This document shows positions 1 through 64,000 of a stretch of DNA of 64,000 nucleotides, piece by piece. The notes under the pieces are model-generated. The model worked only from the letters and a program-made list of their open reading frames with translations. It was not told where the DNA came from and searched no databases. A program made the position numbers and the translations under genes. The stretch covers positions 2,432,001 through 2,496,000 of the forward strand of contig CM000208.1 in assembly GCA_000002445.1 (NCBI GenBank), in the 5' to 3' direction. Each line of letters opens with the position of its first letter. Position 1 is the stretch's first letter. Source of the stretch: Trypanosoma brucei. Its lineage: Eukaryota.

Positions 1-7
1 GGGTCCC

Positions 8-1198
8 ATGCAAGGCCGAGAGTGGCGCTACACGCGCGAGGCCATTGAGAGCTATCGGAGGGGTGTCTCAAAAGAAACAGATGAGCGCTTTGCCGAGTTC
101 CAGCAGCTCATGAAGAAACCTATGTGCTTTCCCATAGTAAAGACACTTTCTGGATTCTTAGAAGCAGTGGATAAGCGAGACAGCCTCCAGATAAAGAGTT
201 CGCATGTCACACACGCAATTACACTTTGCATGAACCAATGTAGGCAGATACCACTCCTTCTGGACGACTGGGAGAAGCTTCGCATCATCGAGGAGGGACT
301 TGAAAAACATATAATGACTAAGTTGTTCAAACGTACGTTCGGCGTTTGCCCAGAAGAGCAAAAGTGTGAAGCGGAACTCAGCGAAAAGTTACACCGGTTG
401 TCAAAGTCAGTTAGGGCACAGGACCTCGAGGCACTGGAGGAGGTTGAGAGCCATAATTGTTGGGAACAGGCAATGTACGAGTTGGACGCAATGAATTTTT
501 TTAAATCACCGAGAGGCAAGTTTTTGTGCAGCCTACGTGCTTATCAGCAACTTACTGAAATAGTGAGAGATACTGTAGCAGAGATTAAGAAAGCAAGGGG
601 CAAAAATCCAAACAAAGCTCTTGATGCTGATGACTTTGGGGCGAACGAATTTCTCCCTTGCTTCCTGTTGCTGGTTCTCCGTGCGTGCCCGCGTAACTTC
701 TATCTGAATGTGCAATATGTGAAAAACTTTCACAGCCCTGACAGAATGACACCAGAGGAGAGTTACTGCCTTGCTACACTGGAATCAGCAGTGAGTTTCT
801 GGCAGTCATACTCCAACGCAAGCACAGGCACGGTAACCCCAGCATGCGCAGTACCTGCTGCCCCTGCTCCCGTGTCGTCGGCACCCGTACCTGTTGTGGA
901 ACCGCAATTACAACCCCAAGCTAACTTCTTGGATAGTCTATTCACCTCTCCAGCCTCTTCTATCATTATTCCAACTTCTGGACCAGTGGATCTGAGTTCC
1001 TCGTATAACTTTGATGACTTCTTTAACGGCGGTGGGGGCACTGTTCTAACGCCCCCAAAGAAGGAGAACAAAATTAATGTGACGAAGTTACTGCTGGACG
1101 ACAAGAAGGCATTTGACGATCTCAGTGTAGCGGAGCTCCGCGCAGTCGTGGAGGAAGCGCGATCTCTCCTTGCAGAGAAGCGGAACGCCCGGTCGTAA
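8..1198 (+). CDS. VPS9-domain protein (Rab5-type guanine-nucleotide exchange factor). Probably 5'-truncated by the window edge, because the frame is open upstream of the ATG at position 8.
   Basis: The translated ORF carries the VPS9 catalytic-core signature 'GANEFLPCFLLLVLRACPRNFYLNVQYVKNFHSPDRMTPEESYCLATLE'. This matches Rabex-5/Vps9 'GADDFLPiLIYVviKAnPPrL.SNLqYI.rF.nPdrL.gEagYyfTnL'. Start is ATG; the reading frame has no stop between position 2 and 8. Confidence 0.7.
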   Translation: MQGREWRYTREAIESYRRGVSKETDERFAEFQQLMKKPMCFPIVKTLSGFLEAVDKRDSLQIKSSHVTHAITLCMNQCRQIPLLLDDWEKLRIIEEGLEKHIMTKLFKRTFGVCPEEQKCEAELSEKLHRLSKSVRAQDLEALEEVESHNCWEQAMYELDAMNFFKSPRGKFLCSLRAYQQLTEIVRDTVAEIKKARGKNPNKALDADDFGANEFLPCFLLLVLRACPRNFYLNVQYVKNFHSPDRMTPEESYCLATLESAVSFWQSYSNASTGTVTPACAVPAAPAPVSSAPVPVVEPQLQPQANFLDSLFTSPASSIIIPTSGPVDLSSSYNFDDFFNGGGGTVLTPPKKENKINVTKLLLDDKKAFDDLSVAELRAVVEEARSLLAEKRNARS

Positions 1199-1969
1199 GG
1201 CCACGATAAGGCGTGGGGAGAAAATTGGACGTTCTTTATTTTTGAAACTGTTATGTTTCTTCAGTTGCCGCGGTTATTGCGGTTTTTGTACTATAGCGAC
1301 TATCGGCCTGTATTACCTCCCGATTTGTAGGGCATAGGTGAGCCACTAGTGTGCTTTTCCCATAAAGCAGTTGTGTTGAAACCGTCCTCGCGTGCACCTC
1401 CCACACCCGTTTTTTTTTTCATCCTCCAATTTTGGTTTGGCCTTCGTGTACGACGGTGTGGCATCTTTTTTGCTGTGCAAAATGTGTGTGTAGTCCGTCC
1501 ACGGTGCTGAAATGGGGAGGTTACTCTGTTTCCTTTCGGTTTTCCCTTCTTGTGGTCGTTGCTCTTTTACCACACTTCCATCACTGCGTGGTGAGCGAAC
1601 GTAAACCCACGTACTCATCACTGTTTTGTTTTTGTCGTGACATACTTCTTGCTGTTGAAACTATTTCTTGTGCATATATATATGTGTGTGTGTGCTTGTG
1701 TGTATTTGCGTCCTTCAATATGCCTTCTTTCTTTTCCCTCCTGGGAATGCACCGTGCTAACTGTAACAGCAGTGATGATGGTTTGCTGTCTTGATGACTT
1801 GTGCTGTTGTTGTTGTTTTTTCCGAACTGGGTTTCCCCTTTTTTCGTGATTTATAACAACATAGTAAAAGGAAGAACCGAAGTTTCTACAAAATTTTTAC
1901 ACATTAATACTCGCAACGTTACGCCGCGCACGCATTCACTTTCGACCTGCTTTCATCTCTTCAACGCTG

Positions 1970-2272
1970 ATGTCCGCCGAGGCCGTAGCAGACCTGGAGA
2001 GGCGTGCCGCCGCCGCTGAAACCGCAATTGGGGAGTTGAGTTTGCGACTTCAAACAATGGGCTCGAGTGTCGGGGCAGGTATTGAACCAAGGCTACGAGA
2101 ACTGCTTAAACTAATGCACGAAGACCGCGCAGAATTTGAGGCAGTGCGGGCCCAGCGCGATGAGCTGAAGGAAGAAAACGAGAGACTCAAGATACAAGTG
2201 GCAAAGCATGAGTATCGCATCAAACACTTATTGAGAACAATAGAGGAAATCTCTCCGGAGGAGAACTCGTAG
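1970..2272 (+). CDS. small coiled-coil hypothetical protein (100 aa)
   Basis: ATG-initiated ORF with a heptad-like, charged alpha-helical composition ('LKEENERLKIQVAKHEYRIKHLLRTIEE'). Not overlapped by a longer ORF. Family not recognised. Confidence 0.4.
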   Translation: MSAEAVADLERRAAAAETAIGELSLRLQTMGSSVGAGIEPRLRELLKLMHEDRAEFEAVRAQRDELKEENERLKIQVAKHEYRIKHLLRTIEEISPEENS

Positions 2273-4420
2273 TGATATGAAGTAAAAGGGAGTGCATGCG
2301 TCACTTTATTTTCATTCATCCACAGTTGTGTTTGGATGGAAAGAGGCTATCGTGGTCGCGGCAAAGCTCTCCCCACGCCATTATGATAAGCTTCTTCAAA
2401 CTCTTTACCTTGTTCACACCGGCGGTCCATCACGTCCAAGAAAAAGAGTTAAGCGACCACCCATGTTTCGTAAACTATACATTGTCACCTTCCTTTAACG
2501 ACACGTACAGGGGGAAATGTGGACGGGACACTGCATGGCCATGTGTAGGGTGTATGATCCCGTAGCTCACTGCACTTCCTCACTTTACCAACTTTTTCTA
2601 CCCTATAACGTCGTGTTTATGTGGCCTGTTGTTATGCTTCCTCCCTTTCTCCTCTCCTCTCCTCTCCTTCCCCCCTTCTTTTGTCTTTTTAACATTTGCC
2701 TCTGCCCGTCATTTCCCCTTTCTATTTAGTAACGATAATGAAGGCGCTTGAAAGCTGGTGCGGTTAGAGCACATTGCTTGGGTTGGGAGAAACCCCCTCA
2801 CCGTCGTCCAGAGCGAGGTGGCGACGTGGGGAGTGTTGGTGGGGAACATCAACGAAACATTTTGTGGATGGTTGCAGCAATGTGTATACATGTATAAATT
2901 AGAATTGTTGTGTACTTGGATTGGGAGTTGGTTTGCGGGCGATACTCCAAGCAGGAGCACGGAGAGGCAGGGAAAGGAAAACATGCAAATAACAAAGCCT
3001 TTAAGAGAACACCAAGAAGAGTGGGTGGGTGGCGTAATTTCTTCTATATGTTTTATCGTCAGACATCCTCTCGGTACTGTTTGCCGGTATTCGGATATGA
3101 TACCGCAAGTACTGTGCGTGTATATGTGTGTGTGTCGGCCGCAGAATAGTGGTGGTATGAGGAAACGGGGTGTGATAAACACTTTCATGCGACTCTTGTT
3201 GTATGGCAACTTACCCAGTTTTACGTTGAGTAACCACCACATACACGTGGATGAGTATGTGCCGTTGTTGTTACTGTTTTTGGCATCTTTAAGTTATCTG
3301 CTTCATTTTATGGTTCCGCTCCCAGGTGCATAAACAATCATGCGTCTCATTTATTATGTTTTGTTGTTTGTTTCATGTCCCTTACTCCCTTCGTTTTCTT
3401 TTTTTACTAATTATTACACTTAATAGGCTGTGAGAAGTCTGCAAGGAGGCACCCACAGCAACCGAACCGAAGAGGAAGAAGAAAAAAAAAAGTGGGGCGC
3501 ACTGAACTGGGTGTTCCCGTTGTTTGGGAGCACGTGGAGTGGGAGAAGCTTAAGGGTTGAAGAAACAGAAAAGGGTGCGGCGAGACACGTGTAACAAATC
3601 ACGTCTACCCGCACAGCAACACCAATAGTAGCAGCAGCGGTAACAACAAAGGAGGAAGAGGGAAGGAAAAGTTGTGTGAAGGACGGCGCTGCGCTGGAAG
3701 GCGACCGCGGGGAACGAACGGAATCAAAAAGAAAGCAAGAAAAAAAATAAAACCCCGCGAAGGACAGGCGAGGGAGTAAAGGCAAAAGCGGTACAATATA
3801 AGAGTTAGGGAGTCGTATTGTGTGGACAGCAGCAACAGTTATAACAGCGGGCTGTGTCGACAGAACTAAACTCGCATATACACACACACAAAAAAAAGAA
3901 CACTCTCATACATTCGTCATCTTCCATTTGTCTTTCTTCAGGTGTGCTCGTCCGACTCTCGCCTCGCCGTATTCTTGCAATTGTCCAGACGCACTCATTT
4001 GTACCCAATACACTTACAGCCATATATTTATACACCCGGTTGTTAGGTGCTTCCAGGGTGAAAAACGGAACGTGGAGAGGTAACGGTGACATTTTCCTTC
4101 CCCAATCGACGTTGAGCACAAAGGGAAAGGGGGAAGGCATAATATTTTGTTATTGAACGAAGCAAAAAAGAAAGAAAGGGAGGGGGACAAAGGGGGTTTG
4201 GTTTGTTTTTCCGTGTTTACTTTGATCTGTAGGATTATCTGTTGTTTTCAGTTTGTTCCTTAGTTTTGTTTTTTGCCGCATCCAGTGTGGAGCAGCTAAC
4301 GGTTGTATTCAGGAAGAGAGGAAAGGAGTGAGTCAGTTGGAGAAAAGAAGAAAAGGGAGAATATTAATATTAACCAAAATAAACCGACGACAAAGTGTTT
4401 CCTTCTTGGGTGGCTTTATT

Positions 4421-7400
4421 ATGTTGTTGGGGTTGAAAGATCTTTTTATTGTACGCGGGGGAGCTGCCCACAGGCCAACTCTTCAGTGTGATGAAGACGG
4501 TTTCGTCGTGTACCTTATGCTTCTTGTGGCTTATTGCATTTGTGTTTGCTTCACCACATGGAACTACGGGAGGACATGCTCTCCGGTTGTGTTGGAGACC
4601 ATCATTTTACTTGCGCGAGTTATGGTTGGAAATAGTGAATTGTTGTTCAAAGGGGATCAAGCTGCAGCGTGGGCTGGGTTTGGTGGCCCGCATCGGTCTC
4701 CAAACGGGGAAACCTCTTCGCACGGTGTTGGGTCGCAGCAGCGGCGAAAGGATCGAGTAATTTCAAAGCCCACGTTTGCCCCGGTGCCGTTTTTTTCAGT
4801 TTGTGCTGCGGCGTTTTTGATTGTATCTGCTTTTACTACGTTGTTCTGCAAGACAGATGCTTGTTTACTGCACTCCACCCGAATTGCATTTGGTCTCAGC
4901 ATGGTAATCATGCCCGCTACTCTCACGGGTCGCAAGGCGTTCATGCTCGCGGGGGGTTGTTATCTCGTATATGTGTTTTGGGGGCCTTTCGCCCTCTATA
5001 TCCAACAGTTTCAAGAGTCTGGTACGCACACTTGGTGGCACTCTCTTTACTCCCGTTACAGCACGGCCCTTGCACTTACTGTGCTGCTGATGGACGTTAG
5101 AGATTTCACCCAGTGCCAGTTGGGTAGAAAGTGTGTGGCGGCTTTTCCAGCGCTAGAGAAACTGGTGAAAATCATTCCAGATTCTTCGTCACATGGAGAT
5201 GATAAGGTCTGGGGGGTTTCAATCAGTTATGTGTGTTTCGTGTGTTCCATCACCACCATGACGCTTTGTTTGTGGGCGTCTTCGATGATGCTTGAGAGAT
5301 CATTGGATGTGTCATGCACAGGAGTTTTTTGTGCGTTGGTCGTTGTACTGAAAATTGCGGATGGCTGCTTAGCGAAAGGCTTCATGAAGGCATTGCGGGA
5401 ATCCTTTCCATTGCTCACAATTAGTGCTCTTCTGGTCGCTGTTGTTTACTATTGTGTGCCCGTCGAGTCGCACCCGATAGTAGCGGGGAGTATGCCGTGC
5501 TCGATGGTGGTTGTTTACATTGCAAACCGGTGCCCTTGTGGTTCATATTCTGAAACGATATTTTTACTTATGTGGCTGACGATGTTTGGGTCGGTATATC
5601 GGGGCTCGAGCTTCGCCCATGTGATCGAGGGTCGTTACGTATTTCCTAACCAAATGCTTCACTTGGTTACCATTGGTGTTGGCTTTCATACCCTGTTTGT
5701 ATTGGGGTTTGCCACTCTCACACAAGGATCTCACCCATGCAGTGGGCCGTTGCTGCCGCTACTTAAAAGAGTGACCGCCATACTGAGGGAGTTGCGCCTG
5801 TTGAACAAGGGTCGGTGTGGACGAAAAGAGGAGAGAAACACTCGATCATCACCGCCACCACAAACTGTGGTGGAGAGGTCGCCTCTAAGGGTCGAAACGC
5901 GTGGTGCCGAAAAGAATGGTAACTCTACCGAGGGAAATCTCTATGTGATGTCATCTGAGTTGCCTTCATTAACGAAGTTGGTCAAAATGGAGGCAGAACT
6001 CAGCGCAGAAATTTCAAGCACGACAGAACAACCCAGCCAAGACGATGACGAATTTTTTGGTGTTGTACACAGGGGGTCGACGGGTGAGGGTGTGAAGCGG
6101 TTGGAGTGTTTAGTCGATCACGGATCAGCAGTGGAGAGCACACAAGGAGTTTCACAGCATGAGTCCCCAACTGCCACACCCATTTTGGTACACGAGGGAC
6201 ACTTCAATGAATCTCACATGGACGCGAGAGAAGAAGAGGCGGAAACGACACCAGCATTTGAGGACATTAGGGAAATGGAATGCCCCAAAAAAGAGATGGA
6301 GGAGAAGGTGATGATTATATTGGAGGAAAGGCAGGAAAGCAGAGTGAGGGACGTTGCCGACCAGTCGTCAGAGATGGGGAAAAGGAAGTTGTCGGCGAAC
6401 GGTAACAGCAAGGCGACGTATGCAGAGGCCGTCCTCGAGGATCTACAAGCCGAAACCAAGGCGGCGAAACTCATTACTGCTCAACAGAAGGCGCAACAGC
6501 CGGAAGAATCACTTGATAAGCAACAACTTCTGCGAGACTCGGGGCTTTCCGAACCGAAGAAAAACGTTTTGCGTGCCTCCACCTCCGCAGAAGGATCGCT
6601 TAAAAGGAGTGGTGATGCTTCTGAGCGTGTTCCTGTGGGGGCGGTAGTGAAGATGTCGCGGCAACACCAAGCAGCAGCAAAATCGAAGAAAGAATTAACC
6701 GTGCCATTGCCCAAATGCATGGTGACGGCGCAGGAAATGTCAAGCACACCAGCGCTGGTAGCAGCGGATGTGGCAGCTGAAAGGCCTTCAAAGAAAGAAG
6801 TGAAGCACGCAACAACGCCTAAGCGCAATACGGCGGAGGTCGAGGCAGAGAAGCAGAAAGGCACTGCAAAAGGTGTTAATCAAAAAGGTGGTAAAGTCCT
6901 TCAAGATGAACCTGCGAAGAAACCTCGTGCAGTAGCGGACAGCTTGAAACAGAAGGAGAAAGTTGAGTCAAGACGACGGAAAGACGAGAAGGATCCGACG
7001 CGCTGTACTTCTGACAGCAAGCCGAAGCAATTTATCCCTTCACTTCAGAACATTGGGGCCCAAGTTGGTGATAATTGTCGAGAGGACGGGAATGCAAACG
7101 ACACCAAAACAACAACTGCAACTGGTGTTGCAGCGGACCAGCCATCCTGTACTTCAAAGAACTCCGCGGTTGCCAGCGAAACACGTGAGTGTGTAGCCAT
7201 CTCTATACCGCAACCGCGTTCCTGGAGCAGCCCTGCCCAAAATACATCGCTAGTGCTTAATCCCATTGCGGCGGAGGCAAATTCAAGGAAAACCACATGT
7301 TGGAACACTTCTTCAGTAAATGACGGTTGTGAAGCTGCCGGTTTTGGCGATCAGATTTCCTTATTGGGAAAAACATCATCTCCATGGGAGACGCCTCCCT

Positions 7401-8086
7401 CTCTCGGGGAGAGCCCTTTGGCCGAGTTGTCGCAACTGTACCTCACTGCGGGCCCCATGTGTGAGGCTCCACAAGGGGAAACAACACGGTCCATACCTTT
7501 GGAGGCACGCAACGCGCTGGAAAACTTTGCGAAAGCGTGGGAACCCCGCGAGAACGTTACACATCTACCCCGGGAAAGTGGTTTGGAGGGTGGTTCCCCA
7601 CAGAAGGAGGGAAAGAGAAGGCAATCTGTCGGGGGTGTGTGGGCGGGAATTCCCCTTTCCGTTGCAACAGATTCCAAGGGTTTGCAACTCGTAAATCACG
7701 AAGCAGCGAGCTCACCTAACATTTTCAACGTTTCTGAACCCCCTACGACCATGTCAAACAGTGGAATGGCTGAGGGTTTGGAGCACCAAACGGCACCTTC
7801 ATCGGTGGAGGAACATCACTTTGCACGTCTCCAATACCCAGCCGCCCAGCAAGCACAACTGCTCATGATGGCAGACGGGCGGCTGGCAATGTACCCTGTG
7901 TATTCCCCTCCTTACGTGCATCAGGCTGTTGTTATGTCCCCACCGCATGGCGGTGCTGCGGTGCCCCACCACCACGTCCAACATCAACATTCGCTTGCTT
8001 TTTATCCGCAGGTCGTTGTGCCCGTGTCACAGATGCCCTCTGGAACGTGGTCGCCCTACGCCCAAAGCCCCGGAGTTCATCAGTAG
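4421..8086 (+). CDS. hypothetical polytopic membrane protein with a long low-complexity hydrophilic C-terminal half
   Basis: The 3.8-kb ORF listed from 4253 starts on TTG. The first in-frame ATG is at 4421, directly after a polypyrimidine tract plus AG at about 4205-4420. The N-terminal about 550 aa contains many hydrophobic segments. The C-terminal half is rich in S, T, E, K and Q, with a His/Pro/Gln-rich tail. Confidence 0.55.
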   Translation: MLLGLKDLFIVRGGAAHRPTLQCDEDGFVVYLMLLVAYCICVCFTTWNYGRTCSPVVLETIILLARVMVGNSELLFKGDQAAAWAGFGGPHRSPNGETSSHGVGSQQRRKDRVISKPTFAPVPFFSVCAAAFLIVSAFTTLFCKTDACLLHSTRIAFGLSMVIMPATLTGRKAFMLAGGCYLVYVFWGPFALYIQQFQESGTHTWWHSLYSRYSTALALTVLLMDVRDFTQCQLGRKCVAAFPALEKLVKIIPDSSSHGDDKVWGVSISYVCFVCSITTMTLCLWASSMMLERSLDVSCTGVFCALVVVLKIADGCLAKGFMKALRESFPLLTISALLVAVVYYCVPVESHPIVAGSMPCSMVVVYIANRCPCGSYSETIFLLMWLTMFGSVYRGSSFAHVIEGRYVFPNQMLHLVTIGVGFHTLFVLGFATLTQGSHPCSGPLLPLLKRVTAILRELRLLNKGRCGRKEERNTRSSPPPQTVVERSPLRVETRGAEKNGNSTEGNLYVMSSELPSLTKLVKMEAELSAEISSTTEQPSQDDDEFFGVVHRGSTGEGVKRLECLVDHGSAVESTQGVSQHESPTATPILVHEGHFNESHMDAREEEAETTPAFEDIREMECPKKEMEEKVMIILEERQESRVRDVADQSSEMGKRKLSANGNSKATYAEAVLEDLQAETKAAKLITAQQKAQQPEESLDKQQLLRDSGLSEPKKNVLRASTSAEGSLKRSGDASERVPVGAVVKMSRQHQAAAKSKKELTVPLPKCMVTAQEMSSTPALVAADVAAERPSKKEVKHATTPKRNTAEVEAEKQKGTAKGVNQKGGKVLQDEPAKKPRAVADSLKQKEKVESRRRKDEKDPTRCTSDSKPKQFIPSLQNIGAQVGDNCREDGNANDTKTTTATGVAADQPSCTSKNSAVASETRECVAISIPQPRSWSSPAQNTSLVLNPIAAEANSRKTTCWNTSSVNDGCEAAGFGDQISLLGKTSSPWETPPSLGESPLAELSQLYLTAGPMCEAPQGETTRSIPLEARNALENFAKAWEPRENVTHLPRESGLEGGSPQKEGKRRQSVGGVWAGIPLSVATDSKGLQLVNHEAASSPNIFNVSEPPTTMSNSGMAEGLEHQTAPSSVEEHHFARLQYPAAQQAQLLMMADGRLAMYPVYSPPYVHQAVVMSPPHGGAAVPHHHVQHQHSLAFYPQVVVPVSQMPSGTWSPYAQSPGVHQ

Positions 8087-8563
8087 CGCGGTCCGTGCAT
8101 CTAATATTTTAGATTGAAGTTGGACGGGGGTAAGCAGTGTCCACGAAGTACATTTTTGCGTACTTGCATATGTATGGAAGGGAAGTTGAGTGAGGGAGGG
8201 AGGGAAAACAAAAAGGAAAAGCACAGGTGGCGATGTCCTTGGATCTGTATTTGTCTCTGCAGTGTATCATTTGTTGTGTTAACTCACCCGTCTCTGCTAC
8301 CGCTGCTGGTTTCGTGGACGTTCCGCTCGTGGGAAGATGTACAGCCCGATGTGTCGAACCGAGCATCTACCTCAATGGCAGGTGTGTGTGCGATTTCAAA
8401 GGGATTATTACTTACCTCTCCGAGATGGTATTAAAAGGAGGAGTCCTTTGCGTTGAGGAAGGACGGGGTTAGTCTGACGGGCTGGCGCATTGTTAATTCT
8501 TCTTCGCTGCACTGTGGCACGAGGGTCTTTGCAAATTGCATGTGTGCGTTTGCGTTTGCGCTC

Positions 8564-8599
8564 ACGTGTGTGTGTGTGTATGTGTGTGTGTGTGTGTGT
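8564..8599. repeat. (GT)n microsatellite, about 18 units with one interruption
   Basis: 'gtgtgtgtgtgtgtatgtgtgtgtgtgtgtgtgtg' read directly in the intergenic region. Confidence 0.9.
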
Positions 8600-11587
8600 T
8601 ATGTAAATATGTAAGCACTCGGACCTTTGAAGGAGAGGAGCAGGTGTACTGGGAGGTTACGTATATGTGCACATATATATTACTCATGTATACGTTACGA
8701 AGGTATTACTTGGACAGGTTTATGCGGACGGCAACAAGAGTAAATGAGCATAAGAAGGAAAAGTTAAAAAAAAAACAAAGAAAATAAAAAACAAAGGGAA
8801 TCTGAACGCAACTTTTTGTACGTGAAGGGTAGTGAGGAAGGAGGTGCCTATGTAAACATAGAGAATTTTTTTTCTGAGGAAAAGCCCTTCATTGTCACTT
8901 TTTTTTTTGCTTTTCGGTCCCTACTTTCCTCTTCCATCTTTTTATTTTTGTTCACCGGTGATCGTAACCTAATGTGTTATTGCTCTCCTCTACGTTGTGA
9001 TTACACTTTCACGGATGTGTGATGGAGGTGGTGGTGGTAATCACTCTTTTTGCTTCCTCATGGTTTGTAAACTCGCGACGTTTCGAACACCTCACCCCAT
9101 TTTCTGTTTTTTTACAGCGGTTTGTGGCTGTCATTGACATCCGGTACTGCTGCCACGTGCCCAAGCTGGCCACAGTGGTGCCCACACAACAAACCGGATG
9201 GTGTGTTCTCTCGTCTGCGTGTGAAGGAAAAGGGAATGTAAAGAGTGAGGGGGATTCCACGCAAAAATTGTGTGAAAGGGATGAGATTGCTACGGGGTGG
9301 AGGGGCGGTTGCAGGAACGAAGGGAAGGAGTGGAATGCGATAAACCACCAAAAAAAAGAAAAAAAATAGGAGTTTTCTTTTTTTTTTTTAATTTTCCCTT
9401 TCGTTACTACTTCTCGCGTATTGAGCAATTCTAAAGTACACTCGGTTGATGGTGGGATAGTTTTGTTGATGGTTACTTGGAGGAGGAGAGAAATCTGTAG
9501 GGAAAGCGTGGGTATGTGTGTGCATGAAAGCTTGAAGTATTTTGAAGAGTGATACAATGGTGCCCATGTACTTCGTAGCTAACAATATACATATGTACGC
9601 ACATGCGGAAGATATATCAACACTGGTGAAGCGAAGGGCGGCGAAGAAGCTGCAATCCACACGCCAATCACTTTGTTGGTATCCCTTTTCTACTGCTATC
9701 CCGCGAGAAGAGGAGGAAAAAAAAAGAAAACAAAAAATGGAAAAGGAGACGGGGGAGTCACACGGCATGCTTTTCGCGTACCGCACAGATGTTTTCTCAT
9801 TTTTTTTCTTTTTCGGAGCAGTTGTTGACTCTTCAATGACTTTACGTACACATGCAAGATTAACACTCTCGCACATATCACGTGCGATACCTCATGCTCA
9901 ATTCCGCATGTGTGATGTTTGACCAAACCTCGTCTCGTCTTGATCGAGTATGTTCGGCTTTACGCATTGCATCGGAGCATGCGGGTGGGTTGCTATGCGG
10001 CCTGTTGGCATGGTTATTGTGGTGTGCAGGCGGTGAGAGTGAAAGTAAAGAAATTTATATAATGTCTGTATAGTGGTATATATATGTATATATATATATA
10101 TATGCACATAACAGGGAGTAAGTTTCGACTATATACATTGATTGATTGGGAGGGGAAAGGTACAATGGAGTAAAAGGTGGAAGGAGAAAGGAGGGGAACG
10201 TGTGGAAGATTGTTATCCGAAAAGACACCAATTTACGCTCAAACGTACGTGTCGTCTTTGTTTCATTTTCCTTTAGCTGGTGTTGTCCATTTTTTTTTAC
10301 CTTATTTTTCTTTCTTGTGCACATTACTTTTGTTGTCGACTACCATCCCTTTCTTATTATTTTTTTTTGATAATTCTTTCTTTTTTTTTTGGGGGGGGGG
10401 AGGGTCTTTGTTTAAACGGTATTAATAACGACGAACAGAGAAACTTGACTGCACAGTTTGTTTTCCAACCAGTGGTGATTGATCGTTTCGCAGGACAGTA
10501 GGTCCACTTTGCATCGAACGGTACGTGTGGATTAACTTCTCTACCTGATTTAATCTCTTGAGCACACCCTCGCTTCTCATTTTTCTCATCACATCCCTCC
10601 GTCAGGTTGGGTAAAGTACCCTCAACCCCAGGAAGCAAACAAACAGGAAGGAGAAGTTCTTAGTTCATTGTTCTTTTGTTTATATATTCTATTTTGGTGA
10701 GGAAAATGTTGGCGTTCCATTGGCGGTACACGCGTTAGGCACGCAGATATTACTGTAGGTGCGCTCGAGTGGATTGGACGCATTGACTATGGAAGCAGTT
10801 TTGCTTATTACTATTTTGTTAAAAGGGCATCATCTCAACAAATGTTTATATTATTTTGAAGGTGTTGACTGGATTTTCGGACTACATGTGGAGTGACGAC
10901 GCTGGGTAAATGATGAGCATTCTTACCACAGGTACGCGAGGAAGTTGTTTGTTTTGTTGTTGTTGATGTTGATGATGCTGTTTTCTTGGTCTCTTGTTGT
11001 CCTGTGATTTACTTTCATCTGTGGCGATAATGGATGCCTTCTTCACGTATTCTGCAGAGTAGGTCACCATTTCTGGTCTATCACGGAGAATATTTTGGTA
11101 GGAGTGAGCGAGTATATATTGTCGCAGATGTTGTGTTGAAGGGTGTCAAATAGTGTTAAGCACCTCCCACGCGCGCATTTCCCTCACTGTGTTCGAGAGG
11201 GGGGTGGGTGAAATTAAACAGTGTTATGAATCGTCACCGATCCCTGTGAATTAACTGTAATGCGATGATCGCATTTACTACCCGGACCCCGTGTGTATCT
11301 TCTTCTTTCGTTTTCTTTCCAATTTGCTTCCTCTGCGCAATGAAATTGGGAGCTCACGTGCGTGTCCGCAGCGGGCGTTTTTTTTTTTTAACGCAGCTCG
11401 CTCCACTAGTTAAAGGGTTTCACTTGTAATTGTGTAGGGAAGGTGAATAGGAGGGCGTACACTTGTTTCTTTGTGGAGGCCCGCTTTGTGGGGAACTCCA
11501 TATCGGAGAGGGAAAGCGCGCCGAATTTAATCCGATTGGAACGGAAATTTTTCCATTTACTAGCAGATTAGCAATCTTTCCTAACAA

Positions 11588-13255
11588 ATGGATCTTGACA
11601 ACGTGGTTCTTGATGATGATGTGTTGCTCGGAGATGGTGTAGCCGCTTCCGTGCCGCCTCCCCTGCTGGTGTCGGCGCCCGTGTTGGACCTTGCGATGCA
11701 TCCAACACTTCCGTTATTTGTTGCTGGTCTGGTGACAGGTGATGTAGAGATACACGAATATTGTGGGGCAGAGACTCGTCATCGTCCGACATCGCAGCAG
11801 TACTTTACAGACATGGACACCACACATGCGTTTAGCCCTTACAATATTCGTATGCACCCTCGTGGGGGTGTGACGTCTATGGAATTCACAGAAGACGGGA
11901 AATATCTTGTTTCGGTGAGCAGCGACCGCACAATTAGTGTGTTTGACTGTGTGACTGAAAAGATGGCGTTGCATATTGCTGCAAAAGAGTCTGACACGTC
12001 CGCAGGGGCACCGGCAAAGGCAAAGGTCAAGGAAACAAAAGAAAGAGAGACAAAAGCGAAGAATAAGGTGGGGCAAAATGACAATCTTGTTAAGTCTAAA
12101 AAGAAAAAGAATCCCCATAAATTTGGCATATCCGCGGTTAACGTGTGTGATGCAAACACAATAGCCACGGGTGATGATGACGGCATGATTGTGCTGTGGG
12201 ATATGAGGAAGCGGAAGGCTGCTCATCATTACCACGAACATGGCGACTACGTTTCACAAATGGTCTACTTTTCAGACATTGAGGAACTTGTATCGAGTAG
12301 CGGTGATACCTGTCTAGGGGTGTTCGATATGCGTGCTGGAAAAATTCGTGATTACAGTGAGAAACGTAAGGATGAGTTGAATTGTTTTGCGTTTGTAAAT
12401 AACACAGCAAGCAATAGAAATACCTTCATCCCGAGCATCATATGTGGTACACCGAAGGGCTGCCTGCCTGTGTGGAAGTTTGGCTCGTGGCGCCGTCCGT
12501 ACGATATGATGGATCGGCACCCCGCAGAATGTGAAAGCATCATTTCGTTTAACAACCCTGATAGCCCCTTTAACCACAATATTATTCTCACTGGCGCGTG
12601 TGACGGCCTTGTACGTGTCCTTGAAATGTACCCTGTTCGCCGTAATCTCTGTCAACTGAGTGCGAGGGATTTCACTTATTCGCATCAGAGTGCACTTGGC
12701 TGTGGTGGTAGCAGCAATAGTTACGCGAACACGGCGGTCCGACGACAGAGGGGCAACCAAGGGATTAGCCGAATGCGTTTAAGCTTTGATTCATCCCTAC
12801 TAGCCGTCTGTGGGACCGACAACATCATCGACTTTGTTGATGTTGCATTTCTTTCAAATGAGAAAGAGCTGAATAAACTTCGGTCACAAACGGAGCAGCG
12901 GCATTTGGAGGTCCTGAAGGAAGTAGAAGAGGAACGGAATAAGGAGGCGGAAGAAGATAGTGACAGTGGTAGTGATGGCAGCAGCAGCGCGGAGGGTGTC
13001 GTCTCGGTGGAAGACACCGTTGGCAAAAAGAGAGGGAGGGATGCAGAAAAAACAGAACTGGAGAGTAACGTTGGTCGTGGGGACGGTGTTGACGAAGAGG
13101 AAGCAGATGTCGAGGTTAAGACGGAAAGGCAGAAGAGACGTGAAAGAGTTGCTGCTGCTAAGTGGTTGAAAGTGGAAAAGAAGAAGAAAGTTAATTTCAC
13201 GTTTGAGAAGCGAAGACGACGTGTTCACGGTTTCTTTGGCGATCTTAATTCCTGA
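11588..13255 (+). CDS. WD40-repeat protein, WDR55-like (nucleolar rRNA-processing factor family), with an acidic/basic C-terminal tail
   Basis: ATG start. WD motifs 'ATGDDDGMIVLWDMRKRK' and 'SGDTCLGVFDMRAGKI' parallel WDR55 'ATGDDTGGIRLWDQRK' and 'SGDGCLGVFNIKRRRF'. N-terminal 'GDVEIHEY' resembles WDR55 'GDVYLYSY'. The C-terminus is rich in E, D, S and K. Confidence 0.6.
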   Translation: MDLDNVVLDDDVLLGDGVAASVPPPLLVSAPVLDLAMHPTLPLFVAGLVTGDVEIHEYCGAETRHRPTSQQYFTDMDTTHAFSPYNIRMHPRGGVTSMEFTEDGKYLVSVSSDRTISVFDCVTEKMALHIAAKESDTSAGAPAKAKVKETKERETKAKNKVGQNDNLVKSKKKKNPHKFGISAVNVCDANTIATGDDDGMIVLWDMRKRKAAHHYHEHGDYVSQMVYFSDIEELVSSSGDTCLGVFDMRAGKIRDYSEKRKDELNCFAFVNNTASNRNTFIPSIICGTPKGCLPVWKFGSWRRPYDMMDRHPAECESIISFNNPDSPFNHNIILTGACDGLVRVLEMYPVRRNLCQLSARDFTYSHQSALGCGGSSNSYANTAVRRQRGNQGISRMRLSFDSSLLAVCGTDNIIDFVDVAFLSNEKELNKLRSQTEQRHLEVLKEVEEERNKEAEEDSDSGSDGSSSAEGVVSVEDTVGKKRGRDAEKTELESNVGRGDGVDEEEADVEVKTERQKRRERVAAAKWLKVEKKKKVNFTFEKRRRRVHGFFGDLNS

Positions 13256-13625
13256 GGTGAGCCATTCGACTCAACCTGTTGCGCATCTGAAACCCGACGA
13301 CTCAATGACGCCTTCACCCATCCACTGTAGCTTCATGGTGAGCTTATTCGGTTAAACTTAATGTCCAACTAATTGCAAATAATAAACAGCATAAACCATG
13401 AAAATAACGAAGGGACATGTGGTCGGTTCCGTCGTTCTTGTGCCGTCCTTTCAGTAGTTGTATGGGAGGGCTGTAACCAATTTTTGAAATGTATTATGTG
13501 CACCTTGGCAACCCCCTGTCTGGTGTGTTCGTTAACTCTGGTCTTCGCTTCACCGTGATTTCTTTACTTCCTTATTAATATTATTATTTTGCTTTCAATT
13601 TGTTCGGCAGTCGTTAGCTGTGACA

Positions 13626-14066
13626 ATGCCACCTAAGAAGGACGAGGCAGCGCCAGTGAAAAAGAAAAAGGAACCACCAAAGGAGCTTTGTGGCTGCGGC
13701 GTCGACACTTATCGCCCACCACCAAAGGGGAAGAAAAAGAAGAACCAGCTTCCCATCGAGCACGCACCCGGTTGCCCTTACCAACGAACTGTATGCACCG
13801 CCTATCCCTATCTGCCCCTCTGTTCCGTTTGCCTCAATCCCTGTAAGTATTGCTTGGGAACTAATAGGTGGTGCCCTCACTGCTATGAGAAGCGCTGCAT
13901 CAATGTGTATAAGCGGGTTGTTCATGGCCACGAACGGCTGGATCCGCAACGAAGCGCTTCTACTTTGGGCATGGTCCCTGACCCCAGCGTCGGTATGCTG
14001 GACTCACGAAGCCGACCTCCGAAGTCTTCATCTCCGCGTGAACTGAGGGCAGACAGATCTTCGTGA
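13626..14066 (+). CDS. small Cys-rich basic protein (146 aa), hypothetical
   Basis: The listed ORF starts on GTG at 13620; the first ATG is at 13626. It is immediately preceded by a strong polypyrimidine tract plus AG ('tctttacttccttattaatattattattttgctttcaatttgttcggcag'). Contains a Lys-rich N-terminus and 12 Cys in C-x-C and C-x2-C spacing. Sits alone in a 1.6-kb gap. Confidence 0.4.
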   Translation: MPPKKDEAAPVKKKKEPPKELCGCGVDTYRPPPKGKKKKNQLPIEHAPGCPYQRTVCTAYPYLPLCSVCLNPCKYCLGTNRWCPHCYEKRCINVYKRVVHGHERLDPQRSASTLGMVPDPSVGMLDSRSRPPKSSSPRELRADRSS

Positions 14067-14858
14067 GGGAACGATGTCGGTGGATGGGTGCATCAGGGCA
14101 CTTACGTGGAATATCACGAGAGGGAGACGAATGACGATACGGTTGCGGAGAATGGCACATGGAAGCGGTGGGTTTTCCATCCAACATGACTCTTGTTTGC
14201 ATCAAAAAAGAGAGTCCGCACATGTATATGTCTGTTTCACAAATAGAAATGTTGGTGAGGCTCAACAGCTAGGGTGCCTTAGATTACTGAAAAAGTGGTG
14301 GTGTGTGCGGTTTCTTTTCGATCACCGAGTGTGATTGACGCGAAAAAACGCACGGAGATGCTCCTGTGCCTCTGTGCATGTATCTTGTTATTTAGCGGTC
14401 GCTTAACTGTTTGGGTGACGACAACGTACAATGACAATGAAACCAGCTTGAGAATGAAGGTGGGGATGAGGTGGAAGAATAACTTAGCAGAAAATTTAAA
14501 GTTTCCTGACAGACTGGCATTCTTTTTATTTGAGACCCATATGCCGTAGACTCACGGTTATACTGTACACTCATCCCCCTTTATGTCAACCTTTGGTAAA
14601 GCATGACACTCTGATGGCAGGTGTGGCTGACAAGCCAAGGCATGCGTTTTCTCCCACTCTTGTGCTTCATTAGGCAGGGACCAGGAGAGGGCAATTAGGC
14701 ATAATTGATATTTCCCCTTGAAGTGACTCGATTAACTGGGGTTCAGAGATAACCCAGCCACCAGCGAGTCGTCTGGCCCGTGTGCTTGACGCGATAAGAA
14801 GGGTAGGGCACATATCAATCACAGATTTAGGAGGTTTGACACTGTTGGAGACAAAGTG

Positions 14859-17800
14859 ATGTCCGTTGCGCTCGACGAGAACACCGTTTCGATCCCCCTG
14901 TGGCCAGTGAACGGAGTGCCGACGAGGTCGACGGGTCAAATCCTGCAGGCCACGCTGACTGGTAAGGAGACGCCACGGTTCACACTAACGTTCTTTGATC
15001 CCCAGAACCCAACGACGTTGTACGCATGTACCAGCAGCTCGCTAGTTTATGCGTTTTTCCTAAACAAAAATGTGGTCAGATTGTTCATAGCCCTTGAATG
15101 TGCCATAACGGCCATGACATGCTTTAGTTGCTCAGGAAGTTCTTTATTTGTTTGCGCCACTGGTGACAATTCTCTCGTTTGGGTCGATTGCGCCAGCGGC
15201 CGGATAGTGAAAAGAATGAAGACACCGCACCAACACGCGGTCAACATGATCAGATTATCGCATGTAATTGGAGACCACCGGTCTATCGTCACCGCATCAC
15301 GGGAATCACTGGCTGTTTGGGATGTAGCGCGGATGGCGTGCCGCATGTGCAGTAATGGGAAATCGACCAAGGAAAAGCGTGAATTTTTGAGTATCCATAC
15401 GGGCCGACAATCACTGTTAACAGTTGAACGGTTCGGTCGCGTAACAATGTGGGAGCCATCCACATTATCGCCAAGTAAGTCCATAATGCTGGCTATGCAG
15501 CCACGCGCGTCTGCTTTCTGCCAAAAGTGTTTAGCTATTGGTGGACCGGGCCCCCTGGTCGGCCTGCTGGAGGTGGAGGGTTTGACTCCCATCGGGTGCG
15601 TTCAACTTTCAACAGCACCAGTGGCAACACGGTCTCTTTTTATTATTAACGACACTCTTCTTGCGTGTGAGCTAACCAGCGGAACGGTAGTCTTCGTTGT
15701 TATCGGTAATTACACAGTGTCATTTTCCCTTGATGCACCGCATACGGGAGCAGTTCCAAGAAAAATGACGAGTTTTTCTCTGTCTGGGCCATCGTTTGCC
15801 GCTTTTGCGCAAGGAGAGAAGTTGACAATCTTCCATTTGCCTACCGCACGGCAACACTACGTCCACCGAGAGCGATTAGGAGGTGGTTATTCTGACTCAA
15901 CGTTGCCGGCTCGGTTGCATTCGTTCGTGCAGGGGAAGAGCAACGCATACAGAGAGGGTGCATCACGAACAAGCAAAAAGTGCGCAAGAGACGAGAACCC
16001 TGGCAGTGACGTGGAACTTCCACGACCTAATCTTAGACCTGCCGATAAGGACGTGAATAAGTGGGTTAAAGTGAAGGCGCTTCCTGCTGGGGTGCAAGAT
16101 GAGGTCAAGTCCACAAAAGGCAGCGCGGGAGGTCGTGTTGAGCCCCTTGAGCGTACAGGAAAGGATCGGAAGGTGGAGAAAGGCATCGGTCCCAGACCAA
16201 AAGGTGGAGTAGAACTGTCACTAAGACCCTCCTTAGACGAGGAGTCTCGCAAAGCAAATATGAACCACCTCCAGCAGCTGTTGCTGCGCTACGGACTTTT
16301 TCCCGATACGTATCGTGCGGTCACATGGCGGTTCTTGCTGCAGCTACCCGACAAGCGCTTTACAGCGTCGCAGTACGCGCAGTTGGCAAGTAAGGGAACA
16401 CACCCTTCCGCGCATATCCTCATGAAACCGTTTCGTCTTGCCAATGATGGTGTTCAGACTTCAATGGAAAAGGCGTTGTCTGTTTTGGTGTGGCACGTGC
16501 CCATGTTTGCGGCCATCCACTTCCTACCCATGGTTGTATATCCTTTCTTGCACCCTTTCGAAGGTGACGTGCAGTCAGTGGTAGAGGTCGTCCTAGTCTT
16601 CTTATCGAACTGGGGGAAGGAGTTTTTTCAGTTTTACCCGCAACAGCCCGTTGCCCTTACTACGCTTTTAGACCGTCTCCTCCGCGCGGAGGACGCAGAA
16701 CTACACAGACATCTTTCAATGTCCGGTGTTTTGGTAGAAGAATGGGGATGGGAGCCGCTGCGGTCAATATATAGTGATACCGTGAAACCTGCCGAATGGT
16801 TGCAAGTACTGGACCACACCTTTTTCAACGAACCCTTATGGTTCTTTCTTTTCCATATTCGCTGGATGATAAGCATTCGCAGTGACATCATGAAATTTCG
16901 AGATCAGAGGGAAATTATGAACTCTATTTTGACTACACATGACGTCGATGTAAACCGCATTATCGGTGAGACGTACCGCCTGCAGGCACGCTGTCCTAGG
17001 GGGGAACTGACCAATCCCTACAGCAAACTCGAAACCCTTGCGAACTATGCGTACCCTACGTTGTGGAAGTACAATGAAGAGAATGTCGAAAGGAAACTCA
17101 ACGACATGAAATTATTGCAGGAGCAAATAGAGCGGAGTAAGGCCTCCAGTCAGGAGATTGCGAAAATTTGTGACCAACTTGCCCAGGCTGATGTTTTGGA
17201 GGAGGTATACGTCAGGAAACAGCAGGCAGAGGCGGCGGCGCGCGTCAGCGCCAAGGCGGATAGTTGGAAGGGCGAGGTTGCACGTGAAATGGAAAGGCAA
17301 TACACCCGCGACATGGAAAAAATGCTTCGTTTGCGACAGATGCGTCAGCAGATCGAGCAGTCCGGCCGTTTAGAGGTACTTAACGAAGAACTGGAGTGTG
17401 CCAACATTCAGGTCGACCACTTACATGAAATACGCCAAAGGGAAGCAACACACTGGACGCTGGCAGACCAGCTGTCAGAACAGGAGTTACTGCACCTCGA
17501 GGAAGCAGCCCGCAATCGGCTGAAGGGGGCAAAAAAGGCCGTTGAAAGCGGCACCGTGGGGGCCGAACGGTCACCAGTGACTGATGGTGGTGAGTTCGGG
17601 GCAGTGAAATCAAGGATGACAACAGCAACACCAGATGTAGTAAGTGTTGTCAGGCCCCTGTCCGCATCTCCCGGAGAACAGCAGTTAACTTACGACCTCG
17701 GCAACCCCATGAATGTTTATCGGGCGCTACAGAACTCCGCGGCACGGGAAATGGTTGGTCGCCGGATACCTTCAGAGACTGGCGGTAAACGAGTGCAGCG

Positions 17801-18119
17801 TTCTTACGATGATACGCATGTAGCTGAGGTTGTTTCTACCGTCGGTGCTACTTTTCAACGGCAACATGGAGACCATCTCATAGCCGCTTTTGGCAAAGCC
17901 AGTGATAGTCGCAGTGAGAGGGGTGCGGCTCTTTACGATAACCTCCTTCCTCCGGGCGCATCACCGAGCGAAACCCAAACGTTGTGTTCATCAGACCTGA
18001 ATCGCCACACAACCGAACACCGGCAGACGAGTGAGAGTTATGAACCGTCGTCCGCTGCCACTGTTTTGCTCCGCCCTCAGGACCCTGGTGCGTACCGGCT
18101 ACAACGCTGTTCGCGGTAG
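14859..18119 (+). CDS. WD40 + TBC (Rab-GAP-like) domain protein with a C-terminal coiled coil; TBC1D31/WDR67-like architecture
   Basis: First ATG is at 14859; the listed start at 14856 is GTG. N-terminal WD-like repeats ('SLVWVDCASGRIV', 'SLAVWDVARMA'). Central segment 'LRYGLFPDTYRAVTWRFLLQLP...LSVLVWHVPMFAAIHFLPMVVYPFL...VLVFLSNWG' fits the TBC fold (RxxxW motif and helical core). The last about 350 aa are heptad-rich (E, Q, R). Confidence 0.55.
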   Translation: MSVALDENTVSIPLWPVNGVPTRSTGQILQATLTGKETPRFTLTFFDPQNPTTLYACTSSSLVYAFFLNKNVVRLFIALECAITAMTCFSCSGSSLFVCATGDNSLVWVDCASGRIVKRMKTPHQHAVNMIRLSHVIGDHRSIVTASRESLAVWDVARMACRMCSNGKSTKEKREFLSIHTGRQSLLTVERFGRVTMWEPSTLSPSKSIMLAMQPRASAFCQKCLAIGGPGPLVGLLEVEGLTPIGCVQLSTAPVATRSLFIINDTLLACELTSGTVVFVVIGNYTVSFSLDAPHTGAVPRKMTSFSLSGPSFAAFAQGEKLTIFHLPTARQHYVHRERLGGGYSDSTLPARLHSFVQGKSNAYREGASRTSKKCARDENPGSDVELPRPNLRPADKDVNKWVKVKALPAGVQDEVKSTKGSAGGRVEPLERTGKDRKVEKGIGPRPKGGVELSLRPSLDEESRKANMNHLQQLLLRYGLFPDTYRAVTWRFLLQLPDKRFTASQYAQLASKGTHPSAHILMKPFRLANDGVQTSMEKALSVLVWHVPMFAAIHFLPMVVYPFLHPFEGDVQSVVEVVLVFLSNWGKEFFQFYPQQPVALTTLLDRLLRAEDAELHRHLSMSGVLVEEWGWEPLRSIYSDTVKPAEWLQVLDHTFFNEPLWFFLFHIRWMISIRSDIMKFRDQREIMNSILTTHDVDVNRIIGETYRLQARCPRGELTNPYSKLETLANYAYPTLWKYNEENVERKLNDMKLLQEQIERSKASSQEIAKICDQLAQADVLEEVYVRKQQAEAAARVSAKADSWKGEVAREMERQYTRDMEKMLRLRQMRQQIEQSGRLEVLNEELECANIQVDHLHEIRQREATHWTLADQLSEQELLHLEEAARNRLKGAKKAVESGTVGAERSPVTDGGEFGAVKSRMTTATPDVVSVVRPLSASPGEQQLTYDLGNPMNVYRALQNSAAREMVGRRIPSETGGKRVQRSYDDTHVAEVVSTVGATFQRQHGDHLIAAFGKASDSRSERGAALYDNLLPPGASPSETQTLCSSDLNRHTTEHRQTSESYEPSSAATVLLRPQDPGAYRLQRCSR

Positions 18120-18587
18120 TTTGTGGGCCTCCCCATCGTCGTCGCCTTTCTCACTCGGGGAGTGGTATTCACCTTCTATTTTTCTAATCTGATATACTCC
18201 TCCTATAAACTCACATAGACTGGTGGTAACGGTGAAGTTGTTGTGGTCTGCAACAATAACGAAATCAATTTGGGTAGTGAAGAGCCCCTTGCGGAAACCC
18301 GAAGGAAGGTGGCGGCAAGGGGAGGAAAGGGAAGGAAACAACAGAGTATATTGCAAACGTTTCCCGGTCTCTCGGTGTTGTTTCCTTTTTATTTTGTGTG
18401 CATATGCCAACGTGCCTTGCTCCGGACTCATATGCTTTCTTCTCACCACTCTTGAAGGTATTTAACTCTATGTATCGTCGGATTGGTACGTAGGAACGTG
18501 GGGCCCGTAAGACGAGAAGAAAAGTCTAGCTGACATAAAGAAATAATTTTTTTTCAGTGACTACTTGTTCGCTAACAATAGAAAAAT

Positions 18588-21056
18588 ATGAATAGCAGTG
18601 GTCTTGTTTTGGAACTCCTCTGCAATCTACGATGGGTTTTGTCGTACATAGTACAACGCCTAGACCCAATAGTGGAGAAGCACTACGGGCGTACAATCGA
18701 ACAAGCGAAACGGATGGAATCTGCAGTGTCTCGATCATTTGCCAATGCACAATCCCTCTCCGATCTTCCACCGGAGGTTCTCACTCTGGCACAGGAGGGT
18801 GTGGTTTACCTTCTCGTTGCAGAAGGCGTGCTTGGCTACTGCCCACCCACAATGCATTCGTTTTTGCTTCGCGGAGCATCGTCCTGTGTTTCAGAAGCAT
18901 TTAGTGGCTGCTTTAGCGGCAACAGCAGCGCTAGTTCCGCTTGTTCAAAGATACACTCAACGGCGAGTAACTACCAGGCTCAGTTTTTAGTTGTACGGTG
19001 GCTGACGGAGGAAGGAATCCTGACAGATGAGGAGTTGCTCGATGCGATGGATGAGGGAGGCGAAGTCCCACTGAATAAGCAAGAAAGTCGCTTTGGTTTA
19101 CATATGGCAATGGCGGAACGCCTTTCAGTCGAATGTTCCTTTTCAGTTCAGGCACATGTCGTTCTCACTCGATCGCTTCTCCTGTACTACTGCTCAACAC
19201 TGATTACTGTGGAGGACGTTGAATTACATCTCAACTTCCTGGACCCAACGTGCGAAAAGGAATTAACCAACATGGAGAGTGCCCTTTTACTCTGGCTACT
19301 CTGCCTACTGAAGAACATGCAGCGGGGAGGGACGATAAATGATCAAGTGTTTCGGGAACTTAAAGGGTCCGCTGATTCCTTGTACAAGACCGTTCAGAGC
19401 GGCACAGTATTAGCTCTTGTGATGAGTTTCTACAAGCCACATTTGCTTCCACCGAGTAGTATTGACGCACGTGCAAGCAACCCATCGGAAATGCTGCGGC
19501 AGCAACAACATTTCGAGCACTGGGGAAAGACGCTTCGTGTAGCAGAGGAGCTGGGGCTTTCTCCATGTCTGTATGCAGATGAGGCTGGACAATATGGTTC
19601 AGTTGTCCTTCAGCTTCATGTTCTTAGATTTATAGGGGAGTTGTTCGCAATGCTGGCCACACAAGCGGAGGATGTAGAAGGTTTTTGTGCTTATGCTGTC
19701 CGGTCGCAGAAACTTCACGCCTCAGCTGACTGTCAGCGTTGGTGTAGTATGATGGGTAGCGATCGGAGTGGAGGTCATGCGGATGGGTCGATGAATGTGA
19801 ATGGCATGGAATCGTCGTGTGAAACCTTTCGAGACGCGGAGTTGTCACAACGCAAAGGTGATAATGAAGACAGTGCCGTTGACCACACGAGGTCTATTAA
19901 CAGCTCTGTCGTTTATAGTTGTTTCCCCTCCGCCCACAACCGCCGTCAATACGATGTGATGAAAGCGAGTCTTTTACGTAGTGGGGAGAACGACATGGCG
20001 GCGCCCAAATACTGTTCCAGTTCTGGGAAGCACTGTGAAGCGCGAAACGTAAGTAGCGTTGAAGGGCACGTGGATTTAGGGGTTGAAGAATCCTTTGCAT
20101 CGGAAGGTCTTGTTCCGTCGGCAAGTGGGGCCCACCGGTCACCCACTGCTGCTCCTTCGTATGCGGGACTAGTTGATTCTTGCCGCACAAGAACAAGGAC
20201 GTCTGTTGCTAAAGTATGGTGGAGCAGCGATGAGGGAGACGTGGAGGTGTTTTCGCACTCAACCTCAGGAACGGGGAACGATGTTTTTCTCAACTCCACA
20301 ATTGTACAAGCTCCCTCCCTACCGAGCAGTGGTTGCGCTAACTCAAGCGTCTGCATGCAGCAAAGAGGATGGAAGCCACGTGACAGCTCGCTCCACCCCC
20401 CAGCGCCGTTCAACATTGAAGAAAGTGACGGGAGTGGAGCATCCCCACGCTTTGGTCACTCAGACATGCTATCACCTCTAAGCAGTACCGCATGCGAGGC
20501 GGAAGTTGTCGTGGGAATCGATGGATCGCGTATCACATCAGAAAATAGTTTCCGCATCAACACTGTAGAAAGAGGGTACACCCCTCAGGCAAGTAGTTCT
20601 GGGCTTTCCCCCCTCACACCTGTTGAAACGACTGACCGTGGTACAATTCCAGTGGACATGGCAATTCAGAAAAATAATGACGCCAAAAATGGCACGTTCC
20701 CGCGCGCACCACATAGTGGGGCGCGGGAACAAATGCAAAACTGTCCGCCGAACGATGAATCGGATGATGATGCCTTGCTACGGGAAGTTTACTCACTGTA
20801 CCCTGCTCTGCCTACTATTGACAGCCGTCAGAAGCTTCTTGAAACATTGGAACACCAGCATGTTTTGATCAAACGCCTTACCCAAAAGCTGTTGGAAGCA
20901 AAGAAGGCAAGCCCTTCACCGGCCGGACTTGCTCCACCAGAAGTCGCCGATCCAAACCGGACGCTTCCATCTATCATGAACAAAGCAAAGGAACGGTTCC
21001 ACCACGAAAGCGCAGCTGGTCGAATGGGTAACGAGAAAATGAATTCCGAAAAATAG
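18588..21056 (+). CDS. hypothetical protein (822 aa), Ser-rich C-terminal half
   Basis: Long ATG-initiated ORF with a trypanosomatid-like codon pattern. No domain recognised. Confidence 0.5.
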   Translation: MNSSGLVLELLCNLRWVLSYIVQRLDPIVEKHYGRTIEQAKRMESAVSRSFANAQSLSDLPPEVLTLAQEGVVYLLVAEGVLGYCPPTMHSFLLRGASSCVSEAFSGCFSGNSSASSACSKIHSTASNYQAQFLVVRWLTEEGILTDEELLDAMDEGGEVPLNKQESRFGLHMAMAERLSVECSFSVQAHVVLTRSLLLYYCSTLITVEDVELHLNFLDPTCEKELTNMESALLLWLLCLLKNMQRGGTINDQVFRELKGSADSLYKTVQSGTVLALVMSFYKPHLLPPSSIDARASNPSEMLRQQQHFEHWGKTLRVAEELGLSPCLYADEAGQYGSVVLQLHVLRFIGELFAMLATQAEDVEGFCAYAVRSQKLHASADCQRWCSMMGSDRSGGHADGSMNVNGMESSCETFRDAELSQRKGDNEDSAVDHTRSINSSVVYSCFPSAHNRRQYDVMKASLLRSGENDMAAPKYCSSSGKHCEARNVSSVEGHVDLGVEESFASEGLVPSASGAHRSPTAAPSYAGLVDSCRTRTRTSVAKVWWSSDEGDVEVFSHSTSGTGNDVFLNSTIVQAPSLPSSGCANSSVCMQQRGWKPRDSSLHPPAPFNIEESDGSGASPRFGHSDMLSPLSSTACEAEVVVGIDGSRITSENSFRINTVERGYTPQASSSGLSPLTPVETTDRGTIPVDMAIQKNNDAKNGTFPRAPHSGAREQMQNCPPNDESDDDALLREVYSLYPALPTIDSRQKLLETLEHQHVLIKRLTQKLLEAKKASPSPAGLAPPEVADPNRTLPSIMNKAKERFHHESAAGRMGNEKMNSEK

Positions 21057-21656
21057 CCCACAATATCAACACATTACATTTCCAACTTGGAAGGTGTTTT
21101 AACTTCACAGCGTCGTGACGCAGGGCACAAGGGCTGGCGAGATATCGAATGAACCTCCGCATTTATGAGGAGTGGCGAGGAACCGCTCACGTTGTTGTCC
21201 TCATCATCAACAATTTCAGAAACGGGAGGTCAGCGGGCGTTTCCTCATATCCGAGACAGGCACGTGGTTTGAAACGTGCATCTGGCTGACGTTGCATGTG
21301 TTAGCACCGAACTACCTTACGGCGGTACGTAGCCAGTCGATAGACCGTTTTTTTTTGTGTGTGTGTGAAGCTCACTCTCCATTGGAACCTTACAGATGGG
21401 CTTTATTCACTTAACACTTGCTTGTTTTCCAACCTAAGTTACTTGAGTACAAGTTTGTGGGTTTGCACGTGAGCGCGAGCCTCTGTTTTCCCCCACCAAG
21501 GGGAAAGTAGTCGAGTGGTTATTTTTGTGGGTTGATGTGCCCAGGCCGACATCTTCCGTGCTGCTGTGCGCCCTTCTTACCTTTCTCACTTACCTTTTTT
21601 ATTTGGATTATTGTCACGTAGTTGTCTGGTCTTAGGCCACGTCAACAGCGGATTCA

Positions 21657-22103
21657 ATGCCCCTAAGATGCACTAAACCACTGGGGGCGACACCCGCAAC
21701 GCCAACGGCCCCCCCAACAGGTCGCAAGGGACACCAAGTGGCTATTAACGGTTTCATCACCTGGATACTGGTAACAATGTCGTTGGTGGTGTATTTTCTC
21801 TGGGCGTTTATTCCCACATCATTCCTTGACATGGTCCTCGCGAGTTATTACCCTGACAAGTATTGGGCTGTTGCAATCCCCGCTATATTGGTTATGACTA
21901 TGGTGTACTACTTAACCGTGCATTTTCTGTTAATGTTATACAGGACGGACCCCCTCACCGACGGGTTTTGTGTGGCGCAGACAAACGGAGCGGTGAGGCA
22001 TGAAAGTATTGAGAACTTGGTCGATGTGGAGGACGGTGTTCCACCCATCACGGACATTCCAGTGAGTGTGGCAAGCAGGTTGTTGTTTCAACCGTGGAAT
22101 TGA
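21657..22103 (+). CDS. PIG-P / GPI19 subunit of GPI-N-acetylglucosaminyltransferase
   Basis: Two transmembrane helices and the conserved blocks 'FLWAFIPTSFLD...SYYPDKYWAVAIPAILVM' and 'VPPITDIPVSVASRLLF'. These align with human PIG-P 'LVWAFIPESWLN...TYWPQKYWAVALPVYLLI' and 'IPALRDISISEVNQMFF'. Confidence 0.8.
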   Translation: MPLRCTKPLGATPATPTAPPTGRKGHQVAINGFITWILVTMSLVVYFLWAFIPTSFLDMVLASYYPDKYWAVAIPAILVMTMVYYLTVHFLLMLYRTDPLTDGFCVAQTNGAVRHESIENLVDVEDGVPPITDIPVSVASRLLFQPWN

Positions 22104-22399
22104 TAAGGCAGGGGGTGGTCAGCGAGTATGCGTGAGCATGCACGACTGAAAGTTGGGGAATACGGCAGAAAAACTGTCTTTTCCATATACAAAAATTTGT
22201 GCAAACTCTCTTCTTTCGGATCGTGCGGTATGTCGCAACCAGTGGTGCATAGGACACACCAGTTAGAAAATATCTTCTGTTTGTTGTTGTTGTTTTTTTC
22301 CACCTGAGGGTTAGGTAGACAAGGGGTTGGCGGGTGAGATTTACGGTGTGAAGTAGTGGAGGTTTGCATTGTTCCCCACTAGTCCACTGAAGGGGTGGA

Positions 22400-24124
22400 A
22401 TGCGTCGTTGCAAACTGTGGCTACAAGGCAAGGGTCTAACAACGCTGATCTCTGCTGTCTCTTCATGTCGTGTTGCTCTGGCATCTGAGGACGTGTATAA
22501 AATCTGTGCGTTGCTGAAGGCCAAAGAAGATACGCTGCATTTGCAAACGAACCAGAGCTTTATCCATGGACTGCATGTTCAGTACAAAAAACTGGACCCA
22601 GAGGAGGTGACACCTTTTCAGAAGTCATTCATTGATGGTACCTTCGCCGCTTTCCCACTTAGCCCTGACTTGCTGGTTGCCTCCTCCCAGACCGGAAAGA
22701 ACGAGGGTAGTGATATAACCAACATTCAAGCAGGGGAGACAAGCATATCACCAGTTGTCGCCTCCGGAACCGTGGTGGAAAAATGTCCACACGCGGGTTT
22801 GGGGTCCGGTGGGGAGACAGAGGTGGAAGAGAGGTTAGCTGCCGTGTGGGATATTGTACAAGAGTGTCAAAAGTCTAACTTCGTTGGAACGGACGGAATA
22901 CAGAAGATACAAGTACACTGCAAAGCACTGGAGAGGCACTTACGACGAATGAGGCCCTTCGAAATAGTATCCCTCGTTAGGGCCCTCGCCACGATCAACT
23001 ACCAAGATTATGCGCTCACAAATCTGCTCGCTCGTCGGAGCTGTGAGGTCGCGTCAAAGCTGTCCTCTTCTGAAGTTTGCAGAACCTACTTCAACCTCAG
23101 CAAACTACAAAGCCACGACTCGATGGTGGCCTTCGTAAACCAGATTGAGATTCAGATGGACAATTTACATCGTGACCAGGTTCAGTTTGTTGCCATGGCG
23201 CTCGAACGCCAACCGCAGATCGCGTCAGCGCCAGCACGCATGGTGCCAAAGCTTTTGGCTAGAGCGGTTACGCTTCTCCACGAAGTAAATGATGCAGCGT
23301 ACCACAGGTCCCTGTTGGTTGTGGCAGCACGATACAACCTACGACGCCATCCTGCAGTTCCGAAAATAATTGCCAACGTGACTAAACATCTCGGCAGCGT
23401 CTCTGACCGCGATTTACTGACCATGCTGCAGTCCGCAGTGGATCTCGAAATTTCAGCGGGTACCACAGGGATGTCCGAGCTGCTAGAGAGAACAGAAACT
23501 GCGGTGGATACGGTGGAAGTGAGGTCTCTCGACACACTCGTGGACATACTCTCTGTCCTGCCCGTAGACACGGGAAAGATAATGGAAAGGTTGTTAAACC
23601 GTCTCACAGTAGACGCTGGTAAACTGTCCATACCTCAGTTAGCCCTGACGCTCGATCTCTTATCCGGCTATCCGGCTGCAAGGGGCCACCCGTGCATTGC
23701 AGCTTTAGCGTTTGCGGCCTCAATGAGGGCCGACTCCTTCGACGGCGAAGCGCTAGAACAATTGCTGCTGAATCTGGGCCAATTGGGTCAATTCTCCGAT
23801 GACTTTTATGCGTTGGTGCAAGTTTTGCAGAACGTCAAGGGTGGCTTCCGTAGCGCTGAGAAGTTATTCGAGTTGATGAGGTGCTGTACCCGGGACGTTG
23901 TATCAGATGTCCGGGGCCAAGACATGATCACGAGGGGGATTCTGGGATTGGCGCCGGGCATGAACGACGAAAATTTATCAGAGGCTCGCAAACTCCTTGT
24001 GCAGCTCGGTGTTGATGATAAAAACGTTCATCAGATTATTTTCCGTCGTGCGAAGCAGATCCAAAGAGAGTCAGGTAGTCGGTGGGGTCGCCGCGGTTAC
24101 GATGTCTCGGGCGACACCATGTAG
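22400..24124 (+). CDS. hypothetical alpha-helical repeat protein, paralogue A of a tandem pair (possibly heptatricopeptide/FASTK-like)
   Basis: ATG start. Shares collinear motifs with the next gene: 'DVYKICALL...FIHGLHVQYKK...TPFQKSFIDGTFAAF...LGQLGQFSDDFYALVQ'. Confidence 0.55.
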   Translation: MRRCKLWLQGKGLTTLISAVSSCRVALASEDVYKICALLKAKEDTLHLQTNQSFIHGLHVQYKKLDPEEVTPFQKSFIDGTFAAFPLSPDLLVASSQTGKNEGSDITNIQAGETSISPVVASGTVVEKCPHAGLGSGGETEVEERLAAVWDIVQECQKSNFVGTDGIQKIQVHCKALERHLRRMRPFEIVSLVRALATINYQDYALTNLLARRSCEVASKLSSSEVCRTYFNLSKLQSHDSMVAFVNQIEIQMDNLHRDQVQFVAMALERQPQIASAPARMVPKLLARAVTLLHEVNDAAYHRSLLVVAARYNLRRHPAVPKIIANVTKHLGSVSDRDLLTMLQSAVDLEISAGTTGMSELLERTETAVDTVEVRSLDTLVDILSVLPVDTGKIMERLLNRLTVDAGKLSIPQLALTLDLLSGYPAARGHPCIAALAFAASMRADSFDGEALEQLLLNLGQLGQFSDDFYALVQVLQNVKGGFRSAEKLFELMRCCTRDVVSDVRGQDMITRGILGLAPGMNDENLSEARKLLVQLGVDDKNVHQIIFRRAKQIQRESGSRWGRRGYDVSGDTM

Positions 24125-24427
24125 CGGCAACCACGGTGCTTTTACCCAGCTCTGTCGTTAGCGCCACCTACGGTTAGTATCTGTAGCTTTTTTCCCTGTG
24201 GGTTTCACACATTGTCAACCTATTACTGGGCAGCTGTGTCTGTCTCCTGTTTGTATTGGCTCCGCAGCGGTATTTTGATGCGCTGTGTGTGCAAAATTGT
24301 TTTTCCCCTCTTTCTTTCTTGACGGGCGTTGCGGTGGCAAATGTACTCGGTTGTTTATTGATTTATTACCACAGTTCCATAGGCTAAAGTCACGCTAGAG
24401 TGGAAACTTGTGTTCACTGTGGGCACA

Positions 24428-26065
24428 ATGCTCAACGTTCTCTCGAGCACAGCTTCGGCCGCGCTCGCGACAGTAGTAGTGGCACGCCCCTCCGCACTAC
24501 ACCTCATATTTGAGCGATGCAAGCTGAATCTTGTGGAATTCACGGCTCAGGACGTATATCAAATTTGCACCACCGCGTACAACATGGACACGCTGGGCAT
24601 GCTTCAGGATCCGGACTTCATGCGTGGGCTTCATGACGCCTTCCGACGCTCGGATCAGACGGTTATCTCCCCGTTTCAGGCGAACCTTATCGCTGATACC
24701 TTCCGCAAGGTGGGCATCAACAGCATGCCGAAGGAAGTGTCTGTGCCGGAGGAGGACGCCATTTCCCCCGAGTCACTTATACTAGTGCTTCGCAACATGA
24801 ACATCACGAAGCAGCGAGATGAGCGAAAGATTAACGAAGTTTTAAAATTGATGTTTCCTATATTAGACGAATTTAGTCCGACACAGCTGTCTCTCACGGT
24901 AACAGAGTTGGCGAGGCTAAAGTCTACAAATGCCGATTTCGTGGGTAAATTAGCCAAACGGATTATGGAATATAACGATGACTTAAGTGCACTTGACATA
25001 TCGTCAGCTGCTGTAAGCCTCGCCTACTGCCCGGGAATATCGCATAATATACTTTACCGCATGATGCAAATTGTAGAGGAGAGGATGGGGGAATTCCAGC
25101 CAGAGGATTACATTAACGTTTTACACGCTCTTAACACATTAGGGCCCAAGTTTGTGAATACCTTCCGAAAAATAGTGGAGTGTGGCCTGCAGCATGTGGA
25201 AAACATGGATGCCGTAACGTTGACAAATTATATGGTTTGTTTTTCAACAATGGACTACAAGCAGCGTGAACACATTGATATCTACGCAGATGCGCTGGTG
25301 GAAGTTGCGACAGACCTCTCTGAAAAGGATCTGGTGATGGCTTTTATCGCGCTCCAGCGACTTCGACTTCTCAGTGACACAATGTTTGGCACCATGGCGT
25401 CTTGTGTGATACGTTACGCAGCGAAAATGGACCCGCGTAACATCGCACCTATTATGGACATCTGCAGCACCGTCCCTCATGCATCCGATCACCTCATGAA
25501 GGTCCTCATGGATCGCGCTGTCGAGTGTACGCGCATTCTTACAGCGAATCAATTAGGAGACATTCTCGATATATTGGGCCTTTACCCACCAGCACGAGAG
25601 CATCCACTTGTACAGCTGTTCGGAAAGCAGGCTCGGCTCCGCCTGGATTTGATGGGCCCCGATGCGCTCGCTAATGCCACTCGGGGGCTGGCGAACCTTG
25701 GTTACGCGGACCCGGAGTATTACGCTCAAGCGGCGGAGACGGGCTTTCGCTATGGTTTCAAAGACTGGACTCTGCTGGAACCGATGCTCATGGGCCTCAG
25801 CATCACAGGTCAATGCCCACCTACCATGGTGCGAGTGCTCGGTTCACATATAGCGCCAATGGCCCGCTCAATGAGTTTAATGGAAATCGAGAGGGCTAAT
25901 CGTTATTTGAGGCGTCTCGGCTGCGAAGATGACTTTGTTTACAAGGCGATGGCGAGTCGTGTGTTGCAATTTGTGAAAGAGGTTACGCCTGAAATGCCGG
26001 AAGACCTGCAGGTCCTACTGCAGAGGGGGGCGGTTGAGCCTGGAGCTGCTCCCGGAGTTATGTGA
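24428..26065 (+). CDS. hypothetical alpha-helical repeat protein, paralogue B of the tandem pair; N-terminus looks like a mitochondrial presequence
   Basis: The listed ORF starts on GTG at 24410; the first ATG is at 24428 ('MLNVLSSTASAALATVVVARPSAL'). Motifs collinear with paralogue A: 'DVYQICTTA...FMRGLHDAFRR...SPFQANLIADTFRKV...LANLGYADPEYYAQAA'. Confidence 0.55.
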   Translation: MLNVLSSTASAALATVVVARPSALHLIFERCKLNLVEFTAQDVYQICTTAYNMDTLGMLQDPDFMRGLHDAFRRSDQTVISPFQANLIADTFRKVGINSMPKEVSVPEEDAISPESLILVLRNMNITKQRDERKINEVLKLMFPILDEFSPTQLSLTVTELARLKSTNADFVGKLAKRIMEYNDDLSALDISSAAVSLAYCPGISHNILYRMMQIVEERMGEFQPEDYINVLHALNTLGPKFVNTFRKIVECGLQHVENMDAVTLTNYMVCFSTMDYKQREHIDIYADALVEVATDLSEKDLVMAFIALQRLRLLSDTMFGTMASCVIRYAAKMDPRNIAPIMDICSTVPHASDHLMKVLMDRAVECTRILTANQLGDILDILGLYPPAREHPLVQLFGKQARLRLDLMGPDALANATRGLANLGYADPEYYAQAAETGFRYGFKDWTLLEPMLMGLSITGQCPPTMVRVLGSHIAPMARSMSLMEIERANRYLRRLGCEDDFVYKAMASRVLQFVKEVTPEMPEDLQVLLQRGAVEPGAAPGVM

Positions 26066-26459
26066 CAAGGCATATGAACTGCATCTCCGTCGATGCTGTC
26101 ACTTCGTTACAAAGAGAGGAGAGTTCTTGGAGGGAGGGCCATTTCCTACACGTACCTCTTAGGATATTTTATGTGTGCGGGTATGCGATCTTCTTTTTTT
26201 TTTTTTGTACCTCTTTGTGCATTGTCTATATGGCTGTAACAACAATTCCACCTTGTGTTCTTTTTCGACTGCCTGTTACCTAATTCTTCCTCTTTTCTCC
26301 TCTCCCCCACACTGCATGTTGGGCACTCGGCTCTCGTTCACTTTTGTGGCCGTCCTTCTAGGTGCCATTCACTCAGACGCACAGGAAACAGGAAGGTGAC
26401 AAAACTCGTTACATTCGGTTTGTATCGATTATATTATTATCCTTCCTTCACAAGCTACT

Positions 26460-27455
26460 ATGTACCGGTCCCGGCCCGAGCCCGTTCAGGGCCACTTGTT
26501 TACCTACTACAAAGATCCCTACTGTAAGATACCCGTTTTCATGATGAATATGGACGCCCGTCGGTGCGTTTTGTGGGTAGGAGGACAGACTGAGTCCTTA
26601 TTAAGCTTTGACTACTTCACCAACCTTGCTGAGGAACTCCAGGGGGATTGGGCCTTCGTTCAAGTTGAGGTGCCAAGCGGGAAGATCGGCTCCGGTCCAC
26701 AGGACCACGCACATGATGCCGAAGATGTGGATGACCTCATTGGTATTTTGTTGAGGGACCACTGTATGAATGAAGTGGCACTATTCGCAACAAGCACAGG
26801 AACTCAGTTGGTGTTTGAGCTGCTCGAAAATAGTGCCCACAAGAGTTCTATCACACGCGTCATACTTCATGGTGTCGTCTGCGACCCTGAGAACCCATTG
26901 TTCACTCCTGAGGGGTGCGCAGCGCGAAAAGAGCATGTCGAAAAGCTAATGGCAGAGGGCCGCGGTGAAGATTCTCTTGCGATGCTCAAGCACTACGACA
27001 TCCCTATTACCCCTGCACGCCTTGCAGGCGGAGGCTTCCCCACCCTCCAGGAAGCCGTTTGGAACCCTTGCATTCGCAAGGAATTTGACGTGCTGCGGAG
27101 GTCCGTCGGTGTGATTAAGGTTCCATTGCTTCTCATGCTTGCCCACAACGTGCAATACAAGCCGTCCGACGAGGAAGTAGGAACTGTCCTAGAGGGCGTG
27201 AGGGATCACACAGGATGCAATCGTGTCACCGTGTCGTATTTCAACGACACGTGTGATGAACTTCGTCGCGTGTTGAAAGCAGCAGAAAGCGAGCATGTGG
27301 CCGCCATTCTTCAGTTTCTTGCTGATGAAGACGAATTCCGCACCGAGACTGAGAAGAACAACCGAATTAAAGCAGCTGAGGATGAAAAGAAGAGAAAATC
27401 GGTCCTACAGGTATCATCTTTTGCTCAAGCCGCTTCCTCAGTGAAAGCTTCGTAA
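26460..27455 (+). CDS. alpha/beta-hydrolase-fold protein, DUF1749/UPF0613-like
   Basis: ATG start. 'VLWVGGQTESLLSFDY' followed by a nucleophile-elbow-like 'ALFATSTGTQLV'. Length and order resemble the DUF1749 esterase family. Confidence 0.45.
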   Translation: MYRSRPEPVQGHLFTYYKDPYCKIPVFMMNMDARRCVLWVGGQTESLLSFDYFTNLAEELQGDWAFVQVEVPSGKIGSGPQDHAHDAEDVDDLIGILLRDHCMNEVALFATSTGTQLVFELLENSAHKSSITRVILHGVVCDPENPLFTPEGCAARKEHVEKLMAEGRGEDSLAMLKHYDIPITPARLAGGGFPTLQEAVWNPCIRKEFDVLRRSVGVIKVPLLLMLAHNVQYKPSDEEVGTVLEGVRDHTGCNRVTVSYFNDTCDELRRVLKAAESEHVAAILQFLADEDEFRTETEKNNRIKAAEDEKKRKSVLQVSSFAQAASSVKAS

Positions 27456-27851
27456 GGAACCTATGTATTTTTACTGCATGCAAAACAACTTATAAAAAGT
27501 ACCGAAGGCAAGGAAGAAAAACAAGGTGAAGAATGTTTCCAAGGGGCTCCCCGATGTATTTCGATGTTTAAAGAGAGGAGGTTTTGATTCGTTTTGTCCT
27601 TCATGTATCTGGGCAACTAACACTCCGCTCCATTTTTTGTCGCTATTGGCTTGTCCCTAAGCATCTAGTTGTGCCCTCAAAGTGGGTTCATCACTTCTGA
27701 GGTGCGTGCCTTTTAAAGCAACGAGAGTGTTTCCCTGTTTTTTGGCCGCCTTTTCCGGTGCAATGTGTAAACTTCCCACATTTTTTCTCTCATAAATGTG
27801 TAAGCGGCCCTCACCTCCTCGCGGGTGGTTGTGTGGAGCAATAAGGAAAAC

Positions 27852-29837
27852 ATGACAGACGCCGAATCTGACGGCACTGTTGAGTACTACGTGGAAGATG
27901 CCACAGCGATTTCGGTTTTATTCACGCGATCATTGAGCGGGAGCTCGAGTAGGTCATCTACGGGTGGTGAATCACCCGTACCAGCGGCGAAGACTAAACC
28001 TTTCGGTGAGATTGCAGCTTTGGCTCGCTATCCGTTAGGTTCGTGGGAACGCCACGTCGTCGAAGAGCGGCTTCGCGCTATCAAGCGACATGAACGGGAG
28101 CGTATACTCCGCGCTGAAATAGAAAAGGAATGCACCTTTAAACCTCGTGTGATTTCCTCGGATGGGCACACCCGCAGTGCGTCAGCAGGGGCACCCCAAC
28201 CTGAGTCAGATCGACGGACACAGGTGTTCATGCGACTTACCGAGAGGGCGAAGAAACGGGACGCTCGAATTGCTCAACTAAAGGCAGAGAAGGAACTCAA
28301 GGAGGAAGAAGCGCTACGGGATGCCTTTAAGCCTCGTGTCAACGCAGCGGGGGAGCCGAAGAGTGCGCTTAACGTGCGCTCGCTTAACGTTCCGGTGGAG
28401 GAAAGACTCCTTCACTACGGCAAGACCATAGAGGAGAGCCGTCGTTTGCTTCAAGAGGAGCGTCGGCGAGAGGAACTGAAGGAAATGCGCAACGGTTTGC
28501 TTCCTCGGAGGGAGCGAAACAACGCCCCAAAGAAGGAAGAGAGGGATATTGCCTACCGTTCGCAACATTTAATCATAGAGCGCGAAAAGGAACGGGCGCT
28601 TGCCCAAAAGGCCCTTCTGGAGCAACATCCATTTCGCCCAAAGGTGTGCAGTACGTCAGACGCGATCGACCGTGAGCGAAGGGCTCAGTACAACGCCAAG
28701 GATCGTGGAGCACTGCTCTACGCCGAAGGGTTACATAGACAGCGACGACGGCAAGAAGAGGTTGTGCGGCAACAAAAACGAGAGTTCAGTGGATCCGGCA
28801 AACCGACCACGAGCCCGTTAACCAACGACTGGATTTACCATGGGCAACACAGGGCCCTCTTCGAGCAGAATTTCGTTCGCCGACAGGAGTTGTACCAGCA
28901 AGTGCGGGAGGAGCACCAGCGACGACTTGCATTGGCCCTCGAAGAGAATGATAGAAAGGCTGCCGAAATTCCGCGCATTGACCCAGCAATGATTGAGGAA
29001 CAAGTAGAACGCCTTTACCTCGGCGGCTACGGAGTTGGTAAAGAATCCAAGAAATGCAAAGACCGTCTTGATAAGGATGATGGTTGTTCCTTTCGTCCAC
29101 AACTTGCACCTGGAACAGCATATGTTATCGCACACTCCAGGCGTGAGCCGGATGTCGTGAAGCGTTTGGCAGCATCTACGCAGCGGAGGCGGTGTGCATC
29201 AGATGTCAATATATTCGGATCATACGACGAGGGAAATGAGGAAAGGGAAGAAAAGGCGAAGAATAAAAACAGCAATGCACGGACTGTAGGGCCCGAAGAG
29301 GCTGAGGAGTTTTATCAGCGACAGAAGCGTGCTGTGGAAGAGCGGCAAGCACAGTTACGCGAACGCAAGCAACGACTGGCAATGGAAGAACTCTTTGCTT
29401 GTACATTCAGGCCGAAGACGTGTACAGACGGGTATCAGCAACGGCGCCAAAGGGAAGTGTCGCCAGAGAGGCAAAAAGAATATAGAGTGGAGGCTCGCGT
29501 CTCCGGGGTAACCGCCTATCTGCAGCGCCAAGCTGAGGCAAAACGGCAACGAGACGACTTGCGGGCGAGGTACGAAAACCTTGGTCGCTTGTCTTCTTCA
29601 AGTGCGCGGGGCCCAACTGTCATTAAGCCGTTTAACCTGTCAAGCGGACGCGCATCGCGCACGCGCTGCTTGAGTTCCGCCACAGCTTCACAGGGATGTA
29701 ACAGCGAGGTGGAAGAGCGAGAGGGTAATCGTCACACAGATTTATTTACTCAGCAGGAGGTTATCGAGGCGCTTGATGGGAAGCGAGAACCGGCATCTGC
29801 GAGGTGCCACCACCAACGAACGCGGGGCCCCTGGTGA
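27852..29837 (+). CDS. basic, Arg/Glu-rich coiled-coil protein with five copies of a C-x-F-[KR]-P-[KRQ] motif
   Basis: Listed start 27825 is GTG; first ATG is at 27852. Motif copies: 'ECTFKPRV', 'DAFKPRVN', 'HPFRPKVCS', 'CSFRPQLAP' and 'ACTFRPKTC'. They are spaced through long ERK-rich helices. Confidence 0.55.
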   Translation: MTDAESDGTVEYYVEDATAISVLFTRSLSGSSSRSSTGGESPVPAAKTKPFGEIAALARYPLGSWERHVVEERLRAIKRHERERILRAEIEKECTFKPRVISSDGHTRSASAGAPQPESDRRTQVFMRLTERAKKRDARIAQLKAEKELKEEEALRDAFKPRVNAAGEPKSALNVRSLNVPVEERLLHYGKTIEESRRLLQEERRREELKEMRNGLLPRRERNNAPKKEERDIAYRSQHLIIEREKERALAQKALLEQHPFRPKVCSTSDAIDRERRAQYNAKDRGALLYAEGLHRQRRRQEEVVRQQKREFSGSGKPTTSPLTNDWIYHGQHRALFEQNFVRRQELYQQVREEHQRRLALALEENDRKAAEIPRIDPAMIEEQVERLYLGGYGVGKESKKCKDRLDKDDGCSFRPQLAPGTAYVIAHSRREPDVVKRLAASTQRRRCASDVNIFGSYDEGNEEREEKAKNKNSNARTVGPEEAEEFYQRQKRAVEERQAQLRERKQRLAMEELFACTFRPKTCTDGYQQRRQREVSPERQKEYRVEARVSGVTAYLQRQAEAKRQRDDLRARYENLGRLSSSSARGPTVIKPFNLSSGRASRTRCLSSATASQGCNSEVEEREGNRHTDLFTQQEVIEALDGKREPASARCHHQRTRGPW

Positions 29838-30194
29838 CGATATTTTTAAATTCAATGAGAGTGCAGCAGGTGATACTGCTGATGACACGCTGGTACGTGC
29901 CCAGGGACCGACAAGTCAAAAACGGTGTCCCAGCAAGACGCTGCTGATCCCTGTGCTGTATGATGCCGTAGCCGGAGCAAAGAAATGTTCCAAAGGAGAG
30001 GAAGGCTGCTGGCTCTTGGCTTCCCCCGATGAAACGGGGTAATGGACCCTGGCACCACGTTGAGGTGGCCGGCATCGCCATGGGAAACCGCAGGTCCCAC
30101 GCCACATCAATGAGGGCAGAGAACAGCCACGATAATCGTGAGTTCAGTCTGTGTTGCTGTGCCCCCACAAACCGTCCAAAATCTGTTTTTCTTT

Positions 30195-30216
30195 TGTGTG
30201 TGTGTGTGTGTGTGTG
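30195..30216. repeat. (TG)n microsatellite in the 5' region of the PPR gene
   Basis: 'tgtgtgtgtgtgtgtgtgtgtg' read directly. Confidence 0.9.
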
Positions 30217-30538
30217 TTTTAATTATTGTTCTTGTGTGATGCTATTCATCGGTCTCACTTACTTCACAACCAACTGTTCCTCCTCTTTCTCACTTTCTGG
30301 TTACTTTTGCTCATCCTGTTTGCTGTCGTCGTCTACCACCGAAACTGAACGGCTGCCAATTTTATACCTTTCATTGAGCCCGGCGGAGTCCTGTATCACC
30401 ACAGCCCGAACTGACCCAACGGTACTGGAAAAAGTGCGGGTATCACTAATTTCTGTTGTGTACAGCAAAGCCGCGCGTAGGTGCTTTCTTTGTTTTCGGT
30501 TGCCATCGCAGACATTTTGTTCACCCCAGCGCCGTGTC

Positions 30539-31405
30539 ATGGCAATGCTTTCACAGGCTCGCGTAGCAGGTTGGGCGTCGCGCTGGCTTACTGATGAATT
30601 AGTGGCACTCTCTAAGGCGGGGAATTGGGAAGCAGCGATTAGCACCTTTTTACAATTGCAGCAGGCCAACATCGTGCAGAGCAATGTCTTTCATTATACA
30701 ACTGTAATTAGTGCTTGCGGTCGTGCTGGGAAATGGGAAGCAGCCATGTCCATTTTTGACCAGATGACGAAGAACGAAGTGAAACCCAACGTCTACACGT
30801 ACACGGCTGTGATTAATGCCTGCGCCAGCGCCGAGAAAGCAGACGTTGCGCTCCGCATGTTCGCCCATATGAGGTTGGCAGATGTACCACCCAACGTGCA
30901 AACCATGACAGCTCTTGTTAACGCGTGTGCTCGTTCCGGCGAATGGGAACGAGCGATAAAAATACTTCGCGATTGCGAGGAACTTTTTGTAGCGCCAAAT
31001 GTCTTCACATACACCGCTGCAATGGACGGGTGCAGGCGGGGGGGTGTTTGGAAACCTGCGGTGGATTTGCTCAACGAGATGCGCGACCCGACCCGCGTTC
31101 GCCCCAACGAGGTCACGTACAACACTGTGATTAATGCATGTGCGGTGGCGTCCGAGTTGAATGCCGCGCTCCAAGTTTATGCGACTATGGTAAGCGATGG
31201 ATACACTCCTGTCAACTTCACCAAAACACTGCTGATGCAGTTGTTTAGAAACACAGCACTCAGTGGCCTAGCTGATGAACTGAAGGTGCGTAAAACCACC
31301 TGGCGAGAGATAAATGTCCCCGACACTGACCCTGCCACAGCACTTGAAGCTGTCCGCGAGGATTCCCCGGCAGTGGAGGAGGAGGAGGAGGAAGGGAAAG
31401 GGTAA
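30539..31405 (+). CDS. pentatricopeptide-repeat (PPR) protein, probably mitochondrial
   Basis: Six or seven canonical 35-aa PPR units ('VFHYTTVISACGRAGKWEAAMSIFDQMTKNEVKPNVYTYTAVINACASAEKADVALRMF...'). The ATG at 30539 gives an amphipathic Arg-rich N-terminus, 'MAMLSQARVAGWASRW'. The longer ORF listed from 30029 spans the (TG)n tract and is probably 5'UTR. Confidence 0.7.
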   Translation: MAMLSQARVAGWASRWLTDELVALSKAGNWEAAISTFLQLQQANIVQSNVFHYTTVISACGRAGKWEAAMSIFDQMTKNEVKPNVYTYTAVINACASAEKADVALRMFAHMRLADVPPNVQTMTALVNACARSGEWERAIKILRDCEELFVAPNVFTYTAAMDGCRRGGVWKPAVDLLNEMRDPTRVRPNEVTYNTVINACAVASELNAALQVYATMVSDGYTPVNFTKTLLMQLFRNTALSGLADELKVRKTTWREINVPDTDPATALEAVREDSPAVEEEEEEGKG

Positions 31406-31762
31406 AGAAAAGCTGTCGATGCGCAACGAAGCTCGTCGGAAATTCTCAATTTCACATAACGCGTCTTTCCCAGCATACGCTCGGATGTTAGCGCCTCTGC
31501 TATTCGAGCAGAGACCACCCGAAGTCTCTAGTAAAACTATTTTCGGTGGCCGTTAGTCATTCCCGTCACCATCCCCACGCATTCACCGTGCACTACAAGT
31601 ACATGTTCCTCCACTCTGTTTCTATTTTTAGTTTGATGCCGGCACCCCGTTTACTTCCTTTCGTTTCAAGTCCCTTTTCGTCTTGATTGTTTTTACTCGT
31701 GTAACATAGGAAGGTAAGAATCCAAGTGACGGTTGGGGTGGTAAGAGTGCCGTGCGGCAGAC

Positions 31763-33097
31763 ATGAAATGTGAGCTGGCATCCCTAATAAAGGAGAATGC
31801 GCAGCTTGGACGCGAGATGCGTGGTACTCCCCAGCTCCGTGTTCCACAGGAAACGGATGTTGCGTGGCGGTTGCGCCGTGACGTGCTGCTCCATTCCGAG
31901 TATCCGCACGTCGCGGCGTGTCCAGAAAAGGATGTGGAGCGAAAAGATGGTCGTGCCGTTGTCGTATTTCAGGAGTCCAAGCTGCAAGGGGAGCCTCCGG
32001 AACGAACTGCAGCACAAAAGCGGTCAAGGTCTGACCACACTGCTGTTGTCTCGGTTGACCCAAGCGTTCTGAAGGCTCGTGCTTCATCTCTAGGTGAGCG
32101 CATCGTTGGTGCCGCTGGCCCTTCCTTCGAGCCGTATACGGCTCCACCCTCGTGGAAGATGGCCAAAGTGTTGGTAGGCCACCGAGGCTGGGTGTGGGGT
32201 GCTGCAGTAGATCCTAGCAATTCGTGGTTCGCTACAGGAGGCGGGGATGGCGTAGTTAAAGTCTGGGATCTGACCACCGGTGCGCTTAAGCTCAACCTTA
32301 CTGGGCATAAGGAAGGTGTCAGAGCCCTCTCGCTCAGCACATTGTCACCGTACATGTTTACTGGTAGTGATGATCACTCGGTGAAGTGTTGGGACCTTGA
32401 ACGCAACGAAATCATACGCGATTTCCACGGCCACAAAGGCTCCGTTCACTGTGTAAGCACACACCCATCGCTTGATATTGTGCTTAGCGGTGGCCGGGAT
32501 AAGACCGTGCGGGTGTGGGATGTCCGTACACGCTCCTGCGTCCACCTACTGTTAGGCCACAGCGACAGTGTAATGTCCCTTGCTGTTCAGCAGGAGGATC
32601 CGCAAGCGATATCTGGAGGTAGTGACGGAATGGTTTATCTGTGGGACATAGCTTCAGGTCGCGCCTTCACCCGACTCACAAGGCACAAGAAACCTGTACG
32701 TGGGCTGGCACTGAGTCGGCAGAGAGTATTAGTTTCGTGTGGAGCTGACAACATTCGCGTATGGTCACTACCAACGGGGGAGTTTCTTTTCAACGCCTCC
32801 ACACTGGATAACGGCAAGGAAACGAAGAAGGAGAAGGAGCAGGAACCGCAGCGTTGGAGTTGTTGTAGCGTCAGCCCGCGGAATGTGCTGGCGGTGGGAA
32901 GCCAAGAAGGAAGGCTTTTGTTCTTTGACTGGTCACATCCACAGCAGGGGCCGTACCAGGCGACAAAAACGCGGTCCGTACCTGGTACTCTACCAGGGGA
33001 GGGCGGAATTAACGGCCTTGCATTCGACGCCTCCGGATCGCGATTGATTACGGCGGAAAGCGACAAGAGTGCTAAGGTGTGGCGCACGAAGGAGTAA
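31763..33097 (+). CDS. PLRG1 / PRL1 / Prp46 spliceosomal (NTC-associated) WD40 protein
   Basis: Seven WD repeats that align almost collinearly with PLRG1: '[51 protein letters not shown]...[37 protein letters not shown]' versus '[51 protein letters not shown]...[37 protein letters not shown]'. Confidence 0.85.
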
Positions 33098-33403
33098 ATT
33101 CGAGTAGCAAAGCACTGGAACCCGAAAGGTTCACTTCACGTGCGAAGCTGTTGCGGTAAGAAAGGGAACGCGCCCACATGCTAATATCTTCACCGTCATT
33201 TCAATACACTAATTTGGGAGTGCTTTGTTATTACCCTGTTTCGGGAATTACCCTACTTGCCTCCACCTCCATAACAATCTTCTAGGACTGTCCGAAGGCT
33301 GTGGTGTGTTGGAGCGTAGGGAAGGTGTAAGGTAAAGGTTGAGACAGAAAGGAGACGCATTACCCCCAATACCACACGTTTATCGTGTTAGGTTCGACTG
33401 AGC

Positions 33404-34306
33404 ATGGGCGCTGCGGATTCGCCTGACTTACTGCGTGTCCTGGTAGTTGGGCATACGGGAGTTGGGAAAACGTTGTTTCTTCAGCGGCTGCACCGATCCA
33501 CGGTAGAGAGGAGAGAAGGTCCTCTGCGTGCACGGGGGCATACCGTTGGCTTCAACGTGGAGGTGATCAGCACACACCGGGAAAATAAATTCGGTTCCTC
33601 GACCCACGTAAGCGACAATGAGCGCCACATTGCGTTCGTGGAAGTTGGAGGCAACCGTAATTTTGGTCGCAGCGGCCATTTCCCCCTTAGTTTAATGACT
33701 TTCCACGGCGTGATATTTGTATATGACCACCACAATATTGAGAGTGCAACGGATTTGATGTACTGGTACGAGTACCTGAAGGGCTACGGTGCCGTAGGGA
33801 GTGGCGGCACTGCAAGGGTAATGTTAGTCGAGACAACACATATTCCTTTGACAGACGACCCGTCCTCCGCGGCCCGGGTGCTTCCAGACGAACTTCTGGG
33901 GAGCTACTTGCAAGAAAGTATCAAGAAGGCTCCCACATTTCGTGAAAAGATGTGCCACACCGTGCGGTCCCTGTTTAGACGTTGCGCGAGCGTGAGTCGA
34001 CTTTCCGTCACGGACTTTCAACCCCAGTATCTTCGCTTTCTCCCCCGTGTTGCTGTGTTTCTGCATCAGCTAATGTCCATTGTGGAGAATTTGCTGCTCT
34101 TTATTATGGCCGTTACACTTTTCGGCCCAGGGCAAAAGTCTGTTTCCTTTTGCCCTCCGTCAGTGTCCGCCGCACTACGAACGATTGAAGATGATGCGAG
34201 CGGCACCCGGACGCTGAAGCAGTGTCCCTTGTACGATCAGGGGTTGTTTGAGGCAACGGCGCTTGAGGAGGTGTTAAGTTTCTTGGGCTCGCTGAGGTCC
34301 GCGTAA
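33404..34306 (+). CDS. divergent Rab/Ras-like small GTPase with an N-terminal MGxxxS myristoylation-type motif
   Basis: P-loop 'VVGHTGVGKTLF'; switch-II-like 'VEVGGN'. N-terminus 'MGAADSP' (Gly2, Ser6). Not assignable to a named Rab. Confidence 0.5.
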   Translation: MGAADSPDLLRVLVVGHTGVGKTLFLQRLHRSTVERREGPLRARGHTVGFNVEVISTHRENKFGSSTHVSDNERHIAFVEVGGNRNFGRSGHFPLSLMTFHGVIFVYDHHNIESATDLMYWYEYLKGYGAVGSGGTARVMLVETTHIPLTDDPSSAARVLPDELLGSYLQESIKKAPTFREKMCHTVRSLFRRCASVSRLSVTDFQPQYLRFLPRVAVFLHQLMSIVENLLLFIMAVTLFGPGQKSVSFCPPSVSAALRTIEDDASGTRTLKQCPLYDQGLFEATALEEVLSFLGSLRSA

Positions 34307-34634
34307 CCTTGTGAGCTTTGCATAATTCCCCTCAGCCGCTTCATTTGTTCATCACTTCCCGTGGCTTCCAGGTCAAGTTGTTGGCGCTGCGCAGCATGCC
34401 GCTAACCGAAGTAAAGCTTTGTCGCTGTTGAGTTATCCAGGGGGCAAGTTGCTATGCGAATTTTTTTTTTACGCTTTCCCTTTTTGCACTCCTTCGACAG
34501 CTGCCGTTAAACAATAATAGCGATAGGGCAAGGAAGGGGACGAATCAGGTTTTTAGTTTTCCACTCAGGGAGGATCTTTGTCTGTACTTGAACGTTGTTG
34601 GGCACTGACCCCAGCACAGTAAAAAGTTGGTGTA

Positions 34635-37175
34635 ATGGCTGATCCCATCGCTGTTAACTTCAGGCGAGCGCGCTTTCCCAACACACCACCAGCGCAGTTA
34701 CTCACGGTTATTGTGTCGTACAGACGAGGATGTGCTCCGCTCGCCCTTTTGGCGGTCAGCCCCACAGCGCGACGGGCGGTGGAAGAGACCGGATGCGCAA
34801 TTGGTGGACTTCGTGTCATCCATAAAAACAATGACGTAAAGAAATGTGATGATGTGCGTTTTGTAGCCCCGGAAGAATTGGAGTTGGCCGCAAGTAACAA
34901 GCAAAGTCTCCAGTCTGCGGTATTTGGGTTGTGGTGGTACAAACGCTACCCGTTCACATCACTTGTGGTCGATCACGCAGGAAAGGAGAACATGCCTCTT
35001 ATAATCCGACTCAAAAAGGCACTGAACATTAAGAAGATGGTAATACTCAAGTCTGCGGTAACAAATGAAATGATGCACATCGTTTCTATGGCCCGTGATC
35101 TTGAGTCACTAACAGTACGCAACTGCTTTAGTGAGTCAGAGGCGAGCCTGTGCAGTGTGACGTCCATTCTCAACAGCCGTGCAACGAACAGGCGAGATGC
35201 GAGAACGTTTTATCTATCCGGTGTAACAAGTTTGGGGGTTTTAAGGTGCCTACGAAGCCTCACCTTGTTCGCAACACCGCTCAGTAATCAAATCATGTCG
35301 TACTTTTGCGAATGCACAAATTTGGAACGAGTTGTAGTGGATTCGTGTTGCGGTTTGGTCTCATTGGAGTGTTTTGCTGCTTTACAGCGGCTGACACATC
35401 TATCTGTATTAAATTGTACCATAACCGACGAAGGGTTACCGCCAATTAGCAAGTGTTTTTCACTGCAATATGTGATGCTTGACAACTGTATGAAACTGAG
35501 GAGTCTGAACTGTCTTGGGTCGTTGCGGAACTTGCGAACGCTAATAGTTTCGCGCAACAGGATACCTGAAGAGGGTGTTCAGGGTCTACGAAAGCTACGC
35601 GACTTGGAGGTCCTGCGATTTTCTGTCTTTAATCGTCCCACCGCCGTCGAGTTTATTTCGAGCCTTGGAAGTTTGGTTGAACTTGATCTGAGGGATAACT
35701 GGGTAGGGGACGCAGGTTGCGCCTCTTTCGTTCATTGCAGGCAGCTCCAGCAACTGAAACTTTCCTGCTGCCGCCGCGTATCGGATGTGCGGTGGCTGGC
35801 TGCGCTAACCTGCCTGCGCACGTTGGATCTCTCGCACACAAACGTGAGGAGTCGCTGGCTCGAGTCGCTGAGAGCGTGTCGTTATCTTGTGGAGCTGAAT
35901 GTCGCCTACTGTAGGGATGTAGTGGAAGTTTCGTTTCTTAGTGAGTTGCGTTTGCTGAAGCACTTGGACCTAAGTGGAACGGATATTGGAGAGCAGAATC
36001 TGGACCCCATTGGACGGTGTGAGGGGCTTACGTTCTTGTTGTTAAAAGATTGTAGTTCCGTGAAAGATTTGCACTTCTTGGAGACACTGCGGGAGTTAGT
36101 GAAACTTGACACAGAAAGGACGGGAATTATGGACGCAAACGTCTGCCAAGTGGTAGCGTGCAAAAAACTTGAATTTTTGTCTTTCCGCTACTGCCACCTA
36201 CTGACGGACGTGAAGTGCTTGGAGGGGCTGAGGAATTTGAAGACGCTGGACCTTGCGGGTACCAACGTGACAAACGAGGGAATCTCCTCCCTCCCGAAGT
36301 GTGTGTCGCTAGAGTACGTTGACGTGAGCGAGTGCTGTTTAATCACACACCTCGAGTTTCTGCGGCCACTCCCCAATTTGCAGCAAGTTGTTGCTGACCA
36401 AATGAATTTGACGGATATCGGTGGGTTGACTGGCGCTCCTTCCTTGAGAAGAGTGACCCTAAATGAGTCGAAGCGATTGGGGACGGTGGGCGAGGTGCGA
36501 TTGCCGTACCTGCAGGAACTGTCACTGAGGAAGAGCACTATTTCCAACGCCGGCATTCGCAGTCTTCTGGCATCGTGCCGCTCTTTGCAGCACCTCGACA
36601 TGCAACACTGTCATTCCGTCACCGAACTTAGTGCTCTTTCCCAATTGCCCAACCTCAGAGAACTCCTGCTGAGAAACATAAGAGTGACGGGTGAGTTCAT
36701 GACTCACATCGCCTCGTGTGTGAATTTGAGAAAGCTCCAAATGACTGAATGCGCTGATATAACGGACGTGAATTGCTTGAGCGCACTGCAGTCACTGGAG
36801 GATATCGACCTTTCGAGAACAAGTGTAACAACAGAAGGTATTAAAGGTCTTTCCAAATGTTACGCGTTAAGGAAGTTGAACTTGAGTGAGTGTCGTTACG
36901 TTACCAACGTCAACTGTCTAGGAAAGCTACCCTTTCTTCGGGAACTCCATTTAGAAAAAACAAATGTTACGGACAAGGGTATCGCTGGCTTATCAAATTG
37001 CATCCAGCTGGAAACTCTAGCGCTTACGAAGTGTAGCCGAATCACGAATGTGGAGCGGCTTCATAGCTCTTTGCCCCATCTCGAGGAATTTGATGTTTAC
37101 GGCACGTCAGTTGATAAATTCCACCGATGTCTGGGTGGAAGTCAGCGTACGCAGCATGCTTGCTCAGTTCTTTGA
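34635..37175 (+). CDS. leucine-rich-repeat protein of the ESAG8/LRRP1 type (846 aa)
   Basis: More than 20 tandem 23-25-aa LRRs of the trypanosome type: 'LRTLDLSHTNVRS', 'LKTLDLAGTNVTNEGISSLPKC', 'LEDIDLSRTSVTTEGIKGLSKC', 'LRELHLEKTNVTDKGIAGLSNC'. Confidence 0.75.
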   Translation: MADPIAVNFRRARFPNTPPAQLLTVIVSYRRGCAPLALLAVSPTARRAVEETGCAIGGLRVIHKNNDVKKCDDVRFVAPEELELAASNKQSLQSAVFGLWWYKRYPFTSLVVDHAGKENMPLIIRLKKALNIKKMVILKSAVTNEMMHIVSMARDLESLTVRNCFSESEASLCSVTSILNSRATNRRDARTFYLSGVTSLGVLRCLRSLTLFATPLSNQIMSYFCECTNLERVVVDSCCGLVSLECFAALQRLTHLSVLNCTITDEGLPPISKCFSLQYVMLDNCMKLRSLNCLGSLRNLRTLIVSRNRIPEEGVQGLRKLRDLEVLRFSVFNRPTAVEFISSLGSLVELDLRDNWVGDAGCASFVHCRQLQQLKLSCCRRVSDVRWLAALTCLRTLDLSHTNVRSRWLESLRACRYLVELNVAYCRDVVEVSFLSELRLLKHLDLSGTDIGEQNLDPIGRCEGLTFLLLKDCSSVKDLHFLETLRELVKLDTERTGIMDANVCQVVACKKLEFLSFRYCHLLTDVKCLEGLRNLKTLDLAGTNVTNEGISSLPKCVSLEYVDVSECCLITHLEFLRPLPNLQQVVADQMNLTDIGGLTGAPSLRRVTLNESKRLGTVGEVRLPYLQELSLRKSTISNAGIRSLLASCRSLQHLDMQHCHSVTELSALSQLPNLRELLLRNIRVTGEFMTHIASCVNLRKLQMTECADITDVNCLSALQSLEDIDLSRTSVTTEGIKGLSKCYALRKLNLSECRYVTNVNCLGKLPFLRELHLEKTNVTDKGIAGLSNCIQLETLALTKCSRITNVERLHSSLPHLEEFDVYGTSVDKFHRCLGGSQRTQHACSVL

Positions 37176-37986
37176 CTACCGACGCGAGACTAAATTTATT
37201 GCACCATGCTGGAGGCATGCGAGCTTGCTTTGAAACCCCTCGCTCCCCCTTCTTTGATATGTCTCTTAGCTGGAAACCCCGGCGTACTCTTGTTAGTTCG
37301 ATGTCGTTTTTTTTTTGTTACCCGTTGCGTTCATAGTTATTTTTTCTCCCCTCTCGCTGCGTGCCTCCTCGGTATGCGGGCAGTACCGTGTACATCAGCG
37401 AGCGTTGCCGGCGTGTAAACGGCAAAGCGGTAATAATCGTGTAGCGACGGTCATTTGATTTATTTCCCCTCCCCCATTTCCAAGCTGCTACGCTAACCTT
37501 TACGTGCATGTGCGTTTAGTTCGCTACGATATCCCCTTCTTCAATGGCCAACTGGCATTCAACCCGACAAAATGCGCGTTCTCGCCTAGTCAGGACGAGT
37601 GGGCGGGTTGCCTCCCCTGTTTTGCTGTTTCCCCTCCCCCTCCCTCTCTTGCCCTAACCCCAATTTAATCCCTTTCTTATCCAACTTAGCCTTGTATTGA
37701 TTTGCCCTCCTTCTTCACTCCTTCTTCCAGTGTAGTTAAGTTGATTCTTCACACAATTTGATCCCTTCAGGCGGGTAGGAAAGATTCTCAGGTCTTCGGA
37801 TTCGTACCGATTAACGCTGAACCCGTGGAGGGTTTAGGTGAGGCAAAGCGGTCAACCAGAGGCGCGGAAACGGAAGGGGGGGGGTCGGTGTGCCATTTTT
37901 TCTGCTGGCGCCCCACGCGGAGGTTTGCACATATATTTTCCTCGTATTGTTGATACTTTTCAGAAGACAGGGGGGAAAGGAGGTGC

Positions 37987-39396
37987 ATGGCCATCACGGT
38001 GCAGCTGGTTCTCGCTTCCACGGGGCATAGCCTTCCAATGACGGTGTATCAGGAAGAGACAACACCCCACACCACCTGTCAACTATCCTCGATCCCTGTG
38101 TTGCGCTCCCAGAAGGTATTCGTATCGGATCTGGTGCTTCTTATACGCAATTGCAGGTCCGCATCGATGGCAGATTGTCACCCCTCATCGGAAGGGTGGA
38201 AGTACATAGAATGCTTTGACTACACGTCGCTGCGGCCGTTGCGACCCAACGAAGCAATAGCGGACAAACAAAAACTTCTGGTCTTCACTCCGCTTTTATT
38301 GAGCGAAGCCCTACTGGAACAATACTCCTCGACTAAGGAACACTCTCATCGTACAAAGTCCAAGGTGGACATGGAAGAGGAGCGCTGGCTCAACCTCAAA
38401 CAGGCGATTGCAGCGCTTGCTGTGCCGCTGAAACTCCATCGAGAACAAATGGAACGGCAGATGGATTTATGCGTGAAGAAAGTTAACGAGACGGCCCCGC
38501 GCTTCCATGCGGCGAAAGAGGGCATAAGCCATGCCTTAGAAAAAATAAAAGACATAAAGGTTTTTAATGACCCCGATTTTTCATTGATAGCCCTTGTAGA
38601 TGCCAGTGAAATTGAGACCGCCGTTGAACAGGGAGAAGTGAAGCTTCAACGAGCGTTAAGGTACCTTAAAGAAGCGCAGACGATGGCACCGAGTGTTTTG
38701 GACGCCATTAGCAAGGAAGTTGAACTTGGAAACAGTATTCAGACAACGTCGGCTTGGCACAGTTACAAAACAACTGAGCAAGCCGATGGCTGCTCAGCCG
38801 TATCTGCGTTGATGCTGGAGGTAAAGCGAAGGGTCGACGCGGTGCGTATGATTTTGACTGATATAACGAAGATCGGGCGAAAACAGTCGGCATGTTCTCG
38901 ATACTGCGATGCTGTGCACTGCCACGTTGTGCAGAAAGAGAATAATTTGCATCAACTGCCGAAAGGGTTGGAGGTTGCACAGAGATTGATGGAGCGCCGG
39001 ATAGTTATGCGGCGCGCCATCCACCGGTTATTGGCGCCACTAGAAGATGAACATCGTTCGCTACAGCAGCATCTCCGCCAGTTCGCTGGAGATTGGGGCG
39101 ACTGCCTTCCCAAGGACCTGTTCGGGGCGGTAGCGGCGCCGCTTCCACCACTGTATCCGGTCGACGACGACGTCGCACAAAAAATGGACCGACACTTCTT
39201 TGATTTGGAAAAGGACGCGACGGAGGAATTTCTCCTCTCCGTCGGTGCCGCATCCGTTGGGCCCTCAGAGCCCTGCGCAGCACTGGAACGCAGACTGCGG
39301 GAAGTGGAAGGAGAGCTGCGGCTATGCAGAGCGGCGCTGAAGGCCACGTCCCGGGAAAAGAACAAGCTCCATACAGGAGGTGAACGGCCGAAGTAG
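37987..39396 (+). CDS. hypothetical protein with a C-terminal coiled coil; last gene of the plus-strand array
   Basis: ATG-initiated 469-aa ORF. The true start may be an internal Met. No domain recognised. Confidence 0.45.
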   Translation: MAITVQLVLASTGHSLPMTVYQEETTPHTTCQLSSIPVLRSQKVFVSDLVLLIRNCRSASMADCHPSSEGWKYIECFDYTSLRPLRPNEAIADKQKLLVFTPLLLSEALLEQYSSTKEHSHRTKSKVDMEEERWLNLKQAIAALAVPLKLHREQMERQMDLCVKKVNETAPRFHAAKEGISHALEKIKDIKVFNDPDFSLIALVDASEIETAVEQGEVKLQRALRYLKEAQTMAPSVLDAISKEVELGNSIQTTSAWHSYKTTEQADGCSAVSALMLEVKRRVDAVRMILTDITKIGRKQSACSRYCDAVHCHVVQKENNLHQLPKGLEVAQRLMERRIVMRRAIHRLLAPLEDEHRSLQQHLRQFAGDWGDCLPKDLFGAVAAPLPPLYPVDDDVAQKMDRHFFDLEKDATEEFLLSVGAASVGPSEPCAALERRLREVEGELRLCRAALKATSREKNKLHTGGERPK

Positions 39397-40486
39397 AAAG
39401 GAACCCCCCTCCCTAACAAATGAAAAAATGCAAACAGAATAGCATTACTCCACCGCAACCGTCAAAGCTTTCCCCGAGGGGCGGTGCTAGCCATATTGCT
39501 TCACATAAATACAAATGCATATATATACATATTTATTTATATTTTTCCCCCTAGTTGTTTGCGTCCCGTTTTGTTGCGGGACATGCCCATCCTTCGGTTA
39601 GAATCAGTTGGTTGCTGTGCAAACCGGGGGCGACAGGGAAGACACGGGGAACGCAGTAATAAAAGGCGCAGTCGCACAATTTGCATGGATGGGTGCTCGT
39701 ATTTCCGCTGTGGTGAGAGGGCTTGGGTAGAGTGAATTTGCCTTTAAAACGTTTTCGCTTTTCTCTCAAGTGGGCACTATTTCCATGTATATGTCAGTGC
39801 TAAATTCCTGTTCACGGTTGGAAATTAACAGGGATTGCCGCATTAGCAACGGAGATGTCGAAAGAGAGATGCAGATCATGTTTTCCCTGTCCCTCCTCGG
39901 AGTGTTGCTTCCCACATACTTTGAGTGTATCATGAGAATGTCACACTATCGTCAGTTTTCTGCATTCAAAGGGTTTAAGGCCGTACAAAAAAAAAAAATC
40001 CACCCGTAGCCGGCGTAAGATTAACTACGTGCAGCTGCGTCTCGATGTAACGTGGAAAAATGGATCGTGGTAGTTTGCGCAACTCTCTTTCCTCAAAAGA
40101 CAGAAGCGGTCGGAAACGCCCAACGAAAACCTCTCATCACAGAGTTTCGTGGAACATCTGAACAGCTGCTGCAAATTCATTTGAGTTGCTGTCTATCTCC
40201 GCCTCTCTGATTCTCATTTACCTGAATATTAGATGTGCAGAACGCACATAAGGCAACGGCACTAAGTAAGCAAGTATAGAATCTCGGAGTTATAAAGACC
40301 GACTGCCGTTGCAACAACGAGCTCCTTCAGCACGCGAATATTTGCGAGAGATGCGGGGCCGAGACTTATCAAATCAAATAAGGGGTAAGCGATCGGCATG
40401 GACAGTAGGCGAATTCCGTACAAAAGCCGTGGCAAAGCACCTTGATGGGCTACGGAAAGTACATGCTGAAGGGGGAAGAAACGAAT

Positions 40487-40488
<2 letters not shown>

Positions 40489-40522
<34 letters not shown>
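40489..40522. repeat. (TA)n microsatellite, about 17 units
   Basis: 'atatatatatatatatatatatatatatatata' read directly. Confidence 0.9.
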
Positions 40523-40523
<1 letters not shown>

Positions 40524-41026
40524 GTGAACGGTTGAGCCCCGCCGGGGGCGTATCGCTAGCGACTCGGCAGTGGTGACACCACCACCTCAACGTGGGCTCA
40601 TGCATTCCGCTACCTCGCATTTTTCGGGGGGGGGGAATCCGGGGGCCGGGAGAGGTTCCACACTCTTATGGGGAACACTGTTTTGAATTCTCCGTCTACG
40701 GCACAACCGCTAACTACGTCCTGTCAGGTCAGCGTTTTCTTCACAGCATTCCCCCCCCCCCGCCCTCCCGTCCTGGAACGAAGACTATCTCGTCGAAATC
40801 CTTATGGCTTTCCTTCCCACGCCATCTTCTTTCGCATTAAGTGCCTCACAGTTGTTCAGCTACCTCAATTTCTTAACCGCATCGAATCTCCTTCCGAGAG
40901 TGCCATTTCCCACTTCTTGACTTACACCTCACCAGACACTGCTATTAACTGAAAAAAAAAAAGTCAAACCCGGTCATTACACACTGTACCAAAAAAAAAA
41001 ATATGAAACGGCTCCCCACCTGAGCG

Positions 41027-41058
41027 AGAACCCTCATCATTGAATAAAAGCATCATTG
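41027..41058. repeat. perfect 16-bp tandem duplication 'catcattgaataaaag' x2, immediately 3' of the last PAG gene
   Basis: Read directly at 41027-41042 and 41043-41058. Confidence 0.85.
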
Positions 41059-41085
41059 AATAAAAGCAAGTGTTGCAAGACCACT

Positions 41086-42207
41086 TTACACCATCGCAGC
41101 GACAAGCGAAATTACCAACCGAACCCTCCAATCACCATGCGAATGCACCGCCGAGTCCCCAAAAAAATTCTTTTGTCGCTTGTGTGTGAAATTCCCACAC
41201 CTTCTGATCATGTAGTCAAGAAGCCGTTTCCCGCTACCGCTCGTGTCCTTGCTTGTCGTCATATTCTTTTCCTGCAAGCTTTCCAGTGCATCCTCAACCA
41301 CTGCCAGCACCTCCTTGTTGATCTTCTGAAACTCTCCAAAAAGTTTCGCGGTCGATGTCAGGGTCGGCACTGTCTTGGTCGGGTGTTCCTCCCATACGAC
41401 ATCTGAACTGTAAGAACTTCCGCGAACTGTACCCTTTGCTCCAGAGCTGGCTTCCCCGCCCTTCTTAATGCCGAGCATCCCGTCACCCCAGGTAATGTGT
41501 TTTGTTGGCTCGATTTTGTAACCTTTATTACGGGAATCCATGTGCACAAGATAGCCCCCACCATTTCCTCCCTTCGTCAGGTGGCAGTTCGCACCACTGC
41601 TTTCCAGTGGATCGGTGTTGTTAAGCTGCAGTGCTTCATCCAACATGGTTGCAAATTCCTTTCCATCACCATCAAAACCGCCGTCTTCACTAGCCCCAGT
41701 GCCGTCGAAACTTGCCGTCCCAAAGCACCCCGTGAAGTTTTGGCGATCTTTGACACAATAGCTATTGTTATCGTTTCCCCCAATAGGCCCCACGAAAACA
41801 CTTAACATTTCATCCAGTCTCCCCGCAGCTAGTGACGCGGCTGCCACAAGTTTTGTCCCGACGTCCCACAGTTTCTTCACGAGTTTCCTTATCATCGCTT
41901 TCTTCCCTTCAAGGGTATATGTTATAAACACCTTCGCCTTGGTACACTCGAAGCCACTCGAATTACTTCTCAATACCTTCAGTTTCGCATAATTCCCCAT
42001 GTGACTCACCTTTTCCATCATCTTTTCGACCGCCTCCGTCTTAGTCAAAACATATCTGTACACGCCACTCTTCAGCATACGAGATGCACTGCAGATACCT
42101 CGCGCCGCCTCACCGGACAGCGGTCTGTTTGTTTCAGCGCTCCCGAACGAATGCAGCATAAACACCAACGCCACTAGCCCTTTTATTGTCTTCCCCATGG
42201 TTGTCAT
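41086..42207 (-). CDS. PAG4: procyclin-associated gene, ESAG6/7 (transferrin-receptor)-related. Fourth and last PAG of the unit, corresponding to PAG4 by locus order.
   Basis: ATG start, N-terminal signal peptide ('MGKTIKGLVALVFMLHSFGSA'). Carries the ESAG6/7-family block 'KLVAAASLAAGRLDEMLSVFVGP' (ESAG6 'AAAGIAAGRLEEWIFVFAQA') and 'ITWGDGMLGIKKGG'. Position is downstream of EP1/EP2. Confidence 0.65.
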   Translation of the reverse strand: MTTMGKTIKGLVALVFMLHSFGSAETNRPLSGEAARGICSASRMLKSGVYRYVLTKTEAVEKMMEKVSHMGNYAKLKVLRSNSSGFECTKAKVFITYTLEGKKAMIRKLVKKLWDVGTKLVAAASLAAGRLDEMLSVFVGPIGGNDNNSYCVKDRQNFTGCFGTASFDGTGASEDGGFDGDGKEFATMLDEALQLNNTDPLESSGANCHLTKGGNGGGYLVHMDSRNKGYKIEPTKHITWGDGMLGIKKGGEASSGAKGTVRGSSYSSDVVWEEHPTKTVPTLTSTAKLFGEFQKINKEVLAVVEDALESLQEKNMTTSKDTSGSGKRLLDYMIRRCGNFTHKRQKNFFGDSAVHSHGDWRVRLVISLVAAMV

Positions 42208-42323
42208 ATCGCTAAAACTAACGCGAAAGGGAAAAAAATGTGATTTATCAACCCCTCTGTTATACTAATTTTCTAGATCTTTCGTGCTAACGTTTGAATA
42301 ATGGAGTAAATCACCGAAAACAT

Positions 42324-43532
42324 TTAGTCGTCCTTTCCCCAATTTCCGCCAAATATCTTCCTCCACGCCTTTCTGAACATTCTTCGGAAGAAGCTCCTCC
42401 TCCCCAACCCTCCACACAACCCAATCTCCGTCATCAGAAGGTCTTTGTCGGCATCCTTTACCTGACCTGCCGAGAGCCAATCCTGTTTAGTACGGCTATT
42501 CAGCGCGGAAACGTTTTCAATTGGAAGACTTCCTAGTCCATTCAGTATTTTCATGGCATCCGCCCTCCTCCCAATAGTTTTTTCTGTCCACTCCTCCGTG
42601 AGACTCCTATATATGTCGCCGTACTCACTTACCTGCTCTTCAAACGCCCGGTAAGCATCCATTGCTGCCCTCAGTGTGGGGACGTTTGTTGTTGGATTTT
42701 CCTCCCACATCATATCGTAACTATATGTCTCATTCCTCGTATCTCCTATGTATGCGGTTTCGCCAACTCCATCTTTCTTTACTCCAAAGATTCCATCGCC
42801 CCAAAGCAAGTTAGTCGTGAGGCTCGCGTTTCCCAGGTATCCTCCCCCCGAACTTCCGCGCACCAGCTGACACCCCTGTGACTCCCCTCCCGTGTATCTT
42901 GGGTCGTTATTGCTCAGCTTTAGGTGCCTTCTAATTGCTTCCTCCAGGTTTGCTCTGCCCTCCGCTTGTGAACCCTTTTTCTCTTCAACATCCTCTACAG
43001 AGAGGAATTCTGCAGCATCTACAGCCGTTTTCCCCCCTTGAAAACAGTCGTGAAGCTCCGCCTTAGTTGCTGCTTCACCTCGTGCACCCGCAGCGCAAGA
43101 AAAAAATTCAACCCCGTTTCTGTTATTCGGTTGCTGGAAAACACTAACGAACTCATCCAACCTCCCCGCTGCCAGCCCCGCCGCTGCTGCTAGTGATAAC
43201 CCTTTCTTCCGGACACTCGCGATCATACCGACCATCCTATCCAAACCACCCACCATGTACTTGAGAAAAAATGCCATTTTGTCGCATTCGGGTCCCGTCT
43301 CCTTCTCTTTTACAACCTTCAACTTCGCCAGCTTTACCATTTTTTCCACATCTTCCAACATCGCTTCTGAAACGTCTGTTTTCTTGACAACATACTGGTA
43401 CATTTCCTTCAACGCCTTACTCACCCCACATACGCCCTGCATTGCCTCCAACCTCAGCGCCCCTCTTTCACCAGGGCCGCCGGCACTTGCCACAGCTACG
43501 ACCGCCGCTATTGTGAATACGACCCTTATCAT
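42324..43532 (-). CDS. PAG2: procyclin-associated gene, ESAG6/7-related; third PAG, PAG2 by locus order
   Basis: The listed ORF runs to 43664 but starts on GTG. The ATG at 43532 follows a polypyrimidine tract plus AG and gives the signal peptide 'MIRVVFTIAAVVAVASA'. Shares 'SLAAAAGLAAGRLDEFVSVF' and 'LLWGDGIFGVKKDG' with the other PAGs. Confidence 0.65.
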   Translation of the reverse strand: MIRVVFTIAAVVAVASAGGPGERGALRLEAMQGVCGVSKALKEMYQYVVKKTDVSEAMLEDVEKMVKLAKLKVVKEKETGPECDKMAFFLKYMVGGLDRMVGMIASVRKKGLSLAAAAGLAAGRLDEFVSVFQQPNNRNGVEFFSCAAGARGEAATKAELHDCFQGGKTAVDAAEFLSVEDVEEKKGSQAEGRANLEEAIRRHLKLSNNDPRYTGGESQGCQLVRGSSGGGYLGNASLTTNLLWGDGIFGVKKDGVGETAYIGDTRNETYSYDMMWEENPTTNVPTLRAAMDAYRAFEEQVSEYGDIYRSLTEEWTEKTIGRRADAMKILNGLGSLPIENVSALNSRTKQDWLSAGQVKDADKDLLMTEIGLCGGLGRRSFFRRMFRKAWRKIFGGNWGKDD

Positions 43533-43653
43533 TTTCCCAGAGCCACCTAAAGAAGAAAAAGATAGAGCACATACCTGCATCCTGATGCCCAATACACTTC
43601 CACCCACCCATCCCCCTCCCCCAAAAAAATACACACATATATTAGTAAAGTGC

Positions 43654-44766
43654 TTATACCCCACAATCCTTCAACTCTTCCCCCAGAAGCCTGTCCTCCA
43701 CACGTTCCCCATCCACTTGCGCCACCCAGTCCTCCATGCTCTTTTCTTCTTCGTCATCTTCCCCCTCCGTGTTTTTATCAACAGCAGAATTTGCTTTCCT
43801 CCCAAGTGTCCCGAGATCCTCCACATACAGATTCTCCTGAACGAAACGATCTACTAAATGTTTATGCGACGCGTCGACTTTTCTTTCCAGTTCTGCAAAT
43901 AGTTTATAGTCTTTCACCACCTTTACTAGGGTGGGATTCCCTCCCGTTGGATTTTCCTCCCACACCACTGCGGTGTCATACGTTGTCGCCCGGGTGTTTC
44001 CCTTAAACCCCGTCATCTGGGATCCCGACTTGACGACACCGAGCACTCCGTCACCCCATATGATATTCTCAGAGAGATCGCCATTTCCCATATAGCCACC
44101 GCCCGCCTTCCCAACTGTAAGCTGGCATCCCAAATCCTTGCCAAAGTCGTGCCTTGGGTCACCTCCATCCACAAGCAAGCTATCGTGAAGCACGCTTTCC
44201 AAATTCATTTCGAACGGATTTTCAAAAAGGTTTTCGCCTTCTGTAATTTTGAGAGACTCCCACTCACCGCTGTCTTTGTTCTTGGCGTAGCAGCTGGGTA
44301 GCACTTCTTCAGGGAAATTCACACTTAGACCACCGATGCAAGAGTTATTCGCGTCTCTATGGGCCTGAACGAAAACGGACACCATTTCATCCAATCTTCC
44401 TGCGGCAATGCCCGCTTCTCCCACTAATCTCCTTCCAACGTCCCACAACTCGTCCACTTCCCTGACCATGTTCTGCTCATTGATTCTTACCTGTGTAAGG
44501 AATACTCTTAGTGTTCCACACTTCAGTCCTTTGTTCCATTCTGTCAATAATTTCAGTCGTACGACTTTCTGGAGCAGTTGGACTTCCTCGAGTTTTCTGT
44601 CAGCCTCCATGAGTTTCTGCTCGACGAAACCGTGCACAGCCTTTAGTTTTTTTGAGGTATTACATAACGCTTTTATTGCGGACAATTTCAAAGCTGCCCC
44701 AGCGTCCGCATGATGACAACAACCACTTACTAACGCCACTACTAAAAATGCCACTGTTCTTCGCAT
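43654..44766 (-). CDS. PAG5: procyclin-associated gene, ESAG6/7-related; second PAG, PAG5 by locus order
   Basis: Listed start 44829 is GTG. The ATG at 44766 gives the signal peptide 'MRRTVAFLVVALVSGCC'. Shares 'GEAGIAAGRLDEMVSVFVQA' and 'IIWGDGVLGVVKSG'. Confidence 0.65.
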   Translation of the reverse strand: MRRTVAFLVVALVSGCCHHADAGAALKLSAIKALCNTSKKLKAVHGFVEQKLMEADRKLEEVQLLQKVVRLKLLTEWNKGLKCGTLRVFLTQVRINEQNMVREVDELWDVGRRLVGEAGIAAGRLDEMVSVFVQAHRDANNSCIGGLSVNFPEEVLPSCYAKNKDSGEWESLKITEGENLFENPFEMNLESVLHDSLLVDGGDPRHDFGKDLGCQLTVGKAGGGYMGNGDLSENIIWGDGVLGVVKSGSQMTGFKGNTRATTYDTAVVWEENPTGGNPTLVKVVKDYKLFAELERKVDASHKHLVDRFVQENLYVEDLGTLGRKANSAVDKNTEGEDDEEEKSMEDWVAQVDGERVEDRLLGEELKDCGV

Positions 44767-44847
44767 TTGCTGAAGAAAACAAAAGATGTCTGGCACCTGC
44801 AACCCACTAAGTTTTCCCTTAAACCACACAAACTAAAAAATACGATT

Positions 44848-46065
44848 TTAAAACAACAAAAATAACAACGCGAGGGTCCTCCTGAGAGAGCCAATCCTGC
44901 CAACACCACACATCGCCATCTCCTCCAACAGCTTCTCCTCTTGCACCGTTTCTCTGTTCCCGAGCACGACGAAGGACTTCCCACTATCCTCATCTACCAC
45001 TACTGTGCTTTTATTTCCGTGGGTGCCCGTGTTCACAATAGCTTGCGCGTATTCCCAGTTCCAGTGTGCGCCGGTTTCGTGCGCCAGCTCTTCGATGTGA
45101 GTATACAAGTTCACAAATTTGCGAAGCTCTCGGTAGGCGTTTCTAAGAACGGGGACGTTGTTAACGGGGTCTTCCTCCCAAGTTACATCGTGTATTAGAA
45201 CCTCTGCACGGGTTTTTCCTGTCCCCCCAACGAATCCTCTTCCACTTCGTTTAAGGGAAATAATTCCATCTCCCCAGAGTATTCTTCTGGAGGTGCTGTT
45301 TTCGGAGAGGTAGCCGCCCCCCGGACGGGTGTTTGTTAGGTGGCAGTTTGCGCTGTGGACGTAGCGTTCCAAGGGGTTTCCACCGCCACCAGTGAGCCTA
45401 AGCAGTTCGTTCATACTCTCCCGTGTCATGTTCATTTCCTCCACCCTTTCCATGCGGTGCATATCCCCCAAAGAAATAAATTCATCCTTCTCCGAGTCAC
45501 TTAAATAGCAATTCAACAACTGATTCCGCGTCGCGTGGTGCTCGCTATTTCCTACGCAAAAATCCCCTTTCCCACTGGAATACGCGCGCCGCCACACATT
45601 TATCATTTCATCCAACCTCCCCGCCGCTATCCCTGCTGCCCCTACCGCTGAGTATCCAAGATATCTCAACCTCTTCAATTCTCTCCTCTTCACCCTATTC
45701 ACTTTACTCCCCACACGTTTCAAAAACTTCGCGATCCCCGTGCACGAGGTCCAATTGCTATTTCCCCCTTCATTTCCCCTAACCCTCACAATCTTCAACC
45801 TCACCAACTCCACCATATCCTCAAACTCCCTCACCTTCTCGGTTGCATACTTAGTTTTCGCTTGGACGAAGGCATACACCGATTTCAGCCTCTTCGACGC
45901 ATTACAGAGCGCTTCCGCAGCTCCACTCAAACTCAGTGCGCCACTGTCCGCGGAGGCGCTACCAGTAAGTACAAAAAAGGACACAATCACTAATACCTTC
46001 ATGAGCGTGCGAACCCTATTCGCGATGGCAAAGGTCAAGCGAAAAAGGATAATCAAAGAGACCAT
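44848..46065 (-). CDS. PAG1: procyclin-associated gene, ESAG6/7-related; first PAG downstream of EP2, PAG1 by locus order
   Basis: Listed start 46101 is TTG. In-frame ATGs at 46065 and 46002; the latter gives the signal peptide 'MKVLVIVSFFVLTGSASA'. Shares 'AVGAAGIAAGRLDEMINVW' and 'ILWGDGIISLKRSG'. Confidence 0.65.
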   Translation of the reverse strand: MVSLIILFRLTFAIANRVRTLMKVLVIVSFFVLTGSASADSGALSLSGAAEALCNASKRLKSVYAFVQAKTKYATEKVREFEDMVELVRLKIVRVRGNEGGNSNWTSCTGIAKFLKRVGSKVNRVKRRELKRLRYLGYSAVGAAGIAAGRLDEMINVWRRAYSSGKGDFCVGNSEHHATRNQLLNCYLSDSEKDEFISLGDMHRMERVEEMNMTRESMNELLRLTGGGGNPLERYVHSANCHLTNTRPGGGYLSENSTSRRILWGDGIISLKRSGRGFVGGTGKTRAEVLIHDVTWEEDPVNNVPVLRNAYRELRKFVNLYTHIEELAHETGAHWNWEYAQAIVNTGTHGNKSTVVVDEDSGKSFVVLGNRETVQEEKLLEEMAMCGVGRIGSLRRTLALLFLLF

Positions 46066-47758
46066 TTTCGATGATTGATGAAACAGGAAAGACCGCGGCA
46101 AGTTGTGACGCCCCCACTTGGGGACTGGAAAATCCGCCGGGGATGCGCCTGCCAGATTCAGGCTTCAGCAACGGCAACGGCGTTAGTGTTGGCGGGGAAG
46201 GGAAGGTGCAAGGCGCCTTTTTGCAGCTGGAATTTAAAGCTTAACCGACAGCATGAAATCATCCGTGACACTGTCTTATTTCCCTCCAAAACCATTGGAT
46301 ACGCCGTGGTTGGCACACGGCCCATTGCCATCAATTGCTGAGGTGGGCTCGTGTTGCCGGCGGTGGGATCCAATGCACTATGGCGCATCAGAGAAGGAAG
46401 AGCGACCCCCCTGATACTTAGGGGGGTCAAAACAGGGTTTCCAGGCTACAAACCGTTCTTAACGCTATCCGCGACAACACGTTGGTGGGTAGGAAAGTGT
46501 CGGGTAGGGGCTTAAAAGTGAGATTGACCGATGGCAACTATTCTCGAGATGGCATAAAACCCTAACCGCACCCCGCCGACGCTTAGAAATTAGGTCCAGG
46601 AAAGAAAGTCAAGCCCGACCAAGGACCTCCTTTTCTTCGGTTTTGGCTTTGTCGAAAGGACACGAAATCGATCCACCGCGGGGCGCGCAGTGGACTTGTT
46701 ACTTATTTAACTGACTCCTAAACGAGAAAGCTCCCCTGCGGCGCGCGACGCACATCATCTCAAAGGCGATGTGGGAGAGAAAACACTGCGAGAACATATG
46801 ACCACCGACGAGCCGGTGAATGCCCCAGAAGTATTTCAAAAAATGTCACACTCTCCATTGATTGTCCCAGCATATTTCACAAAGTGGACCAAAACAGAGG
46901 GCAGTGCAGTAAATACGTAAAGTTCATGGAAACAACGCGCTTACCCTCTCCGCAGCCTCTCCTCCCCAACAGATCAAGTGGCAGCAGCTCACTCAACTGA
47001 ATCGCTCCCCTGACGAGAACAGTTAAATAAAGGCAAGGCAAAAGGCAAAACACCGCTCAGGCCTCAATTTTGAACAGTTACGGTGAACTTCCTGAAGGTG
47101 CTTTAAAGTTTCCCCGACATATTAACAAACATGATGATGCACCACCGTAGGCGAAGAAGGAATCATCACCAGGAATGTGCTTCCTTCAACCGCTGCTTCC
47201 CATGTTGCAACTCCACGGTGTCAAACGGAAGCTGAGATGGCGGAAATATCGAGGGACAAATCGCTTGAGTCATCAAAAGTCCATTTGTCTCCCATTTCTA
47301 GCCTGAGGTTTTAGAAGGAACTATTTTCCCAGTACGAAAAAAGGACAAGGCAAAAAGTTCGAAAAAAAAAAAGTTCAGTCACAAATGGAGGAGGTTGCTG
47401 TCAACCATTGCAGGAACAAGACATAGGAGAAGACCGCAAATGCAGTGGATGAATTTTTGACAAAACCATACGAATGGTTTACAGAAGAAACCGTTTGGTA
47501 GAAGCCAAGGAACACATTGACAGGCACACGCAGAAGTCTACAGGGCTGCGTGCTACCGCCGACGGTTCCGAGGCATAAAAAAAAAAATAGAACTCAAAAA
47601 AATAGGTTGAAAAAAAATATTACGTATATGCAAGTGTCCTGTCGCCAAGGGACGTCATAAAGCGGGCGCATCGCGCCAAAGGAAAGGTCAAAGAAATAAC
47701 TGGGGCCACCCTTGTTAAAAAGTTTTGACCCCCCAGAGAATTTTCTGTTTACATGAGC

Positions 47759-48148
47759 TTAGAATGCGGCAACGAGACCAACGGCCGCGATTGCAAACGG
47801 AAGAGCAACAGACTTCAGCGTTGCAGCACCAGGTTCAGGTTCAGGTTCAGGTTCCGGCTCGGGTTCCGGCTCGGGTTCAGGTTCGGGTTCAGGTTCGGGT
47901 TCAGGTTCGGGTTCAGGTTCAGGTTCAGGTTCGGGTTCGGGTTCGGGTTCGGGTTCAGGTTCAGGTTCGGGTTCAGGTTCAGGCTCAACTTCGTCCTGGA
48001 CCTTGGTTCCCTTCTCGCCTTTGCCTTTGCCTCCCTTAGTAAGACCCTTGTCTTCTGGTCCTTCAGCGGCTGCGGCAAATCCCACGCCAGCGAAGAGGTT
48101 CGCGCTGAACAGAAGAATAGCGAGCAGATAAAGGGAACGAGGTGCCAT
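47759..48148 (-). CDS. EP2: EP procyclin (PARP), isoform without an N-glycosylation sequon; EP2-type
   Basis: '[54 protein letters not shown](EP)~26[23 protein letters not shown]'. Has the signal peptide, the (Glu-Pro)n rod and a hydrophobic GPI-addition tail. No GPEET motif. Confidence 0.9.
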
Positions 48149-48779
48149 TGTGAATTTTACTTCTTGGTGTAATTGAAGTCTTCAAGTTGAAAAAATGGGG
48201 AAATGGCATATATGAATGCGCAGATCAACTGGGATAACCAGCATTGCATTGCCCTCTCATCTCTGAGGTGCCTTTCATCCCTAGGGGACAATTAACCGAA
48301 ACTCGGATAAATAAATCACTCTCCCGACAAGAATAGCTCAAGAGGGGGAGAGGCAATAGAAAAGGCACAGCACTCAGCCCTTAACTGCCTGTAGTAACCG
48401 CTGCGAGCTTCCTTCCATATTCATACAAAGTCTTCAAAAGCACACACCCGTCAACCTCCAACATCGTTTCTCCAGCAGCAACGCAGCAGTGGGGGGCAGG
48501 GCAGCGAAACAACTTCAGCTGCGGGGCCCATCTGAAGCAGGGAAACACTGCACATAAAACCACCAATGAAATAAAGCAAAATGCAGACCCCTTCGCCCAA
48601 GTTGGCCGGTCTAACACTTGTTTCCCATTTCTGGCCTGAAGGTTTAGAAGGAACTATTATTCGAACCCAAAAGAAGAGAAGGCAAAAAAATTAATGAAAT
48701 AGCTCATCCAACAAATTAAAAGGCAGAGCGCCACATTCACACGCAGCACGCACAATAACACAAGGCACCAATAATAATT

Positions 48780-49077
48780 TTAAGATCCAAATTCAAAGGA
48801 ATGAAAAAAAATAGAAGTGAAACGCTTAAAATTATGGAATACGCAACCGAAACATCACAGAAATCTACAGGGCTGTGGGTCTCAGGCGATGGTTAATAAG
48901 ACATTAGAAAGGATGTCACCAAAAATATATAACGAAAAAATATTAAATGAATGTCCACACTGTTTTACAAGAAACAGCAGGAAACAAACACGATGCACCA
49001 TATGGAGGCGATATAAATGAAAGGAACCTTTTCAAAGGGTTTCGTTCCTCCGAGGCGCTTTACACGCTTGCATCCGC
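48780..49077 (-). promoter_or_regulatory. EP1 3'UTR. Expected site of the conserved procyclin 3'UTR control elements (the U-rich 26-mer and the 16-mer stem-loop), location approximate.
   Basis: Immediately 3' of the EP1 stop. The sense strand is U-rich and contains 'cauucauuuaauauuuuuucguuauauauuuuuggugacaucc' (about 48903-48945). A related 'uuggcgacaggacac' lies in the EP2 3'UTR. I cannot recall the exact element sequences, so the position is a candidate only. Confidence 0.35.
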
Positions 49078-49503
49078 TTAGAATGCGGCAACGAGAGCAG
49101 CAGCCGCGACTGCAAACGGAAGTGCAACAGATTTCAGCGTTGCAGCACCAGGTTCAGGTTCAGGTTCGGGTTCAGGTTCCGGCTCGGGTTCCGGCTCGGG
49201 TTCAGGTTCAGGTTCCGGCTCGGGTTCAGGTTCGGGTTCAGGTTCAGGTTCAGGTTCAGGTTCAGGTTCAGGTTCAGGTTCGGGTTCGGGTTCGGGTTCG
49301 GGTTCAGGTTCAGGTTCAGGGTCGGGGTCAGTGCCATTGGTATCGTCGGCGCCGACCTTGGTTCCCTTCTCGCCTTTGCCTTTGCCTCCCTTAGTAAGAC
49401 CCTTGTCTTCTGGTCCTTCAGCGGCTGCGGCAAATCCCACGCCAGCGAAGAGGTTCGCGCTGAACAGAAGAATAGCGAGCAGATAAAGGGAACGAGGTGC
49501 CAT
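49078..49503 (-). CDS. EP1: EP procyclin (PARP), isoform with an N-glycosylation sequon; EP1-type and first gene of the unit
   Basis: Same N- and C-termini as EP2, but '[14 protein letters not shown]' (NGT sequon) precedes about 28 EP dipeptides. The 47 nt upstream of the ATG are identical to those upstream of EP2. Confidence 0.9.
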
Positions 49504-49559
49504 TGTGAATTTTACTTCTTGGTGTAATTGAAGTCTTCAAGTTGAAAAAAATGGGGAAA

Positions 49560-49900
49560 AGGAAAAAAAACTCGAAGGCGCGTGCAGCGATCACGAGAAC
49601 ATGTTAAACTCAGTACTCACCCGATAACCCCTATTTTCAATGCACGCCCACCCAGAGACACGGAACAGCACAAAACAACCATATCACTTCCACAAAATGG
49701 ACATTTTACACAAAATGCACTATTGACTAGTACTCAACTATACTAATAAGAGATACCTATCGGACACGATATACTGTGAAAAGGATATTAAGCTCACTAT
49801 GCATCTGAAAACGCTTTCACCTCACAACCTACTGACACACACCTTTCCGCTTAACCCCAATGACAACAAAGGCTGACTGCACCTCACATCTGAGGAAGAG
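49560..49900 (-). promoter_or_regulatory. procyclin (EP/PAG) RNA polymerase I promoter region, approximate
   Basis: By established knowledge the procyclin promoter lies within about 250 bp upstream of the transcription start, which is about 100-150 nt upstream of the EP1 trans-splice site. Here the polyY tract plus AG sits at about 49545-49600 on the minus strand. The interval upstream is ORF-free and AT-rich, and EP2 has no duplicated equivalent beyond 47 nt. Confidence 0.45.
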
Positions 49901-50925
49901 GTCCAGGGGAGCGGTGCCTGTTCGCGGTGCGGAATTGTTGTTTCCCCCTCTTCCTCATCCGCCCCCTCGGTTCCGTGGGCCCTGACTCCCGAAGAGTTTT
50001 CGAGAATTGTTAATAGAGAAGGGATTCGCTCACCATATTCGGAACAATACACTTGTCAGAAGTTTGGCAATCCAGTTTGGGGGCACTGAAAAGCACTTTG
50101 TGGTGAATCAGCGGCATTTAGGCCGGCAGCGGTATGTTTTGCTACGAAACACCGGGCATCGAAGAAGTCAGAAAGCCCTTCAGCACGACGGCTGATGGAG
50201 AACGCTGGTAAAGTTTTCCTTTCATGCGCCCTCAACGAGAACTAGCGGAAATTAAAACCAATTTCGGCGGATAAAGGCCCCGCAACTCGGCACATCGGCG
50301 GCGTTGGTGGGCCGACTCACCGATAAAACGAGCCGACACCTGCCACCACACACACTGGTATATGAAGGGGGCACCTCCGGTGGGCACGCAACTCCCAATG
50401 AGCTTTTGCCGTGGTGGGAACCGTGGCGCGCCTGATTGGTTGAAATTTCGTCGGCACAATGACCTGCCAGGATGCGTTGGGCTTGGTTAAGGATGTTGGC
50501 GCTTTGGGGAAACGAAGACCCACGCTCAGCGGAGCCTGAACATGGGACCACATCTGCGTGGTTTATTGGGCTGCCAAGGCCTCCGAAAGGCGAGCCCGAT
50601 CCTGGAAACGGGTGGAGCAAGTTCCTAAGAGGGTTGCTCTCCCGCGTTTCACGGCCCACTGCCTACGCGCGCAGGGTAAGTAAATTGGCTTAGACATAGC
50701 CCCCGAAAGGGGAAAAAGAAGGTCAAGGATGGCAACCGGGTTCTGTCCGTGACATTGCGAGGGACAATTGGTTGCCATGACCGGAAGGCGCCCGCCACCC
50801 ATGGGTTTCTACCCACCCCCAAATGAGGCGAGGGTTTTGCAGGCTAGGAATATCTATGATTGAATCAAATATTGCCATGCCTCCCCCCGATGTGGGACAC
50901 GCAAATGCGTTACGCTCCCCTCCCC

Positions 50926-50941
50926 CCCCCCCCCCGAAGGG
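50926..50941. repeat. poly(C)16 homopolymer inside the GC-rich island
   Basis: 'cccccccccccccccc' read directly. Confidence 0.9.
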
Positions 50942-51206
50942 ACCGAACGCACAGCCTCCTCCACGAGGTGGAACAAAGGAAACGGTAGGACAGCAGCGGC
51001 GCACGACTACCACACAACCACTGAGCACACCGATGAGAAGCGATACGCTTGGAACATGGGGCGCACCGAAGGGAAAAAGCACTGAAGAAAAGGGCGGAGC
51101 GGGTGAATCGAAGGGCTCCCCGAATGTAAACACGCGCGCACTGAAGAACACACACCGCGACAGTTGCTCAAAGTCAGCGCGACCCGGGTGTTGCATTGCA
51201 CCTAGG

Positions 51207-51370
51207 CGCACACGCAACTCCACTGCCTCCTGTAGCAAGGCCGCGTAAGTTTGGGGGCCTCCAAGGGCAAGTCAAAACCCGTCGAGGCGGAGCCTCGGTT
51301 AGATAACGGTAACGGAACACGCTACAGCGGGTCCGGCGTCGCTACAGGAGGCAGTGGAGTTGCGTGTGCG
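51207..51370. repeat. perfect 30-bp inverted repeat with a 104-nt spacer (potential hairpin)
   Basis: 51207-51236 'cgcacacgcaactccactgcctcctgtagc' is the exact reverse complement of 51341-51370 'gctacaggaggcagtggagttgcgtgtgcg'. It is also visible as the shared 'RTRNSTASCS' in the opposite-strand ORFs 50823..51248(+) and 51299..51565(-). Confidence 0.85.
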
Positions 51371-54065
51371 GAAACCACAGTGCAGGGTGCGCAGTGGATA
51401 ATTTGTGGAAAGGCTACCATCCGCGTCCGACCACGTTGTGACGGCCGAATGGTTTCCATCACGACATGGCTGCCCACGTATCACGACGAAACCGATAAGA
51501 GATTCGCAGGGTCCAATGGAAGGAGTGAAAAAAACGGGGTGAAGATGAGGAAAGAAAGGCAACACTTACGAGCATTCCGAAATTAAAGCCCGTGATACGG
51601 AGGAGCTGTGTCAAATTGCGAATGACGGAGACGATGTTGGGATACACCTCACAGCATTAAGCTGGGGTCGCCGTTCTCACTGGCATCCCTGGATGCGATA
51701 ACAAGGAGTTGGGCCATATCGGCGAAACGCTACCAGCAATAGCCGAGCTTTAAGCAGTAAGCGAGGAAAGCTGGTGCAACCGGGAACCCACCACTGGGTG
51801 TGCGACCGGGAAGGGAAGGAAATCCGCAGCCAGTTGGAGTTGGTATTCCAATGGTCGTCGGGCTACTTGGCCACTACCACCCGTACCTCAACCGCCTCAC
51901 ACACCCAACAGCATGCACTTACTCATGCACCAAGACGCATGAATAAATGCACTGGGAAGGTAAATAAATTCAGCTTTAAAAAAAAAAGATGAGCCAGGGA
52001 GATTACGTAAAAGGGGCTCATCCGCACCTCCCGCACACCGCAAAATAATAATAATAATAACGCTATGTTAAAAAGCACAAGCAACGGAAAAGCCTCTGCT
52101 TACATTTGTTAATGCACAGGCGCAGCGCAGCGGAGAGAACCCTGCAATTCTCCATGCGCAAAATCACTGTTCAACCGAAAGGGACGACACCCCGAGTGGC
52201 GCAAGTACGGCGGCCAGGGCATGTTTACAAACATGCGTTGAGTATGGCGACTCGACAATCCCCCAAAAATTATGAAAATGGGGGGCAGCAAGACCCGCAC
52301 CCACAACCCACACGGTTTTAGAGCAAACACGCCTACAGGCATCAAAAAAAGTAAAAAAAACTGGCACAGTCATAAAAGGTCCCAGCCGACTTTCCAGCAC
52401 GTTCTCCACCTTCACCTTTGAACGTTAGAAACATTACAACGGTGATCTGTGTGACGCACCTTTGTTAAATTACCCTTAAAAGATAGACAAAAAGCGAAGG
52501 ATCATTAGCGACGTCGCAATACAACCGAGTTTCCGCAACAACCGCAACGACACCCCATTTCCACACAATGCAAAACCGAAGGCAGCACTTCCTCACCACC
52601 CTTCCGCCTCCGCACTACTTGTCATGACCCCCCGCGTTGTCGCCCCCGTAGTGATACCGCTTCCGTGATTTCAAAGGACATAAACACTTACAAAACTGGT
52701 ACAAATCCCTGCACCATCAACATGATAGTGGTTGGCATACTTTCCAACCGCTGTGGTCTGAACTCGCACTACCTTCCCAACCTCTACAATCACACAAAGG
52801 GACAAAAAAATCAGAGGTTCTACTCCAACCTACGGCGTATTCAGTACCACAGCCCAGCATCCGAAGGGACAAAACACGCACCAACAACTCGGGCACGATT
52901 TACACCGTTCCCTCGCACCGACAAGCCACACAAACACCAAATTCATTACGAAATATAACCATCCCCTCACTAATACAAGGCGAAACAATAAGCATAATCA
53001 AACAGCTGACAGACAGAAATCCACCGCAGGGCTCAATGTAAGCTAACTTCGCCCTCCCCCTCCCTCACCCTATGGCCTCAGTGTTGCCCTGTAAAACCTT
53101 CTCTGACACTAGTCAAGCAGAGGTAAAAACTAACCTAACCCTAACACTCTCACACAATGAAAGGAGAATCCGTGGGGAATTTGGGAAAAGGCAAAGCACA
53201 CACGGTAAGCAGTCGGCACAACCCCTGGCGCAAAGAAGGCGCAACTGCACGCAAACAAGGCATTCGATTCAGTACCTTCTGTAGGATATGTGGGTTGCCA
53301 TACCGTAGGCAGTTACCAGTAACAGAAACGTATGGGGAAGGAAAGAATCAAAATATAGCTAAAGCTCCTCAACGCATATATATATACATATATTACCGTT
53401 TCACAGCCAATTCATACATCACACTTAACGCTCCCTCTAAACAACGACCCCAAACAATAACATCCCCAGGTACCTCACCAACAACAACAACAACACAATT
53501 CTTAATTAGCAAATATGGCTTCAATGGAGGCAAAGGAAGAAAGGAAGGACGTACACTCCAACTGTGAGATCCCGCTCGAATCAGCTGTAGCGACGAGAGT
53601 AGTTAACGGAAGGTCGACCCAGGGACCCACATCGCATCCCTACGCTGCCGTTAACATACCCTCAAGTGAAAATTAAAAAAAAAAATGGACCAAAAGTTGA
53701 TTTCAGCAAAAGTGCGTCCGAAAGAAAGGGCACGAAACAACAAACAGAAAATAATCAGCAGCAAAATAAATACATCACATTACGTGGCTATCACTGGACA
53801 CAACCAATAGTTGGTCAGCACGTGCCAGTAGTCGATCGACAAAATACATAATAATCAGCACAGTTAGCACAGGAGAGATAATATCAGCCCTTTCACGCAA
53901 CGCATTATCCACACTCACAACACGAAACAACTACGTTGAGGACAAACGAATGGCGCCACCCAATGGCATACTCCTGCGTACATTGATCTCCACAGTGCAG
54001 CACTCATACGTAAAGACCTTCCAATCACAGTTTAAAAAAGAGGAAAATACCGCTTCTCAAATATT

Positions 54066-57000
54066 CTACACCTTGCGACCCGAGTGATTAACGAAGGTTG
54101 CGCGGTTAGTCGTAACATACATCGAAGGGTCCACATGACGGACCTGTACTGCAGGTTTCCCAATGGGACGAGGAGGACATTGTACCTCAGGCCTGATAAA
54201 CCTGTTGCGGTATTCGCTGCTTACACCTTGCATAGAAATGCTTGACTGTTTAACAGTCGGAGCAGCCTTTGGCATATAAGGTTTGCTGGCACCGTGTGCC
54301 TTGAAATCTCTATGCGCGGTACTCACGTACATATCAGCATCTACATGACAAGGGCAGGAATAACCAACATTAGGGGCCTTTTTCCACTTTGACACACGTA
54401 CTCCGTTACCAGTTGGTTGATCGCCCACAGCCGCAGCAGCACACTCAGTAGTAGCTGCAACAGCCGCAGCAGCACCTCCATTACTCTCCCCACTTGCGAC
54501 ACACTTCATATCAGTGGAGACATCAACCTTCTTTGATGTCACACCACCATCACTTTTACCTTTCACGACCTTCTTAACAACAATAGCATCAGCTACAGAT
54601 GAAGCAGTAAAGCTATGCCTCTTAGATATAACAGATTCATCACCAAAGGAAGACTCCCTACACGAACTCTTATAACAAGAAGAATCATAGCGACAATACG
54701 AATCCTTTGCAGTTGTCCTAAAGTGGCCATCATCACCACCGCGACTTGACACTTTCACAACTTCCTCACGGAGCACATCACGCTTATATGCGGCAGGGTC
54801 AATTGGTGCATACGATTCTGCAGTGGTTGAGCGGAAGTGACTGGGATCAACATGACGAGGGCCCGTTGCCTCCTCTTCCTCACGGAGCACATCACGCTTA
54901 TATGCGGCAGGGTCAATTGGCGCATACGATTCTGCAGTGGTTGAGCGGAAGTGACTGGGATCAACATGACGAGGGCCCGTTGCCTCCTCTTCCTCACGGA
55001 GCACATCACGCTTATATGCGGCAGGGTCAATTGGCGCATACGATTCTGCAGTGGTTGAGCGGAAGTGACTGGGATCAACATGACGAGGGCCCGTTACCTC
55101 CTCTTCCTCACGGAGCACATCACGCTTATATGCGGCAGGGTCAATTGGCGCATACGATTCTGCAGTGGTTGAGCGGAAGTGACTGGGATCAACATGACGA
55201 GGGCCCGTTACCTCCTCTTCCTCACGGAGCACATCACGCTTATATGCGGCAGGGTCAATTGGTGCATACGATTCTGCAGTGGTTGAGCGGAAGTGACTGG
55301 GATCAACATGACGAGGGCCCGTTACCTCCTCTTCCTCACGGAGCACATCACGCTTATATGCGGCAGGGTCAATTGGTGCATGCGATTCTGCAGTGGTTGA
55401 GCGGAAGTGACTGGGGTCAACATGACGAGGGCCCGTTACCTCCTCTTCCTCACGGAGCACATCACGCTTATATGCGGCAGGGTCAATTGGCGCATACGAT
55501 TCTGCAGTGGTTGAGCGGAAGTGACTGGGGTCAACATGACGAGGGCCCGTTACCTCCTCTTCCTCACGGAGCACATCACGCTTATATGCGGCAGGGTCAA
55601 TTGGCGCATACGATTCTGCAGTGGTTGAGCGGAAGTGACTGGGGTCAACATGACGAGGGCCCGTTACCTCCTCTTCCTCACGGAGCACATCACGCTTATA
55701 TGCGGCAGGGTCAATTGGTGCATACGATTCTGCAGTGGTTGAGCGGAAGTGACTGGGGTCAACATGACGAGGGCCCGTTACCTCCTCTTCCTCACGGAGC
55801 ACATCACGCTTATATGCGGCAGGGTCAATTGGCGCATACGATTCTGCAGTGGTTGAGCGGAAGTGACTGGGGTCAACATGACGAGGGCCCGTTACCTCCT
55901 CTTCCTCACGGAGCACATCACGCTTATATGCGGCAGGGTCAATTGGCGCATACGATTCTGCAGTGGTTGAGCGGAAGTGACTGGGGTCAACATGACGAGG
56001 GCCCGTTACCTCCTCTTCCTCACGGAGCACATCACGCTTATATGCGGCAGGGTCAATTGGCGCATACGATTCTGCAGTGGTTGAGCGGAAGTGACTGGGA
56101 TCAACATGACGAGGGCCCGTTGCCTCCTCTTCCTCACGGAGCACATCACGCTTATATGCGGCAGGGTCAATTGGCGCATACGATTCTGCAGTGGTTGAGC
56201 GGAAGTGACTGGGATCAACATGACGAGGGCCCGTTACCTCCTCTTCCTCACGGAGCACATCACGCTTATATGCGGCAGGGTCAATTGGCGCATACGATTC
56301 TGCAGTGGTTGAGCGGAAGTGACTGGGGTCAACATGACGAGGGCCCGTTACCTCCTCTTCCTCACGGAGCACATCACGCTTATATGCGGCAGGGTCAATT
56401 GGCGCATACGATTCTGCAGTGGTTGAGCGGAAGTGACTGGGATCAACATGACGAGGGCCCGTTACCTCCTCTTCCTCACGGAGCACATCACGCTTATATG
56501 CGGCAGGGTCAATTGGCGCATACGATTCTGCAGTGGTTGAGCGGAAGTGACTGGGATCAACATGACGAGGGCCCGTTACCTCCTCTTCCTCACGGAGCAC
56601 ATCACGCTTATATGCGGCAGGGTCAATTGGCGCATACGATTCTGCAGTGGTTGAGCGGAAGTGACTGGGATCAACATGACGAGGGCCCGTTACCTCCTCT
56701 TCCTCACGGAGCACATCACGCTTATATGCGGCAGGGTCAATTGGTGCATACGATTCTGCAGTGGTTGAGCGGAAGTGACTGGGGTCAACATGACGAGGGC
56801 CCGTTACCTCCTCTTCCTCACGGAGCACATCACGCTTATATGCGGCAGGGTCAATTGGTGCATACGATTCTGCAGTGGTTGAGCGGAAGTGACTGGGGTC
56901 AACATGACGAGGGCCCGTTACCTCCTCTTCCTCACGGAGCACATCACGCTTATATGCGGCAGGGTCAATTGGCGCATACGATTCTGCAGTGGTTGAGCGG

Positions 57001-60000
57001 AAGTGACTGGGGTCAACATGACGAGGGCCCGTTACCTCCTCTTCCTCACGGAGCACATCACGCTTATATGCGGCAGGGTCAATTGGCGCATACGATTCTG
57101 CAGTGGTTGAGCGGAAGTGACTGGGGTCAACATGACGAGGGCCCGTTACCTCCTCTTCCTCACGGAGCACATCACGCTTATATGCGGCAGGGTCAATTGG
57201 TGCATACGATTCTGCAGTGGTTGAGCGGAAGTGACTGGGGTCAACATGACGAGGGCCCGTTACCTCCTCTTCCTCACGGAGCACATCACGCTTATATGCG
57301 GCAGGGTCAATTGGCGCATACGATTCTGCAGTGGTTGAGCGGAAGTGACTGGGATCAACATGACGAGGGCCCGTTACCTCCTCTTCCTCACGGAGCACAT
57401 CACGCTTATATGCGGCAGGGTCAATTGGCGCATACGATTCTGCAGTGGTTGAGCGGAAGTGACTGGGATCAACATGACGAGGGCCCGTTGCCTCCTCTTC
57501 CTCACGGAGCACATCACGCTTATATGCGGCAGGGTCAATTGGCGCATACGATTCTGCAGTGGTTGAGCGGAAGTGACTGGGATCAACATGACGAGGGCCC
57601 GTTACCTCCTCTTCCTCACGGAGCACATCACGCTTATATGCGGCAGGGTCAATTGGCGCATACGATTCTGCAGTGGTTGAGCGGAAGTGACTGGGGTCAA
57701 CATGACGAGGGCCCGTTACCTCCTCTTCCTCACGGAGCACATCACGCTTATATGCGGCAGGGTCAATTGGTGCATACGATTCTGCAGTGGTTGAGCGGAA
57801 GTGACTGGGATCAACATGACGAGGGCCCGTTACCTCCTCTTCCTCACGGAGCACATCACGCTTATATGCGGCAGGGTCAATTGGTGCATACGATTCTGCA
57901 GTGGTTGAGCGGAAGTGACTGGGATCAACATGACGAGGGCCCGTTACCTCCTCTTCCTCACGGAGCACATCACGCTTATATGCGGCAGGGTCAATTGGTG
58001 CATACGATTCTGCAGTGGTTGAGCGGAAGTGACTGGGGTCAACATGACGAGGGCCCGTTACCTCCTCTTCCTCACGGAGCACATCACGCTTATATGCGGC
58101 AGGGTCAATTGGCGCATACGATTCTGCAGTGGTTGAGCGGAAGTGACTGGGATCAACATGACGAGGGCCCGTTACCTCCTCTTCCTCACGGAGCACATCA
58201 CGCTTATATGCGGCAGGGTCAATTGGTGCATACGATTCTGCAGTGGTTGAGCGGAAGTGACTGGGGTCAACATGACGAGGGCCCGTTACCTCCTCTTCCT
58301 CACGGAGCACATCACGCTTATATGCGGCAGGGTCAATTGGCGCATACGATTCTGCAGTGGTTGAGCGGAAGTGACTGGGGTCAACATGACGAGGGCCCGT
58401 TACCTCCTCTTCCTCACGGAGCACATCACGCTTATATGCGGCAGGGTCAATTGGCGCATACGATTCTGCAGTGGTTGAGCGGAAGTGACTGGGATCAACA
58501 TGACGAGGGCCCGTTACCTCCTCTTCCTCACGGAGCACATCACGCTTATATGCGGCAGGGTCAATTGGCGCATACGATTCTGCAGTGGTTGAGCGGAAGT
58601 GACTGGGATCAACATGACGAGGGCCCGTTACCTCCTCTTCCTCACGGAGCACATCACGCTTATATGCGGCAGGGTCAATTGGCGCATACGATTCTGCAGT
58701 GGTTGAGCGGAAGTGACTGGGGTCAACATGACGAGGGCCCGTTACCTCCTCTTCCTCACGGAGCACATCACGCTTATATGCGGCAGGGTCAATTGGCGCA
58801 TACGATTCTGCAGTGGTTGAGCGGAAGTGACTGGGGTCAACATGACGAGGGCCCGTTACCTCCTCTTCCTCACGGAGCACATCACGCTTATATGCGGCAG
58901 GGTCAATTGGCGCATACGATTCTGCAGTGGTTGAGCGGAAGTGACTGGGGTCAACATGACGAGGGCCCGTTACCTCCTCTTCCTCACGGAGCACATCACG
59001 CTTATATGCGGCAGGGTCAATTGGCGCATACGATTCTGCAGTGGTTGAGCGGAAGTGACTGGGATCAACATGACGAGGGCCCGTTACCTCCTCTTCCTCA
59101 CGGAGCACATCACGCTTATATGCGGCAGGGTCAATTGGCGCATACGATTCTGCAGTGGTTGAGCGGAAGTGACTGGGGTCAACATGACGAGGGCCCGTTA
59201 CCTCCTCTTCCTCACGGAGCACATCACGCTTATATGCGGCAGGGTCAATTGGCGCATACGATTCTGCAGTGGTTGAGCGGAAGTGACTGGGATCAACATG
59301 ACGAGGGCCCGTTACCTCCTCTTCCTCACGGAGCACATCACGCTTATATGCGGCAGGGTCAATTGGTGCATACGATTCTGCAGTGGTTGAGCGGAAGTGA
59401 CTGGGGTCAACATGACGAGGGCCCGTTGCCTCCTCTTCCTCACGGAGCACATCACGCTTATATGCGGCAGGGTCAATTGGCGCATACGATTCTGCAGTGG
59501 TTGAGCGGAAGTGACTGGGATCAACATGACGAGGGCCCGTTGCCTCCTCTTCCTCACGGAGCACATCACGCTTATATGCGGCAGGGTCAATTGGTGCATA
59601 CGATTCTGCAGTGGTTGAGCGGAAGTGACTGGGATCAACATGACGAGGGCCCGTTACCTCCTCTTCCTCACGGAGCACATCACGCTTATATGCGGCAGGG
59701 TCAATTGGTGCATACGATTCTGCAGTGGTTGAGCGGAAGTGACTGGGGTCAACATGACGAGGGCCCGTTACCTCCTCTTCCTCACGGAGCACATCACGCT
59801 TATATGCGGCAGGGTCAATTGGTGCATACGATTCTGCAGTGGTTGAGCGGAAGTGACTGGGGTCAACATGACGAGGGCCCGTTACCTCCTCTTCCTTACG
59901 GAGCACATCACGCTTATATGCGGCAGGGTCAATTGGTGCATACGATTCTGCAGTGGTTGAGCGGAAGTGACTGGGGTCAACATGACGAGGGCCCGTTACC

Positions 60001-60839
60001 TCCTCTTCCTCACGGAGCACATCACGCTTATATGCGGCAGGGTCAATTGGTGCATACGATTCTGCAGTGGTTGAGCGGAAGTGACTGGGATCAACATGAC
60101 GAGGGCCCGTTACCTCCTCTTCCTCACGGAGCACATCACGCTTATATGCGGCAGGGTCAATTGGTGCATACGATTCTGCAGTGGTTGAGCGGAAGTGACT
60201 GGGGTCAACATGACGAGGGCCCGTTACCTCCTCTTCCTCACGGAGCACATCACGCTTATATGCGGCAGGGTCAATTGGTGCATACGATTCTGCAGTGGTT
60301 GAGCGGAAGTGACTGGGGTCAACATGACGAGGGCCCGTTACCTCCTCTTCCTCACGGAGCACATCACGCTTATATGCGGCAGGGTCAATTGGTGCATACG
60401 ATTCTGCAGTGGTTGAGCGGAAGTGACTGGGATCAACATGACGAGGGCCCGTTACCTCCTCTTCCTCACGGAGCATATCACGCTTATATGCGGCAGGGTC
60501 AATTGGTGCATACGATTCTGCAGTGGTTGAGCGGAAGTGACTGGGATCAACATGACGAGGGCCCGTTACCTCCTCTTCCTCACGGAGCATATCACGCTTA
60601 TATGCGGCAGGGTCAATTGGTGCATACGATTCTTTCATTGTGGAAAGTATTTCTTTATAATTTTGTTTATTTGCTTTTTGTTGTTTCATATAAAGGTTTT
60701 CAGTATTGTGCGGCAAACTTTTTTTTTTGTTTTTTATGTCGATGCAATCGTAGACCTCTGCTCTTTCTTTATCTCTTTGTGGATATGGTTGCGGATCATT
60801 CCACTTATAGTCTGCTTCTAATCCCTTTGTGCCAGGCAT
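54066..60839 (-). CDS. MARP: microtubule-associated repetitive protein (MARP-type). Has N- and C-terminal unique domains flanking about 51 tandem 38-aa repeats.
   Basis: 2,257-aa ATG-initiated ORF. Repeat unit 'SYAPIDPAAYKRDVLREEEEVTGPRHVDPSHFRSTTAE' (38 aa, 114 bp) reiterated almost identically. Ordinary unique N- and C-terminal sequences. The 38-aa periodicity is the hallmark of trypanosome MARP/MAP. Confidence 0.85.
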   Translation of the reverse strand: MPGTKGLEADYKWNDPQPYPQRDKERAEVYDCIDIKNKKKSLPHNTENLYMKQQKANKQNYKEILSTMKESYAPIDPAAYKRDMLREEEEVTGPRHVDPSHFRSTTAESYAPIDPAAYKRDMLREEEEVTGPRHVDPSHFRSTTAESYAPIDPAAYKRDVLREEEEVTGPRHVDPSHFRSTTAESYAPIDPAAYKRDVLREEEEVTGPRHVDPSHFRSTTAESYAPIDPAAYKRDVLREEEEVTGPRHVDPSHFRSTTAESYAPIDPAAYKRDVLREEEEVTGPRHVDPSHFRSTTAESYAPIDPAAYKRDVLRKEEEVTGPRHVDPSHFRSTTAESYAPIDPAAYKRDVLREEEEVTGPRHVDPSHFRSTTAESYAPIDPAAYKRDVLREEEEVTGPRHVDPSHFRSTTAESYAPIDPAAYKRDVLREEEEATGPRHVDPSHFRSTTAESYAPIDPAAYKRDVLREEEEATGPRHVDPSHFRSTTAESYAPIDPAAYKRDVLREEEEVTGPRHVDPSHFRSTTAESYAPIDPAAYKRDVLREEEEVTGPRHVDPSHFRSTTAESYAPIDPAAYKRDVLREEEEVTGPRHVDPSHFRSTTAESYAPIDPAAYKRDVLREEEEVTGPRHVDPSHFRSTTAESYAPIDPAAYKRDVLREEEEVTGPRHVDPSHFRSTTAESYAPIDPAAYKRDVLREEEEVTGPRHVDPSHFRSTTAESYAPIDPAAYKRDVLREEEEVTGPRHVDPSHFRSTTAESYAPIDPAAYKRDVLREEEEVTGPRHVDPSHFRSTTAESYAPIDPAAYKRDVLREEEEVTGPRHVDPSHFRSTTAESYAPIDPAAYKRDVLREEEEVTGPRHVDPSHFRSTTAESYAPIDPAAYKRDVLREEEEVTGPRHVDPSHFRSTTAESYAPIDPAAYKRDVLREEEEVTGPRHVDPSHFRSTTAESYAPIDPAAYKRDVLREEEEVTGPRHVDPSHFRSTTAESYAPIDPAAYKRDVLREEEEVTGPRHVDPSHFRSTTAESYAPIDPAAYKRDVLREEEEVTGPRHVDPSHFRSTTAESYAPIDPAAYKRDVLREEEEVTGPRHVDPSHFRSTTAESYAPIDPAAYKRDVLREEEEATGPRHVDPSHFRSTTAESYAPIDPAAYKRDVLREEEEVTGPRHVDPSHFRSTTAESYAPIDPAAYKRDVLREEEEVTGPRHVDPSHFRSTTAESYAPIDPAAYKRDVLREEEEVTGPRHVDPSHFRSTTAESYAPIDPAAYKRDVLREEEEVTGPRHVDPSHFRSTTAESYAPIDPAAYKRDVLREEEEVTGPRHVDPSHFRSTTAESYAPIDPAAYKRDVLREEEEVTGPRHVDPSHFRSTTAESYAPIDPAAYKRDVLREEEEVTGPRHVDPSHFRSTTAESYAPIDPAAYKRDVLREEEEVTGPRHVDPSHFRSTTAESYAPIDPAAYKRDVLREEEEVTGPRHVDPSHFRSTTAESYAPIDPAAYKRDVLREEEEVTGPRHVDPSHFRSTTAESYAPIDPAAYKRDVLREEEEVTGPRHVDPSHFRSTTAESYAPIDPAAYKRDVLREEEEATGPRHVDPSHFRSTTAESYAPIDPAAYKRDVLREEEEVTGPRHVDPSHFRSTTAESYAPIDPAAYKRDVLREEEEVTGPRHVDPSHFRSTTAESYAPIDPAAYKRDVLREEEEVTGPRHVDPSHFRSTTAESYAPIDPAAYKRDVLREEEEVTGPRHVDPSHFRSTTAESYAPIDPAAYKRDVLREEEEVTGPRHVDPSHFRSTTAESYAPIDPAAYKRDVLREEEEVTGPRHVDPSHFRSTTAESHAPIDPAAYKRDVLREEEEVTGPRHVDPSHFRSTTAESYAPIDPAAYKRDVLREEEEVTGPRHVDPSHFRSTTAESYAPIDPAAYKRDVLREEEEVTGPRHVDPSHFRSTTAESYAPIDPAAYKRDVLREEEEATGPRHVDPSHFRSTTAESYAPIDPAAYKRDVLREEEEATGPRHVDPSHFRSTTAESYAPIDPAAYKRDVLREEVVKVSSRGGDDGHFRTTAKDSYCRYDSSCYKSSCRESSFGDESVISKRHSFTASSVADAIVVKKVVKGKSDGGVTSKKVDVSTDMKCVASGESNGGAAAAVAATTECAAAAVGDQPTGNGVRVSKWKKAPNVGYSCPCHVDADMYVSTAHRDFKAHGASKPYMPKAAPTVKQSSISMQGVSSEYRNRFIRPEVQCPPRPIGKPAVQVRHVDPSMYVTTNRATFVNHSGRKV
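54765..60632. repeat. 114-bp tandem repeat array, about 51.5 units, at least 97% identical
   Basis: Unit '...cctcttcctcacggagcacatcacgcttatatgcggcagggtcaattgg[c/t]gcatacgattctgcagtggttgagcggaagtgactggg[a/g]tcaacatgacgagggcccgtt[a/g]cct...' read continuously. Most variants are synonymous; V/A and M/V substitutions are rare. Confidence 0.95.
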
Positions 60840-61169
60840 CCTTCCTTTGGTATTTTTGATTCCTATTTATTGTAAGTAGTTTTTACACTTATATTTCTGA
60901 AGGTAAGATGCTTCTTTTTCTTAGGTGATTTATGGATATTGAGTAGAGAAATTATATCCTGCAGAGGGGTGTGTGGTAAATTATCTTACAGCGAATATTC
61001 TAATTTTTTTTCATCATTTGGGGTTGAGTTAGCGGATATTAAGGTATACTTTTGGTGTTCAGTCATCACAGTTCCTTGTGGAAGGTGTTACTCATGCAAA
61101 TACACGTGACGTTAGGCGTTTGAGAAACTGCCTCCTTTTCTACATCTACTGACTGGCAACCGCTGGTCG

Positions 61170-61718
61170 TTACATTTGGGTTCTCGCGCCACAGTTCCTT
61201 CCCGCGGACAACTGTCTTTGCACGTGGTGGTTTAAAATGGTGACATCCATAGCAGACTTTGTTGTGCGAAATCGGTCAACCATGGCATCATCTACTGTTG
61301 GTTGGTTTACTGGTTTGGACAGTTTCCCAGTTAGTGCAAAGCGGTCTACGCCGCTGAGCGTGTTTAACGGTTTGCAATGGTGCTTTGGCTTCCCATACCT
61401 GCTATCAATCAGGTATCGCTGTGTGGCGCCATAGTCTTTGCTTGTTGCCACCACTTCATCGACTGTTGGTAGGCCGCTTCCAAATATAAGGCTCTTCCCG
61501 AGTCCACGCTGCCGCAACATCGGCCGGACAGCTGTAACACATGGGGTAGAGTAATCAGCCTTATAAACTGAGGACGGCAGCGGAGATTGGCCGTCTACTG
61601 CGATCGTGAATTTGCCATGCGCCTCATTGATGCGTGCGTCGAACCAGTTATCTACGAGGACACCGCTGTTGTAATGGTTGTCAAAACATGGAAGAACTCG
61701 CTTGTCCCCGGTGTGCAT
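61170..61718 (-). CDS. hypothetical protein (182 aa)
   Basis: Listed start 61742 is GTG; the first ATG is at 61718. It is preceded on the minus strand by a polyY tract ('tttttttcttctctcaccattccctttg') plus AG. Composition is protein-like; no domain recognised. Confidence 0.35.
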   Translation of the reverse strand: MHTGDKRVLPCFDNHYNSGVLVDNWFDARINEAHGKFTIAVDGQSPLPSSVYKADYSTPCVTAVRPMLRQRGLGKSLIFGSGLPTVDEVVATSKDYGATQRYLIDSRYGKPKHHCKPLNTLSGVDRFALTGKLSKPVNQPTVDDAMVDRFRTTKSAMDVTILNHHVQRQLSAGRNCGARTQM

Positions 61719-62374
61719 GCTGGCGCCTGCAACCGATTCCACTCACCCCAGAGCTTTGTGCTGCCTAGCACTGAGGATTCACCTAAATTACAGTGCAATC
61801 GGCTCAGTCACATGGTGTAACACGAGTGTGGTTGCGGTTCAAAGGGAATGGTGAGAGAAGAAAAAAAGTGTAAAACCCCCGTCGAGGAGATCCCACAAGG
61901 GTGGAGAGAGGAAGGAGTGGCATGTAGCCAAACTACAGGCAAGGAATACACGCAAGGCGCCTTTAATCCAGGCGGAGGCAGTTGTATACCGTCAGCGGAA
62001 CTAAACCGGCCCCACTCAAGCAGTTGATAATAAAGAAGGCAGAAGGGGAATATTTAATTACGCCTGAGGGGATCTATTTCACCCTGTGAAACGCACTGGC
62101 GGTTATCACAACATATCAGTTGTAGGCCAAGCACGAGCATCCCCAGGCCACCGTCTGTACACTTCTTCGCGAAAAACTATTTCTTCGAAATACGGTCTTC
62201 CAACGGATTATGGAGGCTCATCCTTGGTATCCTTTTTCTGATCGTACGAGCGTACGCACATCATTTGATCGGTGTGGTTGAACTGCTTCCCAACCTTCAT
62301 TCATACCTCTTCGGTTTGCCTAATAACGAGGTGAAAAAAAAAAATTGTCCATTTTCCTTCGCCCGTGCAGTTCA

Positions 62375-63985
62375 TTAAGCCGGAAGAAAGTGTATGGCTA
62401 CCGAGGCATCAAATCCAGAAGAGAGCATGACCGGGGCAACGGCGGCCAAAGACCATCCCTTGGCGGACATACTCTGCATAACAGAAAGTGCAAAAACCCA
62501 GCACTCCTTCGCATTACCAAAGTCCCCCGCCGTAGCCAACAACAGACTAATGGCGGGAGGCAGGTTTGCCTTAGTCCCAATTAGCGTTGGAGGGTGAAGA
62601 AGTAGTGCCATATACTTACTCATGTAGTGCGCAGATTCATCGAACTGCCGCTGCGACTTCACACAACTGTGCAGCGCATCCGCGATAAGACCTGAAACAG
62701 CACTCGGGGGATCCCTTGTGCAGCATGCAATTATTGCTAACACAGCACATGTTTGCTTCACGGAGCTCACGTGGCGGGACAAAGCGAATTCTGAGGCTAT
62801 TTGCCACACGGTCTCCCAGGAACCCGAAGAGAGCACAGCCGCAGCAATAGCAATAGGAAGGACCTGCGAAGTCCATTTCGGCGCCGCCTGAGCCACAGTG
62901 AGCGACATAAGCCAATTGCCCATTTTCCCCAAATCGTAAGCCATAGCAACCGCAAAGCGGTCGTTACAAGAAGGGGCGTGACGGTACGCTTCAACGCAAT
63001 TCCTCCATGTGGCGGCGAAGGGAACATGGCCCTCTAACAGAACAACATTCAACCACAAAGTGTACGTGTGGTTGTTTCTTGCAGACATTTTGGTGTACAT
63101 GGCAACCGCCTCCTTCCAAAGACCCCCCTTAGCTAAGGCAATAAGGACTTGATTTTGAACGGGAACGCACCGCTGCTCACTCAAAGGGGGCGAGAATGAT
63201 GACCTCTGATACAGGAAAAGGGAGCTTTCCCACTGGCATCCTTCGTTTAGAAGAGCCATTAGCCTTCCTAACGCCTGACACGAAATATTTTCAACCATAG
63301 GAATGACACCTCGTACTAATTCAACGGCCTGTCGCCACTGTTCCGTGGGGCAGTGCAAAAGATAATAATGGAGAGCACGCCTCGGCCAAGGCCTTCCAGT
63401 ATTACTGAATACGCGCACAAACTGGTTTACTTGTTCCCAGTTGAAGGGATCGCGCACGGCCTTCCATTGAAGCACATGTGCTGATAGCACGGCATTGCAC
63501 GTATCTTCATCGTATCCTACCATATTGTTTTCTTTAACGTGCGCGACAAGAGAGCAGGACCGGCGCCACCCCTGGCGTTGAACGGAAGCAACGCGCTCCA
63601 CTAGCTCCAGTAAATGCCCACGAGGTAAAACTTGTAACGCCTCCCGCCAATGACCGGAAGAGGTGAGCCCAACACTGAAATCAACCAAGGCATCATCTGT
63701 CAACGGAACTCCAACTCCCTGCACCTCCTTTAGAAGCAAGAGAGGAACCTCCACCCCAAGTTGAGATAACTGGGAAGACTGAAAAAGAAATCGATAGTGG
63801 TCCGCACGCAGGGGGATCCCCATAACCTGAGCCTCCACGACGCACTGCAGCTGTTCCAACGTCAGCATGTGTTGGCTGGCCTCCAAACCAGCCGCATCGT
63901 GTGCATGTGCCCGATCAGCGTCACCGTAGCATGCCAAAATAGTTTCGAGCGCCTGCGCCTTCTGCCCTGAAGTTCCATACCTCAT
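62375..63985 (-). CDS. helical-repeat protein, PPR-like. Possibly 5'-truncated by the window end, because the frame stays open upstream of the ATG to position 64000.
   Basis: 536-aa ORF with degenerate 35-aa helical hairpins ('GLWKEAVAMYTKMSARNNHTYTLWLNVVLLEGHVPFAATWRNCVEAY'). Confidence 0.5.
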   Translation of the reverse strand: MRYGTSGQKAQALETILACYGDADRAHAHDAAGLEASQHMLTLEQLQCVVEAQVMGIPLRADHYRFLFQSSQLSQLGVEVPLLLLKEVQGVGVPLTDDALVDFSVGLTSSGHWREALQVLPRGHLLELVERVASVQRQGWRRSCSLVAHVKENNMVGYDEDTCNAVLSAHVLQWKAVRDPFNWEQVNQFVRVFSNTGRPWPRRALHYYLLHCPTEQWRQAVELVRGVIPMVENISCQALGRLMALLNEGCQWESSLFLYQRSSFSPPLSEQRCVPVQNQVLIALAKGGLWKEAVAMYTKMSARNNHTYTLWLNVVLLEGHVPFAATWRNCVEAYRHAPSCNDRFAVAMAYDLGKMGNWLMSLTVAQAAPKWTSQVLPIAIAAAVLSSGSWETVWQIASEFALSRHVSSVKQTCAVLAIIACCTRDPPSAVSGLIADALHSCVKSQRQFDESAHYMSKYMALLLHPPTLIGTKANLPPAISLLLATAGDFGNAKECWVFALSVMQSMSAKGWSLAAVAPVMLSSGFDASVAIHFLPA

Positions 63986-64000
63986 TATTTCCCATCGTAA

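What the first reader, a model, noticed from the sequence alone, without database searches (positions are those of the whole stretch)
54765..60632. MARP 114-bp array: about 51 units with block-wise distribution of synonymous variants
The repeats are nearly identical, but three variant sites are not randomly scattered (ggCgcatacg/ggTgcatacg, ggGAtcaac/ggGGtcaac, ccgttAcc/ccgttGcc). The ggTgcatacg form dominates roughly the 5'-terminal dozen units (about 59.3-60.6 kb). The ggCgcatacg form dominates the middle. GttGcc (Ala) units appear in pairs (about 54.8-55.1, 56.1, 57.5, 59.4-59.6 kb). This pattern is the footprint of segmental duplication or gene conversion within the array. It also warns that the unit count could be an assembly collapse or expansion. 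A rare K (REEEEV to RKEEEV) unit and an H (SYAPID to SHAPID) unit are present.
Basis: seen in the sequence. Interest (0 to 1): 0.5.

Follow-up and report, generated by a model that had tools for sequence, protein, structure and literature searches.

The report
Trypanosome MARP-2 gene repeat array
This is the well-known repeat domain of the Trypanosoma brucei microtubule-associated protein MARP-2 (51 nearly identical 38-amino-acid units), and its few sequence variants show the ordinary pattern of repeats that keep copying each other, so the finding is real but unremarkable.

Summary
The array is real. It has 51 complete 114-bp units plus a partial 52nd, at 54762-60632, with 99% identity. It is read on the minus strand as a 2257-aa protein (ORF 54066-60839). 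EP1 and EP2 procyclin genes lie just downstream, so this is the T. brucei chromosome X EP/PAG locus. The gene is therefore the published MARP-2 (Tb927.10.10280, KHAP3, BBP268).

Only six sites vary, and all six changes are transitions. It missed a V-to-M change in units 1-2.

Only one site (GCG/GCA, site 12) is significantly clustered, because of units 1-12. The Ala (V-to-A) units are two pairs plus two singles, which is marginal. The GAC/GAT site is scattered at random. One of the three "synonymous" sites is Val/Ala.

A T. b. gambiense counterpart has at least 57 units ending in an assembly gap. It carries a substitution fixed across its whole array (T in 57/57 units against C in 51/51 here) and reversed majorities at other sites. 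This is classic concerted evolution.

There is no excess of multi-unit block duplication and no internal sign of collapse. Even so, this array is broken by gaps in all three other trypanosome assemblies examined, so the unit count remains unverified. Already known; low interest.

The parts
54066..60839 (-). Complete MARP-2-type coding sequence: 2257 aa, 254.6 kDa, pI 5.3. ATG at 60839-60837, TAG stop at 54068-54066.
   Evidence: ORF list and translation. Mass. In-frame stops lie upstream of the ATG. Homologues in T. b. gambiense, T. cruzi, T. theileri and a congolense-like sequence.
60633..60839 (-). Unique N-terminal domain, 69 aa.
   Evidence: Translation. Colinear with the gambiense MARP-2-type contig, 64/69 aa identical.
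54819..60632 (-). 51 complete 114-bp (38-aa) units with consensus ESYAPIDPAAYKRDVLREEEEVTGPRHVDPSHFRSTTA. Six variable sites, all transitions.
59265..60632 (-). Units 1-12, the 5' domain of the array. GCA (A at site 12) occurs in 11 of these 12 units. Units 1-2 also carry Val to Met (bases 60590 and 60476).
   Evidence: Fisher test of the first 12 units against the rest gives P=7e-5 (post hoc).
59379..59606 (-). Units 10-11, a pair of Val-to-Ala units (site 65 C; bases 59542 and 59428).
57441..57554 (-). Unit 28, a single Val-to-Ala unit (base 57490).
56073..56186 (-). Unit 40, a single Val-to-Ala unit (base 56122).
54819..55046 (-). Units 50-51, a pair of Val-to-Ala units at the 3' edge of the array (bases 54982 and 54868).
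59835..59948 (-). Unit 7, the single Glu-to-Lys unit (REEEEV to RKEEEV; base 59897).
55275..55388 (-). Unit 47, the single Tyr-to-His unit (SYAPID to SHAPID; base 55382).
54762..54818 (-). Partial unit 52: the first 19 codons, after which the sequence diverges into the C-terminal domain.
54069..54761 (-). Non-repetitive C-terminal domain. Together with the partial unit it forms 250 aa that are 97% identical to the C-terminus of the MARP-1-type gene. It holds degenerate copies of the unit motif (HVDADMYVSTAHRDF, RHVDPSMYVTTNRATF) and the published phosphopeptide QSSISMQGVSSEYR.
54746..60859 (+). Antisense 2037-aa ORF. It is not a gene: one antisense frame of the 114-bp unit happens to contain no stop codon.
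49078..49503 (-). EP1-type procyclin gene downstream of MARP. This is the context that fixes the locus.
   Evidence: Translation with EP dipeptide repeats. CAGGTT hexamer array. Published locus map.
47759..48148 (-). EP2-type procyclin gene.

Best explanation
The region is the repeat domain of the Trypanosoma brucei gene for microtubule-associated repetitive protein 2 (MARP-2, Tb927.10.10280, KHAP3, BBP268). It lies on the minus strand, immediately upstream of the EP1/EP2 procyclin locus on chromosome X.

The protein consists of a 69-aa N-terminal domain, 51 nearly identical 38-aa units, and a 250-aa C-terminal domain.

From published work, not tested here: each 38-aa unit is a microtubule-binding motif, the C-terminal domain also binds microtubules, and the protein decorates the subpellicular microtubule corset.

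Inferred: a long, acidic, largely unfolded chain lies along microtubules through many weak, identical contacts.

Repeated unequal exchange and short-tract gene conversion between misaligned units keep the units almost identical. These processes spread variants mainly to neighbouring units and let different variants take over the array in different lineages. Units at the 5' edge take less part in this exchange, so they keep their own variant set (GCA at site 12, Met in units 1-2). Amino-acid changes stay rare because the peptide is under purifying selection.
For: Shown here:
- Array anatomy and reading frame.
- Locus identity from EP1/EP2 and PAG-like genes downstream and from the published map in which MARP2 is the Pol II gene upstream of EP/PAG1.
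- The unit is 19/38 identical to the MARP-1-type unit of P0001, and the C-terminus is 97% identical. This matches the published description of about 50% and 95%.
- The published MARP phosphopeptide QSSISMQGVSSEYR is present in the protein.

Concerted evolution:
- Adjacent units differ by 0.98 sites against 1.37 for random pairs (none of 5000 shuffles as low, P<2e-4). The correlation of unit distance with sequence difference is Mantel r=0.19.
- The gambiense counterpart array (L001 3297-9827, same 5' flank at 97.6%) has site 48 T in 57/57 units against C in 51/51 here.
- In gambiense, site 57 is G in 39/57 units against A in 51/51 here. Ala at site 65 is in 54/57 against 6/51. T at site 87 is in 55/57 against 25/51.
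- No unit type is shared between the arrays. Within-array differences are 1.37 and 1.16, against 3.68 between arrays.
- Sites 12, 65 and 87 are polymorphic in both independent assemblies, so they are not sequencing errors.
- Site 12 A is enriched at the 5' end in both arrays (window 11/12 against 10/39; gambiense 6/13 against 5/44, P=0.011).

Short-tract or intra-unit exchange: sites 12 and 87 lie 75 nt apart within a unit and 39 nt apart across a unit boundary. All four combinations occur, with no association (P=0.40 and P=0.16).

Purifying selection: the two high-frequency variants are synonymous, and three of the four amino-acid variants occur in only 1-2 units.

Structure: AlphaFold2 on four units plus the C-terminus gives mean pLDDT 41 with only a short helix per unit. 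This fits a chain that is unfolded when alone.

From the literature: repeat units bind microtubules (abstract of PMC2289396). The C-terminus binds microtubules, and joint RNAi of both MARPs reduces growth about 50-fold (bioRxiv 10.1101/2020.10.07.330316).
Against: - The exact 2257-aa protein is absent from the protein collections searched, so the strain and assembly version of the window are not established.
- The literature mass of MARP-2 (267-268 kDa) does not match 254.6 kDa.
- Outside units 1-12 no site is significantly clustered, so local spreading rests mainly on the lag-1 similarity and the 5' block.
- The gambiense contig is misplaced or gap-bounded in its scaffold, and its N-terminal 69 aa differ at 5 positions. 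It may therefore be an allelic or paralogous copy rather than a strict orthologue. That would weaken, though not remove, the concerted-evolution argument.
- Order and number of units in a 5.8-kb, 99%-identical array depend on how it was assembled, which cannot be checked here.
- Microtubule binding was not tested here.
Confidence: 0.85

Rival explanations
1. Assembly artefact. The number and order of units, and hence the blocks, were produced by the assembler through collapse, expansion or interleaving of the two alleles of a diploid genome. They would not reflect the real array.
For: - Only 7-13% of 100-150-mers in the array are unique.
- In T. b. gambiense the same array ends in a 100-N gap after 57.3 units and sits inside another MARP gene.
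- In T. cruzi and T. theileri the homologous arrays are reduced to 2-4.5 copies between N gaps.
- The published mass of 267 kDa fits 54 units, not 51.
Against: - The window has no N.
- Every stretch of 500 bp or more within the array is unique, so accurate reads of 500-800 bp could tile it. This argument is partly circular.
- The longest internal repeat (489 bp) is what a random order of these units gives (P=0.35). There is neither the shortage of long repeats expected after collapse nor the excess expected after spurious expansion.
- The variant sites recur in an independent assembly.
Confidence: 0.2
2. Recent segmental duplication of multi-unit blocks (a higher-order repeat structure) produced the pattern.
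For: - The Ala units recur with a preceding T87 unit: unit types 'cf' at units 27-28 and 39-40, and 'cff' at units 49-51.
- Weak dips in unit distance appear at lags 10, 13 and 22-23 (P=0.02-0.03, uncorrected for 25 lags).
Against: - The longest exact internal repeat of 489 bp is not longer than in shuffled arrays (median 508 bp, maximum 911 bp).
- No lag other than lag 1 survives correction for multiple tests.
- Adjacency of the Ala units gives P=0.10.
Confidence: 0.08
3. The variants are sequencing or consensus errors in a perfectly homogeneous array.
For: Two variants are singletons (Lys in unit 7, His in unit 47), and neither is seen in gambiense.
Against: - Sites 12, 65 and 87 vary in 21, 6 and 25 units, always with the same two bases.
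- The same three sites are polymorphic in the independently sequenced gambiense array.
- Random errors would not hit three sites 52 times and be all transitions.
Confidence: 0.02
4. The 5' block reflects functional differentiation of the first dozen units, maintained by selection.
For: A 5' enrichment of the same variant is seen in both arrays. Units 1-2 carry Met for Val.
Against: The variant that defines the block is synonymous (GCG/GCA). Apart from units 1-2, the peptide of the block equals the consensus except in three units: Lys in unit 7 and Ala in units 10-11.
Confidence: 0.03

Closest known systems
MARP-2 of Trypanosoma brucei (Tb927.10.10280; TbKHAP3; TbBBP268). Affolter et al. 1994 as cited in bioRxiv 10.1101/2020.10.07.330316; 'MARP2' probe in PMC2731899.
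   Same: - Position directly upstream of the EP/PAG procyclin locus.
- 38-aa near-identical tandem units, more than 50 in number.
[quoted passage not shown]
- C-terminus nearly identical to MARP-1.
- Contains the published phosphopeptide.
   Different: The predicted mass is 254.6 kDa (51 units) against the quoted 267-268 kDa, which would fit 54 units. The exact protein is not in the collections searched.
MARP-1 of T. brucei (Tb927.10.10360; TbKHAP2), represented here by the T. b. gambiense gene fragments in L001 (P0001).
   Same: - Same architecture and unit length.
- C-terminal 250 aa 97% identical.
- 5' flank 99% identical and 3' flank 97.9% identical.
   Different: - The unit sequence is only 19/38 identical (EAYKPIDPSEYRQKRTVGEEVTTDMRHVDESHFLTTTH).
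- The N-terminal domain is different.
- It sits at the ancestral syntenic position (MAP, MORN kinase, SMC, TPR) shared with T. cruzi and T. theileri.
T. b. gambiense DAL972 MARP-2-type array (L001 3297-9827).
   Same: Same unit, same N-terminal domain and 5' flank. The same three polymorphic sites (12, 65, 87), and 5' enrichment of site 12 A.
   Different: - At least 57 units, ending in a gap.
- Site 48 fixed for T.
- Ala is the majority residue at codon 22.
- 17 identical units in a row.
- Five N-terminal amino-acid differences.
Concertedly evolving coding tandem arrays in general. This comparison rests on my own knowledge, not a tool result: other trypanosomatid tandem-repeat antigens such as GM6 and T. 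cruzi Ag36/MAP, and rDNA-type homogenisation.
   Same: Units are more alike within an array than between lineages. There are array-wide fixed differences. Edge units diverge more than central ones.
   Different: Nothing unusual. This array behaves as the model predicts.

Membership tests
MARP (microtubule-associated repetitive proteins of T. brucei), specifically MARP-2 | More than 50 tandem, nearly identical 38-amino-acid (114-bp) units. | tested here: met
   51 complete units plus a partial one, 99% identical, no indels.
MARP (microtubule-associated repetitive proteins of T. brucei), specifically MARP-2 | [quoted passage not shown] | tested here: met
   69-aa N-terminus and 250-aa C-terminus. 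243/250 identical to the C-terminus of the MARP-1-type gene P0001.
MARP (microtubule-associated repetitive proteins of T. brucei), specifically MARP-2 | Repeat units about 50% identical to those of the other MARP. | tested here: met
   19/38 identical residues between the window consensus and the P0001 unit, counted by hand.
MARP (microtubule-associated repetitive proteins of T. brucei), specifically MARP-2 | Genomic position: the Pol II gene immediately upstream of the EP/PAG procyclin locus on chromosome X. | tested here: met
   EP1-type and EP2-type genes at 49078-49503 and 47759-48148, then PAG-like ORFs, all on the same strand. Published map.
MARP (microtubule-associated repetitive proteins of T. 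brucei), specifically MARP-2 | Predicted size as published (267-268 kDa). | tested here: not met
   254.6 kDa here; 54 units would give 267.6 kDa. This is a unit-count difference, not a difference in kind.
MARP (microtubule-associated repetitive proteins of T. brucei), specifically MARP-2 | Binding of the repeat units and the C-terminus to microtubules; localisation to the subpellicular corset. | not testable with these tools
   Literature only.
Concerted evolution of a tandem array (a process, not a protein family) | Units more similar within an array than between lineages, with array-wide fixed differences. | tested here: met
   Differences per unit are 1.37 and 1.16 within arrays, against 3.68 between. 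Site 48 is C in 51/51 units against T in 57/57. No shared unit type. Caveat: orthology of the gambiense contig is not certain.
Concerted evolution of a tandem array (a process, not a protein family) | Similarity decays with distance within the array; edge units are more divergent. | tested here: met
   Lag-1 similarity (none of 5000 shuffles as low, P<2e-4) and Mantel r=0.19. However, the distance effect comes from units 1-12 only (r=0.018 without them).
Higher-order (multi-unit) repeat structure from segmental duplication | Repeated multi-unit blocks longer than expected from the unit composition. | tested here: not met
   Longest exact internal repeat is 489 bp against a shuffle median of 508 bp, P=0.35.
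TPR (tetratricopeptide, TPR_12-like) repeat proteins. Considered because more than 100 bacterial TPR proteins were hit. | Significant similarity of a single unit; matching period; helical solenoid fold. | tested here: not met
   - One MARP unit against TPR units scores 13 bits (E=1.6e4 at library size). The score only grows by multiplying repeats, reaching 103 bits for 6 x 8 units.
- The period is 42 against 38.
- No Pfam TPR hit.
- AlphaFold2 gives pLDDT 41 and no solenoid.

The most novel reading that the evidence does not exclude
The homogenisation process in the MARP-2 array may be polar. In both the window array and the T. b. gambiense array, the GCA variant of site 12 is concentrated in the first dozen units, while the central and 3' parts are swept by lineage-specific variants. 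This could mean that the 5' edge is an old, slowly exchanging domain whose position has been conserved since the two lineages split. It could also mean that unit gain and loss happen mostly in the 3' two-thirds, for example because of the direction of replication or transcription through the array. The resulting unit-number differences (51, possibly 54, at least 57) would be real strain polymorphisms that change the length of a cytoskeletal cross-linker.
Probability: 0.3. Interest if true: 0.3.

Novelty: already known. Interest (0 to 1): 0.12.

Why it matters
It matters little for biology. MARP-1 and MARP-2, with their near-identical 38-aa units, have been described since 1988-1994, and the variant pattern is what concerted evolution predicts.

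The practical value is as a caution:
- The unit count of this gene (51 here) differs from the count implied by the published mass (54) and from the gambiense contig (at least 57, ending in a gap).
- The homologous arrays are gapped in every other trypanosome assembly examined.
- Protein length, mass and peptide counts for MARPs taken from reference genomes should therefore not be trusted without long-read confirmation.
- The variant map (sites 12, 65 and 87 plus four rarer markers) could serve as an internal ruler for validating such assemblies or for typing strains.

Tried and rejected
1. Exact-sequence look-ups of the 2257-aa protein found nothing, so the source assembly could not be identified.
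2. The word-indexed protein search returned only four relatives and none of the long T. brucei MARP proteins. Unit counts in other T. brucei strains could therefore not be compared directly.
3. The exhaustive HMMER search returned more than 100 bacterial TPR proteins. I rejected these as repeat-times-repeat score inflation after a single-unit test gave 13 bits.
4. Pfam and PDB sequence searches gave no family and no solved relative.
5. The AlphaFold2 model was too poor (pLDDT 41) for a fold search, so none was run.
6. The full text of Hemphill et al. 1992 is not held (abstract only), and Affolter et al. 1994 is not in the library. The assignment to MARP-2 therefore rests on later papers.
7. 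A literature search for copy-number or long-read data on MARP gave nothing relevant.
8. A test for collapse or expansion using the longest internal exact repeat gave no signal either way.

Full report
**What is there**

Tandem Repeats Finder reports a single array at 54761-60633, with period 114, 51.5 copies, 99% matches and no indels.

- The array lies inside a 2257-codon ORF on the minus strand (54066-60839).
- The protein has a 69-aa unique N-terminus.
- It then has 51 complete 38-aa units with consensus ESYAPIDPAAYKRDVLREEEEVTGPRHVDPSHFRSTTA. Unit 1 is 60632-60519 and unit 51 is 54932-54819.
- A partial 52nd unit and a C-terminal domain follow, 250 aa together.
- The equally long ORF on the plus strand (54746-60859) is not a gene. 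One antisense frame of the unit simply has no stop codon.

**Identity**

- Downstream on the same strand lie two EP procyclin genes (49078-49503 and 47759-48148). Their EP dipeptide runs appear as CAGGTT hexamer arrays on the plus strand.
- Four paralogous PAG-like ORFs follow, and then a convergent strand-switch region near 39.4-41 kb.
- This is the EP/PAG procyclin locus of Trypanosoma brucei chromosome X. In the published map, the Pol II gene directly upstream of it is MARP, probed as 'MARP2' (PMC2731899).
- Later papers equate MARP-2 with Tb927.10.10280, TbKHAP3 and BBP268, and MARP-1 with Tb927.10.10360. They describe both as short unique ends around 38-aa repeats. [quoted passage not shown]
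- These features were checked against the T. b. gambiense protein P0001, which carries the other unit type. The units are 19/38 identical and the C-terminal 250 aa are 243/250 identical.
- The phosphopeptide QSSISMQGVSSEYR, reported for Tb927.10.10280 (PMC12222847), is present in the window protein.
- There is no Pfam family and no solved relative.

Across the 51 units only six sites vary, and all six changes are transitions:

| Site | Change | Effect | Units carrying the minor form |
|---|---|---|---|
| 12 | G/A | Ala, synonymous | 21 |
| 87 | C/T | Asp, synonymous | 25 |
| 65 | T/C | Val to Ala | 10, 11, 28, 40, 50, 51 |
| 43 | G/A | Val to Met | 1, 2 |
| 52 | G/A | Glu to Lys | 7 |
| 7 | T/C | Tyr to His | 47 |

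It missed the Met units, and it called the set 'synonymous' although site 65 is not.

Permutation tests give the following:

- Site 12 is clearly clustered. It forms 16 runs (P=0.003) and its longest run is 10 (P=0.001). The A form occurs in 11 of the first 12 units against 10 of the other 39.
- Without units 1-12, clustering at site 12 disappears (P=0.16).
- Site 65 is marginal (runs P=0.024; adjacent pairs P=0.10). It forms two pairs and two singletons.
- Site 87 is indistinguishable from random (P=0.2-0.5).

Taken over whole units, neighbours are more alike than random pairs (0.98 against 1.37 differences, none of 5000 shuffles as low, P<2e-4). Distance along the array correlates with sequence difference (Mantel r=0.19). 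That correlation is again due to units 1-12, because without them r=0.018.

**Mechanism of the DNA pattern**

Segmental duplication of multi-unit blocks was tested and not supported.

- The longest exact internal repeat is 489 bp. Random orders of the same 51 units give a median of 508 bp (P=0.35).
- Sites 12 and 87 lie 75 nt apart within a unit and 39 nt apart across a unit boundary. All four combinations occur, with no association. This indicates exchange with breakpoints inside units, or short conversion tracts.

The strongest evidence comes from a related locus. The T. b. gambiense DAL972 chromosome 10 scaffold (L001) holds a contig with the same 5' flank (97.6% identity), the same N-terminal domain and the same unit type. 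It has 57 complete units before a 100-N gap. Compared with the window array:

| Feature | Window | T. b. gambiense |
|---|---|---|
| Site 48 | C in 51/51 | T in 57/57 |
| Site 57 | A in 51/51 | G in 39/57, in blocks |
| Ala at codon 22 (site 65) | 6/51 | 54/57 |
| T at site 87 | 25/51 | 55/57 |
| Mean differences between units within the array | 1.37 | 1.16 |

- No unit type is shared, and the mean difference between units of the two arrays is 3.68.
- Sites 12, 65 and 87 are polymorphic in both assemblies, so they are real variants and not errors.
- In both arrays the A form of site 12 is enriched at the 5' end (gambiense 6/13 against 5/44, P=0.011).

This is the textbook signature of concerted evolution by unequal exchange and gene conversion, with edge units taking less part. 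One caveat applies. The gambiense contig differs at 5 of 69 N-terminal residues and is oddly placed in its scaffold, so strict orthology is not certain.

**Assembly question**

- The window array contains no N.
- As written, every substring of 500 bp or more is unique, whereas only 7-13% of 100-150-mers are unique. It could have been tiled by accurate reads of 500-800 bp or by long reads, but not by short reads.
- The internal-repeat statistic shows no sign of collapse or expansion. This cannot prove correctness.
- External evidence calls for caution. The gambiense scaffold places the MARP-2-type contig between two gaps inside a MARP-1-type gene.
- In T. cruzi and T. theileri the homologous 114-bp arrays are reduced to 2-4.5 copies between N gaps of 0.4-4 kb.
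- The mass quoted for MARP-2 (267-268 kDa) corresponds to 54 units, whereas the window gives 254.6 kDa.
- A TREU927 'putative MAP' of exactly 2257 aa is listed in PMC12114266. The window therefore probably corresponds to one version of the reference genome, but the exact protein is not in the collections I could query.

**How the protein works**

This part comes from the literature and inference and was not tested here.

- The 38-aa units are a microtubule-binding motif, and the C-terminal domain also binds microtubules (PMC2289396 abstract; Affolter 1994 as cited).
- The C-terminal domain contains degenerate copies of the unit motif that are invariant in T. cruzi and T. theileri (HVDxxxYxST.H.DF, RHVDPSxYTTT).
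- AlphaFold2 gives no confident fold (mean pLDDT 41) and only a short helix per unit.
- The most likely picture is an acidic (pI 5.3), largely unfolded chain that lies along the subpellicular microtubules through many identical weak contacts.

**Rejected leads**

The exhaustive HMMER search returned more than 100 bacterial TPR proteins. A single MARP unit scores only 13 bits against TPR units. The score rises to 103 bits only when near-identical repeats are multiplied on both sides, so these hits are an artefact.

**Verdict**

The interpretation as intra-array homogenisation is right. Block duplication is not supported. The assembly caveat is sensible but untestable here. The object is the already characterised MARP-2 gene, and nothing about it departs from expectation.

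Noticed in passing
window 47759-48148 (-) and 49078-49503 (-); hexamer arrays at 47830-47987 and 49149-49331: There are two EP procyclin genes. The upstream one is EP1-type with an NGT glycosylation site; the downstream one is EP2-type. Their Glu-Pro dipeptide runs show up as 26 and 30 copies of CAGGTT on the plus strand. They fix the window as the T. brucei chromosome X EP/PAG locus.
   Followed up: partly
window 41086-46101 (-) and about 39400-41080: Four paralogous ORFs of 373-446 aa (PAG-like) lie downstream of the procyclin genes. They are followed by a convergent strand-switch region containing (AT)18 at 40485-40522. All large ORFs from 8 to 39396 are on the plus strand. GC skew is strongly negative over 40-46 kb.
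   Followed up: no
window 54746-60859 (+): A 2037-aa ORF lies antisense to MARP. It exists only because one antisense frame of the 114-bp unit has no stop codon, so it is a trap for automatic gene callers.
   Followed up: yes
L001 (T. b. gambiense DAL972 FN554973.1, 2452002-2473252, reversed) 798-11251: The scaffold order is: 16.1 MARP-1-type units, 100 N, a MARP-2-type N-terminus with 57.3 units, 100 N, then 5.2 MARP-1-type units with the C-terminus. It is annotated as three separate proteins (725, 2245 and 416 aa). A MARP-2-type contig appears to have been dropped into the gap of the MARP-1 gene.
   Followed up: partly
L002 (T. cruzi MKQG01002414.1) 2233-9944; L003 (T. theileri NBCO01000008.1) 7056-9958: The homologous 114-bp MAP arrays survive only as 2-4.5 copies between N gaps of 0.4-4 kb. 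The annotated proteins (321 and 328 aa) start inside a repeat.
   Followed up: partly
L001, L002, L003 downstream of the MAP gene; window 53016-54807 and 60954-61376: The gene order MAP, MORN-domain kinase, SMC, TPR/ANAPC3 is shared by T. cruzi, T. theileri and the gambiense MARP-1-type locus. The EP-adjacent copy in the window is therefore the derived duplicate. The two T. brucei paralogues still share a 99%-identical 5' flank and a 97.9%-identical C-terminus plus 3' flank, while the N-terminal coding part and the repeats differ. This suggests gene conversion of the flanks.
   Followed up: partly
window 54069-54818 (-): The C-terminal domain contains degenerate copies of the unit motif (GGDDGHFRTTAKDSY, CPCHVDADMYVSTAHRDFKAH, VRHVDPSMYVTTNRATF). 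Their core residues are invariant in the T. cruzi, T. theileri and congolense-like homologues.
   Followed up: partly
one search hits P0006, P0010, P0032 and about 100 others: Bacterial TPR (kinesin-light-chain-like, 42-aa period) proteins match the MARP repeat with E-values down to 1e-32. This is score inflation from near-identical repeats on both sides, not homology.
   Followed up: yes
window 50000-53900: About 4.5 kb lies between MARP and EP1 with no convincing ORF. The stretch 50-52 kb is GC-rich (0.55) and 52-54 kb is A-rich (AT skew +0.30). It presumably holds the MARP 3' UTR and the procyclin promoter region, but it was not examined.
   Followed up: no
window 54066-60839 (-) against the literature: The predicted mass is 254.6 kDa, against 267-268 kDa quoted for Tb927.10.10280. 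The difference equals exactly three units.
   Followed up: partly
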